DNA from: Azolla caroliniana
Taxonomy: Eukaryota; Plantae; Polypodiophyta
Assembly (NCBI GenBank): GCA_043228905.1
Contig: JBHGNT010000010.1
Coordinates: 5,704,001 to 5,768,000, forward strand
Direction: 5' to 3'
Length of the DNA: 64,000 nucleotides
The position numbers were made by a program, and so were the translations under genes. Positions 1 to 64,000 of this stretch are shown here, piece after piece; position 1 is the stretch's first letter; the number at the start of each line of letters is the position of its first letter. The notes under the pieces were generated by a model. The model ran no database searches, had not been told where the DNA came from, and saw nothing but the letters and a program-made list of their open reading frames with translations.

Positions 1-760
1 CTCGGCGCCTAATCTTTCGGCATACAACCATCTAATCATATAGCCGAATCTCTAATCTCGGTAGTCAACCATCCAATTTAGAGCTTAATACTGCCCCAAA
101 CCCATCCAATAAGAGCCTAATCTCGGTAATATAACCATCCAATTAGTGCTTAACATTACCCCAAATCCATCCAATTAGCAGCCTAATCTCGGCGCACAAA
201 CCCATCAGATTGGAGCTTAATCTGGTCACAAACTCAACCTAATTTTCTCACAAACTCATCCAAATGGAGCATAATCTGATCACAAACTCACGCTAATTTT
301 CTCACAAACTCATCCAATCTGGAGCCTAATTTTCTTACAAACCCCACCGATTGGGGCCTAATTAATCTCATCACAAAAGCGTCCAATATTCCCAGCCAAA
401 TCCTTTGTCTCAAGCCCATCCAATTGGAGCCTAATCTCGGCAAACAACACTGACCAGTTGGTGCCTAATCTCATCACAAAAACGTCCAATCCCATCCGAA
501 TCTCGTCACAAACCTGTCCGATAAGAGTCTAATTTTCTCACAAACGCTTCTAATCGGAGATTAATCTCCTCACAAACCCATCCAAACAGAGCCTAATCTC
601 GTTACAAAACCGGTCGAAGCTTTTAATCAGAGCCTCATTCATCACAACTCCATGAAAGGAGAGCCTAAAATCAATCCGTAATCCCATCTGTTCAGTGAGA
701 GCCTTAATCAAACCCTAATCTCACCTAATCTCACCTAATCAGTCCGAGCCTGGAGAAATG
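1..760. repeat. Degenerate tandem repeat array (~30-bp unit, approximate consensus CACAAACCCATCCAATTGGAGCCTAATCTC), runs off the left edge
   Basis: The motifs cacaaac/catccaat/gagcctaatct recur at ~30-bp spacing throughout. The ORF track has no ORF here. Confidence 0.75.
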
Positions 761-2117
761 CCAAATCTTCAGATCAAACTATCAGAGCCTTAAAAAAAGG
801 CTCCCCTCCCCTAATTAAAAGTTTATCAGATTTAACATCAGTACTGTGATTTTCGGTGGAAAGGGTAGCACAGAGACAGTATTACTAAGAGCAAAAACTA
901 GAGTAACTTTGTTTTTGTTTTTTTCATCCATCGAATGAATTTGCCATGGGAAAAGCTGAAATTCCTAATTATTGCCGACCTTATCCGGAGGCGATGGCTA
1001 TCTCATCTCTTCCTATCTCTGTCTGTATATCAAAGAAGCGGTGACTGAATGATTGGTAACCGATTCGATGGATAGATAATTGGAAATAGAAGGCTACTAC
1101 TTACCTTCCAAACAAATTGTTCATGGATAATCGGAAAGAACAGAGGAGGAAATATATCGACAATTGGAGTGAAAGATTAATAAAGAAAGAATTGCTCTGT
1201 TTCCCTTTCCACCTCTGAACAGATTTTGTTCCATCTCCGTTGCTATTATTATTATTATTATTAACATTTATCCTTTCATTTAAAAACAAAGCAATTAATC
1301 CAACACAATTTGAAGTAAAACAAAAAATTTAAAAAAATTTCAAATATACATACATATCTCTCTTTTTTTTAATTGTTTTTCTCTCAGAATTTTTTTTTTC
1401 TTTTTATTTCTATTCAATTAGAATTTATATAAATATCTATCTCTGCGTAAAAGAATTTACTCTTTTTTTTTGTTTTATTTTATATCCAATTTTTAATTTC
1501 AAGACTTTGAAAACAAATCCTACATATGTCTGATTTTTAGTTTTGTTTTTTCGGATGTAAAAATTCCTTTATTTCTATCTATTAGAGTTTCATTACATAA
1601 ATATCTATCTCTGGGCTCTGTTTTTTGTATTTTTATTATATATTTAAATGTGATATTGCTTTTTTGTTACTAAATTAGCGTTTGATTTTATTCATTTCGT
1701 GTTAAGGGATGTTCTTTTGGCGGCCTTAATTCTATTTATTTATTTTTCTATCGCTTCTCTTTGCCGCTTGGCACCTTAAAAATAGATTAAATAAAAATAA
1801 AAGCTATTATTTAAATAATTGTTTACTTAAAAAAATTTCTACCCCAGTTTCCTCTGTGTGTATCAGAGAAGCAAACCAAACGATTCTCCTTCACTCTTTT
1901 AAAAAGCTCCATATAAGATTAAAATTAAATTAAATCAAATTAATTAAGAAAAGAAACCCCCCAAATTTCTGCTTCTGCTTCTTCTTCAGTCAATTCTAGG
2001 GTTACAAATTTTCCTGTATTTTAATTAATCAATTACTAATATCAAGCATCAAAGCCCTTTGGACCTACTACAATTATCATCTTTTAATTACTTTTGATTG
2101 ATAGTAATTAACTAATT

Positions 2118-3945
2118 ATGTCTACTCAGGGGGGTACAGCTGGGGACTGTGCACCTCCTGGTAGTACTAGTAATTCTTCTTCTTCTTGTTCACTCTCTGC
2201 TTCCCCTCAGTTGCAACTCTACCAGACCATAATCTTTGCAACCCCTGTCCTCTTCTCTTTCTTCCTCCTGATTTTGTTCTGCCTTCTCTGCATCAAGCGT
2301 CGCCGCGATTCCGAGAACATCGAGAATGCCAATCACCCTAATGCTGCCAGACACTCCTTCAATCCTCCGGTATGTAAAAAACATGTCCACATATATGTAT
2401 AGATGCCCATCTCTGTATATACTCCCATGTCTGCATATATATATATATATATATATGCCTGTCTCTTGTAACAGCATATGATTTGTCCATTGTTATGTGG
2501 GGCATGGTTTCTTGGGCTTTTGTTCCATAGCCATGATTTTGTCCATGGTGTATCTATCATATATATATATATATATATATATATGCCTGTCTCTGTATAT
2601 ATGCCCATCTCTTGTAACAGCATATGATTTGTCCATTGTTATGTGGGGCATGGTTTCTTGGGCTTTTGTTCCATAGCCATGACTTTGTCCATGGTGTGTC
2701 TGTCAACACTGCAAAATGATTTCTTCTTCCTTTTAAGGGATGAAAGAATACTGTAAAAAACCTATTTGTGACCTTTGATTTGTCCATGATGGAAATGTAG
2801 TGGGGATAAAATGATTTCTTCTTCCTTTTAAGGGATGAAAGAATACTGTAAAAAACCTATTTGTGACCTTTGATTTGTCCATGATGGAAATGTAGTGGGG
2901 ATAAAATGATTTCTTCTTCCTTTTAAGGGATGAAAGAATACTGTAAAAAACCTATTTGTGACCTTTGATATGTCCATGATGGAAATGTAGTGGGGATTAT
3001 TGTAGAAAGATGCCCAAAGCTTTAATCCATGCTTATGTGCCTGTGCTATATGCCCTGGATATGTCTGTATGTCCCAAGCTTATGTGTTTTTGATATGGCC
3101 ATCATGTGTCTGTATGTCCCATGCTTATGTGCTTTTGATAAATGGCCATTATGTGGTCTGTTTGTTCATGCTTATGTGCTTTTGAGATAAATGGCCATCA
3201 TGTGGTCTGTTTGTTCATGCTTATGAGCTTTTTGATATGGCCATTATACTGTAAAAACCTATTTGTGAGCTTTGATATGTCCATGGCTCTGTGTGTGTGT
3301 TCTGATCTGGTATTTCAGTCCCATCATGAACAGGGCCTCAGCAAATCATTCAGACAGATGTTGCCAGTTATCCCTTTCGATGAGAAGCTTGCAGCCTCAA
3401 GTGAACACAATCAGTAAGTGTAACACATGATCCACAAAAACCAATTTGATACAAAAAAAAAAACACAAAAATAATTTAATGAATTTCCCCTACCTAATGT
3501 TAAAAAAAAAAAGCTGCATTTTTCTCGATCTTCTTCTTCCTGCAGGTGTGCAGTCTGCCTCGGCGAATATCAGCTGAATGAGAAGCTGCAACAATTGCCG
3601 GTATGCAAGCATTCTTTCCATCTTCAGTGCATTGATGAGTGGCTGTCCAAGCACACCACATGCCCGATATGCCGGATCTCCCTCGCACAAGATGGGCGGG
3701 TCATGGAGAAGAACAGCCCGGACATCTCGTTCTTGCGGGGCAATGCTGGGGTTACAGATAACCGGAGATGGGAAGAAAGAGTTGCGAATGTGGTCAGTCC
3801 CGAGTATGGCTCGATTAGGCCGGATGAGAGCGGGGCAAGTAGCAGCGGAACCACTTCTACCATGGCAGTTCAATCTTCCGAGCCTCCTCCTCCTCCGCCT
3901 TCTCGATTCAGCATTGATCATACGATCAATATCGAACGGAGCTAA
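2118..3945 (+). CDS. ATL-family RING-H2 E3 ubiquitin ligase, ~248 aa; exons 2118-2369, 3319-3413, 3546-3945
   Basis: N-terminal hydrophobic TM (IIFATPVLFSFFLLILFCLLCI) followed by basic KRRR, a GLD-like motif (GLSKSFRQMLP) and RING-H2 CAVCLGEY..LPVCKHSFHLQCIDEWLSKHTTCPICR. GT-AG introns have compatible phases (0, 2). Confidence 0.93.
2402..2997. repeat. Tandem duplications in ATL intron 1: a two-copy unit containing (AT)n (2402-2700) and three 95-bp copies (2713-2807, 2808-2902, 2903-2997)
   Basis: The near-identical unit aaaatgatttcttcttccttttaagggatgaaag...gtagtggggat repeats with a period of 95. Confidence 0.9.
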
Positions 3946-5526
3946 AATCTTCACTAAAAATCTCGCCAAAATCTCTTTTGTCTCGCTGATCCGTTTCACT
4001 TCTCTTCATATCGATAGCGAAAATCGTATATACAAATACATACATGGGCAGTTCAGATTGCTACAAGGCGCATTTTTTTTTTTTTTATGGGTGGGTGAAG
4101 AGCAGATCCATTTCGCTTCTTCATATTGCGAAAATCGTATATAACAATACATACATGGGGCAGTTCAGTGCGGGTTTTGTTCTTCTTTTGTTTTTTTCAT
4201 CGGGAGGCCGATGCAATAGAATGTCCGGACAAAATGGGTGTGGTTTACCCTCCCCCGCCCCCGGGGGGTTAAATGATTGTGGGACAAACTTGTGTAAATT
4301 CGAGCGATATATGTGGTTGGAGAGCTGGACAGAAACAACTCCCCACACTCTCTCTTTTCCTTCTCTTTTGTGGGGTTTGTGCTTGTAGTATATAGACCAT
4401 CTCCTGTTTGTTGTTTTATAGAGTGAAAGCAAAAAACAAAAGATGGTGTTTTTAGTCCTGAAAAGTGTTCTTTCTTTCTTTCTTTTTTTACCATTCGGTT
4501 TTGTCCGAGAATTATGACATGGATGAAGGGAAATGCATATTCTTTGAATGCACCGGGAGAAAGAGAAGAGAGCTATAGCTAGTTGATTGAGCTTAGTCTG
4601 TTTTTTTTGTCGAATTTTTCGGCCTTCCTTTGTGAATGTTATGCTGTTCGATATGTTTTGATCCATGTTTTGTCCAGGAATCTGCAGGTTAAGCAAACCT
4701 TCAAATTAGTTTGCTTGTTATCGAAGGCACAACTTGGAGCCAAACTATTGCTTTATTTTTCATGGTTCAAAAGTAAAATCAACCAACTTTCTCGAAAGTT
4801 ATGTTGGGACTTCCGAAACTCATTGGATTCCTTTTTGTTTCTTCTTCTATTGACATAAAAAAAGATGTGAGGTGTGAAGGGGTTATTAATTCACACACTG
4901 GATTTTGCTGTCTCAATTGTTTTATTGCAAACTCTGGCAAAAAGGTCTTTATAAACTAAAGGAGATAAAAAAAAGTGACTTGATAGATGGTTATAAGTTG
5001 TTATATAACAAAATTGGCTCATTACTACTCATATCATTGTATTGTGAAGTGTTAAACTGAGGAGTGTGTTTCCATATCAACATTGAGATGTGTGGGCCTT
5101 AATCCAACCCACGATTAGATTTAAAACATATATGGTTATGTTTAAGTTAGGTGTTTTACAAATCTAGAAAAGTTAGAAGCATATAATATGTGGAGGTGAT
5201 TGCCCATCTTGAAAGACAACACGTTTCGTTGTAGTCTTAAGTCATTGTGTCTACCCAAAGGCTTGATGGTTTTAATTTGAAAGTGTAATTGAATTGTTGT
5301 CCTTTGGAGGCTTGATAGTTGAACATATCACTTTTGGTGCCTTTTAAGGAGCCTTTAGAATTTAGGAAATTATTTGACAAATTTTTTTGGACTTTATTGC
5401 TTGGAACGGCTTTAGGAAAATGATGCCATTGAACTTCATAGATTTTAAAATGTTTGGCCATCAATGAGTCATCTTTGTTTGGTCAATGGTTATCATCAAC
5501 CTCTTGACATGGAGGAGTTTTTTATT

Positions 5527-5920
5527 CTAGTAATGTGTGACGAGCCATGTCAAGATTGGTAAGGTAAGTGGTGTATATAACCCCACGATAGGTGCAATCC
5601 TTGAAGGAAACCTTGGTAAGGTCAAGTATCAAGGATTGGTATGCTAAGTGCTATATAACCCCACGATAGGCGCAACCCTTGAAGGAAACCTTGGTAAGGT
5701 CAAGTATCAAAGATATTATTTTTGAAGTGTGAGAGCGTCACGTGAGCCTAGTTTTGATCGGTCTTCATTCGCCTAGAACTAGAACCTTTACGTGCGCACA
5801 CCCGTCCACCTATCAATTCTAGTTGTTGACAAGCCTTTGGTTTTTTGTGTTGTGGGCTTGGGACGCGTAGAATCACTCATTTCTGGAACAACTTTTCAAT
5901 CGTTGTCGACATGGTATCGA
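5527..5920 (+). mobile_element. Possible decayed LTR fragment with an internal ~78-bp duplication, ending ...CGACA followed by a Met-PBS-like TGGTATC
   Basis: Duplicated tataaccccacgatagg..gaaggaaaccttggtaaggtcaagtatcaa; cgaca|tggtatc at 5907-5918. Confidence 0.35.
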
Positions 5921-7515
5921 ACTAAAGTGATAGATTAACTTATTTTAAAAGCCAAACAACTCTTTGATTGAGAGAATACAATTCTAAGATGCATCTATCC
6001 AAAATAACAGAGAAAGACAAATAATAAGTGTTTATAGTATGGTGCATATTGAAACAATTGAAAAAGTGTTGTATCTTGCATTATGTGATATGAATGTTTT
6101 ATCAACCCCTCAATACCTATGCTTGTTATTTTACTTGTTCACTAAATTTAAGTCATGTACATCAAATGTAGTTCAATAGTCAACAATTAATTCATAACAC
6201 ATTTTACAACAATAATAATCAATATAAAAAAATGTTGGAGATGATGATGTGGACTTCGTTGCCGAGTCCTGACCAATCTAAATGTTGGCATCTCCTCATA
6301 TTGTATCAATTGTAAAACTAATTTTGTTTAAGAGTAAATAACCAATCCCAAAATTTTCTAGAAACAAGCTTGAACTTAACCAAGTAATTGAAATGTTGTA
6401 GTTTTTATGAGCATCTATATCCTCACAAATGTCGTGAGATTCAACTCAAAGAATGTAACTTTACAAGTATCTTTGATCTATATTTTCCTATAAAAAGTTA
6501 AGATCTCTCCCTCTCTCTCTCTCTCTCTCTCACTTCCATTTTTCATCTGAAGGTCATCATTGTGTATAGGTTGTTGCCAACATCACATACTTGGATTGAT
6601 AAACAATTGGTCCTTTTTGCATCCTTTATATTAGCCACATACTTACACAATCTCATCAAAACGTCGAGTTCAATGGGTCTCTCCCCCATTTCTTGGAGCA
6701 TAGCAAGCATATGGCATGGTCACATTGATCTCAATGGCTTTCCATCTAGAATAAGGGGAGTGTATATCCTCCCCACTACACAATAAAACCTAAATTACAA
6801 ATGCATTGACATGCCTAATGATGTTGTATCTGAATTTAGAAACTAAACCAAAAACACCTTAACTTGAAGGTGCATTTCTTTCAATGGGATTGACAAGAAA
6901 ATACCCATTCAAACACATCCTTGAGAAATTGAAACAATTTTAATTCTCTTTTTCCATGGTTTGTCATGAGATCATATTAACATCTCTAAAGTGTGGCTTA
7001 CGAGACACAAGAAAGTTTATGCAGGCTTTCAACATATAGAAATAAGAGCTGCGACATTCTTAAATAACCAATGATAGAAAAGGCAAGACACCCATGACAT
7101 CGTCATATGTATCATCCATATATAGAGAAAAGAGCTAAGAGATACTTAAATAACCAGCTAGAAAAGGCAAGACACCCATGACATTGCATACATTTCGCGC
7201 AATGAGTGTGGACACTAATCCTTACATACACACACACAAGCACACGCACACGCACACACATAGAGAAAGTTCAAACTTAGTTACTGCATAACATCACTTC
7301 ATACTAGAAAAGAAGGTTCACTAACCTTATCAAGCATTATCATTAAGTACTTGTGGATCTCTAATACTTACAAACACCATTGTGTACTTTGTGGCCTAAA
7401 CAAATATACAAATATACATATATACATACATAGGGTTTAAAGTTGAAACTAAAGGAAAAATCCATATCAAATTCACTCCCATCATCATCATCATCATTGT
7501 CAAGATTTTACCATG

Positions 7516-8757
7516 TTACATATCTACATTTGTATCCTTGACATGTGTCTTTTCGATTGTCTTGATATGACTCTTCGCTTCCTCTCTCTTCTTTTCCGCA
7601 AGAAAAGCCTCTCCACTCAATTCAAAGATATCCGCTCTCCGGTGATAGTCATCGGGTGTCTTCCCGATATCCTCTTTGAAAACTTCTTGTTCCCATTGAG
7701 CGAGTTTCTCCACTTCTAATTCCTCGCCTTTTCCCTCGATGTTCCTTGGAATTTTACCATCTCTCGAGTCCTTAGAGACCGAACCTTCATCACACTCACA
7801 TTCACTCCATCCAAACTTCATGCGATCTTCAAACTCATTATCACTCAATTTTTCGGGATCTTCCTCTAAAGGAACGACTGAAACATCTTCTACTATAGCC
7901 TCTCCTTTTTCGCCTACTTCCACACCACTTTCACGAGGCCATTCCGAATCCATGGAGATATGGCTTGTTAGGTGCAATGGAATACCATTCTGATCCTTCG
8001 AGGAGAGCGTGTCATTCGAATGATTGATTCTTCTTCTACTACCGATGCATTTGTGATCGTGAGTTCCTTCGATTTCTTCTATACCAATATTATCATCGGT
8101 CGAGACGCAATCATGACTATATTTCTCCTTGTCATTGATGGAATGGGGGGTAGATTGGACATTATCATGCCCATCCAGCATTTCCTGAGGATTATTGTCA
8201 TGCATGGCCACCTCGATGGTCCGGACGGAATCTTCGGAATCTTCGAGAATCTCGGCGGGAACGGGTTCAAACGTCCCGTCGGCTTTGCGGAGATCATGAG
8301 AGAGGGTGAAGCTCGAGGCCGAGCCATAATCTTCATGATGATTGGCATGTGAATCGTCATTGTCTTCCGGCTCGAAAGCATTATCAATGCCCCCTTCTGT
8401 ATCGATGATGAGGTTTCTCAATGGAGCATTAAGGAAGGAATATATACTTTCTGTGTTATTGTTTGCCCTAATTGCATAAACCTTCCTTTTTGTATATGTG
8501 GCCTGAAGGAGAGAAATAAATGGCTTGGAATTTTCAACAAAAAAGAAAAAAGAAAAAAACAGTCTTAATAAAACCCATATCTGGAGACAGAGAGAGAAGG
8601 TTACCTGTATCAAAGGTGCAGAGAACCCGCTTGTATATAATTTCTCATGAAGCTTCTTCTTCTTCAAGAAATTCTGAGGAAAACTGGCTAAGTTATTGTT
8701 GGTAGTATTGAAAACATGCTCAGTTGTTGATGCTACACGGAGCTTCATTATCACCAT
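7516..8757 (-). CDS. Uncharacterised acidic protein (~379 aa), possibly plastid-targeted; exons 8757-8605 and 8502-7516
   Basis: 413-aa ORF containing a 102-nt in-frame GT-AG intron (CAG|GTAACC ... CTCCTTCAG|GCC). The N-terminus is S/T/K-rich, the middle is D/E-rich, and the C-terminus looks structured (EDIGKTPDDYHRRADIFELSGEAF). A (GA)n(TG)n microsatellite lies in the 5' region. Confidence 0.75.
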   Translation of the reverse strand: MVIMKLRVASTTEHVFNTTNNNLASFPQNFLKKKKLHEKLYTSGFSAPLIQVTFSLCLQIWVLLRLFFSFFFFVENSKPFISLLQATYTKRKVYAIRANNNTESIYSFLNAPLRNLIIDTEGGIDNAFEPEDNDDSHANHHEDYGSASSFTLSHDLRKADGTFEPVPAEILEDSEDSVRTIEVAMHDNNPQEMLDGHDNVQSTPHSINDKEKYSHDCVSTDDNIGIEEIEGTHDHKCIGSRRRINHSNDTLSSKDQNGIPLHLTSHISMDSEWPRESGVEVGEKGEAIVEDVSVVPLEEDPEKLSDNEFEDRMKFGWSECECDEGSVSKDSRDGKIPRNIEGKGEELEVEKLAQWEQEVFKEDIGKTPDDYHRRADIFELSGEAFLAEKKREEAKSHIKTIEKTHVKDTNVDM

Positions 8758-8810
8758 AGCCTGAGCTCTCTCTCTCTCTCTGGGGTTTATCTCTCTCCCC
8801 TGTTCCTGGG

Positions 8811-8864
<54 letters not shown>

Positions 8865-11262
8865 ACATCATGTTTTGATGCCCAAAAAGGGAAAGAATTT
8901 CCAAGTGCCAAACCCCCAAAATAGACAATGTTAAGAACACCTCTAATTAGACCTCCAACTTTAGCATAGATGGAGACGGAAACAGTGGCACAAGAAGGAA
9001 GAGTCGAGAACTCGCTCGGATCCTCGGTTTTAGTGTCTTCGCTTTCGTGAACTCATAACCCCTGTTGCATCAAACCTTCAATTGCAATCGCGCTCCTCGG
9101 CACTCTCTGTTATTCCTTGTATGAATATTTCATTGTTCTCTTTTGGGGTGCTGAACATTTGCCTAATGGATTCTCTATTTTCTGTTGTCCAATGATCTAT
9201 GGAGGTTTTGCACTTTTCATTCAACAAAAGCTATGCGGGAGGAGATTCTAGGAGAAGAGGGGAGTGATGAATCGAGATTTTGAATGCACTATCAAGAGGC
9301 AAGGCAAGGTAACAACCACCAATCATGCCAGTAGGGAAGTTGGAAGGGATGAACTACATATTGTGGAAGTTTAAGGTATCCACCAATCTTCATGCTTATG
9401 AGCTTTTGGACCACATGCTTGGACTCAATAGTTTGAGCTAGTGAGAACGGTAGGTCCCATAAACTTGCCGGTCGTAATTGTCCAAAACGCAAAATAATTG
9501 TGCAAATGCAAAGGTAGAATGTGGATTCCATATGGGTACACAATAATTGTGTGGGCCAACTTATTTCTAGACATGACTATGTAAAACAAGTCCATTTAAG
9601 TACTTATTGTAGAATTCACGACCCATACTAATTGATGATGTAGACATTGGTATTGGTACTAGGATGCAAGTCTATACGCAAGGAAAGGAGGGCAAGGGAT
9701 GGAAAGCTAAGGCCTTTGTGGCCACTTTGGTGTAGAAAGGGTTAAAAACATTCAAATGAAGGTGATATTTGTGTCTTTTTAAGTTTGTTCATTGTTCATG
9801 CTATAGATTACGGTCGGGCTTCTTCTCTCTTTCCCTTGTAAACTAATTGTGACATGCTTTACTTGATGAGGTCACACACTAATCTTCTAAAATTAGCGTG
9901 CTTACATATCGATTAATTGAAATGTGGTTATTTCTTTTGTATATTTTCTTGCCCCTTAACTCGTTTAAGTGTCTTGATTAAATCCTTAGGTTGATATGCA
10001 AGTTTTGTAGTCAAGAAAAGTCTTGTGTGATAATGAGACAAAGTTAACATGAGTAATTATCATGACAATTAGTAGCTTAGGACTAATTGACATACGATGG
10101 TTTGACCTTACATCCATATCATAGTAATGAAATAGAATTCTGATAAAGAGAAAAAACATGTGTTGAATGTTACACGCCATGTGCTTACACATTCTTGAAG
10201 TTGTGGGAACTTTTATATGAGACGATCTATCGCGGGTTTGTAAGGTCATGGGAATAATAGATATGGTATACTTCCTTCAAACAAAAGACATATGATGTTG
10301 AACACCCTACATTGCTCATAGGGTCAAACATGCTATCCTACTGTAACAATTGTGGTTACATAGGATTATAACATATGTGACAAAACTTGAATACGTTTAC
10401 ATGCCTAGGTCTTAGGTTGCGGTGGAAGCCTCACAATATCTAGGTAATAGGACTTGTAACAAGGAGGATAGTACAAACATTGAACAGAAAAAGATAGAAA
10501 TTTATTATGTGTCTACGTTGAGAAATGACACTCACAATTAAAGAGGAAGACCCTAAGACCCTAAGACCCTAAGACCCTATGCCTATCATAAAATTATTTA
10601 ATGTCACGAGTGTCCCACTAAACAAGATTAATATGTTCAAAGCACAACTTAGGCATTATAGAAACCTAGTAGACCAACAAATTGTCTACATCCTCTCAAC
10701 ACATTATGCAAGAATTACTTCCTTGGTTCCAAAAGGAGGCCATATGACTTGGTTGTGGTCGTGGCAATAATACCTAATGGCCCAAAGAATAATGGGAAGG
10801 CAAGTGTACATTTGTTATCTATTTTAGCATTTGAGGTTGGAGTGGGTTTAGTTACATGAACACAACACATATCTCAAAACTTAGAATGACACAAAGGCAC
10901 TTAAACACTAGTGTTAAGACTTGAGAGGATTAGTAAACAAAAGTCTCATAAAAGAAAAAATATCTCTAAACATACCACTTCCAAACTTGATACCCAATGC
11001 TAGCTATGGTGATTTTCCTCCAAAAGATGGCAAAACCCAACCAGACACAAAACTACCACCCCACTTAGTGGGTTATCCAAATCCTCTATCCAAAATATGC
11101 AATAAATGACCCCTTGTTTGAAACAAAAGCCAATGATCTCCTTTTATATCACCCCTCATTGTAGAAGGTCCACACAAATGTGGGACATGTTGAAATGGAC
11201 TCTACCCATTGCAATCAACAAATATCCTTGAACCACCAAAGTTAATGTAGATTGCTGCAACA

Positions 11263-13045
11263 AGTCGTTCAACTTAAGCCGATCAAAAGAGTGGCCGGCA
11301 TGAGGAGGTCAATTACGTCGGCTCTTCGGCCGAAATATTGTTGAGCGACCCGAACATACTATCCATTGAGAACCCAGTCAAATCAGAAATTTTGCTTACG
11401 ACAGAGGAATCGCGCACATGGTTCTTGGATTCGGGTGCATCCTTTCATGTGACCCCTCATCGATCCCAATTTCGGCAATACTCGGCCCGACATTCCGACT
11501 CAGTCTGAGTTGGAAATTCACAACACTGTGCAATTATTGGAATTGGCACAATAGAGCTCAACCTTCCAGGTAGCTCTACATTGGTACTACACAATGTCTG
11601 ACACGTACCTGAGCTCTCAAGAGCTTTGATCTCAGTCAAAAAACTAGACGAAGACGGTATCCGTGTCGGCTTCTCATTAGGAGGGTGGACACTTCACAGG
11701 GGGAACCTCCTACTTGCTCGAGGATTGAAAGTACACTTGTGGTACCCGTTATATGTCACACTCAGAGAGGGTGACCTATTTTTGGTTGGCTTTACCGTGT
11801 CATCACTTTAGCATGGATGACTCAAACACCTTAGCAAGGACGACATCATACATTTATCTAGAGCCAAATACATCCCTAAACTCTCCTTCTCTGATCATCA
11901 ATTCTGCGAGCATTGTCAGTACTGCAAACAGATAGCCACATCACATCCGACATCAGCACCGAGAGAATCGAGTCCCCTCGATTTGGTTCCCAAAGATGTT
12001 TGTGGCCCCAAGCCACATCAGTCTCTTGACGGTGCCTTGTATTTCGTCACCTTTATTGATGAATCGACTTGGAAGGTGTGGGCTTACCAAATTAAAACTA
12101 AAGATCGAGTGTTCTCGATTTTCTCCGATGGGCTCGCTATGGTCGAGAATCAGTCCGACTGAAAACTGAAATGCTTTCAAACCGATAATGGAGGAGGGTT
12201 TAAATATGAAGAATTCATCAGATTTTGCCGACAACGCGGCATACGACATGAATATACAACACCTCATAGTCCAGAGCAGAACGGAATTGCCGAACGGATG
12301 AATCGGACAATTCAAGAAAGGATAGTTTCCATGCTCCAACACTTCGGACTATCAATACACATAATCAATATGTCGCCTAGTAGGTCTCTAGGACTTCGGA
12401 TACCTTAGGAACTATGGAACGGCAGCAAGCCGAATTACGACAAGCTGAGAATTTTCGGGTGTGAGGCATACCCCCTCATACTGAAATACGATCGCAACAG
12501 CAAGCTTGCGCCAAGGTCCAAGAAATGCATTTTCCTCAGTTACGGACCAGATGGTGAAATCGGCTACCGACTCTAGGACCCCGAGTACAGACAGATTGTC
12601 CGAAGTTCGGACGTAGTGTTCAATGAGTCAGCCATGCATCAATCGGCCGAAAAGCCTATCAAAGTTCGAAGGGTAATTTTTTCGGATGTGCCAACCCTTC
12701 ACGAAAGCCCAACACACAACATAAGATCGGCTTCACAGGTAGCCAACACCTCTACTATTGACTCGGCACAATCGAATGTTTTGGCTTCTGACCATCCGAC
12801 TTCGACACCCTATGAGACTAGTCCAATCATACCTCGAAGATCCGAGAGACTATCGCAACCCCCGGATAGATACTCTCCTGGAATCTTCTTTACAGACGTC
12901 AGAGAACCGATGTGATACGAAGAAGCATCGGCATCTGCCGATTTGGCCACCTAGCATCTGGCAATGGAGTCTGAGATAAATTCCATTCGCATAAACCAAA
13001 CTTGGGACTTGGTCGAACTACCGAAAAATCGGCGTGCTCTTCCGT
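11263..13045 (+). mobile_element. Decayed Ty1/copia pol fragment A (protease, GAG-pre-integrase, integrase, start of RT)
   Basis: Translated motifs WFLDSGASFHVTPH, DVCGP, FVTFIDES, TDNGGGF, TPHSPEQNGIAERMNRTI and QTWDLVELP, with many stops and frameshifts. Confidence 0.85.
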
Positions 13046-14068
13046 CGTCGCGGTATTCCACGGGTACGTGTAGGATCTTAGGCAGGACCGCAGGGGTCTT
13101 GGACTAGGGAGATGGTTGGTGGAGTCCTTAAGCTTTGTACGCATCGGTTCAGAATCGGCTTCCGGCTCCAACGAATGTAGGGTTTCATAAAAGACGGTTC
13201 ACCACGAATATGGACCCAACTCAAATATGTTACAAGGGAGATAGATATACACTAACATGAATATATATTACAAGAGTCTTACAACAAGACGATTACATGC
13301 CCCGAATCCGGTGGCTATTACAAACAATCGGCTAATACATCAAGATAAGAATAGGGGACCCGTGAAGGCGAGTCAAGTGGGCCGCCGGGACCGCGACGTC
13401 CATTGTTGGTCACGCCCTGAAGACGATGGAGTGTTCCCGTGCCACTTTGCCCTTCCTTCTCGAACCGGCCGCCATGCAAAACGCTCTCCATCGAGGAGAG
13501 GAAACCGAACCTCCAAGTGCCGCCACCGGAATGCCGAAGAGCTGCTGTCGTAGAAACCCCAAACCAAAACACTAACTCGACCAAGAAGAAGGTAGACCCA
13601 AAACCGCAAGCTTATGAAACCTAGATCACATAAAGAAACCCGAAACCCTAAATCCCCTATAATCTCTCACAAGATGAAGAACGAGACGAAGTACTAACCC
13701 TCCACTCAAGAAGAAGGAATCAAACCCATAAGACAAGAAGAAGAAGACCCAAAATGAAACCCTAAACGAAATAGGGTGAAAAGACCAAAGTAGAAACCCT
13801 AAGGGAACAAGAATAAGATGAAGAGGAAGCACACTACCAAACCCTAGACCTAAGTGGTATACCCTCCTAACTCAAAATGGGCAACCCCTTTACAAGGGTT
13901 CCTCCCTTCCTTTTATAGCCCAAGGAGGAATCTAGACGTTACAATGTGGGGTCAATACTCCCCCTTATTCTATACACTGTTTTCCTACTTTACATGTGCA
14001 CATGTTGCACACCACCGACTTGCCCTTTCCACCCCGGTTTCATACCGTAGCCGGAAATCTTCACGACA
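13046..14068 (-). mobile_element. Solo LTR (~1023 bp) of the TGTCG..CGACA gypsy family
   Basis: Ends cgtcgcgg ... cttcacgaca and is flanked by CCGT on both sides (13042-13045, 14069-14072). The left end resembles that of the neighbouring LTR at 14073. There is a minus-strand TATA (CTATAAAAG) at ~13910-13918. Confidence 0.7.
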
Positions 14069-14072
14069 CCGT

Positions 14073-16250
14073 TGTCGCGTTATTACGCGTGTGCGTGTAG
14101 AACGAGGCGGGACCGCGGGGGTCTTTGTCCGAGGGACGAGAGAGGGAGGGGAGCAAGAAAGACAATGGCCATGCTGGCGATGGCCATGCTTCGCACACAC
14201 ACAAATACATTGAAACCGCAATTGATTGAAACAAGATGAATGTGTGTATGTGTATGTATATATATCAGATAAAAGGGGTTACAACCGGCGGGCTGGTGAG
14301 CGATGAGCTCTGACGCCTACATGTACACACGCACACATACGTGAGATGGAGACTCGGTCGGAAGCACTCGGGCGTTTCGTGGAGTAGAGTCAGCCTCCCG
14401 AAAACCTGCATAGAGCAAATACAGAGAAAGACAGAGAAGAAGAGCTCGGTCCCATCCCGACAACACTTCATCCTCAACAAAAGAGATCCCCTTTTCGATT
14501 CCTCTTCCTCTCTTTTATAGCCCAAGGAGGGAGGCCGTCATGACTCATTACATCATCTTTAGTCTCTGTCCTTTTGGACAGAGATATGCCTCGATTTTTT
14601 ACTTAACAAATGCGTGTTACCTAGGATATTCACATCTGCCGACTTGTACCTAAATATATATATTACAACAAAACTTGTGCCTACGTATAAGGGCCACTTT
14701 GCGCACATTTTTCTCTGATTCCGCCAAGGGACGGTTTTCTCCACGACATCCGCCCCCACCTAACCATGCATCCACCGGTATGCGCCAAAATAGACTATTG
14801 CCGGAGAAGACCGGCCCGCGCTTACCCTTCGTCCTCCGAATCGCCATTCCCTCAGAAACGGTCGTCCTCACTATCCAAGTCGCTCGGGTCCGGTTCATCC
14901 TTGTGCCGCTTTTTGAACACTTTGACCCTTTTTCCCCCCACCGGTACCGCCATCCTCGTCCCGTCAAGCTCCGCGAGATGGTAGGTCCCGTTGTCGTTGG
15001 CGCTTGTCACCATGTAAGGCCCGAACCACCTCCTTGTGAACTTTCGCATCGCCTTGTGCTGGTTGTCGAGGCTGCTGTCATAAACTAGAACCCAGTCGCC
15101 TTCCTCGATTTTCTTCGGCCTTAGTTGGTGAGTCCGGTCAAATCGTCCCTTGTTCTTTACCCTTGCGACCCGTAGCTTTTCCGCGGCTCACTCCACATCC
15201 TCTGGTCTTCGCTCGAGCTGCCGGGTCCGCGCCACTAATAGCTCCTCCCAGATCATCTCGTCTCTCCAGTCCACTGTGGCCCATGAGGAGATTGTTCGCT
15301 CCATTGGCATGACCGGCTTCTATCCGTACATCAGCTCCGCCGCATGAACCCGGTTACCGAATTGTGTGTAGTTCGGTCGGCCCACAACGCATAGGGTAAG
15401 AGCCACGGCCAGTTCCCGACTTGGCCTCCACATGCCCGCACTAACGCTTTGACGATTGGCCTGTGTCCGTGTTCCACCTTCCCATTCGCCTCCGGATTGT
15501 ATGTCGTGGTGAGCGAGAGTTTAACCCCTAGTCGGTCAAACAGGTCTTCAGCCTCTTGTCCATCCAGTTCTCCGCGGTCGGCTACGATCTTTCCTATGCA
15601 CCTATACCAGCATACCACTTCTTCGATCAGAAATCGGCACACGGTCGCGGTCGTTTTGTTCGGCAACGCTCGGACTTCCACCTGGTTTGTCAAGTCCTCT
15701 CGAGCCAGCACCAGATATCGCATCTGCCCTACCCCCATTGGCATCGTCACCAGATCCACCATCCACTTGAAGTGGACGGTCGGAGGGTAGGTCAGGTGAA
15801 GCTCGTCTCGATGTCGGACTATGGAGTGCATCTGACAGCTTTTGCAAGTCGTCACGAACCGATGCACGTCTCGGTATAGTCCTGGCCACCAGTACTTCTC
15901 CTTCATCTTCTCGAATGTGGCCCACATCCTGCGGTGTCCGGCCCAGGGACTCTCGTGGTACGTCGTCAACAGTTCCACCTGTTCCTCTTTCTTCGCCACA
16001 ACCCGAAGCGGGATGCCATTTTTTCGGGTGCTTCCATATGCACCAATCCCGTAGGAAGAATCGGTACGCTTTCTTCCGAACCCGGTTGGTCTCTTCCTTC
16101 ATCCACGCCACGTCCGGTGTCATTGTCTTCAGGAACCCGCCGATCCGGAGCCACTCCCCGTCATACTTGCTCTCGTTGAACTTGTTAAACGCTGGGGTGC
16201 TCCCCTTCCTTGTCGTTACGTATGCCGTCTCGAAGAAGTCCACGCCGACT
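14073..16250 (-). mobile_element. Truncated Ty3/gypsy element: integrase, PPT (14749-14760) and 3' LTR (14073-14748)
   Basis: Integrase HHCC (HESPWAGH..CKSC), DDE core (VDLVTM, VADRGE, NPEANGKVE) and GPY module (RWFGPY). The purine tract GGTGGGGGCGGA directly precedes TGTCGTGG on the minus strand. Confidence 0.85.
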
Positions 16251-18323
16251 TCTTCCTTCTACTATGGGAAGTCGAGGCACTTCGAGAAGAATTGTCGGCA
16301 TTTCCAGAAAGAGAAAGGAACTGACAGTGCTGATTCGAAGAAGGGTTTTTGGACCGGACTAGTTTGGACCAGAAAGGGCCGGATCGGAAGGGAACATCGG
16401 CAATCACGACAAGTGAAGAAGAACTTATGCTCATTACTGAAGAGAATGAGTTAAACCTTGTTAGTGATGAGACAACGTGGGTTGTCGATTCTGGAGCGTC
16501 GTTCCACCTGACACCGGACCGATGATGCTTCTCATCCTACACAACTAGAGATCACGGTTGTGTCCGGATGGGGAATGAAGGGACATACTGAATTATCGGC
16601 ATAGAAGATATGTGTTGTTGACAACATCAACCGGATGCAAGTTGTTGTTGAAGGATGTTCGACACATTCCGGAGGTTCGACTGAACCTGATATCAATTAG
16701 TTGGCTAGATGATGAAAGCTACACAGGTAGCATCCAGAACGGAGTCATGAAGTTTAGCAAAGCAAGCCTAATAGTGGCTCGAGCCTGGAAGGTCAACACA
16801 TTGTACTTGATGCATGATCGGATATGTTGGGAAGAAGTGAACATAACATCTGACACTGTCGGTGAGTTGTGCCACAAGAGGTTGTGTCACATGAGTGAGA
16901 AGGGGATGAAGAGGCTTGCCGAAGACAACCTCATTCCAGGGAAGGACATGCAACTTGAGAAGTGCACCGATTGCTTGGCCGTCAAGCAAAACCGAACCTC
17001 CTTCCGGTCAAGACCACCGATGAGACAGAATGCACCACTAGAGCTGGTGCATACTGATGTGTGTCAAGTGGACACGAAGTCACATGCCGGATTGCAGTAC
17101 TTTGTGACGTTCATAGATGACCACAACCGGGAGCTATGGGTCTCACCATTGAAGACGAAGGATCAAGTGTTATCCGTGTTCAAGGAGATCCACGTGAGAG
17201 TGGAAAGAGAAACCGGCCAAAAGTTGAAGGCAGTTCGAGCAGATAACGAAGGAGAATACCAAGGGCAGTTCGAGGAGTATTGCCGGTCGAAGGGAATCCG
17301 GCTCGAATTTACCATGCCGAAGACGCCGGAACTAAACGGGCTAGCCGAAAGGATGAACCGGACCATAATGGAGAGAGTCCAAAGCATGCTCCCACATGCC
17401 AAGTTCCCCAAGATGTTTGGGGCTGAGGCGCTGACGACGACCTATGTGATAAACAAATCACCCTCAGTACCCTTGGGAGGAGACTTACCTCAAAAAGTAT
17501 GGACCGGTAAAGATGTATCTTACCGGCATCTGAAGGTGTTCGGGTGTTTCGCATACGTGCATGTGGCGAAGGACAAGAGAGTAAAGTTGGATCCGAAGTC
17601 CCGACCATGAATATTCCTTGGATACAATGATTATGAGTTCGGTTACCGGGTGTGGGATCTAGTCGACAAGAAGGTGTTCCGGAGTCGGAGAAGAAGATGA
17701 TCAACTCTGGATCATCCAATGAAAACCAGTTTGAGGACATAAGGACCTACCCGGTTGAAAATCGGATGTTGGCCGGCAACTGGAGGACATTCGACGAACC
17801 TACCAGATACGGACAAGAAACCGAACCGACCGAAAAGAAGAAGAAGAAGAAGAAGAAGACACCAGAACTGGACAAGATCCCGAATCGGATTCGGATTCGG
17901 ACCAGACGGAGGAACTGGTAGTCAAAAACCAAGGACGGAGATATCCTCTCCGAGAGAGAAGAGCCCCCCGGAGATTCCCGGATGCAGAGCATGTGTTGCT
18001 AACCGATGAGGGGGAGCCGAAAAGCTTCGAAGAAGCAAAGAGAGACACCCACAGTGACAGGAATACACGCTCCCGATGAACAGCGCTCGGCCACAACCGA
18101 GCCTAGAATCAAACACAGTAAACGGGTAATGAACGCACGACACCGTGAAGAGAAGAGTACACAGGATGTTAACGTGGAAAACCCAAACTAGGGAAAAACC
18201 ACGGCAGCCCACAGACTGCAAACTATCACTATATCATAATGTACAATAGAGAAGCAACAAGGCAACGACCTCGAGCTTGCTATCTTCGCCACAGGCGGCG
18301 GTTACAACAGAGGCAATGACCTC

Positions 18324-18361
<38 letters not shown>

Positions 18362-20926
18362 CACAGTTACGCGCTCTAATCTTGCGCCAACAAGAATGAC
18401 AACAACATTATCATACTAAGTTTTCCCTAAGTCATATTTATACTAATATGACTTTTCAGCTATTTACAAATATAGCCCCGATGGACTCTCAGAAAACATA
18501 TTTACAACTATGTCCCTTCATCCGGTGAGCAGTCCTCACCAGGCCTGCATCATCCGGTGCTTGTCGGGCACTCATCATCCAGTTCTCACCGGGTCTTCCA
18601 TTTCCGGGTACTCCTCATTCGGTTCTCACCGGGTCTTCCGTTGTCGTGTACTCCTCATCCGGTTCTCACCGGGTCTTCCGTTGCCGAGTACTCCTCATCC
18701 AGTTCTCACCGGGTCTTCCGTTGCCGGGTACTCCACATCCGGTTTTGGCCTCGGCCGAGTTTGCTCATCAACATTGTTCTTCTCACTTCCCATCCGGAGG
18801 GACCTGTTTCCTAACACACAACCACAAGTGGTTGAGTGCCATGCAGGATGAGATGGATTCCATGCATGAGAACCACACGTATGAACTGACGGAGTTGCCG
18901 AAAGGGAAGAGAGCACTCCGGAACAAGTGGGCGACAAGCTGAAACTGGGAGATGCCGGAAATCCACCAAGGTATAAGGCCTGAATCATGGTGAAGGGCTT
19001 CCAACAGAAGAAAGGAGTGGATTTCGAAGAGATCTTTGCCTCGGTAGTAAAGACGACATCCATCCGGACGGTATTGAGCATATCGGCAAGCATGGACCTC
19101 GAGGTAGAGCAACTAGACGCCAAGACAACATTCCTACATGGCGACCTCGAAGAAGAGTTCTACATGCTTCAACCGGAAGGATTTGAGAAGATAGGGAAGG
19201 AGCACCTGGTGTGCTGACTGAAGAAGAGCTTATACGGACTGAAGCAAGCTCCCCGACAATGGTACTGGAAGTTCGACTCCTTCATGACCGACCAAGGGTA
19301 CCACAGGATGCATGCCGATCACTACGTGTTTGTGAAGAAATTTGATGGAGGAGATTTCTTGATACTCCTCCAATATGTGGATGATATGCTTATTGTCGGA
19401 TGAGACCAAGGCAAGATTCGGATGCTGAAGAAGGCTCTGAGCCGGACCTTCTCAATGAAAGACTTGGGTCCGGCAAGACAGATATTGGGAATGCACATCA
19501 TCCGAAACCGGTCGAAGAAGCTGTTGTGGTTGTCACATGAGAAGTATGTGACAAAGGTGCTTCAACGGTTCAACATGTCGGAGGCAAAGCCGGTCGGATC
19601 GACACTTCCGACAAACTATAAGTTATCCAGAAAACAAAGTCTGAGGACAAAGGCGGAGAAGACGGATATGATGAAGATATCATATGCCTCAACCGTCGGA
19701 AGCTTGATGTATGCAATGGTATATACCCAACCGGATATCGGATATGAAGTCGGAGTGGTGAGCCGGTTCATGAGAAATCTCGGAAAAGAGCACTAGAACG
19801 CGGTCAAGTGGATACTCTGGTATCTGAAAGGCACCTCGAGTATGTGCCTCCGGTTTGGCTCCAATAATCCCCAACTTGAAGGATTCACGTATTCGGATAT
19901 GTCGGCAGATGCGGATACCAGCCAATCTACATCTGGATATGTCATGACTTATGCAGGGGGAGTTGTTTTGTGGCAGTCGAGGCTGCAGAAGATGGTTGCG
20001 TTGTCAACCACGGAGGTGGAGTACATGGTAGTTGTAGAAGCCGACAAGGAGATAATCTGGATGAAGGACTTCATTGGAGAGCTAGGAATCCAACAGGAGG
20101 AATACCGGCTCTACTGTGACAGTCAAAGTGCCATCCTCCTTGCAAAGAATGCGGCCTACCATTCCCGAAGGAAACATATCCAACGAAGGTACCATTGGAT
20201 CCGGGAGAGAGTAGAAGATCAAGAGTTCGTGCTAACGAAGATCCACACGGAGGAGAACGGGTCGGACATGTTGACCAAGGTGTTGACAACCGACAAGTTG
20301 GACGCGTGCTGAAAGCGGATTGAGCTGGCGAGACATCCCATGCTAGAGTGAAGGGGGAGATTGTTGGGAAATCGGTCCCTCCGGATGGGATCCGGTTATG
20401 AATGAAGAAGACCCGGTGAGGATTGGAAGAGATCCGGAAACCGGATCGGATGGACCCGGTGAGAACCAGAAGAGAAGACATATTTGTAAATATGTTTTGA
20501 GTAAGCCTATTGAGGCTATATTTGTAAATAGCCCTAAGTTGATATAAGTATAAATATGACTTAGGGCAATCACTTAGATATGTTGTTGTCATATTGTTGT
20601 ATGTGTATTATTGTTGTATAGAGAGTAACAGATAGAGTGAGAGAGGAGATACAGAGCGGAACTCTGTTGTAACCACCGCTTGGCGAAGAAACAGAGCTCG
20701 AGGTTGTTGCCTCCGAGTCTCTAATTGTACCTTTCTCTTATAGTGATAGTTTGGAGTTTGTGAGCTCCCGTGGTTTTTCCCTATTAGGGTTTTCCACGTA
20801 AACATCCTGTGTACTCTCTTTTGGTGTACAAGTATTCCTCTCTACTTCCCATTTCTGTGTTTCATTCTCATCAAAGTGATTCAAGGCTCGGTTGTGACCG
20901 AGCAATATCCCGCGGTATTCTTCACA
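16250..20926 (+). mobile_element. Decayed copia B, same family as the intact element at 31239; 5'-truncated, gag zinc knuckle through RNase H, PPT, 3' LTR 20362-~20926
   Basis: Colinear homology with ORFs 31918-36048 (e.g. ORFs 16612, 18987, 19422, 19842), with multiple stops. GAAGGGGGAGAT|TGTTGGGAAATCGGTCCCTCCGGATGGG marks the PPT/LTR boundary. Confidence 0.9.
18055..18816 (-). mobile_element. Solo LTR (762 bp) of the same copia family, inserted in reverse into copia B; four 40-bp tandem repeats at 18571-18730
   Basis: The minus strand begins TGTTAGGAAACAGGTCCCTCCGGATGGG, like the family LTR. TSD is CACAG/CACAA, and the host sequence (RDTHSHKWLSAMQ) rejoins across it. Confidence 0.85.
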
Positions 20927-21155
20927 GCTTCCACATTTCGATAAGTCGAACCTGACTCGGCTCCAGTTGTCTATAGTGACAGTCAGGGCGTTGTCGCTCT
21001 GTCAAAAAAATATGGTTCATCACAACACCTCAAAGCACATCGACATTCAATATCACTTTGTTCAGGACTATGTAATTTCAGGGAAAATCGGCCTCGAGAA
21101 GATATCTACATCTGATAATGTCGCAGATGGGATAACCAAGTGTCCTTCCGCAGAT
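20927..21155 (+). pseudogene. Copia RNase H C-terminal fragment, probably the continuation of copia A
   Basis: SDSQ...HHNTSKHIDIQYHFVQD..LEKISTSDNVADGITK. Confidence 0.7.
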
Positions 21156-21281
21156 GGGAGTAACGAAGAATCAGTCTGGTTAAGTCGGACACTTAGGATG
21201 TTTTCGAACTATTCACTTCGACAGTTCTGTTACCAGTTACGAACACAGTCCACCCTCAGTCCTTCGGGGTAGCTTACAAGG

Positions 21282-22393
21282 TGATCGTGGTGCAAGGGAA
21301 TAGGGATGCGTAGTGCGTGATTTGTAAGGCGTACGAGGTTCACCAGATTGTGTTGTGACGTGGCTCACCTAGAAGCGTAGCGTTGCGCAGACAAAAGATA
21401 ACGTGAAAGTGAGGAAGGAATCGTTGGGATTATGGACGGAAGAGATGAAAGAGTAGAGATGGAGTGAATAGAGATCAATAAGATATGACAAGATAGGATT
21501 TTTAAGGAATATAAGATATGACAAGATAAGATATAAAATAATATTTGAGAAAATATATGAAATTTATAATCATTTTCATGAAAGAGTTACAAAATGGTTG
21601 CAAGTGTCGTTGAACCTTCAATTCTTGTCTTGCAAGGTAACCACCTTCCTCTTTCTTAATAGTAGACCATAGTCTTCCCTTCAATCTCTCGACAAGTATA
21701 AGACTCGAACCACCGCCCTTCCGTTGCGAGTTGAGGACCACAACCACCAAGCTAGTTCTTCTCTCTAGATCAAATATAATATATCATTATCTAGATCCAA
21801 TATAATCCTCTCAATCTTATTTCTTAGGTTCTTTTGTCTATACTTCCTTCTCCTTTTATAGGGAAGAGATGGTTCTACATGTGGGGCATGTGGCGCACAT
21901 GCAGAGAGGCTCTTGCATGTGTGCTATATGGTGCACATGTACCACGTTTGATGGTTTAAACCATATAATACTACTTCAAATAAAAACAAGACACATGTTT
22001 ATATACATTATAAGTATAGGCTAAATGGTAAGGTTTGAACGCCATAAGGTTGAGGTTGTTGGTTCAAGTTCTCTTGTGCCCATGTAATTTGCTATATGGT
22101 GTGCATGTATTATATTACATGGTTTAGACTATAAAATACTACTTCAAATCATATATTATTTTGTAAATTATCAGTATAGGCTAAATGGTAACCTTTGAGT
22201 GTCATAAGGTAGGGTTTATTAGTTCAAGTCCTCTCTTGTCCATGTAATATAATAGATGTATATATTTTTGTCTCTACATATAATGTATAACATTATCATA
22301 GTATGTTATTAACATTATAAAGGTTTATTTTATTTTCATTACGTATTTATCTTATTGTAGACTTTTAATGTGAAGCTTTCATACTTCACGACA
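21282..22393 (-). mobile_element. Probable solo LTR of the ..CTTCACGACA family, containing two tRNA-like A/B-box repeats
   Basis: The right end cttcacgaca is identical to the ends at 14068 and 43574. There is a minus-strand TATA at ~21853-21861 and a candidate 4-bp TSD AAGG/ACGG. The left boundary is uncertain. Confidence 0.5.
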
Positions 22394-25300
22394 ACGGGCA
22401 GAGCTGAAAGACATGCAGCTTGAGAAGTGCACCAACTACTTGGCTTGCAAGCAAAACCAAACCTCGTTTTGGTCGAGACCACCAATGAGACGGAATGCAC
22501 CACTAGAACTTGTGCATACCGATGTATGCCAAGTGGATACGAAGTCACATGCCGGATCGTAGTACTTCGTGTCGTTCATAAACGACCACAACATGAAGTT
22601 GTGAGTCTCGCCACTGAAGATGAAGGACCAGGTATTATCCGTCGTCAAGGATTTCCATGCGAGGGTGGAAGGGAAACCGGTCGGAAGCTGAAGGTGGTTC
22701 AAGCGGACAACGGAGGTAAATAACGAGGGCAATTTGAGGAGTATTGTCGGTCGAGGGGAATCCACCTCGAATTCACCGTGCCAAAGACACCGGATCTAAA
22801 TGGATTGGCCGAACGGATGAACCGGACTGTGATAGAGAGAATCTAGAGCATTTTGGCACATGCTAAGTTGTCCAATACATTTTGGGCTGAGGCGTTGATG
22901 ACGGTGACGTATGTGATTAACAGATCACCCTAAACACCCTTGGACGGAGACACACCACAAAGAGTATGGATTGGTAAAGACATGTCTTACCGGGATTTGA
23001 AGGTGTTTGGTTGTCTCACCTACATGCATGTTGCAAAGGACAAGAGAGCAATGTTGGATCCAAAGTCCCGGCCATGCATATTTCTTGGATACGACGATGA
23101 TGAGTTCAGCTACCAGGTATGGGACTTGGTTGACAATAAGGTCTTCTGGAGTCGAGGCATAGTCTTCATGGAAGACAAGAACATTGTCGATTGGGAGTCA
23201 GAGAAGAAGATAATGGACTCCGGGTTGACGAACAAAGATCGATTAGAAGATTCAAGGACCCATCCGGTCGGAAGTCGGATGACACTCGAAGGACTGGCCG
23301 GATTCGGACAAGAAACCGAATCGACCGAAGAAGAAGACGAATTAGACACCGGAACCGGACAAGACCCTGAATCAGATTCGGATGAAGAACAAACGGAGGA
23401 ACCATGGCCGAAGGCCAAGGAAGAAGATATCCTCTCAAGGAGAGAAGAGCCCCCAGAGATTTCCGGATATAGAGCAGGTGTTGCTGACTTACGAGGGGGA
23501 GCCTGAATGCTTCGAAGAAGCAAAGAGAGACACCCATAGCCACAAGTGGTTAAGTGTCATGCAAGACGAGATGGATTCCCTGCATGAGAACCACACATAC
23601 GAATTGACGGAACTGCCGAAAGGGAAGAGAGCACTCCAAAACAAGTGGTTGTATAAGTTGAAACCAGGAGACGCCGAAAATCCACCTAGGTACAAAGCCT
23701 ATAGTGTGGTGAAGGGCTTCAAGCAAAAGAAAGGAGTGGATTTTGATGAGATCTTTGCTCCGGTAGTGAAGATGACATCCATCCGGACGGTGTTGAGCAT
23801 AACGGCAAGCATTGACCTCGAGGTAGAGCAACTAGAACTCAAGAAGGCGTTCCTACACGATGACCTCGAACAAGAGATCTACATGTCAAGAAAGGGAAGA
23901 AGCACCTGGTGTGCCGGTTGAAGAAGAGCTTATACGGACTGAAGCAAGCTCCCCGACAAGGGTACCGGAAGTTCAACTCCTTCTTGACTGACCAAGGATA
24001 CCACAAGATGTAGGCCGACCACTGCGTATTTGTGAAGAAGTTCGATAGAGGAGACTTCTTGATACTCTTGCTATATGTGGATGACATGTTGATCGTCGGA
24101 TCAAACTGAACCAAAATCGGGAATCTGAAGAAGGCCTTGAACCAGAATTTTCAATGAAAGATTTGGGTCTACCGAGACAGATATTGGGGATGCACATAGT
24201 CTGGGACCGGATGAAGAAGCTATTGTGGCTGTCACAGGAGAAGTATGTGACGAAGGTGCTCCAACGGTTCAGCATGACAGATGCGAAGCTGCTCGGGTCG
24301 ACACTTCCGACAAACAGCAAGTTGTCCGGGAAGCAAAGTCTGAAGACAAAGACAGAGAAGTGGGAGATGATGAAGGTATCATATGTCTCTGTTATTGGTT
24401 TTAGGGTCTATCCTATCTACCTAGATCTATCCTTATCTAATGCTTACTTTAGTACGTCTCTAATATTTGGTATCTGAGCCTTTGTACTAATGTTTCTTTT
24501 TTTCCCTATTTCTGGCAATCCAACCGTTCGCGAGTTCGGTCGTTCATTCTTTCTCTCCTTTCAAGGTCTCATCGTCATTGTCTCTGTTTCTTAGTCTCTA
24601 TCTCTTTGTCTCTATCGTCTATCGGCCACTCGTGACAGTTGGTTGTAGTTGTTCCTCTGTCCATCACTGACACTGTCCGGTACTTCGTTTCAGTGTCAGT
24701 TGTCCGGCCTTTCCTGCCGCATTTCAGCCACTTCAGCCACTTCAGCTACTATCCGGTCACTCTGGCCACTCTCGCCCACTGTCCGGCCACTTCTCTGGCT
24801 GCAATTCGGCCACTGCCACTATCAGGCTACTGTAAGGCCAATGCCACTTTCTTTGTCCATGGCATCTGGTTGTCACCACTCCGGTCGTCGCTCCTCTGTA
24901 TTTGTCCGGCCCTTCCGGCATCTCTGACGCCGGCCGTCATTCATGGTTGTTCTTAGCCGTTGTCCGGTTTCCGCTATTTTCTGTTGTCCGGTTGGCCACT
25001 GATCTGGCCGCTACCGCTCTGGTGTCGTCGTTGTTCGGCCATGTCTTTCCGTCCGACCGCTGCCCTGTTCTGGCCGCTTGTCCGACTGTTGTTTTCCTTT
25101 GTCCGGCTGCTCCGGCTATTTTTCAGCCACTATCCGGCAACTCCAACTGCTCCGACTGTTGTTCAGCTGCTCTTCAGCCATTGTCCGGCCATTCCGGCCG
25201 CTCTTCAGCTGTTATCTGGCCATTCCGACCGCTCTCCGGCCACTCCAACCTTTGTTCGGCTATTCCGACCGGTTCGGTTGCTTTTCGGCCGCTGTCGGTA

Positions 25301-26672
25301 CTCTTTATCTGTCTTTGTCTCTTCGCAGATCCATCGTTGTCGACCTTGTCTTACTGTCTTCGTTCATCCTAGCCGTCGTCCCCAGTCATCTCCATTGTTC
25401 AGCACGAATGGCCTTGTCTTTCTAGCTGTCCGGTTGTCGTCCCAATCGTTTTCGGTCCGGCCATCATTGTTGTCGATTTCTTCGTCATTCCGATTGTCGC
25501 TATGATTATTTCTTTTTTTTGTTATCATGGCCATTTCCAACACATTGTGGTCACCATTTCTTGCACATTACCGATTTGATTTGCCACACATCATCAATTC
25601 AATTTCTCGCACATCATCGTCATCATTATCTCACATTTCGTTGTATTTGTCTCTACCACGTATTAGTCTTCTTCGACTTCGTCTCGAAAGGGGGGTCGCC
25701 TTAGTGGTCGCCAAATAGTGTTGTACGTTTTAGGGTTAGGGTTAATGGTAATGATGATTATCGATGACGAAGATAGAAATGGTGGAATAGTGAAGATGGA
25801 CATGGTGATGGAGAGTATGATGGTGAGAGAGATCATGTAGAGAAGCATTGTGGGGTGGGGGGTGGTGCCTAGAATGGCTCCACCCCCCTCCCATGGGGAT
25901 TCAACGTTAAAGGGGAGAGAGAGAGAGAGAGAGAGATGACAAAGAGAGACGGGAAGATAAAGAAGCAAATGAAACAACGTGGACAGAAAGGAAAACGAGG
26001 GAAAAAGAAAGAAGAATAGAAACGAACAAGAAGAAAGAAAAAGTAAACCTGGCAGCGGGAAAGAAGAAAACGGAGAAGAGGAAGCAAAGAATGATATCAG
26101 AGACAGGAAAAAGAAGAAGAAGAAGAAGAGAGAACCATAGGAATTTCGAAACTACTTTCGAAAAAAAGAAAAACCTAAGGGCATTGTTGGAATTATAAAA
26201 ACATGAGGGTACATGATACAATTTTCAAAATCCAAGGGCATTGTCATTGGTTTAGAAAATTTCAGGCTACAATGCTTAAATTTAAAAACTCATCCACCTA
26301 AAGAAATGGACGTGATCGACCACGGCAACTCACAAAATCAACAAAAGGAAGATACACATACACACAACATTTTGGGACCCATGACGAAGTTCGTAAGTCG
26401 ACAGAACGAGAATGTTCGTGTCGCGGAAGATTTGCTGACCAACAAAGATGTTCGAGTCAAGCACTCCGATCGAGGGAGTCGATCGTTGAAAGGACCGATG
26501 GAAGTTCCGGTCGAAGAAATATCATCATCAAGGCATGTGGGATCGACATGCAAGGCACTCTCCCACGGGTGTGCCATATTGTGTTACCCCGTACAAGATG
26601 TACGGAGAGTCAATGTGATGAGCGAGGGTCAAATGTTATCATGATGATTGTTGTGTGTGTAGGGGGCATAAA

Positions 26673-26865
26673 TGTAATTGTGAGTCGATATGTATGTGAA
26701 CACATGCACATGTGTGTGCATGTGGATGGATACGAGGAGGTGTGAGTGAGTGTCCACTATGAATGCTCTAGGGGGCTTACACCCCTTTGTATCTACCCCC
26801 TCTTGTACTATTTAACTCCTTATGGGGAATGAATGAAACAAGAATAATCATTTTTCTCTCTCAAC

Positions 26866-26898
<33 letters not shown>

Positions 26899-27116
26899 TC
26901 TTCCCTTTCCCTTATGTTGAACCCCCTTGGGAGGGGGGTGGAGCCCTTCTAGGCACCACCCCCCACCCCACAATGCTTCTCTATGCTTCTCTATATGATC
27001 TCTCTCACCATCATACTCTCCATCACCATGGACTCTATCTTCATTACCAATCATCATAATTATCACCAATAATCAATCATGATTATCATTAACCCTAACC
27101 CTAAAATCATACAACA
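26673..27116 (+). mobile_element. LTR (444 bp) preceded by a PPT (AGGGGGCATAAA) and followed by a tRNA-Arg-type PBS; inverted partial copy at 25719-25935
   Basis: TGTAATTG...ATACAACA termini. 25704-25935 is the diverged reverse complement of ~26865-27131. Confidence 0.7.
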
Positions 27117-27121
27117 CCTTT

Positions 27122-27160
27122 TGGCGACCACGATGGGATTCGAACCCACGACCTTTGGAT
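27122..27160 (-). other. 39-nt copy of the 3' half of a mature tRNA (probably tRNA-Arg), including CCA
   Basis: The minus strand reads ATCCAA AGGTC GTGGG TTCGAAT CCCAT CGTGGTC G CCA. This maps to the anticodon-stem 3' strand, variable loop, T arm, acceptor strand, discriminator and CCA. Confidence 0.8.
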
Positions 27161-28905
27161 ATCATGTCTCCGCCATCGGAAGCCTGATGTACGCAAAGTT
27201 GTGTACCCGGCTGGATATCATATATGTAGTCGTAGTGGTCAGCCGTTTCATGAGCAATCCGGGAAGAGAACACTGGATCGTGGTCAAGTGGATACTCTGG
27301 TACTTGAAAGGTACCTCGAGTATGTGCCTCCGATTCGGCTCAAGAAAACCCTAACTTGAAGGATTCACGGATTTGGATATGTCGATTGATGCGGATACCA
27401 GCCGGTCTACATCCGGGTATGTCATGACTTATGCAGGGGGAGTCGTATCGTGGTAGTCGAGGTTGCAAAAGTCCGTTGCACTATCGACAACAGAAGTGGA
27501 CTACATGGCGGTCGTGGAAGCCGATAAAGAGGTAATCTGGATGAAGGACTTCATCAAAGAGTTAGGGATGTCATCCACCTCGCGAAGAACGTGGCCTACC
27601 ACTCACCGACCAAGCACATCTAGAGGAGATATCACTGGCTCCGGGAGAAGGTGGAAGATAAAGAGTTCTTGCTGACGAATATCCATACGGAGGCGAACAG
27701 GTTGGACATGCTGAACAAGTTGTTGTTAGTTGACAAGCTAGACGTGTGTAGGAGACGGGTAGGATTGACAAGACATCCCATGCCACAGTGAAGGGGGAGC
27801 TTGTTGGGAATTTGGTCCCTCCAGATGAGAATCGGAGGAACCGAACCAGATAGATCCAGAAGGTATATGGATGGATCCGGTGTGAACTGGATCCAGGGAC
27901 ATATCTGTAAATATGTTTCTAGAGTGCCTATCAAGGCCATATATGTAAATATTCGTAAAGTCATATAAGTATAAATATGACTTAGGGCAATCACTTATGC
28001 AAGGGGGTTGTTGTTATCATTGTATAGAGATACAACGATATATGAGAGAGAGAGAGAGATAGATAGATAACTTGTTTTCTATTGTAATCGCCGGTTGGCG
28101 AAGGCATAAAGCTCGAGGTCGTCGCCTCTGAGTCTCGCAATTGTACCCCTTTCTCTTATAGTGATATTTGGAGTCTGTAGGCTCCCGTGGCTTTTCCCTA
28201 TTAGGGTTTTCTAGGTAAACATCTTGTGTCCTCTCTCTTCTATGTAAGTGTATTAACCACCATTTCTATTTTTTGTTCTTCCATTGAGTGATTAAGACTC
28301 GGTTGTGGCCTATCACCATTCCGCACACCAACTACGTGTAATGATTGTGTTGCAACAATCATACTAACAATCACACTACATTGATTCAGCGAAGTCACTG
28401 GCATGCACTAAGGTGAACTCATTCACTAAGAGTTGAAATCATTCACAATCTATTAATCGCACGCACTAATTTCATTCACCTCAAACACAATCAAACCATT
28501 CAAAAAGAGTTTGCATTCTCGATCATTCACTAAGAACTGAAATCATTCTCGAACTAAATCATTGAAGAAGAGCTGAAGTCATTCACTTCATTCATGTGCA
28601 TTATCAATCACTGTTGAGAATCAAGCTCAACCTAGCCTAGTGTGTGAACACACACCCTTGAGAGTGTATGAACACTCAAAGGTCAAAAGTCACACCACTA
28701 CTCTTTACACATTAACTATGTGTCATAGAATCATATTCTATGACACATAACTAATGAGTTTCCACATTCCCCGTGACTCATGAGCTTCGGTAGTTAATGA
28801 AGAGAGAGAGAGACTATATAAAGCACTCTCCTCCTACTTTGTAATATGACGGTTATCTCCTTTGTAATATACAATCTTCTTGAGTATTTTCTATTACCTA
28901 TCTTG

Positions 28906-28962
<57 letters not shown>

Positions 28963-31310
28963 ATACACATCTCTAACCTATTCCGATGCACAAGAATCAC
29001 CATCATTTGTTTTCATGGTATTAGAGTGATTTGATAGCTTGGTCTAGCCCACTCGTAACCATGTGTTGTGTCTACCCCGACAATTCAAAGAAATCTGGCT
29101 CATCGCTATCGTAGTGCCGCTACATAGCTCATATTCAAGAGAGAAGAAGAAGGAAGACATCTACATCGAACACCATGAATACTCAAATGGGGACCGCTCT
29201 CCCTAGCGAGAATTTGGACCGAAACAACTTCGCATCTTGGGAGTACAAGATGCACCAATACCTTGTCGATCAAGGTTATTGGAGCTACATCAAAGGAGCA
29301 CAAGAAAATCGACCCGACCCAAAGGACACTGACTACTCAACATGGGAGCAAGTGGCAAGTCGAATAATGTATTGCTTGGCGACATGTGTTCATGATCATA
29401 TGCTCGGCTACATTAGAGAAGCCAAGATGCCAAAGGAAGTGTGGGAGAATCTACGAAATATTTTCGCTGCCAACACAACTGCGAGAAAGCTTCAACTTTG
29501 CCAAGAGTTGAACAACATCCAACAATAGGACATGTTCATCACAAGCTACACCTTGAAGATCAAGGAGCTTTGTGACTTGCTCGGCTCAATAAGCGTCAAT
29601 GTGGATGATGATGAGATGGTGCCAATATGCCTCGGCGGTCTTGCACCACGGTTCGACGCGATGAGAACCGTTGTCCTAGCAAGGGAGAATCCTCCCTCAT
29701 TATTCGATCTTCAAGCCATGTTGTTGGTTGAAGAAAACCATGTTCGAACAAGGAGCAACACCTCGGAAGGCCACATGCTCTACACACATTCGAATGGAGG
29801 AAGAGGACATAACCGAGCAAGAGGCCGATTCAGCCAAGGACAAGGCGAACGAGGTCCGACTTACGATAACAACTCCCAATTACAGCAACAAGACGGAAGC
29901 TATTGAGGAACCTTCAGAAGAAGGGGGAGTGTCAAGACTGAGAGAGAGAAAGAGAGAGAAAAAGAGATAGAGAGATAATTGAAAGAGAATTATTATATTG
30001 AAGCGTAAAATGGATTACAAAGAGTAGGCTACAAAATGGCGTTGAACCAATTTAGGTTTGGGATGGGTGGTAGATCCCTATTTATAAGTAATAGAGAACT
30101 CTCTAGAATATTCTAGGTTATCCTAGAATGTAGAGTAATCTAGAAGATCTCTAGAGTATTCTAGAAGGTTCTAGTGGTATAGAACACTCTAGAATATTCT
30201 AGGTCATTCTAGAATGTAGAGTAATATAGAATATTCCTATGATATTAGATTTCATATTCTAGAGACTATACATATAAGAATATTAATACAATGGTTAAGG
30301 ATTTGACATGTGTACAACAGGGTCGTGGGTTCAAATCCTTTCGAGTCATAATGTGAGTGTCATGATCCTTTCGATGCATAATGTGACTGTTATCATGACA
30401 CTATCCCCCTTCTTCGACGACACGTCTCACGGGTCGTAGGGTTTGTATTAGGACCTGGTTTACAAGGATATTGGCGATGAAATGCATTGACGAGTTCTGC
30501 AGCATTGGAAAGATTTGTGGCAGGTTCCCAAGTTCGATCATTGGGGGTATAGCCTAGCCAATCGACCAAGTAATACAACTTGTTGCGCACGATTTTAGAA
30601 TCGAGAACGGCAGCAACTTCAAATTCAGGCCCGTCCAAGAACTCGATGGTGGGGGTGTCGTAAGACGGCCCGGAATTGAACTTGTAGTATAAGGTTCCAA
30701 AAGGGATACATGAAACACCGGATGAAGATGCATGTGCGGAGGGAGGTCAAGACGAAATGCAACATCACTTATCTTACCAGTGATCATGTAAGGGCCAAAA
30801 CGTTGGTAATCCAATTTACTGCAAGGTCGAGTGGTCTTGATGTTGTGTTGGAGAAGCCATACATGATCCCCAATGCGGAACTTTTTTGAGGAGTCTAGAC
30901 GATGACGATCGGCAAGCCTCTTGTGTGTAAATTGAGCATCGTGCAAATTGTGGAGAATGTTAGCTTGAATTTCTTGGAGGCGACTAAGACGATCCTCGGC
31001 AGCAGGGTTGGTAGGAACTTCTGGATGCGCATTCATCGTCCATCGAGGATGACAGCCCGTATTTGCGAAAAATGGGGAATATCCTGTAGAAGAATGGGTT
31101 GAGTTGTTGTAAGCGAATTCCGCCAAGTGCAAAAATGCAACCCAATCATCTTGTTGATAGTTGATGAAACAACGAAGATATTGTTCCAATGTCTGGTTGG
31201 TACGCTCTGTTTGGCCATTTGTTTCAGGATGATAGCCCTGTTGGGATTTCGGTCCCTCCGGATGGGATGTCCGGAGATGAATGACGGCAAGCCCGGTTGC
31301 GGTTACGGTG

Positions 31311-31460
31311 CCGGATGATGAAGACCCCGGCTACGGAGCCGGATGATGAAGACCCCGGCTACGGTGCCGGATGATGAAGACCCCGGCTACGGAGCCGGAT
31401 GATGAATACCCCGGCTACGGAGCCGGATGCTGAAGACCCCGGTTACGGAGCCGGATGACG
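31311..31460 (+). repeat. 28-bp tandem repeat in the 5' LTR U3 region (5 copies; 7 copies at 36131-36336 in the 3' LTR)
   Basis: Unit CCGGATGATGAAGACCCCGGCTACGGAG. The 56-bp LTR length difference equals two units. Confidence 0.92.
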
Positions 31461-31974
31461 AATGTACCCGGAGGGAGATCCGGATGCGGGGACATATTTG
31501 TGAATATGTTTGCCAAGAGCCCTTGAGGCTATATTTGTAAATAGCCCGAAAGTCATATGTGTATAAATATGACTTAGGGCAAACAGTTTATGTTGCTGCT
31601 TATTTTTCTGTTTTTCCACTCAAGGGGAGTGAAGAGAGAGTAGCCGTGAGAGAGAGAGAGAGATAGAGCGTGAGAGACGAAGAGGTAGACGCCTCTGTGT
31701 ATTTCCGCCGCCTGTGGCGAGGACAGCGAGCTCAAGGTCGTCGCCTTGCAGCTCGCCATTGTATACTTCTCTGTATAGTGTTTGGTTTGGAGTCTTGTAC
31801 TCCCGTGGTTTTTCCCGTCTAGGGTTTTCCACGTAAAACATCCAGTGTACCCTTCTCTCTATTGTTTTCGTGCATTGTTGTATTTCCCGTTTTCTGTGAA
31901 TCGATCCAGTTCCTCGGTTGTGGCCGAGCACGGAATTTCGACAAAGTGGTATCAGAGCGACGGTAACACAGAAA

Positions 31975-34900
31975 ATGGAAGGCGGCAGCAGCGGGCAGCC
32001 GGGGATGATGGTGCTGAATGCGCAGAACTACGTCGACTGGAAGATAAAGATGGAGGATCTGCTCATTGTTCGGGACCTGTATGAACCGATCGACAGGTCG
32101 GAAATACCCAAGGGGGTACTTGAGACGGAGTGGAGGCTTCTGAACCGGAAAGCCGTTGCAACCATTCGGCAATACGTCGACGTGAGCGTTCTACAACACG
32201 TGGCGAACGACACCAACGCATATGAGATGTGGAGGAAGCTGTCGGGCCTCTACGAGAGGAAGAATGCGTTGAACCGAACCTCCCTGATGAGAAAGATAGT
32301 GAACCTCAAGTATCGGGACGGCGAGAGTATGGTGGAACACGTAAGCACGTTCATGGGATTCGTGAACCAGCTTGCGGCGATCAAGTTCCCGTTGGAGGAT
32401 GCAATGCAAGCCATCATTCTGATGTGTACATTGCCGGAAAGCTGGGAGAACTTGGTGGTGACTCTCAGCACCTCCTGCACCGAAGATAACTTGTCTCTAC
32501 AAACGGTAAAGACAAGCATTTTGAACGAAGAAGCGCGTCGGAGAGATAAAGAACCGGCCTCCGACTCGAAGGCGCTGCTTACCGAATCGGATCGGGGAAG
32601 ACAATGGAACCGGAGTCCGCAAAGACGGGAGAAGTCGGGGACCCGGTCGCAGTCAAGAGGAAGGCCCACATGCTTCCACTGTGGGAAGCCGGGGCACTTC
32701 CGGAAGAATTGTCGGCATTACCGAAAGGACAACGGAGCCGACGACACCGATTCGAAGAAGTCACCGGAGAGAAACGGTGCATACCGGGGAGCCACGGACC
32801 GGAGAGGTCCGGATCGGCGAGGGCAGGACCGGAAAGGAACGACGGCACTCGCGGCAAGTGAAGAAGAGATAATGCTCATTACCGAAGAGAGGGAGCTGAA
32901 CCTTGCCGGTGTAGAGATGACCTGGGTGGTCGATTCCGGAGCGTCGTTCCACCTGACCCCGGAGAAGAAATACTTCTCATCCTACACAGCCGGTGAGCAT
33001 GGCTGTGTCCGGATGGGAAATGAAGGCACATGCCGGATTGCCGGCATAGGAGACGTGTGGCTGATGACATCAACCGGATGCAAGATGCTGCTGAAGGATG
33101 TGCGACACGTTCCGGAAGTCCGATTGAACCTGATCTCGGCCGGGAGGCTAGATGATGAAGGCTACACGGGTAGCATCCGGAACGGTGTCATGAAGTTCAG
33201 CAAGGGGAGCCTGATAGTGGCTCGGGCCCGGAAGGTCAACACACTGTACCTGATGAACTCCCGGCTATGTCCGTAAGAGCTGAATGTGGCAGCCGACACT
33301 GCCGGTGAGCTGTGGCACAAAAGACTGTGCCACATGAGTGAGAAGGGGATGAAGAGGCTTGCAGAAGACAACCTTATCCCAGTGAAGCATGTGCACCTGG
33401 AAAAGTGCACCGATTGCCTGGCCGGTAAGCAGAACCGAACCTCCTTCCACTCAAGGCCACCGACGAGACGTAGCGCACCATTGGAGTTGGTGCACACCGA
33501 TGTGTGTCAGGTAGAAACGAAGTCACATGGCGGAGCCCAGTACTTCGTAACATTCATAGATGATCATAGCCGAAGACTGTGGACGGCACCGATGAAGACA
33601 AAGGACCAAGTGTTGTCCGTCTTCAAAGAACTCCACGCGAGAGTGGAAAGAGAATCCGGCAAGAAGCTGAAAGCGATACGAGCGGATAACGGAGGGGAAT
33701 ACCGGGGGCAGTTCCAGGAGTACTGTCGCTCGAAGGGGATCCGGCTCGAGTTTACTGTGCCGAAGACGCCGGAACTGAACGGGCTGGCCGAGAGGATGAA
33801 CCGGACCATAATGGAGAGGGTCTGGAGTATGTTGGCGCATGCGAAATTACCCAAGGGGTTTTGGGCTGAGGCAATGTCGACGGCGACGTATGTGATAAAT
33901 AGATCACCCTCAGTACCTTTGGACGGAGACACGCCGCAGAAAGTGTGGACCGGTAAGGAAGTGTCCTACCGGCATCTGAAGGTGTTCGGGTGTCTCGCAT
34001 ACGTGCATGTGGCAAAGGACCGGAGAGGAAAGCTAGATCCAAAGACCCGGCCATGCATATTCCTCGGTTACGGCGACGACGAGTTCGGCTACCGAGTATG
34101 GGACCCGGTCGACAAGAAGATATTCAGGAGTCGAGATATCATCTTCATGGAGAACAAGACACTCGCCGACTGGGAGTCGGAGAAGAAGATGAAGAGCTCC
34201 AAGTCGACCGGTGAGGATCAACTCTACGAGGAGCAGTCCCGACCGGCAAGGGACCGGTTAGCTCTCGAGGATCCGGCCGAAGACGGTGAAGAAACAGAAC
34301 CGGCCGAAGAAGATGAAAATGATACCGGAACCGGCCCCGATCCCGAAATGGATTCGGATGAAGAAGAATCGGAAGAACCGGTTACCGAAGCTCCGGAACG
34401 GAGATATCCTCTAAGAGAGAGAAGGGCCCCCCGGAGATTTCCGGAACCAGAGCACGTGCTGCTAACCGACGAGGGGGAGCCGGAGAGCTTTGAAGAAGCA
34501 AAGCATGACACCCAGAGCCGCAGGTGGTTGAGTGCCATGCAGGACGAGATGGATTCCCTGCATGAGAACCACACATATGAACTTGTGGAGTTGCCGAAAG
34601 GAAAGCGGGCACTTCGAAACAAGTGGGTGTTCAAGCTGAAACCGGGAGATGCCGGAAACCCCCCGAGATACAAAGCCAGGATCGTGGTGAAGGGGTTTCA
34701 GCAGAAGAAGGGCGTCGACTTCGACGAGATATTTGCCCCGGTAGTGAAGATGACCTCCATCCGGACGGTGCTGAGCATAGCGGCAAGCATGGACCTCGAG
34801 GTAGAACAGATGGACGTGAAGACGGCATTCCTTCACGGTGACCTCGAAGAAGAGATCTACATGCAGCAACCGGAAGGATTCGAGAAGAAAGGGAAGGAGC

Positions 34901-36048
34901 ACCTGGTATGCCGGTTGAAGAAGAGCCTTTACGGACTGAAGCAGGCTCCCCGGCAATGGTACCGGAAGTTCGACTCCTTCATGACCGACGAAGGGTACCA
35001 CAAAACGCAGTCCGATCACTGCGTGTTTGTGAAGAAGTTCGAAGGAGGAGACTTTCTAATACTCCTCCTATACGTGGACGACATGTTGATCGTCGGACGG
35101 GACCAGGTCAAGATACGGATGCTGAAGAAGGCTCTTCACCGAACCTTCTCAATGAAGGACCTGGGTCCGGCGAGGCAAATACTAGGGATGCACATCATCC
35201 GGGACCGGAAGAAGAAGCAGTTGTGGCTGTCACAGGAGAAGTACGTGACAAAGGTGCTTCACCGGTTCAACATGTCGGAAGCAAGACCGGTCGGGTCAAC
35301 CCTCCCGGCAAACTACAAGTTGTCCAGCAAGCAGAGCCCCAAGACAAAGGCTGAGAAGGAGGACATGATGAAAGTACCATATGCCTCTGCCGTCGGAAGC
35401 TTGATGTACGCAATGGTGTGTACAAGACCGGACATAGGATACGCAGTCGGAGTGGTGAGCCGGTACATGAGCAATCCCGGCAAAGACCACTGGAACGCGG
35501 TCAAGTGGATACTCCGATACCTGAAGGGCACGGCAAACGTGTGCCTCCGATTCGGCTCCGGTAAGCCCGAACTCGACGGCTTTACCGATTCGGATATGTC
35601 GGCTGATGAAGATACCAGTCGGTCCACATCAGGGTATGTGATGACGTATGCAGGGGGAGCTGTTTCGTGGCAGTCGAGGCTGCAGAAGACGGTTGCGTTG
35701 TCAACCACGGAGGCGGAGTACATGGCGGCTGTTGAAGCCGGCAAGGAAATAATATGGATGAAGGACTTCATTAGAGAGCTCGGTATCCGGCAAGAGGAGT
35801 ACCGACTCTACTGCGACAGTCAGAGTGCCATCCACCTTGCGAAGAACGCGGCCTATCACTCCCGGACGAAGCACATCCAGCGAAGATATCACTGGATCCG
35901 GGAAAGGATAGAAGACCAGGAGTTCATGCTGACGAAGATCCACACGGAAGAGAACGGGTCAGATATGCTGACCAAAGTGCTCACACCCGACAAGCTGGAA
36001 GCGTGCCGGAAGAGGGTCGGATTGGAGAGACATCCCATGCCGAAGTGA
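31975..36048 (+). pseudogene. Copia gag-pol polyprotein in a single frame with one premature TAA (33274-33276)
   Basis: ORFs 31918-33276 and 33286-36048 are in the same frame. Motifs: CFHCGKPGHFRKNC, WVVDSGASFH, LWHKRLCHMS, VHTDVC, YVDD, FTDSD. Confidence 0.92.
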
Positions 36049-39000
36049 AGGGGGAGTTTGTTGGGATTTCGGTCCCTCCGGATGGGATGTCCGGAGATGA
36101 ATGACGGCAAGCCCGGTTGCGGTTACGGTGCCGGATGATGAAGACCCCGGCTACGGAGCCGGATGATGAAGACCCCGGTTACGGTGCCGGATGATGAAGA
36201 CCCCGGCTACGGAGCCGGATGATGAAGACCCCGGCTACGGTGCCGGATGATGAAGACCCCGGCTACGGAGCCGGATGATGAATACCCCGGCTACGGAGCC
36301 GGATGCTGAAGACCCCGGTTACGGAGCCGGATGACGAATGTACCCGGAGGGAGATCCGGATGCGGGGACATATTTGTGAATATGTTTGCCAAGAGCCCTT
36401 GAGGCTATATTTGTAAATAGCCCGAAAGTCATATGTGTATAAATATGACTTAGGGCAAACAGTTTATGTTGCTGCTTATTTTTCTGTTTTTCCACTCAAG
36501 GGGAGTGAAGAGAGAGTAGCCGTGAGAGAGAGAGAGAGATAGAGCGCGAGAGACGAAGAGGTAGACGCCTCTGTGTATTTCCGCCGCCTGTGGCGAGGAC
36601 AGCGAGCTCAAGGTCGTCGCCTTGCAGCTCGCCATTGTATACTTCTCTGTATAGTGTTTGGTTTGGAGTCTTGTACTCCCGTGGTTTTTCCCGTCTAGGG
36701 TTTTCCACGTAAAACATCCAGTGTACCCTTCTCTCTATTGTTTTCGTGCATTGTTGTATTTCCCGTTTTCTGTGAATCGATCCAGTTCCTCGGTTGTGGC
36801 CGAGCACGGAATTTCGACAAGCCCGAAGAAAGCTTAACTGAAATGTGGAGAAGTTTGAACAGGTGCTTCCAAAACTTTGAGATGAATTGTGGACCACGAT
36901 CACTAATAATATCATCTGGCAGACCATGATGCTTAAATACCTCCCGCATAACGAGATCAGCCGTCTCTTGACTAGTAATCGACTTTGTACATGGCAAGAA
37001 ATGTGCCATTTTGGTAAATCGATCAACCACTGTGAGAATTGCATCAAAACCTTTTGAAACTGGGAGATCAGTAATGAAGTCCAAGGATATAGACTTCCAA
37101 GGTGTTTCCGGAATGGGAAGTGGTTGTAGTAAGCCATAGGGTCGGTGACGAGGATTCTTTGATCGACAACATATATCACAACTCCGAACATACTCCTCAA
37201 CAAAATGACGAAGGCGAGGCCACCAATAGCGTCGAGAAATTAATTCTAGAGTCTTGTGAACTCCAAAATGACCAGCCATTGGTGAGTCATGGCAATGTTG
37301 CAAAACTTGTAGCCGTGGGGGACCATCAGGAACATACAATAAATTTTGTCGAAATAGAAAACCATCATGCCAATAGAACTGACAATAGTCATTACGAGGA
37401 TTTTTCGACTGTGAGCAAGAAGCACGATCCGGGACGATATGATCCAAAACATCCTTGGCGAAATCATCAGTGGCCATATGATCTCGAATGGAATCAAGAA
37501 GAGTGGAATTTTCAAGAGCTGTTATGGCGTTAACTACCATTAATCGTAATCGATTAGGACCCAAAAGGATTTGTTTTTGATGCTCAAAAGCAGGTTCCCC
37601 AGGACGAAGTTCCATATAAGAGCGCCGAGAAAGAGCATCTGCTTTGCCTTGTTGCATCCCAGGGCGATATATGATGATAAAGTCGAAGTGAGTCAAAAAT
37701 TGCGCCCACCAGGCTTGTCACCGACTCAAGACTCGAGCATTTTGGAAATAAGTCAGGTTCTTATGATCATTGTAGACAATGATCTGCTGAGAAGAACCTT
37801 CTAGGAAATGTCGCCATTGTTGAAACGAATCCACGATTGCAAGAAGCTCTTTGTCATGGATCTCGTAGTTGATCTCTGCAGCTTCAAACTTTCGTGAATG
37901 AAAGGCGACAGGGTGTAGTTGTCCATCATCTCCAGTCTGCGAGAGGACACTCCCTAGTGCAAAATCGGATGCATCGGCTTCGAGGATGAAGCGTTTTGTT
38001 GGGTCGACATGTGCTAAGATAGGTGCTGTTGTAAATGCTCGTTTTAAGCTTTCGAATGCCTCGGATGCATCTGAACTCCATATAAATGGTTGATCTTTAT
38101 GTGTGAGCCGAGTAAGCGGAAGCACAACCTTGGAATAATCTTTAATAAATTTTCGATAAAAATTTGCAAACCCGAGAAAACATTGCACATCACGCACTGA
38201 AAGGGGCGTTTGCCACTCTAAAATTGCCTGTACCTTTATGGGGTCCATAGCAATACCATTTGACGATACAACATACCCCAAAAATTCCACTTGATTCTGG
38301 CCGAAACTACACTTTTCTAATTTTGCGTAGAGACCATATTCTCAGAGTCGGCATAATACTTGACGAACATGTGCATCATGCTCCTCTTGGGTCTTTGAGT
38401 AGATTAAAATATCATCTAGGTAAACTATAGTGAAGATATCAAGAAAATCTCGAAAAATATCGTTCGCCATATGTTGGAAAACAGCAGGTGCATTCGTGAG
38501 ACCAAATGGCATCACTGTATACTCAAAATGTCCATAGCGAGTGCGGAAAGCTGTCTTCCATTCATCCCCCGGGCGAATCCGAACTAGATTATATGCTCCG
38601 CGAAGGTCCAACTTCGTGAAATATTTTGCACCACTGAGACGTTCCAAAAGATTCGGGATTAATGGTAGAGCATATCTATTTCGGATAGTCACTTTGTTTA
38701 GCCCTCGATAATCCACGACCAACCGAAGAGTCCCATTCTTCTTCTTAACGAAGAAGATAGGTGCACCATCAGGGGATCTAGAATGCCGAATGAATCCGTT
38801 TGCCAGATTCTCATCAATATATTCCCGCAAAGTCTCTAGCTCTACAGGGGAGAGATTATAAATTGGGCCCCATGGAGGTTCTTTCCCTGGTTGTAAGTCA
38901 ATAGGGCAGTCGTATGGCCGATGCTCTGGCAATGTATTGGCCTTCACCTTATCAAAGACATCTGAAAACTCCTTGTATTTCTCTGGTAGTTTAATATCCG

Positions 39001-39573
39001 CGTCACGTGAAGTGGATGATGGAGTTGCTACTATTGCGAAGACGAACATGGCCTCGTTCCCCCCTTCCTCCCGCAACTGTCGTAAAGAGATGGGCGATAA
39101 CTCTGGGGATCTATTAGCACATGTAGGAGAGAGGGATGCGGGATTTGTGCTTTTTTCCCGAGTCTCCTCAATTGTTCTTTTCATCCAATCAATCTTCGGG
39201 TTATGGAGTTCAAACCAGGGGAGACCTAGAACTATTGGGTGGTCTGGACTACGAATAATATTGAAAGAGATTATGATTGCCAAATTGCCAAGAACTATCC
39301 TAATTGGCTCGGACTCCTCGACTATATCTCCTGATGCTATGGGACGTCCATCGATGACTCCTACGGCTACTGGGTTGGGAAGCTTATTCAAGAGGATGTT
39401 TTGTGACAAGGCAAATTCACGATCCATGAAACAAGAGTTGGCTCCAGAATCTAGAAGGGCAGAGGCTAGGACTCGATGACATGTAGATGTGGTAAGCTCG
39501 ACTTGTGCTGAAAAAACTCGACTCACTTGATTTGATGAAATGGAACCACGACTAGGAACTAACTCTACATAGC

Positions 39574-39625
39574 TAGGATGGTCCAGCCAAATGGCTCCTA
39601 TTTTGGCCGGACTTACTCGTTTAAC
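39574..39625 (-). promoter_or_regulatory. Predicted -1 ribosomal frameshift signal (G UUA AAC, 6-nt spacer, H-type pseudoknot)
   Basis: Pol is in the -1 frame and overlaps the gag end by ~43 nt. There is an 11-bp stem GTCCGGCCAAA/TTTGGCTGGAC, and loop TAGGA can pair with the downstream TCCTA. Confidence 0.8.
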
Positions 39626-40737
39626 ACATCCTCTAATTGACTCAAGACATCGAATCTATTCTCATGACATGGACTATGAGGCTTATTTATGTTATTAGAA
39701 GTAACAATAGAACTCGATGTAGGGTTTTCATGGGCACTTACTTGGTATACTTGACGCCTAGGTTTATGTGGACAATTTACAGCTATATGTCCTGGACCAC
39801 CACAATACAGGCAGAGGCGATGCGCTCGACGTCGTTGCTTCTCAGCATCTGATAACGGCCCACGACGTTGTGTTGACTCTATTTCCATCGGAGTTGGGCC
39901 ATCCCTTGTAATGGGTCTAGAAACTTGTGGAGGCGTTGCGACTACGGAAGCGTAAGTCTGTTCAGGTTGGTGGCGTAACATTTGTTGGCGCTCAGAACGT
40001 CGCTCAAATAGGCGATTATCACATCGCACAGCTCGACTAATGGCTTCTGTAAGTGACTTCGGATCTTCAGGGAAAGTAAGAAGAAGATCTTTGACATCAT
40101 TTCTCAAACCTTGACGGAATTGATCCATTAAAGCTGCCTCATCCCAAGGGATATCGCATGCCAAGAGACGGAAATCGGCTGCATAAGATGACGCGGGACG
40201 ATCTCCTTGTCGGAGCCTTCGAATCTTGTTTATCGCTGTCCTAGTGCTGTCGGTGTCTCCGAAACTAGCTTGAAACTCTTTAACAAAGGCCTCGAAATCC
40301 TCCAGCAATGGTGATTTCTTCTCGAGAAGTGGTGCGAACCATGCTAACGCCGTACCGCATAGCAAAGTTCCCACTAATCCCACACGAGCAGCATCAGTTG
40401 GATACCGATTGGGATGTAGCTGAATAACTAAACGAACTTGATTCAAAAAGCCTCGAAATAAAGACCTCGTACCATCAAACTTTGCAAGGAGGCTGATCTT
40501 TGGCTCTCTAGGGGAGTTCTGAGCCCCCGACGCTTGCTCTCGTAATGACAATATAGTCGCCTCAAGTTGATGAACCCGCTGTGATAACTCTTCATATTGT
40601 TGAGCTTTTTCGGCGCTCACGTGTTGTAGATCTCCAAGTAGCCTTTGATTCTCATGCTCTAATGCCACAAATTTATTCGTGAGCATGTCGAGCTCAGAAA
40701 GAACACGCATGTATTCTTGTTTGCTCACGGACTCCAT
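39613..40737 (-). CDS. gag: Chromovirus Gag, 374 aa (coiled coil, PEG10/RTL1-like capsid, CCHC knuckle)
   Basis: [57 protein letters not shown]. Confidence 0.93.
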
Positions 40738-40811
40738 AGCTTATGAGGGGAGAGGAGAAGGAAGAAGAGAACTTGTTAGGGTTTGTGGAAGACGAAGAGA
40801 TGAAAGGAAAA

Positions 40812-40823
40812 AAATTGGTTCAA
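40812..40823 (-). promoter_or_regulatory. Non-tRNA primer binding site (TTGAACCAATTT) complementary to LTR positions 40938-40949
   Basis: Perfect 12-bp inverted match, located 2 nt downstream of the 5' LTR end. No TGG-type PBS is present. Confidence 0.75.
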
Positions 40824-42924
40824 ACTGTCAAGACTGAGAGAGAGAAAGAGAGAGAAAAAGAGATAGAGAGATAATTGAAAGAGAATTATTATATTGAAGC
40901 GTAAAATGGATTACAAAGAGTAGGCTACAAAATGGCGTTGAACCAATTTAGGTTTGGGATGGGTGGTAGATCCCTATTTATAAGTAATAGAGAACTCTCT
41001 AGAATATTCTAGGTTATCCTAGAATGTAGAGTAATCTAGAAGATCTCTAGAGTATTCTAGAAGGTTCTAGTGGTATAGAACACTCTAGAATATTCTAGGT
41101 CATTCTAGAATGTAGAGTAATATAGAATATTCCTATGATATTAGATTTCATATTCTAGAGACTATACATATAAGAATATTAATACAATGGTTAAGGATTT
41201 GACATGTGTACAACAGGGTCGTGGGTTCAAATCCTTTCGAGTCATAATGTGAGTGTCATGATCCTTTCGATGCATAATGTGACTGTTATCATGACAGGGA
41301 GCTTCCATTTCGGTTCAAGCCGACAAAACTCGATCGAATGCGGATATTGCGGCAAAATCGGTCACCATGAAGAAGAGTGTCAAAAGAAGATGTGTGAGTC
41401 AGCTTCCACTAGCCGACGACTCACCAATTACGCCACCAACTCCGACTATGAAGATCATGGTGGAATGTTCGTAATGAGACATAGAGAAAATTCTATGTCG
41501 ACCTCTACTTCGACTAATGCCTCCAATCCGGAAGATGTATGGTTCATCGACTCCGGTGCTTCGAACCATATGACGTCCCATCAAGAATGGTTCAAAGTTC
41601 TTCGAGATCTGGATCGACCCGATTATGTCGAGACCGGAGACAACACCACTCATCCGATTTGGCATGTCGGCAATGTCCCATTCGAGAAAGAAGGTGAACA
41701 AACTTGCATAAAAAATGTCTTGCATGTACCCACCATAACGAAGAATTTGGTCTCGGTCGGCCAAATTGTGGAGCAAGGGATGTAAGTTCGATTCAACCAA
41801 GGTAGTTGCTTCATCAAGAAGGAAGTTCGACTAATTGCTCGTTGTCGAAGGGAGGGCCGAATGTTTATCCTCTAAGCGAACGAGGTAAAATTGGGCATGT
41901 TTGCAAAGGGCCTCAAAACCGACACCGACATAGAGTTATGGCATAAAAGAATCAGTCATATCAATCTCAACAAACTCAAGGCGATGTAGTCGAAAGGAGT
42001 CGTCATTGGGCTCCCGACCTTCAAAGAGAAAGAGATTGAAGGAGTATGTGAAGCATGCCAATTCGGCAAGTAACATCGGCACCCATTCCAGAAGGAGAGG
42101 AACGTGAGCAATGGCCTATTGGACGTAGTCCACTCGGATGTGTGGGGACCAGCACAAACAACCACAGTTGGAGGATGTCAGTACTATGTTACCTTCATCG
42201 ACGACTGCTCTAGATACACATGGATCTTTCCCATGAGGATGAAGAGCGAAGTGTTTTCACACTTCCAAAAATTCAAAAGAGAAGTCGAAAAGACAATTGA
42301 CTGCCATGTACGATGTCTTCAGTTAGACGAAGGAAAGGAATACTTCTCTGATGCGTTCATGGCATACCTTCGACAGGAAGGAATTCGGTGAGAACTCACT
42401 TGCCGACACACACCGCAACATAATGGTGTAGCCGAATGCAAGAACCAGCACATCCTCAAAGTAGCAAGGTCCATCCTAAATGAGAAGCATATGCCCAAGT
42501 CATATTGGGTAGAATTTGCAAATACCTCCGTCTACCTCATGAACCGGTGCACAATAGCCGGAGTGCACAAGGTCACCCCGCACGAGAAATACTATGGGAA
42601 GAAGCCGGATCTATCCCATGTAAGGATATTCGGCTCCATTGCATACGTGCACATTCCCGATGAGAAGCGGCAGAAGCTTGACCCAAAGTCAGAGAAGTGC
42701 ATCCTCGTGGGATACTCACTAGAGCAAAAGGGGTACAAGTGCTTCAACCCCTCTACTCAGAAGGCTCGTGTAAGTCGGGATGTCATCTTTGACGAATCGA
42801 CATCATGGTACAAACCCGAGCCGACTCCTCCCGAACCATCTGCGAATGACCTCGACAACACAGAAGACGATGATCAACTAAGGTCAATACTTGAAGAGAG
42901 TCTGATCTCAACCAGATTGAGCAG

Positions 42925-43574
42925 TGTCGTGAAGATCCGTCACTACGTGCGGATTGTGAGGCGGAACCACCAGGATCCTAGACTGGAAGGATTCAAAGTT
43001 TGCACTAGCTTTAGCAAGAAAGGATGTAAGATAGATTGAGAGAGAGAGATCGATATTAAGATTCCAATTTTGAGACATATTGAGAAAAAGAGAGATTGAA
43101 CCTTTGACTTCAATTTTGAGGGAGAAGATACATCACCAATAGGATAACTAGTTTTCTTAAATTTAATTTTGATATAAAGTACAAAGCTTGCTTGATTTCC
43201 ATTCCTTTCTCCTCTACTCTTTTATAGATGCCCCCATCATATGATGCATGTGAGGGTACAAGACATGCATACAATGCATGCTTGCCATTTTTGCATTCAT
43301 GCATGATGACCATGTCACTCATCCAAGCTCTCATGTATGGGAATTTATATGTGAAAGTATAGTGATGAAAATATAACTTTTAAAGAAATGATTTGACTTA
43401 GTGGTAAGTCTATTGGCTTCTACCTTGGGAGTGTAAGGTTCAAGCCTTGCTTGCATCCCTTTCTATGCTCAAGATATTACTAGGCTTTAGTCTTATGTTT
43501 GAGTACACATTACACCTTCTTGATTTTGTTTGTTTCACACAATTTTCACACCATTGCCGAAAATCTTCACGACA
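42925..43574 (-). mobile_element. Solo LTR (650 bp) of the TGTCG..CGACA family, inserted in copia D
   Basis: 12-bp terminal inverted repeat TGTCGTGAAGAT/ATCTTCACGACA, flanks GCAG/GCAA, minus-strand TATA at ~43219-43227. Confidence 0.8.
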
Positions 43575-44624
43575 GCAAACCACAAAAGCCTCCGAGCAAC
43601 CAAAGCATATCTCGGCCAAGTCCAAAGATGGACAAAGGGAAGGCCAAAATGCTGGAATATGAAGACAATCACTTTTATGACAACGAATCGACTCACTCAC
43701 TCGATAGTGAGTTTGATGGCTTTGATGAGCCTCTTATGAGGTCACTTGGAGTTAAGAAAGCACTCACATCGGCAAATGAGAAACTTAGTCGCTCCACCCG
43801 AGAGAAGAATCTGGTTAGCCGATTCGGCTACAACAACTATATGGCATATCACTATGCCTTTATGATGAAGGTGGCAGCGGTTCGAGAACCGGAGAGCTTT
43901 GCCGAACCCGCTAAAGATCCGCGATGGGTCAAAGCGATGAACGAAGAGATGCAAACTCTCAACAAGAACGAGACATGGGATCTCGTCCCTCACTCACTGC
44001 ACAAGAAGGCAATCGGCTGCAAATGGATATACAAAGTGAAGTATAATGTCGACAGTTCCGTCAACAACTGCAAAGCTCGACTCATAGCAAAGGGCTATGC
44101 ACAAACACATGGAGTTGACTATGAAGAGACCTTTGCCCCAGTGGCAAAGATGACGACCGTGCGCACCGTGATAACGCTTGCTGCAGCGAAAGGGTAGCAC
44201 CTCCACCAGATGGATGTCAAGAATGCCTTTCTTCAAGGCGAATTAGAAGAGGAGGTGTACATGGTACAATCACCCGGCTTCGAATCCAATATTCATTTGA
44301 AAGTCGTCCGCCGACTCCAGAAGCCTCTCTACGGCCTTAAGCAAGCATCACATGCTTGGCACTCTAAGATAACACAATATCTTCATCGAATCGGCTTCTG
44401 AATGTAAAAATCTGACAATTGTCCCTATGTAAGAAGCGATTCTGAAAGTCTGATTGTCATCATCCTATATGTGGATGATCTGGTCATTGGAGGTGAGCAT
44501 CTAGTCAACATCAACAAGGTCAAGTCCCTCCTCTCCAGCAAATTTGAGATGACAGACATGAAAGAGCTCAATTACTTCCTTGGCATTGAGGTAATCCGGA
44601 CTCCAACCGAAGTAATGATCTCTC

Positions 44625-45060
44625 TGTTACCGGCCGGCAAAGGAGTCCAGAGTGGGAAACGGAGAGTTATTTAAGTAGTAGGAATGTGGTTGCAATTAAG
44701 CTATGAGTGTGGACGGACGGACCGGAAACGGTATGCCGTTCCGGATCCGGACCGATCCCGAACAGGTGCGGATGGCACCGTTTTGTAATACAGACCGGAA
44801 ACCTATTTAAAGGCCCGGATACAATGTAATAGTGAGCAGTTAATTAATGAAAGCTTAAGCGTTGTTATCTCTCTGTGTTAATTGCCGTTCTGTCTTAATT
44901 GTTATATCTTACACGTGTGTTATGAAAGACGATCCTAATATGTAACTTAATTAAGTCGGATTAAGCATTGAAGTCTAATCCGGTTGCCGTAACACCCTTT
45001 GGTGAAGTGTCTCCCGTAGACACCCTGTGTTAGGCCATTGTCCGGCCCGAAGAGTTAACA
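44625..45060. mobile_element. Solo LTR (436 bp) inserted in the RT of copia D
   Basis: TGTTA..TAACA termini and perfect TSD CTCTC (44620-44624/45061-45065). The host frame (VMISQRHY) rejoins across it. Confidence 0.85.
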
Positions 45061-46287
45061 CTCTCAACGTCACTACATACTCAACTTGTTATACAAGTTT
45101 GGGATGACCGAGTGCAAATCTGTGGCAACCTCTCTCGATCGAAACCTCAAACTGGATGCCAATTCTGGCACCACAGAGTGTGAGCCGGCACACTATTGAC
45201 AACTTCTTGGTAGTCTCATCTACCTCACGATCACTCGACTTGACCTGAGCTATCCGGTCGGCCTCCTTAGCCAATTCATGCAAACTCCACGAGATATCCA
45301 TTTGGATTGTGTTAAGCGAGTGCTACAATATGTGAGCGGAACGATGGACTATGGTATTCTCTATAAGTTGGCCACGCTAATTCAACTCGAAGGGTACACA
45401 GATGTTGATTGGGCCAGCTACAAAGCCGATAGATGATCAACCTCTGGTTTCGTCTTTTCCCTCAGAAGTGGAGCCATCTCCTAGAGTAGCAAGAAGCAAC
45501 CCATCGTCGCTCTTTCGAGCACAGAGACAGAATACAGGGGCGCGACGGTGGTTGCATGTGAAGCCGTATGGCTCAAGAGGATATTGAAGGATCTGAGCGT
45601 TCCCATCAAAGATCTGATTCCTCTTTACTGTGATAACATGAGCAATATTCATCTGGCTTGGAACCCGGTGTTCCACGCATGCACGAAACATATCGAAGTG
45701 CACTATCACTTCATTCGAGAGCGCGTTCAGGCTGGAGATGTCGACCTTCAACACATCAGTACGAATCTTCATACAACCGACATCTTCACCAAACCCCTGG
45801 GAGCCAACAAGCTTCGGCAATTCATGTCAGACCTTGGATTGATGCTCCCTTACTTGCCAAGCTTGAGGGGGAGTACATCTGAACAGGGTTCAGCCGAAAC
45901 GGACACCAAACAGAGAGAACTGAATACCGTTCGAATTAGGTACCAGCCGAAGTGGACAAGCCGACCAAAGTTGAGCTCAAGGGGGTGTGTTGAGAATCAA
46001 ACTCAACCTGGCCTAGTGTGTGAACACACCCTTGAGAGTGTATGAACACTCAAAGGTCAAAAGTAACACCACTACTCTTTACACATTAACTACGTGTCAT
46101 AGAATCATATTCTATGACACATAACTAATGAGTTTCCACATTCCCCATGACTCATGACCTTCGGTAGTTAATGAAGAGAGAGAGTGAATATATAAAGCAC
46201 TCTCCTCCTACTTTGTAATATGACGGTTAATCTCCTTTGTAATATACAATCTTCTTGAGTATTTTTTATTATCTATCTTGTGTTTCT

Positions 46288-46352
<65 letters not shown>

Positions 46353-46539
46353 ATACACATCACCATCGATTCTTTACAACACATTGAATTCATTTGAACT
46401 TCAATAATTGGCATTCATTTGAATTCATTCAAATCATTCATTGGCATAATCACTCACATTCACTTCATTCACCTCAATCACTCGCACTCTCGATCACATT
46501 GTAGTCGTTCACTTCAATCACAGTAGTAATCGACCACAA

Positions 46540-48427
46540 CCATCTATGGAGAACACACTGCATGATGGTGTCTTTGCCATGTCTGAAGATGAATTGGAGG
46601 ATATGTCACATCATTTGTATCTAAGGACGAATTGGAGATGCCTTTTGAGTCATCTGATTTTGATTGTGAGGATGAGGCAGTAGATCCCATCATGTATTGT
46701 TCCCCCAAATATTTTGTATTCTCAAGAGGTATGTATGATTTAATGGTTAAAGATTTATCGGGACAAGTTAAGGTAACATTAGAAGCATTACGTGATGTCG
46801 CAAGGAGCACACCTCTCAATCTCCATGCATGGAGGCACATGAAGAGTCGTCTCATACTCAGGAATGAGAGTGCAATCTACCTTAAGACATCACCTAATCT
46901 TCAAGTAATATACGTTGAGAAATGGAGGGAGGTAGTATTAGCGTCACATGGTGACGCATCCCATCACACATTTTCAAAGACTCTTAAAGAGTTCAAGCAG
47001 GATTACGTGACTGATGTACATGATTATGGCATCACAACGGGGTATGTAAAAGCACTCATTAGAAGTTGTGATTGACAAATGGTGTTGAAGGTCTACCTGA
47101 ATGAAGGTTTGGGATCAAGCATGGACAAATATAACAAGACCCTACCCATAGAAGTGATCAAGGTAGAAACCCACTAGTTAGATGTTGCGCTCACGGATTT
47201 GCAAACCAAGTATATCACACACGCTTAAGGGAAGGAGTCAAGAAGGGTATGACATGTGTGATTGGGTATAGTTGTCATCATGCTGGGACATCTTGACTTG
47301 TGTCTAATTCCACTCAACGACACAAGTGCACGCCCCGATGTGGGTGTACATTCCATGTGGACGTTAGAATGAACCATGGGGTTGACAATGAGACACTGAC
47401 TATTTCAATAAATGAACCTCATAGTGGTCATGTACCATGTAGTAGGTCAGATGTGTACCATTTGCCAGCATACCCCAATGTTATAAGTTATTGCAAAGAT
47501 GACCTATTTGATGTTGGGTGTGCAAGGCATGTGGCACAAATGAGCATATGTAAGGAAGCATATCATAAGTCCAAGGCTAATCCATTAGAGCTTGTTAGCT
47601 ATAGGTTCTTTATGGTACAAAAGGAGGTCCATAACATGGCAAATAGGTTAAAAATCAGTAGTGCCATGACTAAGGCTGATTGGTCTTTGATGATGGAAGA
47701 TGCCTATGCACCCTGAGATCTTGGGAAAGTGGCTCATGTTCAACCTTACCTGCTTGGTGAACCAGGATCTCCCACCAGACAACCATTTATATTGATACTT
47801 CAAGATCAATGGATGTTGGAAATGTGTGAGCGGTTTACCCTAAACAACTCTTGGCAATCAACTCAACATTTTAAACAAACCAATTTGTGCAACCCACCCA
47901 AGTAGTACATGATTGAAGGTTCAGGTCTTTTTTCTTCTTATTGTGTTTCATATTAATATGGATTCCATATTATCTTATCAAGATTTTTACTCTAGCATGC
48001 AGTGGAGGTCAATAATAATATGGATTCTAGTTGTGAGGAAAATATGATTTGAAACACAAAACTCGAAGGTATAACCTCCACAAAGTCTGGTGATACATAC
48101 CTCTGGACAGCAAGACAACAGGTGGTGCGCCTTGCTGAAGTTGCCTAAACCCTAAAACTCTAGCATCCTGTTTGAAAACATGCAAAAATGACAGGTATAT
48201 GGGTTTTTATACTCATCGCAAACTGATGAGTCGGGATCCTTTTCACAATGAGTCAGGCTCCTTCTTTTCACAATGAGTCGGGATCCTTTTCACAATGAGA
48301 CGGGCTCCCCAAAAAGAGAACTTCTGATGGCGCGCTTTTTCTTCATCCACATTGGACGGTGCAGATCACACGCGCCCTCATCTAGCGACCTGCACCGTCT
48401 ATCTCCGCGATTCCCTCACTTGCCCTC
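46540..48427 (+). mobile_element. Decayed MULE-like (Mutator) transposase with subterminal repeats and a probable right terminal repeat
   Basis: WRKY/GCM1-type motif YSCHHAG..RCGCTF..HSGH and a catalytic-domain start QPFILILQDQWMLEM..NNSW. Repeats of CACAATGAGTCGGGATCC occur at 48226-48308, and the segment ends TTGCCCTC. Confidence 0.55.
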
Positions 48428-48456
48428 ATAAATATTTGGTAGTAGTTAGACACGTC

Positions 48457-48583
48457 GTACATACATACATACATACATAAATACATACATACATACATAA
48501 ATACATACATACATACATACATACATACATACATGCTTTACTTACATTATATTTATTTACATGTGCATGGTTTGTGGATAGTG

Positions 48584-48616
<33 letters not shown>
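48457..48616. repeat. (CATA)n and (GA)n microsatellites immediately upstream of the APP2 ATG
   Basis: Read directly from the sequence. Confidence 0.9.
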
Positions 48617-48618
<2 letters not shown>

Positions 48619-48643
48619 CAGAGCCTTTGTCTCTGCGGCCGCC

Positions 48644-48997
48644 ATGGCCCCGCCCACCTCAATCTCTCGCTCCTCATCCATCCTTCTTCGTCCCTGCACA
48701 CTCCATGCCCTACTACTATCCTTCACCCCACCATCGCTCTTTCTCAACCCTAATCGTCCTCGTTGTTCTCCTTCCCTTGCCGCCTGTAAAAACAGATGTA
48801 TTTGTATCACTGCGACATCGACTTCTCCTCCTCCTCCTCCTCCTCCTTCCTCTTCTTCTTTCTTGGCTGAACCGAGAAGAAATTCGAAGAAGCAAGAAAG
48901 GTCTCGTCCCCCTGATGAAAAGCTTGTTAAGCTCAGGAAGCTGTTTGAACTCCATGGCTTTGATGCTTATATCATCCCCTCACAGGATCCACATCAG

Positions 48998-49060
<63 letters not shown>

Positions 49061-52000
49061 AGCACACTACATTTTTTATTTATTTCGTGTGCATGTGGGT
49101 TTTATAGTACGTATGCTGAGTACAAATAATTGTTTCATATATGTATGTAAGTGGGTATGTATGTATGTACTTGAGTGTGTATATGACCCCTGGACACACA
49201 TAATTGCAGCATTATATTAGATTCATTTGTAGATGTTGTGACCTGCAATATCCTATATAATGTTGAAGTTCCATGACTTGAAATTAAGTCATATCATCTT
49301 TGATCAAATGAACTGTTATTGGAAATTGTAGTTTGTCATGTGGGTACTTAATCTACTTTAAGTCAACTTGTATAATCATCAGCTCATCTAGCTTCTAGTG
49401 TATGCCAAAAGATAGTGAACTCCACAATGTATGGGCCTTTTGTATTTCTAATCTCTTCTAGTTAGGCCAGTGCTGTATACACATATGTCATAATGCCTTG
49501 AGCCATGCCAGTGATCATCTGTTACCTACTATGCTATAAATGTTTCAATCGGCATAATAACTCTTCCACATCATTGTGCAAATAAGCAAGTTATGTCTGT
49601 CCAAATTCCAGAATGGCATTGTTAGAAATCTTGGCCTTATTTAAGTAGAATTAATAAATCTAGAGTCAAATCGTACACAGCATGTCAATGGTGGGCTGAC
49701 TTTAGTATTGAAATTTTGGATTTTCATAGAGTGAGTACAGTGCCGACTGCTTCATGCGCAGAGCATATATCTCTGGTTTTACGGGGTCCGCAGGGACAGC
49801 AGTTGTTACAAGGAAGACGGCTGCACTTTGGACTGATGGCCGCTATTTTTTACAAGTACAAGCCCTTATCAGTCTTCAATTTTGCAGACAATTCTTTTGA
49901 AACAATCCACTGCATTGTTTCCCTTCTGACTATAATTGTTTTGTCTCTATAGGCAGAGAGTCAGCTTAGTTCAGATTGGCAGCTCATGAGGGCAGGAACA
50001 GCTGGCACCCCATCGTATGAGGAATGGTTGAGGGATCAATTGCACCCGGGATCCAAAGTTGCCATTGACCCTGTAAAGGCTTCTATCTTTAAAAGAAGAA
50101 AATAATCCACTAGCACAGTATGAACACTAATCTGTGAAGAATCAAATGCCTAAAATTTTATAGAGTTACTTAGTTTTCTATCCTTGTGTTCAGTTTCTGT
50201 TTTCCTCGGAGGCAGCTTCAGAGCTGAAAAGGTACCTGCTTGAGAAAGATCACGACCTTATACTTCACAATTCAAACTTAGTGGATGAGATATGGGGCGA
50301 AGCGAGGCCAAGCATACCTTCCTCGCAATTAAGAGTTCATGATATCAAATATGCTGGTATTGAAGTGACAACAAAGCTCCAGAATTTGAGGAAAGAGCTG
50401 TCTATGGCTGGTGCCTCTGCTATAATTGTTACAATGCTAGACGAAGTTGCATGGTTGTTCAATCTGGTGAGCGAATATGTTATTTGATTTGTTAGTATAT
50501 TCAATTTTCATTCCATTTTGTAAACTATTGTTCATTCTTCTCTTTCTTTTTCAATATAATTTATTGTAATGTGTATTATATTATGTGCAATAGAAGGTGC
50601 AAAAAACCAGCACCGCTGATAAAAAAGATAAAGAAGCCACAATCCATCTTTTAGTTTGCCGAAGAATATAAAGCCAATGCAAAAAAGGAATTCCTAAAAC
50701 TTAAGATGACTAAAAGACACCTATGGAGGCATTGCTCTCTGAAGATGTAATGTGCAGCCAGAAGGTTAGAGAGCATATCAAAGACTTCATAGAGGCGAAC
50801 AACTAGCCGTTATCAAAGACAAGAATTCAATCATCCTCTCCCTTCTACAAAATGAACATCAGAATGTTCATAGCATGTCCTCTTAGTATATTCTTATTCT
50901 CTCTACTTCCTACCTGCTGTCATCCACATCTCATGGCTTGAGATGTTCAAAATGAGAGGACTTGATCACAATTTACTTTCCTGATAATTAAATTTGATTT
51001 ATTACAGCGTGGTAATGATGTGCCCCACAATCCTGTTGCCTATGCTTATGCTCTTGTGGAGCTTGAGAGTGCGACACTTTTCACCGACCTATCAAAGATC
51101 TCAGATGAAGTTTCTTTGCACCTGAAAATCGCAGAAGTTTCTGTCAAGCCATACACCATGATTCTATCTGAAGTAGAAAGGTGAATATTCTATAAGTAGT
51201 TCTCTCTGATCCTTAACTATTGGAATTTTTTGAGGAGTTATTTATGTGATCTTCTACAGCTTAGCAGCAATGGGGTGCAAGCTATGGTTGGATACATCTC
51301 GTGCAAGTGTTGCAGTCGTCCATACTTTTGAGGATGCATGCTCATTATATTATGAAAATTCATCAAGTAATAAACAATCACTGCAAGCCAGAGATGGATC
51401 CAGAACTTCCGAGTATAGACATGAAAAGAATGGTCCTGCTGCTTTGCACAGAACTTCTCCAATAACCTTGGCTAAGGCAAAGAAAAATTTGGCAGAACTT
51501 GAGGGTATGAAACAGGCCCATTTAAGGTTTGTTAGGCATTGGCTATATTTTATTCTCCTTTGTCTGCTTCTGTTGCCATAACAAATCATGAAATGTTTAA
51601 CAGTACGTATATGAGTCCCTCCATATAGGGCATTTAAATAAGTAGGAATTTGTAATTAATATTAAGGTTATATATTTTTTTGCAGAGATGCTGCAGCTCT
51701 AACAGAGTTTTGGACTTGGCTTGAGAATACAATTGTAATGGAGAAAAGAACACCCACGGAGGTAGAGGTGGCTGAGAAACTTCTAGATTTCCGATCAAGG
51801 CAGAGTGGTTTTCTTGATACAAGCTTTGATACTATTAGTGGTATTTATGCTTTAAGATTATGATTGCGTTTTGTTTGAATGCAAATTTTGTACTTCAATG
51901 CATCAAAACATTTTCTAAGTTTCATATATTGGTGAGGTTTTCAAGAGTTCAGTAAATTGAAGCTTGTGAGGGTTTCTCTTTGTCTCATATTTAGAACGAA

Positions 52001-55000
52001 ATTATGGAAGAGAATAGAATCCCGTTCCATGACCATTGAAATTCTTGCAGGCTATACTTAGGGGGGAAAAAATAAGAGAGAGATTTAGAAGAAAAATATT
52101 AGTGGCACACTAAGTGAGTAGTAACAATTATGGTTTGTATACACAAAATTCTCATAATGTTGGATAGGTAAGGGTAATAAATCAAAGGCATGTCATGTAA
52201 GTGTTGCTCCTGTCTAAAGGAAACTCATCATATGCACCAAGATATAGGCATAACCATAGGGACCGATTCTGAGGCTAATTTCAATGGTTTAGGGGTAGAA
52301 TAAGTGGGAAACAAGTTATCCCGGGAATTAGAACAAACCCATAAGGACCTATGACACGTGGGAACACATGGTGGTTTTGGAGCCCAAGGGGCTGGGCTAT
52401 GTAAAGGAGACAAACTACCCCCTTCATTATGGTATCTTAAAACTTTGTTGAGACACTGTTGGTGAGGCAAAGCTCTCTTCCTTGAGATCCGTTCATCTCA
52501 ACCCCCAGGTATAGCGTAAGGTAGTATTTGGTGGTGGTATGGGACACCTTTGGTATTTTAGGTTCGTCTCTTGTTTTTCGCATGGGCTGGCCGTTGTGGT
52601 TAAGAACTCTTAAATCATTCTTTTCTTAATCTTAATATTCATTGCATTTCATTCATATAAAAATTTGTAATACATCACTCTTAGTTATTGTGATTTCATC
52701 AAGAAACTCACGTGCACCAATACTTATCAAAGTTGAGCTTAAAGAGTGTTGTATAAGCTCAAAGGATATACTTTGGGATTTTTCTAGTCCCTATGCTTTA
52801 AATATTGGATGGGTAATAAGTCAAAATTATGCCACATAAATGGTACCCTTATCTGAACAGGAGTCATTATATGCACCACTCCCTATCTATCATGATTTCA
52901 TGAGACAGCACCAACTTTCACCGATACTCATCAAAGTCGAGCTACTTATCCAAAATACATCAACAGTGGCGATTCAGTTGATGCATGGCTGCATTTGGGC
53001 AGTTATATTGGATGGCGTTGTCAATTGCAGTATGCAAGTGATCAAATGCTCTAGGCAAGGTAGGGTTTTTGAATATTCTTGTGTGTATAATCTGGGAGCT
53101 CTTTCTGCTCTCCTTGGAAGCTAATAACCTGGGCATTGACACTGATCACCATCTCAATATATTTTCAGCATCACTATTCCATCATACCACAAGAGTTAAA
53201 TACATACTGTATCCTATGATAATGAGAAGTACCTAAAGGATCAGGTAGCTAGATAGTCATCCAGACCATATGGCAGCAATAATAGTATTGAATGATTATA
53301 CACTCATCTGATGACTGTACCAAAATGTCCCTGGGAGACATGGCAAATTCCTGGTTGAACCAATCTTCATCTCGAATCAGCATGTCATTATCTGTATAGT
53401 TTTGGTACTTGTGCCCCAGTTCTTGATGAGACTGTTGTTAGCCAGCAAGAAACTCAGAAAAGATTCAGATTAATGCTGTTTCCATTATTGAAGTTTTTCT
53501 GTGCACACAATAAGTTGAATAGGCAAATGCCATATGTCTTTTGAACCTACATCTTTCATGTGCATAAATTAAAACCAGAAGCCAATTGGAAAGCTAAAAG
53601 AAAGCTTGAACATGTGAATGACTTTGTCTGTACAGAGTCCAGATATTGACAGTTTCATCTAACTGTACTGATGGATGTAGTCTAACTGCTGCCCCCATGT
53701 GCATGCTCCATTTATGTTCTGATTTCCTCCATTTTTCTCGTGAGCTAAGTTCAAGGTTTTTTGTTCATATCTCTAACCTAAGGCTCCTATAAGGTATTAT
53801 TAGCATGGGATGCTTCTAGTCCTCTAGACTAGACGACGGAGGTGAGTTTTTCTAGCCTTCTTATGTTGTTAAATCACATAAGTAGTGTCCTATTTATTTT
53901 CAACCCTCACAGACTTTAGTCTACTGTTTATATGCATCCACTGAGATTAATGAAGCCTGAGCTGCTCCAATGTGTCGTGTAGAGATGTGGTTAAACTTAT
54001 TACCAGGTCTGTGACCTGTCACATACTTTTTGAGTGTCAACTAGTGATATGTCCCAAAATGGTGCATTATGTATCTGAGTGGGTCCCATGTGTTGGAGCT
54101 TGTATAGATAACAAAACCTTTTGACAATGATATTGGGTATGATGAATTACATTGCAATGTGAGTTGATTTTATATCAAATACACTGCTACATGAGTTCTC
54201 TTGATAAAAGACAGCATCTTGGAGAATGATATTGGGTTATGATGAAATACAGTGCCACATGAGTGAAAGAAAACATGTCATGTGGAATACCTCCAACATG
54301 ACTTTCTTGGATCTAGCTTGTTTCTCTCATTTTCATGTTTTAAAACCTGTCTCAAGTTTATGGATTTTTTATTTATTGTATGATACTGATCAAGTTTATA
54401 ACCAATTGGAACATGGGCATTGTATTTACCTTTTTAATTTAATGATTAATCATCATACATATCATTTTTCTGATAGAATAACGGATGTTTTCAGTGTGCA
54501 TGAATATGTGTTTTTGAAATTTAAGTGTGAAATATATCAATCATTGAAACAGAATTGCCAATAGGTGGGCAACGGCATAATCGAAATATATTAATCTTAC
54601 TGCTCAGGTGCTGGTCCAAATGGTGCTATCATCCACTACAGGGCAGAGCCTGAAAGCTGTCGAACTGTGGATGATAGACATATGTTCTTGCTGGATAGTG
54701 GTGGACAATATATAGATGGAACTACTGATGTTACAAGAACTGTTCACTTTGGAACTCCAACAGCTCACCAAAAGGAATGCTATACTCGAGTTTTAAAGGT
54801 ATGGACTTCCTCTCATTAACATTGTGTATTTGCAGATGAACCTCGCCTACTATTTTGGCCCCTGCAATATTCAAACATGGCCTTTTATTACAGGGACACA
54901 TAGCACTAGACAAAGTCGTTTTTCCTGAAGGCACCCCTGGCTTTGTGCTTGATGTCTTAGCACGTTCATCTCTGTGGGAAATAGGATTGGATTATCGGCA

Positions 55001-56392
55001 TGGTATTGGACAAACTTTTTCATCAAGGAACATCCAAAATGGAGTGAAAAACTGACCTCTTCTTGCCACACAGGAACTGGTCATGGAGTTGGGGCTGGTC
55101 TTAATGTTCATGAGGGGCCCCAAAGCATAAGTGCTCGGTTTGGCAACATGACAGCTCTAGAGTGTGGAATGATTGTGAGCAATGAGCCTGGTTATTATGA
55201 GGATAGATCATTTGGCATTCGCATTGAGGTGATTGCTATCATATCTCCTTCCATATAATTACTCAAGTTTTTTTCTCAATTGATATTGCGGGTGGACCGT
55301 ATTATTAATGGGACATTTAGTTGATACATTGATTTTGTCATATGTCGAGAGATTTTAAAGTTTGTTGATTTGGAACCCTAAGCTAGTTTTTGGTTGGTAC
55401 TAGAGAATTTTTTGGCTGATGAGGATCAAATTTCTATGCTCATGATTAGCACTTTTGACTGCTCTGCTTTCACATCTGTCATTTGAGATGATCTTTACTT
55501 GAACTTGGTATCAATATAAGGATTCCAAATTTTAGTCTTGTGATGGTTCAGTTATGCACTGATAGTGCTCATTTTAGAATTTACACTAAATCTAATTTAG
55601 GCAAAAAAGAGTTTATGTGCAGCTCATTGATAGAAGGCTCTTCAGTATGATATGAAATTTCCCCTCGATTCCTGATGTGCAGAACTTATTAGTGGTTCGA
55701 GAAATAGACACTCCAAACCGATTTGGGGGAACTACCTACCTTGGATTTGAGAAGCTGACATATGTCCCAATTCAGGTATTTATGCTGCCTCCTTTTTTAA
55801 TGTTTAAAGCAGTATCAATAGTATGAGTCTTTCTACTCGCACATCCCGGAGGGGATATAAGAACTTTTCTGCCCAAGGCATGATCAGGGCCCCCAGCCCA
55901 TACTGCCTCTTTTCAAATGGATAATTAGAGGTCGCTCAAAGTTGGCACTTCTTCCTAAAAGGGAAAGGAATAGAGATCTCAAAGTGGGCTTGTTTGATCG
56001 ATTTTTCCATTGAGATTTTGCTCAATCAATAAACTCAATATGTCTTGTACTGGTTGAGATTTTTATTCTGCAAGAAAATGTGAGTAAGTTGCATGTTGTT
56101 TGACCAGACAAAACTAATAGAAGTGTCATTGTTATCGGACAATGAAATCAAGTGGATTAACGACTATCATCAAGAAGTTTGGGAAAAGGTAATAATCTTC
56201 GATGTTGATGATAAGATCAATTTGCGTCTTTGTTTTAACTGGAAAGTGAGATTATGGCCTCGTAACTCATATCTGGTTTCATGCAAGGAAAAGATCAATT
56301 GTTGAACATTGCACTTTTAACAGGTTTCTCCTTTGGTTCAAGGAGATGCATTGCAATGGCTCAAGCAAAATACCCTGCCCTTTTTCACATGA
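48644..56392 (+). CDS. APP2: Xaa-Pro aminopeptidase P (M24B), APP2-like with an organellar transit peptide, ~721 aa; exons 48644-48997, 49730-49855, 49953-50072, 50194-50466, 51008-51180, 51260-51526, 51686-51840, 54608-54798, 54894-55002, 55074-55228, 55683-55775, 56108-56188, 56324-56392
   Basis: [80 protein letters not shown]. All 12 introns are GT-AG with consistent phases. The N-terminus is S/R/P-rich. Confidence 0.95.
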
Positions 56393-59208
56393 TCCAATGT
56401 GAAGGTTTTCTATCTATTCTTCCTCATTTATCTGATAATTCTATATCATATTAATATTGGATTTCATTTTATTTCATCAGTTTTATTTATTTTTAGTAGA
56501 AAATATCTCAGCTAATGGTAACACCATATTAATGATTAAGTAGCTAATAGTAAAATCATATTGATGATTAGGTAGCTAATGGTAAAACCATATTAACCAC
56601 TGAACAAATCATTTTAGTGTAATGGTAAAACCAAATTCTGACATTTAGAAATAGGCTTTCTGTAAACATATCACCAGACAAACTGTGGTAAAATGAGATT
56701 TCCAATGGGTTGGAAGATAATTAGAAGTTAGTACATAGAATAAACTCCGTTTTAATATGAAATCTCTATTTGTCATATACCAACATGCATTAGAATACAC
56801 ACTAAATGTACTCTCCTTTATATCACACTTTCTTTTTTATTCATTCATTCACGCTGTATCATACATAATAAACACACGTTTAGTTTATGATTTTGATGAT
56901 GGACTTTGTAAGACAAAGGTCTCAAATTTTTCTTAATCATGTTTTTATTGATATTATTTCCGGTATCCTTCCATCCCATGTGCCCTTTTTAAGCTTGTGG
57001 CACCTATCTGACTTGTTTGTAGTGAAGTATATGATGTGGCACCTATCTGACTTGTTTTTGTTTTGCTGGCAGATTGTGTTTATCCCCTTTCTGTGATGTA
57101 CCACATCATGAAATTTGTATTTATAAACCATAGTTCTTCAATAAAAAAACTAATGCAAGAGCTGTTCTCTCATTAAGAAACAATTGTGTTTCTACTGTGA
57201 ATGTATCATTGCAATCATGTATTTATTAAATTAATTGGATATATCATTTCTACCATGAATTTGTCATTGCCATTTATAAATTGTATGCAGAGTTTTGGCT
57301 TCTCTAATGAATACACCTTTCTGCGTCCTTGTTTTGAATTCACGGAAAACATGAGAGTTGGGTTTATTTGAGTTTAGTGGAGACTCCATAAGTTATGGTG
57401 TCAAACCATGAGCTCTGGGTCTACTAATTCAATCATTTCTGATTTCTTGCTCTTATCTACTGTATGAGAGTTCTGAACATATTAGTATGGTATACAATAG
57501 CATGTGATTTCTTTTTGTTCACTTTTGGTTGGAAGTTCATATTGTTAATAGTGTGAGAGATTTTGTATATATTGCTTAAGGCTAACACATCACACTGGTG
57601 AATAATTACAGCTCATTCTGCTTTCTCTTATTCTGGTTCTATTTCTCGTTTCAAGGTCAGTTTCTAATATGTTTAGGAGTAGGTGAGAGGTTCCTTAGGT
57701 GAAAGCACATGGGAATATAAGGGAACCTCTTAGTGGCATCTCTGGTAATTGACAATGCTAGGGGGTGGGTTGTCTAGTCCCTTAGCCTCCACTGAACTTT
57801 TTTCTTCTCGAGGAGCCAATTAATAACGCTTCATTAGCACTAAGAAATGAATCTCATTAGCTATGAACGTGTAGTTCCATATCGAGTATTGTCAAAAAGA
57901 GGCAAATTAGGTTATATTTTGAAGCTTTTGATACATAGGTGGATTGACAATCCTTTCTGATGTTGACACATGTTGGACATTAGGAAATTTATCAATTGTT
58001 TTGGTCAATTTGGATTCATTTCTTTTGTTTTTCAAGATGAAGCAATTTTTACAGTCACTTTCATTCTCTGTGATCAGTGAGACATTTTGCCATGTGAAAT
58101 CAAAAAACAAGTTTTATGCATAGCTTTCATTCCACTCATTGGGTTATCGGTACATACATGATACACATTGCTAAAAGAGGGCACTCAATATTTTACGTGT
58201 ATGAGTTACTACCCAGCAAATGACTGTGCTTGAGCACAATGAGGACTGCCATATGGAAGAAATATGTTATTATAGAAAACATGTAACTGCAATAAAATTC
58301 TACTCAATGTCAAACACCTGAAGAAAGGAAAGATTGATAAATTGGCCATTCTCTTATTATGGGGAGCTGCTGGGAATCACCTAATGTGACAAGCTGATTC
58401 CACAACACACTAGAAAATTCAAATGTACTTCATGTATGTAGTTGCCTGAAATTTGTTCTGTCATATTAATCTTTTCCATATCCTTTATAGTTCTGATGTT
58501 GCAACAGCATTTTTCTCCGTCTTCTGCCTTTGAGTTGATTTAACTGTTCTTGTTGAATGTTTGCCACTCAAACTAGAATATGGATGTGAAAGATAACAAA
58601 TTGCAGTAATTTGCTTTTATGTCGCATGCCCATCTTCCTCGGCTATATAGACATATTCATGAAAAGAGAAGCAAATAACTGAATTATTTCCTCCCATCAA
58701 AAAGCTTTTTCATACACCTTAAGCTGAACTTCAAGACCGTCCTTCCACATCATGAACATGAGAACATGTCATTAAATGTTACATGCCAGCAACTGATGCA
58801 AGTGAGGACGAAAAAATCAATATTTCATAAAGAGTATACCTCATTTAGGTGAAAACTCATTACTCCTAATCATTGGCAACCTGCAATAAAATGAATCCAT
58901 AACTTAGAATTTGGATATGTTGCCATGTTATACACTATAAATGTTATAATACGATATAGTAATAGTGATCATTTACAGCATTTGAAAGAAACATGTGCAT
59001 GCTATGTGACTTGTCATCACACCATTAATTTCCCCATGGTTTTGTTTTGCTTGCGACATAACCTATCATTGATATGGTCTTTCATGTCCATCTCTGTATT
59101 TAGCTTAGCCGTATGAATATGGCATATATCTTTTCAAACTGAACTTGGAGTATGTCTCTCATTCAAAGTATACTTAACGAATTTTACCAAACCCACTTTT
59201 CTCACAAG

Positions 59209-61104
59209 TTACACATTGCCACACAATCTAAGTTCTTGCAGTTTATTAAAACATCTCAACATGCTACCATCAGAGTATACATCGTGCATCAAGAAGCATT
59301 CATTGGCATCAAGATTATCTTTCTGTCGAACTCGTTCGAAGCATCGTTTCCCAATATCAAGGTTACCAAATGTTCTACCAGCAGTAAGCAAAACTCTACA
59401 ACCATTAAGATTAACATTAAATGCCAAAAAAACCTTCTCAGCCTCCTTCAAGTGCCCAGTACGTGCGAGAAGATCTACCATGCAGATGTGATGTTGAATA
59501 GTAGGCATGATATTGTAGTCATCTTTCATGAGCTTGAAGTACTTATATCCTTCATCAACTAGCCCTGAATGACTACAAGCAGTTAGAATACAAACAAATA
59601 TAGCTCCATTTGGCTTTATGCCATCATACAGCATTTCATGGAAACAGTGGAGAGCACGGTCCACATCGCCAGAGTTGGAATATCCCTCAATCAGAGCACC
59701 CCAGGAAACAACATTCCGAAATTGAAGCTTTGTAAGCAATTTATGTGATTCTCTTGTGTTACCACACCGTGCATACATATCAACTAGTGCATTCCCGACA
59801 ACAGGATTTTGTATTCCACTTCTCATTAACTGATCATGAATGACCATACCATCTTCTGAAGCACACATGATGCCACATGCTTTTAAGATAATCGAAAAAG
59901 TGTGGGCATTTGGAGTTGTTCCTTCTTCCTCCATCTTTCGGAAGCAATCCATGGCAATAAGCCCATCATTATTTTGAACTAATCCTCCGATGATTGCAGT
60001 CCATGTTATAACATCTGTTTTTATACCATCCTTTTGCATATCCTTAAGACATTGTAAGGCAAGGTCAAGATTTCCATGTCGAGCATATCCTGAAATTAAT
60101 GCATTCCAAGGACCCACTTCTCTGACAGGGAATTTTGTCAGCACATATTTTGCATCCTCGAGGTTTCCACACTTACTATACATATCAACTAGAGCAGTTC
60201 CTAGCTCACGCACAAGGTATAGATTCATTTCTATGATCTGAAAATGGATGAGTCTCCCTTCATTCAGGGAGCTGATGCTCCCACATGCTTGCAATGCACT
60301 TGAAAATACCACTTTGTCTAAACTTATTCCCTCTTTTTGCATGTTTATATAACAATCAAGAGCCAGAGAACCGGTCCCATTCTGGGCATACCCAGCAATT
60401 ATTGATCCCCATGATATTAGATTTGGTGTTATTCCATCTCTCTTCATGTCTTTGAAACACTTCATAGCAAGATCCATATCACCAAATTGGGCATAACCAG
60501 CTATCATAGCATTCCAAGATACAATAGTCCTATATGCCAACCCTACAAAGACTTTATAAGCATCTTCCAAGCTACCAATGCCACATTTTGTATAAACATG
60601 TATAAGTGCATTTCCGACCATAACATCATGATATAAATAACTTTTTTCCATTATAACATGATGAATAAGCATGACATAAGTGAGTGAAGCCATAGAGGAG
60701 GCTACGCAAGCTTTTAAGCCAGCAAGACATATACATTTATTAGCATAAAAACCATCAAGAATTGCCTGATAATATAGTTGTATTGCAATGCTAGACTGAC
60801 CAAAGTCTGCATATGCTGAAATGATAGAACTCCATGTGTATACACTAGGTTTTGATACAATATTAAAAATAAACGTTGCTTCCAGGAAGCTTTGCGATGA
60901 GACAAAAAGCCGAATAAGATGATTGCATAAGATTTCAATAGAACCCAATTCAGAAAAAATAATAAGAGATTGAATACGCCTGATGGGTTGTATATCTTTG
61001 GCGTGTCCTTTTGCGCATGCTTGTAGAAGCTCGTAAGCTTGTCCTTTCGTTATTCTAAATCCTTTGAGATGTTCCTTCTCTGCACATCTGATGGCATCCC
61101 ACAT
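59209..61104 (-). CDS. Single-exon PLS-class pentatricopeptide repeat protein (~631 aa) with a degenerate E domain and no DYW
   Basis: Repeated VSWNAMIAGYAQ/GNALVDMY.KCG/ILKACG motifs and ILTACSHSGLVDEG..HHICMVDLLARTG. First ATG at 61104. Confidence 0.92.
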   Translation of the reverse strand: MWDAIRCAEKEHLKGFRITKGQAYELLQACAKGHAKDIQPIRRIQSLIIFSELGSIEILCNHLIRLFVSSQSFLEATFIFNIVSKPSVYTWSSIISAYADFGQSSIAIQLYYQAILDGFYANKCICLAGLKACVASSMASLTYVMLIHHVIMEKSYLYHDVMVGNALIHVYTKCGIGSLEDAYKVFVGLAYRTIVSWNAMIAGYAQFGDMDLAMKCFKDMKRDGITPNLISWGSIIAGYAQNGTGSLALDCYINMQKEGISLDKVVFSSALQACGSISSLNEGRLIHFQIIEMNLYLVRELGTALVDMYSKCGNLEDAKYVLTKFPVREVGPWNALISGYARHGNLDLALQCLKDMQKDGIKTDVITWTAIIGGLVQNNDGLIAMDCFRKMEEEGTTPNAHTFSIILKACGIMCASEDGMVIHDQLMRSGIQNPVVGNALVDMYARCGNTRESHKLLTKLQFRNVVSWGALIEGYSNSGDVDRALHCFHEMLYDGIKPNGAIFVCILTACSHSGLVDEGYKYFKLMKDDYNIMPTIQHHICMVDLLARTGHLKEAEKVFLAFNVNLNGCRVLLTAGRTFGNLDIGKRCFERVRQKDNLDANECFLMHDVYSDGSMLRCFNKLQELRLCGNV

Positions 61105-62775
61105 CAAAACCCTAATTTGTAAAGAATACAAACCCTAATACTTTACTGTTCTGTGTAGATCCGATGCATGGGATGCCTGAGAAACCCTAATTTATCTTTA
61201 CTAAGTAATTGTAGCGTTATTTTAGAAACCTTAATAAATCTTTGATAGTGAGATATATTGTATTTAAAATTCCTCAATTATTCGTATTGATGATATAGGT
61301 TGTGTGTGAACCCCTAATTCATCTTTACTGATGATTTGGGTTAGATGAAACTCTAAATTAGACATAATTTCCCGTTGGGTGGATGATTGCCCATATCTAA
61401 AACACCCTGGAATTGTTTTGGGCCTTCTAAAGCTAAACAGAAGCACTTAATTCGTGGCTCTGATGGAATGATAAACACTAGCAAGATCTTGGAATTTCAT
61501 GCGGTTTTCCCAGCATCAGAAATAGGAAAATATGTATGTATGTATGTTAATATCAGAAATAGGAAAAGCTTCACAAGAGTTAGGTCCTATTTGGGAAGGG
61601 GAAGTATGAGAATTAGAAATTGCTGAAATGGGTTTTCATTTATTTCTCCAAAATGCCCCTTAGAGTAACATCAGTATTTCCCCAGCAATACCATACATCG
61701 GACCACTTAGGACTAACTAATACTTGTAATGTGTTTGCAAGTAGTTTGTCGCCTTCCATGGCAGTATAAATGTAATAAGAATGAACATTGCCATATTCCC
61801 AAATCAAATGCTTAAAACAATTCTATAAACATCATGGCTTGCCGTCATAATCATATTATAATCAATTCCAACAAGCATAAATGATCAGGTTATGCATAAC
61901 CTTGACACACCTGAAGCATCAAAACCTTTGGCAAGTTTGTCACATCATACATTACATGTATGCAATGCAACCTACTCCACATTCGTTAATGTTGAGCACA
62001 TTGAAAAGATTACAAGGTTATTATTCCATCCTTGTGTTAATGTGTTCCATCTAGATGTATGATAGTATTATCAGCAGCTACATCCAGATTATCATATTCA
62101 ACATTTTACAAATGTTTCAGGTCCTACTGTGCTTTGGGAAGATGATATTCAGGTGAGTTTTGCATTCCCGGAAAACAAAAGCTCACCAAAAAATGCAAGC
62201 AAAAAGAAACAGAAGCCACATAACAAAGCTCTGACAAAAACAAACTGTTTGCAAGCGAAATAAAATGTTGTCCAGGCATTTTACTCACAAACACATTAAA
62301 TGGGCAGCATATGCACGTGACTGGGCCATCAAATAAAAAATCCAGTACTATTTGGAAAGAAGTAACGTTTCCATCATTCATCAAAACCACTATGTTGATG
62401 GGAACGCTCTTCAATTGGAAAAATCCAAATTACTGACTGCACTCAGCGTATTTAGTAGTAGCTCAGCTAAATGGGTTTTTCTGAATGTAGCAAATAAGGA
62501 AATGACATTTTTTACATTTACACATACAAAACCCACTGAGATAATGGGTCATGAAATATATATCTACAAGCAAAAAGCGTTATTTGGATTTTTTTCCAAC
62601 GGAAAGAAAGTATTTCTTAGCCACAAGGGAAAACATTGTCTCGCTACAATGGCAAAGCTTTCTTTGGTTTTTCAATGGAAGACATCTTTGGACTACAATG
62701 GCAATAGAAAAACTTTCCATGGAAATACTTTCTTCAGATTCTCAATGGAAAACCATTTATTGTTTAGCCATTAAA

Positions 62776-64000
62776 TCAATGGTGAAGGTAGCCCATGGTT
62801 CGCTTGTAATCGATCTCCTCTTTAAAGGTTAATTTGTCTGAAAGCCAATCACCACTAGTTCCTCTTTGCTTAAAATTCAAGCAGTTTTTTGAACCTGCTG
62901 TTCCGAAAACTGGCCAAAAACCAAAACATAAAACATAACCAAACAATGTTATTCTTTTATGATAGAGAATGTATAAAGACTAAATTCAATAGACACACTT
63001 GAGTTGCATGAATGACCTAAACATTCAACTTGTTATGCCCTCATCCATAGATATTGAGGGGATTACTTAGAAGTACAGAAATTTATCTCAATAGACACAC
63101 TGGATTGCAGTAATGACCTAAAAATATGACTTCTCACACCCTCATCCATAGATATTCAGAGAATTACTCAGAACTATAAAGTTTATGTCAATAGAAACAC
63201 ATTGCCTCTAACTTACTTTCAGTAAGACTGCATGTTCTTTCACTGGAAAAAATCTCATCAGGATCAATACATTGTTGACTAACTATCTGAGGAACCAGAT
63301 TCTCTTTCCTGTTTCAATCATGAAAAAGCAATAACGTTTAATAATATATGTAGGGTACTTCAAAGAAATTAAGATGGCATTCATGAAAAACAAAAACGAA
63401 AACCCAAGTTAGCAGTTACCATGCCCAAGAAGGAATTGGTCTCTTTGGTTTATCATCCTCATCTTCCTCTTCCTCTTCATCATCAGAACTTTTGTAGGGA
63501 GAAATCTGATATGACTGAAACCCACTTTCTAAGGTTTTCACTTGCTCAAATGGGGTAGAGCATTGTGTCATTAAACTTTTGGGCTGCTGACCCAGGGACT
63601 TATTCTCCTTTGCTGATTGCTTGGCTAATATATGAGACATATTTTCATCAAATGATGTGGACAGCTTTCCACCATACATCTGCGGATACATGCTAGATCC
63701 AATGCGTGGTATACTTGGCACCCTTCCTGCTTCTGTAGGTTGATTTCTTGTTGGGAGAAGAACACGTCTCGATTGTACATCCCATTCAGCCGATGATGTC
63801 ATTGTGAAGTTCTCGGTTGATACCTCGGAAAACTAAGCACACATATTTACAGAAATCATTGAAACGTGTAAAAAAACCAACTCTGACAACAAATTAAAAA
63901 AGGTAACATGTTGTGTAATCATGAGGATCATTTCACTATACCATCCGCGGAACAAATGAAGTAGAGCTATCCTCATCATTAACTCTAGGTTGCAAAAACA
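62776..64000 (-). CDS. INCENP: INCENP (inner centromere protein) 3' part with the IN-box; exons 64000-63942 (partial), 63832-63420, 63308-63217, 62909-62776
   Basis: The spliced product is SYQISPYKSSDDEEEEEDEDDKPKRPIPSWAWKENLVPQIVSQQCIDPDEIF..LTEIFG..FKQRGTSGDWLSDKLTFKEEIDYKRTMGY, i.e. the Aurora-kinase-binding IN-box. GT-AG phases are consistent. Confidence 0.9.

What the first reader, a model, noticed from the sequence alone, without database searches (positions are those of the whole stretch)
40812..40982. Plant chromovirus apparently primes reverse transcription with its own 5' end (Tf1-type self-priming, no tRNA PBS)
Seen: 2 nt after the 5' LTR end, the minus strand reads TTGAACCAATTT rather than a TGG-type tRNA complement. 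Its exact complement AAATTGGTTCAA lies inside the LTR (40949-40938) and starts 33 nt downstream of the first T of a TATAAATA box (40982-40975), where transcription should begin. Known: fission-yeast Tf1 anneals the first ~11 nt of its mRNA to the PBS and cleaves them off as a primer, and this mechanism has been proposed for related Tf1/sushi/Tcn1 chromoviruses. Most plant LTR elements use tRNA primers. Inference: this young element self-primes through a 12-bp duplex closing a ~114-nt loop.
Basis: partly seen in the sequence, partly recalled or inferred. Interest (0 to 1): 0.85.

Follow-up and report, generated by a model that had tools for sequence, protein, structure and literature searches.

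The report
Self-priming plant retrotransposon, Tcn1 type
This broken plant jumping gene has no tRNA-type primer site; instead, 12 letters after its left repeat pair exactly with 12 letters inside that repeat, and relatives change both sides together, so it likely starts copying itself with the front end of its own RNA, a yeast mechanism already predicted for this group of plant elements.

Summary
The 12-mer 2 nt after the 5' LTR (40823-40812) is the reverse complement of 40949-40938, 33 nt from a TATA box; 1 of 5000 LTR shuffles does as well. The element is a chromovirus of the fungal/vertebrate Tf1/sushi group, most likely plant clade Tcn1. Of 78 related loci, 37 hold both arms: 26 pair 12/12 and all pair at least 10/12. 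Eight of 12 pairs change on both sides (0 of 500 shuffles reach the covariation score). Self-priming is therefore likely (about 0.88), but the transcription start and the cleavage were not observed. It is not new: REXdb predicted self-priming for 83% of 1500 plant Tcn1 elements by the same criterion (PMC6317226). What this adds is covariation support. It also finds no predicted Tf1-style three-duplex structure. The LTRs are identical, but this copy is dead (two stops, a frameshift, a nested copia). The scan noted similar self-complementary sites in other genomes, mostly in copia elements, but no look-alike of this gag.

The parts
41297..41301 (-). target-site duplication CTCCC, 5' side
40826..41296 (-). 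5' LTR, 471 bp, TG...CA
   Evidence: 471/471 identical to the 3' LTR
40975..40982 (-). TATA box TATAAATA
   Evidence: a TATA-like box lies 32-34 nt before the primer in 33 of 37 relatives
40938..40949 (-). predicted self-primer (12 nt; predicted +1 at 40949, pyrimidine/purine at -1/+1)
   Evidence: start site inferred, not mapped
40824..40825 (-). 2-nt spacer GT between the LTR end and the PBS
   Evidence: same spacing in the relatives
40812..40823 (-). primer-binding site, exact complement of the self-primer, no TGG
39613..40737 (-). gag (Retrotrans_gag, Ty3_capsid, DUF4939, CCHC knuckle); frame open
36821..39655 (-). pol, first part (PR-RT-RH-integrase), in a frame overlapping the end of gag; in-frame stops at 38344-38342 and 37720-37718
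31239..36820 (+). nested Ty1/copia element inserted in integrase (TSD AGCCC, site TGGTATCAGAGC); not part of the Tcn1 element
30396..31238 (-). pol, last part: integrase C-terminus, SH3_Tf2-1, then a frameshift and the chromodomain (PF00385, E 2e-14) with F/W/Y aromatic-cage-type residues
30404..30415 (-). polypurine tract
   Evidence: a similar tract precedes the LTR start in 20 related loci
29930..30400 (-). 3' LTR
29925..29929 (-). target-site duplication CTCCC, 3' side

Best explanation
This is a defective copy of a Ty3/gypsy chromovirus of the Tf1/sushi group, most likely plant clade Tcn1, whose family likely primes reverse transcription with the first 12 nt of its own RNA. Shown: the duplex, its position, its covariation across relatives and the group placement. 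Inferred steps: (1) TATA-directed transcription starts at or near 40949; (2) nt 1-12 fold back onto the PBS across a 114-nt pyrimidine-rich loop; (3) as in Tf1, the element's RNase H cuts after nt 12; (4) RT extends that 3' end through GT, U5 and R; (5) plus-strand synthesis may copy the primer and so regenerate the PBS, which would keep both arms matched. This copy would need proteins from another copy in trans.
For: Exact 12-bp duplex; 1 of 5000 shuffles match it. It forms in the predicted fold: z -3.0, mean pair probability 0.91. Of 37 relatives holding both arms (out of 78 loci), 26 pair 12/12 Watson-Crick, 30 do so with G-U allowed, and all 37 pair at least 10/12; there are 8 distinct perfect sequence pairs. 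An unanchored inverted-repeat search found the same 12-bp duplex in 23 of 52 loci with enough upstream DNA. On 28 aligned rows, 8 of 12 pairs change on both sides; covariation 0.431 against 0.147 +/- 0.018, 0 of 500 shuffles, and all slid registers score lower. On a gag tree at least 23 of about 30 position changes per arm coincide. The loop varies from 114 to 237 nt while TATA spacing stays at 32-34 nt in 33 of 37, and -1/+1 fits the plant YR rule in 34 of 37 (rule in PMC1832190). RT-RH sits with fungal and vertebrate elements, apart from Lolium, Tanacetum and Closterium rows (SH-aLRT 100). Size, TSD, overlapping gag/pol and chromodomain fit REXdb Tcn1.
Against: No transcription start, cleavage product or cDNA was observed. 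The duplex is predicted equally well with 0-345 nt of extra upstream RNA, so folding does not fix +1. The host tRNA set could not be searched. The Tf1 side duplexes are not predicted in this copy, and the one downstream of the PBS is absent in essentially all rows, although Tf1 is reported to need three duplexes. Seven of 37 relatives have 1-2 unpaired positions. My anchors fixed PBS positions 1-4 and primer positions 11-12, so only pairs 1-8 are informative. The relatives are assembled contigs, mostly of one accession series, and can be chimeric. The tree is a quick search with no named Tcn1 reference. Novikova 2010 found no sign of self-priming in Selaginella SM-Tcn1.
Confidence: 0.88

Rival explanations
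1. The duplex is a real, selected RNA structure (for packaging, dimerisation or translation control), but priming uses something else, or the primer comes in trans from a second copy of the element's RNA.
For: Covariation alone shows pairing, not priming. The Tf1 three-duplex structure is not predicted here.
Against: One arm sits exactly at the PBS position and the other at the predicted +1, with constant length and TATA spacing. No other primer site was seen. The same layout is the tested mechanism in Tf1. Priming in trans would still be priming by the element's own 5' end.
Confidence: 0.08
2. A host tRNA or tRNA fragment primes at this site, and the LTR match is incidental. Some primer variants resemble a tRNA T-loop motif.
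For: A box-B-like pattern (consensus recalled) overlaps the primer in 21 of 38 rows. The host tRNA set was not searchable.
Against: The site does not begin with TGG, which a mature CCA end requires. There are 17 PBS variants among 53 rows, and the LTR arm tracks them, which a tRNA primer would not cause. The motif is absent from 17 of 38 rows.
Confidence: 0.03
3. A chance inverted repeat in an AT-rich LTR.
For: The LTR holds other inverted repeats, for example a 14-bp palindromic unit in U3.
Against: 1 of 5000 shuffles; kept with two-sided changes across 25 gag clusters, 17 of which have a perfect duplex; arm permutation 0 of 10,000.
Confidence: 0.01

Closest known systems
Plant Tcn1 clade of chromoviruses (REXdb; PpatensLTRs of Physcomitrella, SM-Tcn1 of Selaginella)
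   Same: LTR-complementary tract of at least 10 nt starting 0-5 nt after the 5' LTR (the REXdb criterion, met by 83% of 1500 Tcn1 elements); 5-bp TSD; 5780 bp without the nested copia (range 5466-9444); overlapping gag and pol; chromodomain with aromatic-cage-type residues; closer to fungal than to seed-plant elements.
   Different: No named Tcn1 sequence was available for a direct comparison. REXdb predicted self-priming from complementarity alone; the passages and table I read give no covariation or TATA-spacing analysis. Novikova 2010 saw no self-priming signal in SM-Tcn1.
Tf1/Tf2 of Schizosaccharomyces pombe and the Tf1/sushi group (Tj1, Tosmo1-3, sushi-ichi, Cryptococcus Tcn1)
   Same: The 5' end of the RNA is predicted to pair with the PBS; no tRNA site; chromodomain integrase; SH3_Tf2-1 domain; gag looks like PEG10/RTL4/Tf2-type gags.
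   Different: 12-nt rather than 11-nt primer. The three-duplex 'pretzel' is not predicted: one side helix appears in 16 of 31 rows but not in this copy, and the other is essentially absent. Self-priming is tested in Tf1 and untested here.
TAR lineage of Ty1/copia (Houba, Osr-1)
   Same: Plant elements also predicted to self-prime, 89% in REXdb.
   Different: Other superfamily and domain order; no chromodomain.

Membership tests
Ty3/gypsy chromovirus | gag, then PR-RT-RH-INT order, with a C-terminal chromodomain | tested here: met
Tf1/sushi group | RT-RH groups with fungal and vertebrate chromoviruses, not with seed-plant or algal ones | tested here: met
   split supported at SH-aLRT 100 in a quick tree of 65 rows, midpoint root; nearest named row is Cunninghamella (65% identity), seed-plant rows 43-46%. 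Long branches are flagged, and the rows are labelled by organism, not by element clade.
Tf1/sushi group | PBS complementary to the element's own LTR instead of a tRNA | tested here: met
Tf1/sushi group | the self-primer is the 5' end of the transcript | tested here: inconclusive
   TATA spacing and the YR dinucleotide fit; no start site was mapped
Tf1/sushi group | three-duplex 'pretzel' structure, as in Tf1 (reported for several members) | tested here: inconclusive
   not predicted in this copy; one side helix in 16 of 31 rows; the second essentially absent. Folding prediction only.
Tf1/sushi group | RNase H cleavage releases the primer | not testable with these tools
   needs biochemistry
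Plant Tcn1 clade (REXdb) | RT/RH/INT falls inside the clade of named Tcn1 references | not testable with these tools
   REXdb FASTA and element table are too large to read; no named Tcn1 among the hits
Plant Tcn1 clade (REXdb) | chromodomain with aromatic cage | tested here: met
   F, W and Y are present in the Chromo match; cage positions judged by eye from recall
Plant Tcn1 clade (REXdb) | 5-bp TSD, 5.5-9.4 kb, gag and pol in overlapping frames | tested here: met
Plant Tcn1 clade (REXdb) | host is a moss or lycophyte | tested here: inconclusive
   A PPR gene in the window matches land plants only at about 30-38%. Its N-terminal part scores best on the lycophyte Diphasiastrum among named rows (median 59 bits against 33-39), but the whole protein scores best on rows labelled Gb_ (read as Ginkgo, recalled).

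The most novel reading that the evidence does not exclude
This plant lineage self-primes with a stripped-down signal: one exact 12-bp duplex whose first 8 pairs are free to drift, needing none of Tf1's three-duplex pretzel, with the PBS rewritten from the primer in each cycle. Its host may be a lycophyte outside Selaginella, which would widen the known range of Tcn1.
Probability: 0.35. Interest if true: 0.4.

Novelty: new member of a known kind. Interest (0 to 1): 0.24.

Why it matters
Self-priming is experimentally shown in Tf1 and, in the papers I could read, only predicted for plant Tcn1; one paper found no sign of it in the Selaginella element. The two-sided covariation across about 25 gag clusters is good comparative support for that prediction. 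It also gives a precise testable claim: start at 40949 and a cut after nt 12. A specialist would expect the result, so the value is confirmatory.

Tried and rejected
No whole genome is held, so host tRNAs and other genomic copies could not be searched; ARAGORN finds 0 tRNA genes in the window. IMG/VR scan: 19 pattern matches, none confirmed. Sequencing runs: no RNA holder listed. Both layings were contigs only and cannot show a start site; the PBS side was skipped as a repeat. Cluster look-ups gave no organism names for the close relatives. PDB search gave Ty3 as the best solved relative and no Tf1-group chain among the 60 shown. The careful tree did not finish, so the quick tree was used. My first primer anchor mis-picked L022 and L031 and was corrected. 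One line printed ('PBS starting TGG') came from a coding error and is not used. A Pol III box-B reading of the primer was rejected: 21 of 38 rows only. The host gene at 8838-7519 has no Pfam family and gave no host clue. Lin & Levin 1997 and Atwood-Moore 2006 are not held; I saw only their titles in a reference list. Searches for a covariation study of plant self-priming listed none, but subscription papers (Butler 2001, Goodwin & Poulter 2001) and REXdb Additional files 1 and 3 were out of reach and may already list such primers.

Full report
Observation. The element lies on the minus strand. Its LTRs are 41296-40826 and 30400-29930, 471 bp each and identical at all 471 positions, with TG...CA ends and a CTCCC target-site duplication. 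After the terminal CA come GT and then TTGAACCAATTT (40823-40812), the exact reverse complement of 40949-40938. TATAAATA is at 40982-40975, 33 nt before it, and the loop is 114 nt. The duplex cannot be extended on either side. Of 5000 dinucleotide shuffles of the LTR, 1 gave a 12-nt complement to a tract starting 0-5 nt after the LTR and 10 gave 10 nt or more. The copia nested in the element has a TGGTATCAGAGC site (tRNA-Met type, label recalled) and only a 5-nt LTR complement. RNA starting at 40949 folds the duplex in both the minimum-energy and centroid structures (z -3.04, 1 of 200 shuffles; mean pair probability 0.91).

The element. Gag (40737-39613) is open and carries Retrotrans_gag, Ty3_capsid and DUF4939; a CCHC knuckle scores just under its cut-off. 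Pol overlaps the end of gag in another frame and runs PR-RT-RH-INT-SH3-chromodomain. The chromodomain has the F/W/Y residues of the aromatic-cage type (positions judged from recall). This copy is dead: it has in-frame stops at 38344 and 37720, a 5582-bp copia at 31239-36820 inside integrase, and a frameshift before the chromodomain. Without the copia it measures 5780 bp (my arithmetic). It is itself inserted in an older, decayed copia whose LTRs start at 28612 and 45988. It is 96.4% identical to relative L001 over 3918 nt. Identical LTRs with a damaged interior suggest mobilisation in trans (inference).

Placement. A quick maximum-likelihood tree of RT-RH (65 rows; the careful search did not finish) separates the window, fungal, frog and fish rows from Lolium, Tanacetum and Closterium rows with SH-aLRT 100. 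The nearest named row is the fungus Cunninghamella (65% identity to the L001 query), against 43-46% for seed plants. The only gag relatives listed with an organism name are from the fungus Cetraspora (54-59%), and the Atlas look-alikes of a 97%-identical gag are PEG10, RTL4 and Tf2-type gags. That is the Tf1/sushi group. REXdb lists Tcn1 as its only plant branch, with a 5-bp TSD, 5466-9444 bp, mostly overlapping gag and pol, a chromodomain in 100% and self-priming in 83% of 1500 elements (PMC6317226: passages and Additional file 5 read). No named Tcn1 sequence was available, so formal membership is likely rather than shown. The host is a land plant by its PPR gene. The gene's N-terminal part leans to a lycophyte and the whole protein does not, so the host stays open.

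Relatives. One metagenome scan with a gag alignment gave 260 confirmed stretches, of which 78 loci were kept. Of these, 13 have under 40 nt upstream of gag and 13 showed no LTR end or PBS by my anchor. In those 13 no TGG-type site was found, and one (L053) has a variant of the same site. Fifteen have the PBS but no primer site on the contig, and 37 have both arms. Of the 37, 26 pair 12/12 Watson-Crick, 30 do so with G-U allowed, and all pair at least 10/12; 7 have one or two unpaired positions. Eight different perfect primer/PBS pairs occur, counting the window. Among 17 distinct arm pairs, own pairing averages 11.1 against 8.4 +/- 0.4 when arms are permuted (0 of 10,000). The anchors fixed PBS positions 1-4 and primer positions 11-12, so only pairs 1-8 carry information. 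An unanchored search found the same 12-bp duplex in 23 of 52 loci with at least 250 nt upstream.

Covariation. I aligned 28 of the 35 rows that have both arms in the 5' LTR, leaving out six near-duplicates (L010, L026, L037, L044, L052, L060) and L029, which lacks upstream DNA. 96.7% of cells pair; pairs 1-8 all show changes on both sides (52 cells). The covariation score is 0.431 against 0.147 +/- 0.018 (0 of 500 shuffles), and every slid register scores 0.13 or less. Those shuffles ignore relatedness, so I also mapped the arms on a gag tree: parsimony needs 31 primer changes and 30 PBS changes but only 38 joint-state changes, so at least 23 coincide. The 37 loci form 25 clusters at 90% gag identity, 17 with a perfect duplex. 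The loop ranges from 121 to 237 nt, while the TATA-like box stays 32-34 nt upstream in 33 of 37 and -1/+1 is pyrimidine/purine in 34 of 37. That fits plant promoters, where TATA peaks near -35 and 77% of Arabidopsis starts follow the YR rule (PMC1832190, passages). In four public runs, close family members show no listed difference within 40938-40949 but differ at 40950, 40956, 40957 and 40962 (contigs only). Caveat: the loci are assemblies, mostly of one accession series, and may be chimeric; the three L025-type rows with one G-U pair may be such cases.

Mechanism. In Tf1 the first 11 bases pair with the PBS and RNase H cuts between bases 11 and 12 (PMC7175516, passages). The same layout is proposed for Tj1 (PMC4600332, passages). 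By analogy this family would start at 40949, fold nt 1-12 onto the PBS, cut after nt 12 and extend through GT, U5 and R. These steps are inferred. If plus-strand synthesis copies the retained primer (suggested only by the title of Atwood-Moore 2006, seen in a reference list), the PBS would be rewritten from the LTR arm and covariation would follow directly. Against a strict Tf1 match: Tf1 is reported to need three duplexes (bioRxiv 10.1101/2022.12.06.519325, passages). Here a side helix between R and the U5 end reaches 3 or more expected pairs in 16 of 31 distinct rows but only 0.7 in the window, and pairing of the loop with sequence downstream of the PBS is near zero in 30 of 31. The central duplex has mean probability 0.8 or more in 24 of 31 rows. 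It forms equally well with up to 345 nt of upstream RNA, so the start site remains unmapped. A tRNA primer is unlikely: there is no TGG, there are 17 PBS variants, and the LTR arm follows them. The host tRNA set itself could not be searched.

Novelty. Neumann 2019 states that most Tcn1 elements lack a tRNA PBS and are predicted to self-prime, using complementarity of at least 10 nt starting 0-5 nt after the LTR, which is this finding's criterion. Novikova 2010 (PMC2864245: sections 5 and 6 and passages read) found no such signal in Selaginella SM-Tcn1. Four searches (listings only) showed no covariation study or experiment on plant self-priming, but key subscription papers and two REXdb supplements were unreadable. 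Earlier notes of this scan describe similar sites in at least 10 other genomes, mostly in copia elements (not checked here), and none resembles this gag. Verdict: a real feature and a well-supported new member of a known kind; interest 0.24.

Noticed in passing
window 28612-46348: Three-level nest: an old decayed copia holds the Tcn1-type element, which holds a copia with long open frames and near-identical LTRs (31239-36820). That copia has one in-frame stop at the junction 33274-33276.
   Followed up: partly
window 40938 (run X1, table 7): One contig matches the LTR from the primer's edge onwards, and its loose part looks by eye like an LTR end plus spacer on the other strand, i.e. a possible inversion junction at the 12-bp repeat. 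It could be a library chimera, a rearranged copy, or the trace of self-priming from an RNA that started upstream.
   Followed up: no
window 40938-40949 vs L031, L033: On the gag tree the window sits beside L031 (primer ATTCCGG type), yet its primer equals that of the distant L033 group, and the best LTR matches among distant loci are to the L032/L036 group: convergence or LTR/gag recombination.
   Followed up: partly
window 40944-40934: The primer's 3' half plus the next bases fit a Pol III box-B-like pattern (consensus recalled) in 21 of 38 rows; probably coincidental.
   Followed up: yes
L066, L067: Distant relatives (about 50% gag identity) keep the same LTR-end, spacer and PBS frame but with a 10-11-bp duplex of different sequence and a TATA 36-38 nt upstream; their host is unknown.
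   Followed up: partly
window 41160-41000: The U3 region holds repeated palindromic CTAGAATATTCTAG-type units; related units occur in the L032/L036 group and L050.
   Followed up: no
window 61134-59212 (-): Host PPR gene; closest hit is an unnamed protein at 55%, named plants only 30-38%, N-terminal part leaning to the lycophyte Diphasiastrum.
   Followed up: partly
window 8838-7516 (-): 440-codon open frame with an acidic C-terminal half and no Pfam family; probably a large exon of a host gene.
   Followed up: partly
window 15300-28300: Further fragments of copia elements about 75-84% alike to the nested copia, on both strands.
   Followed up: no
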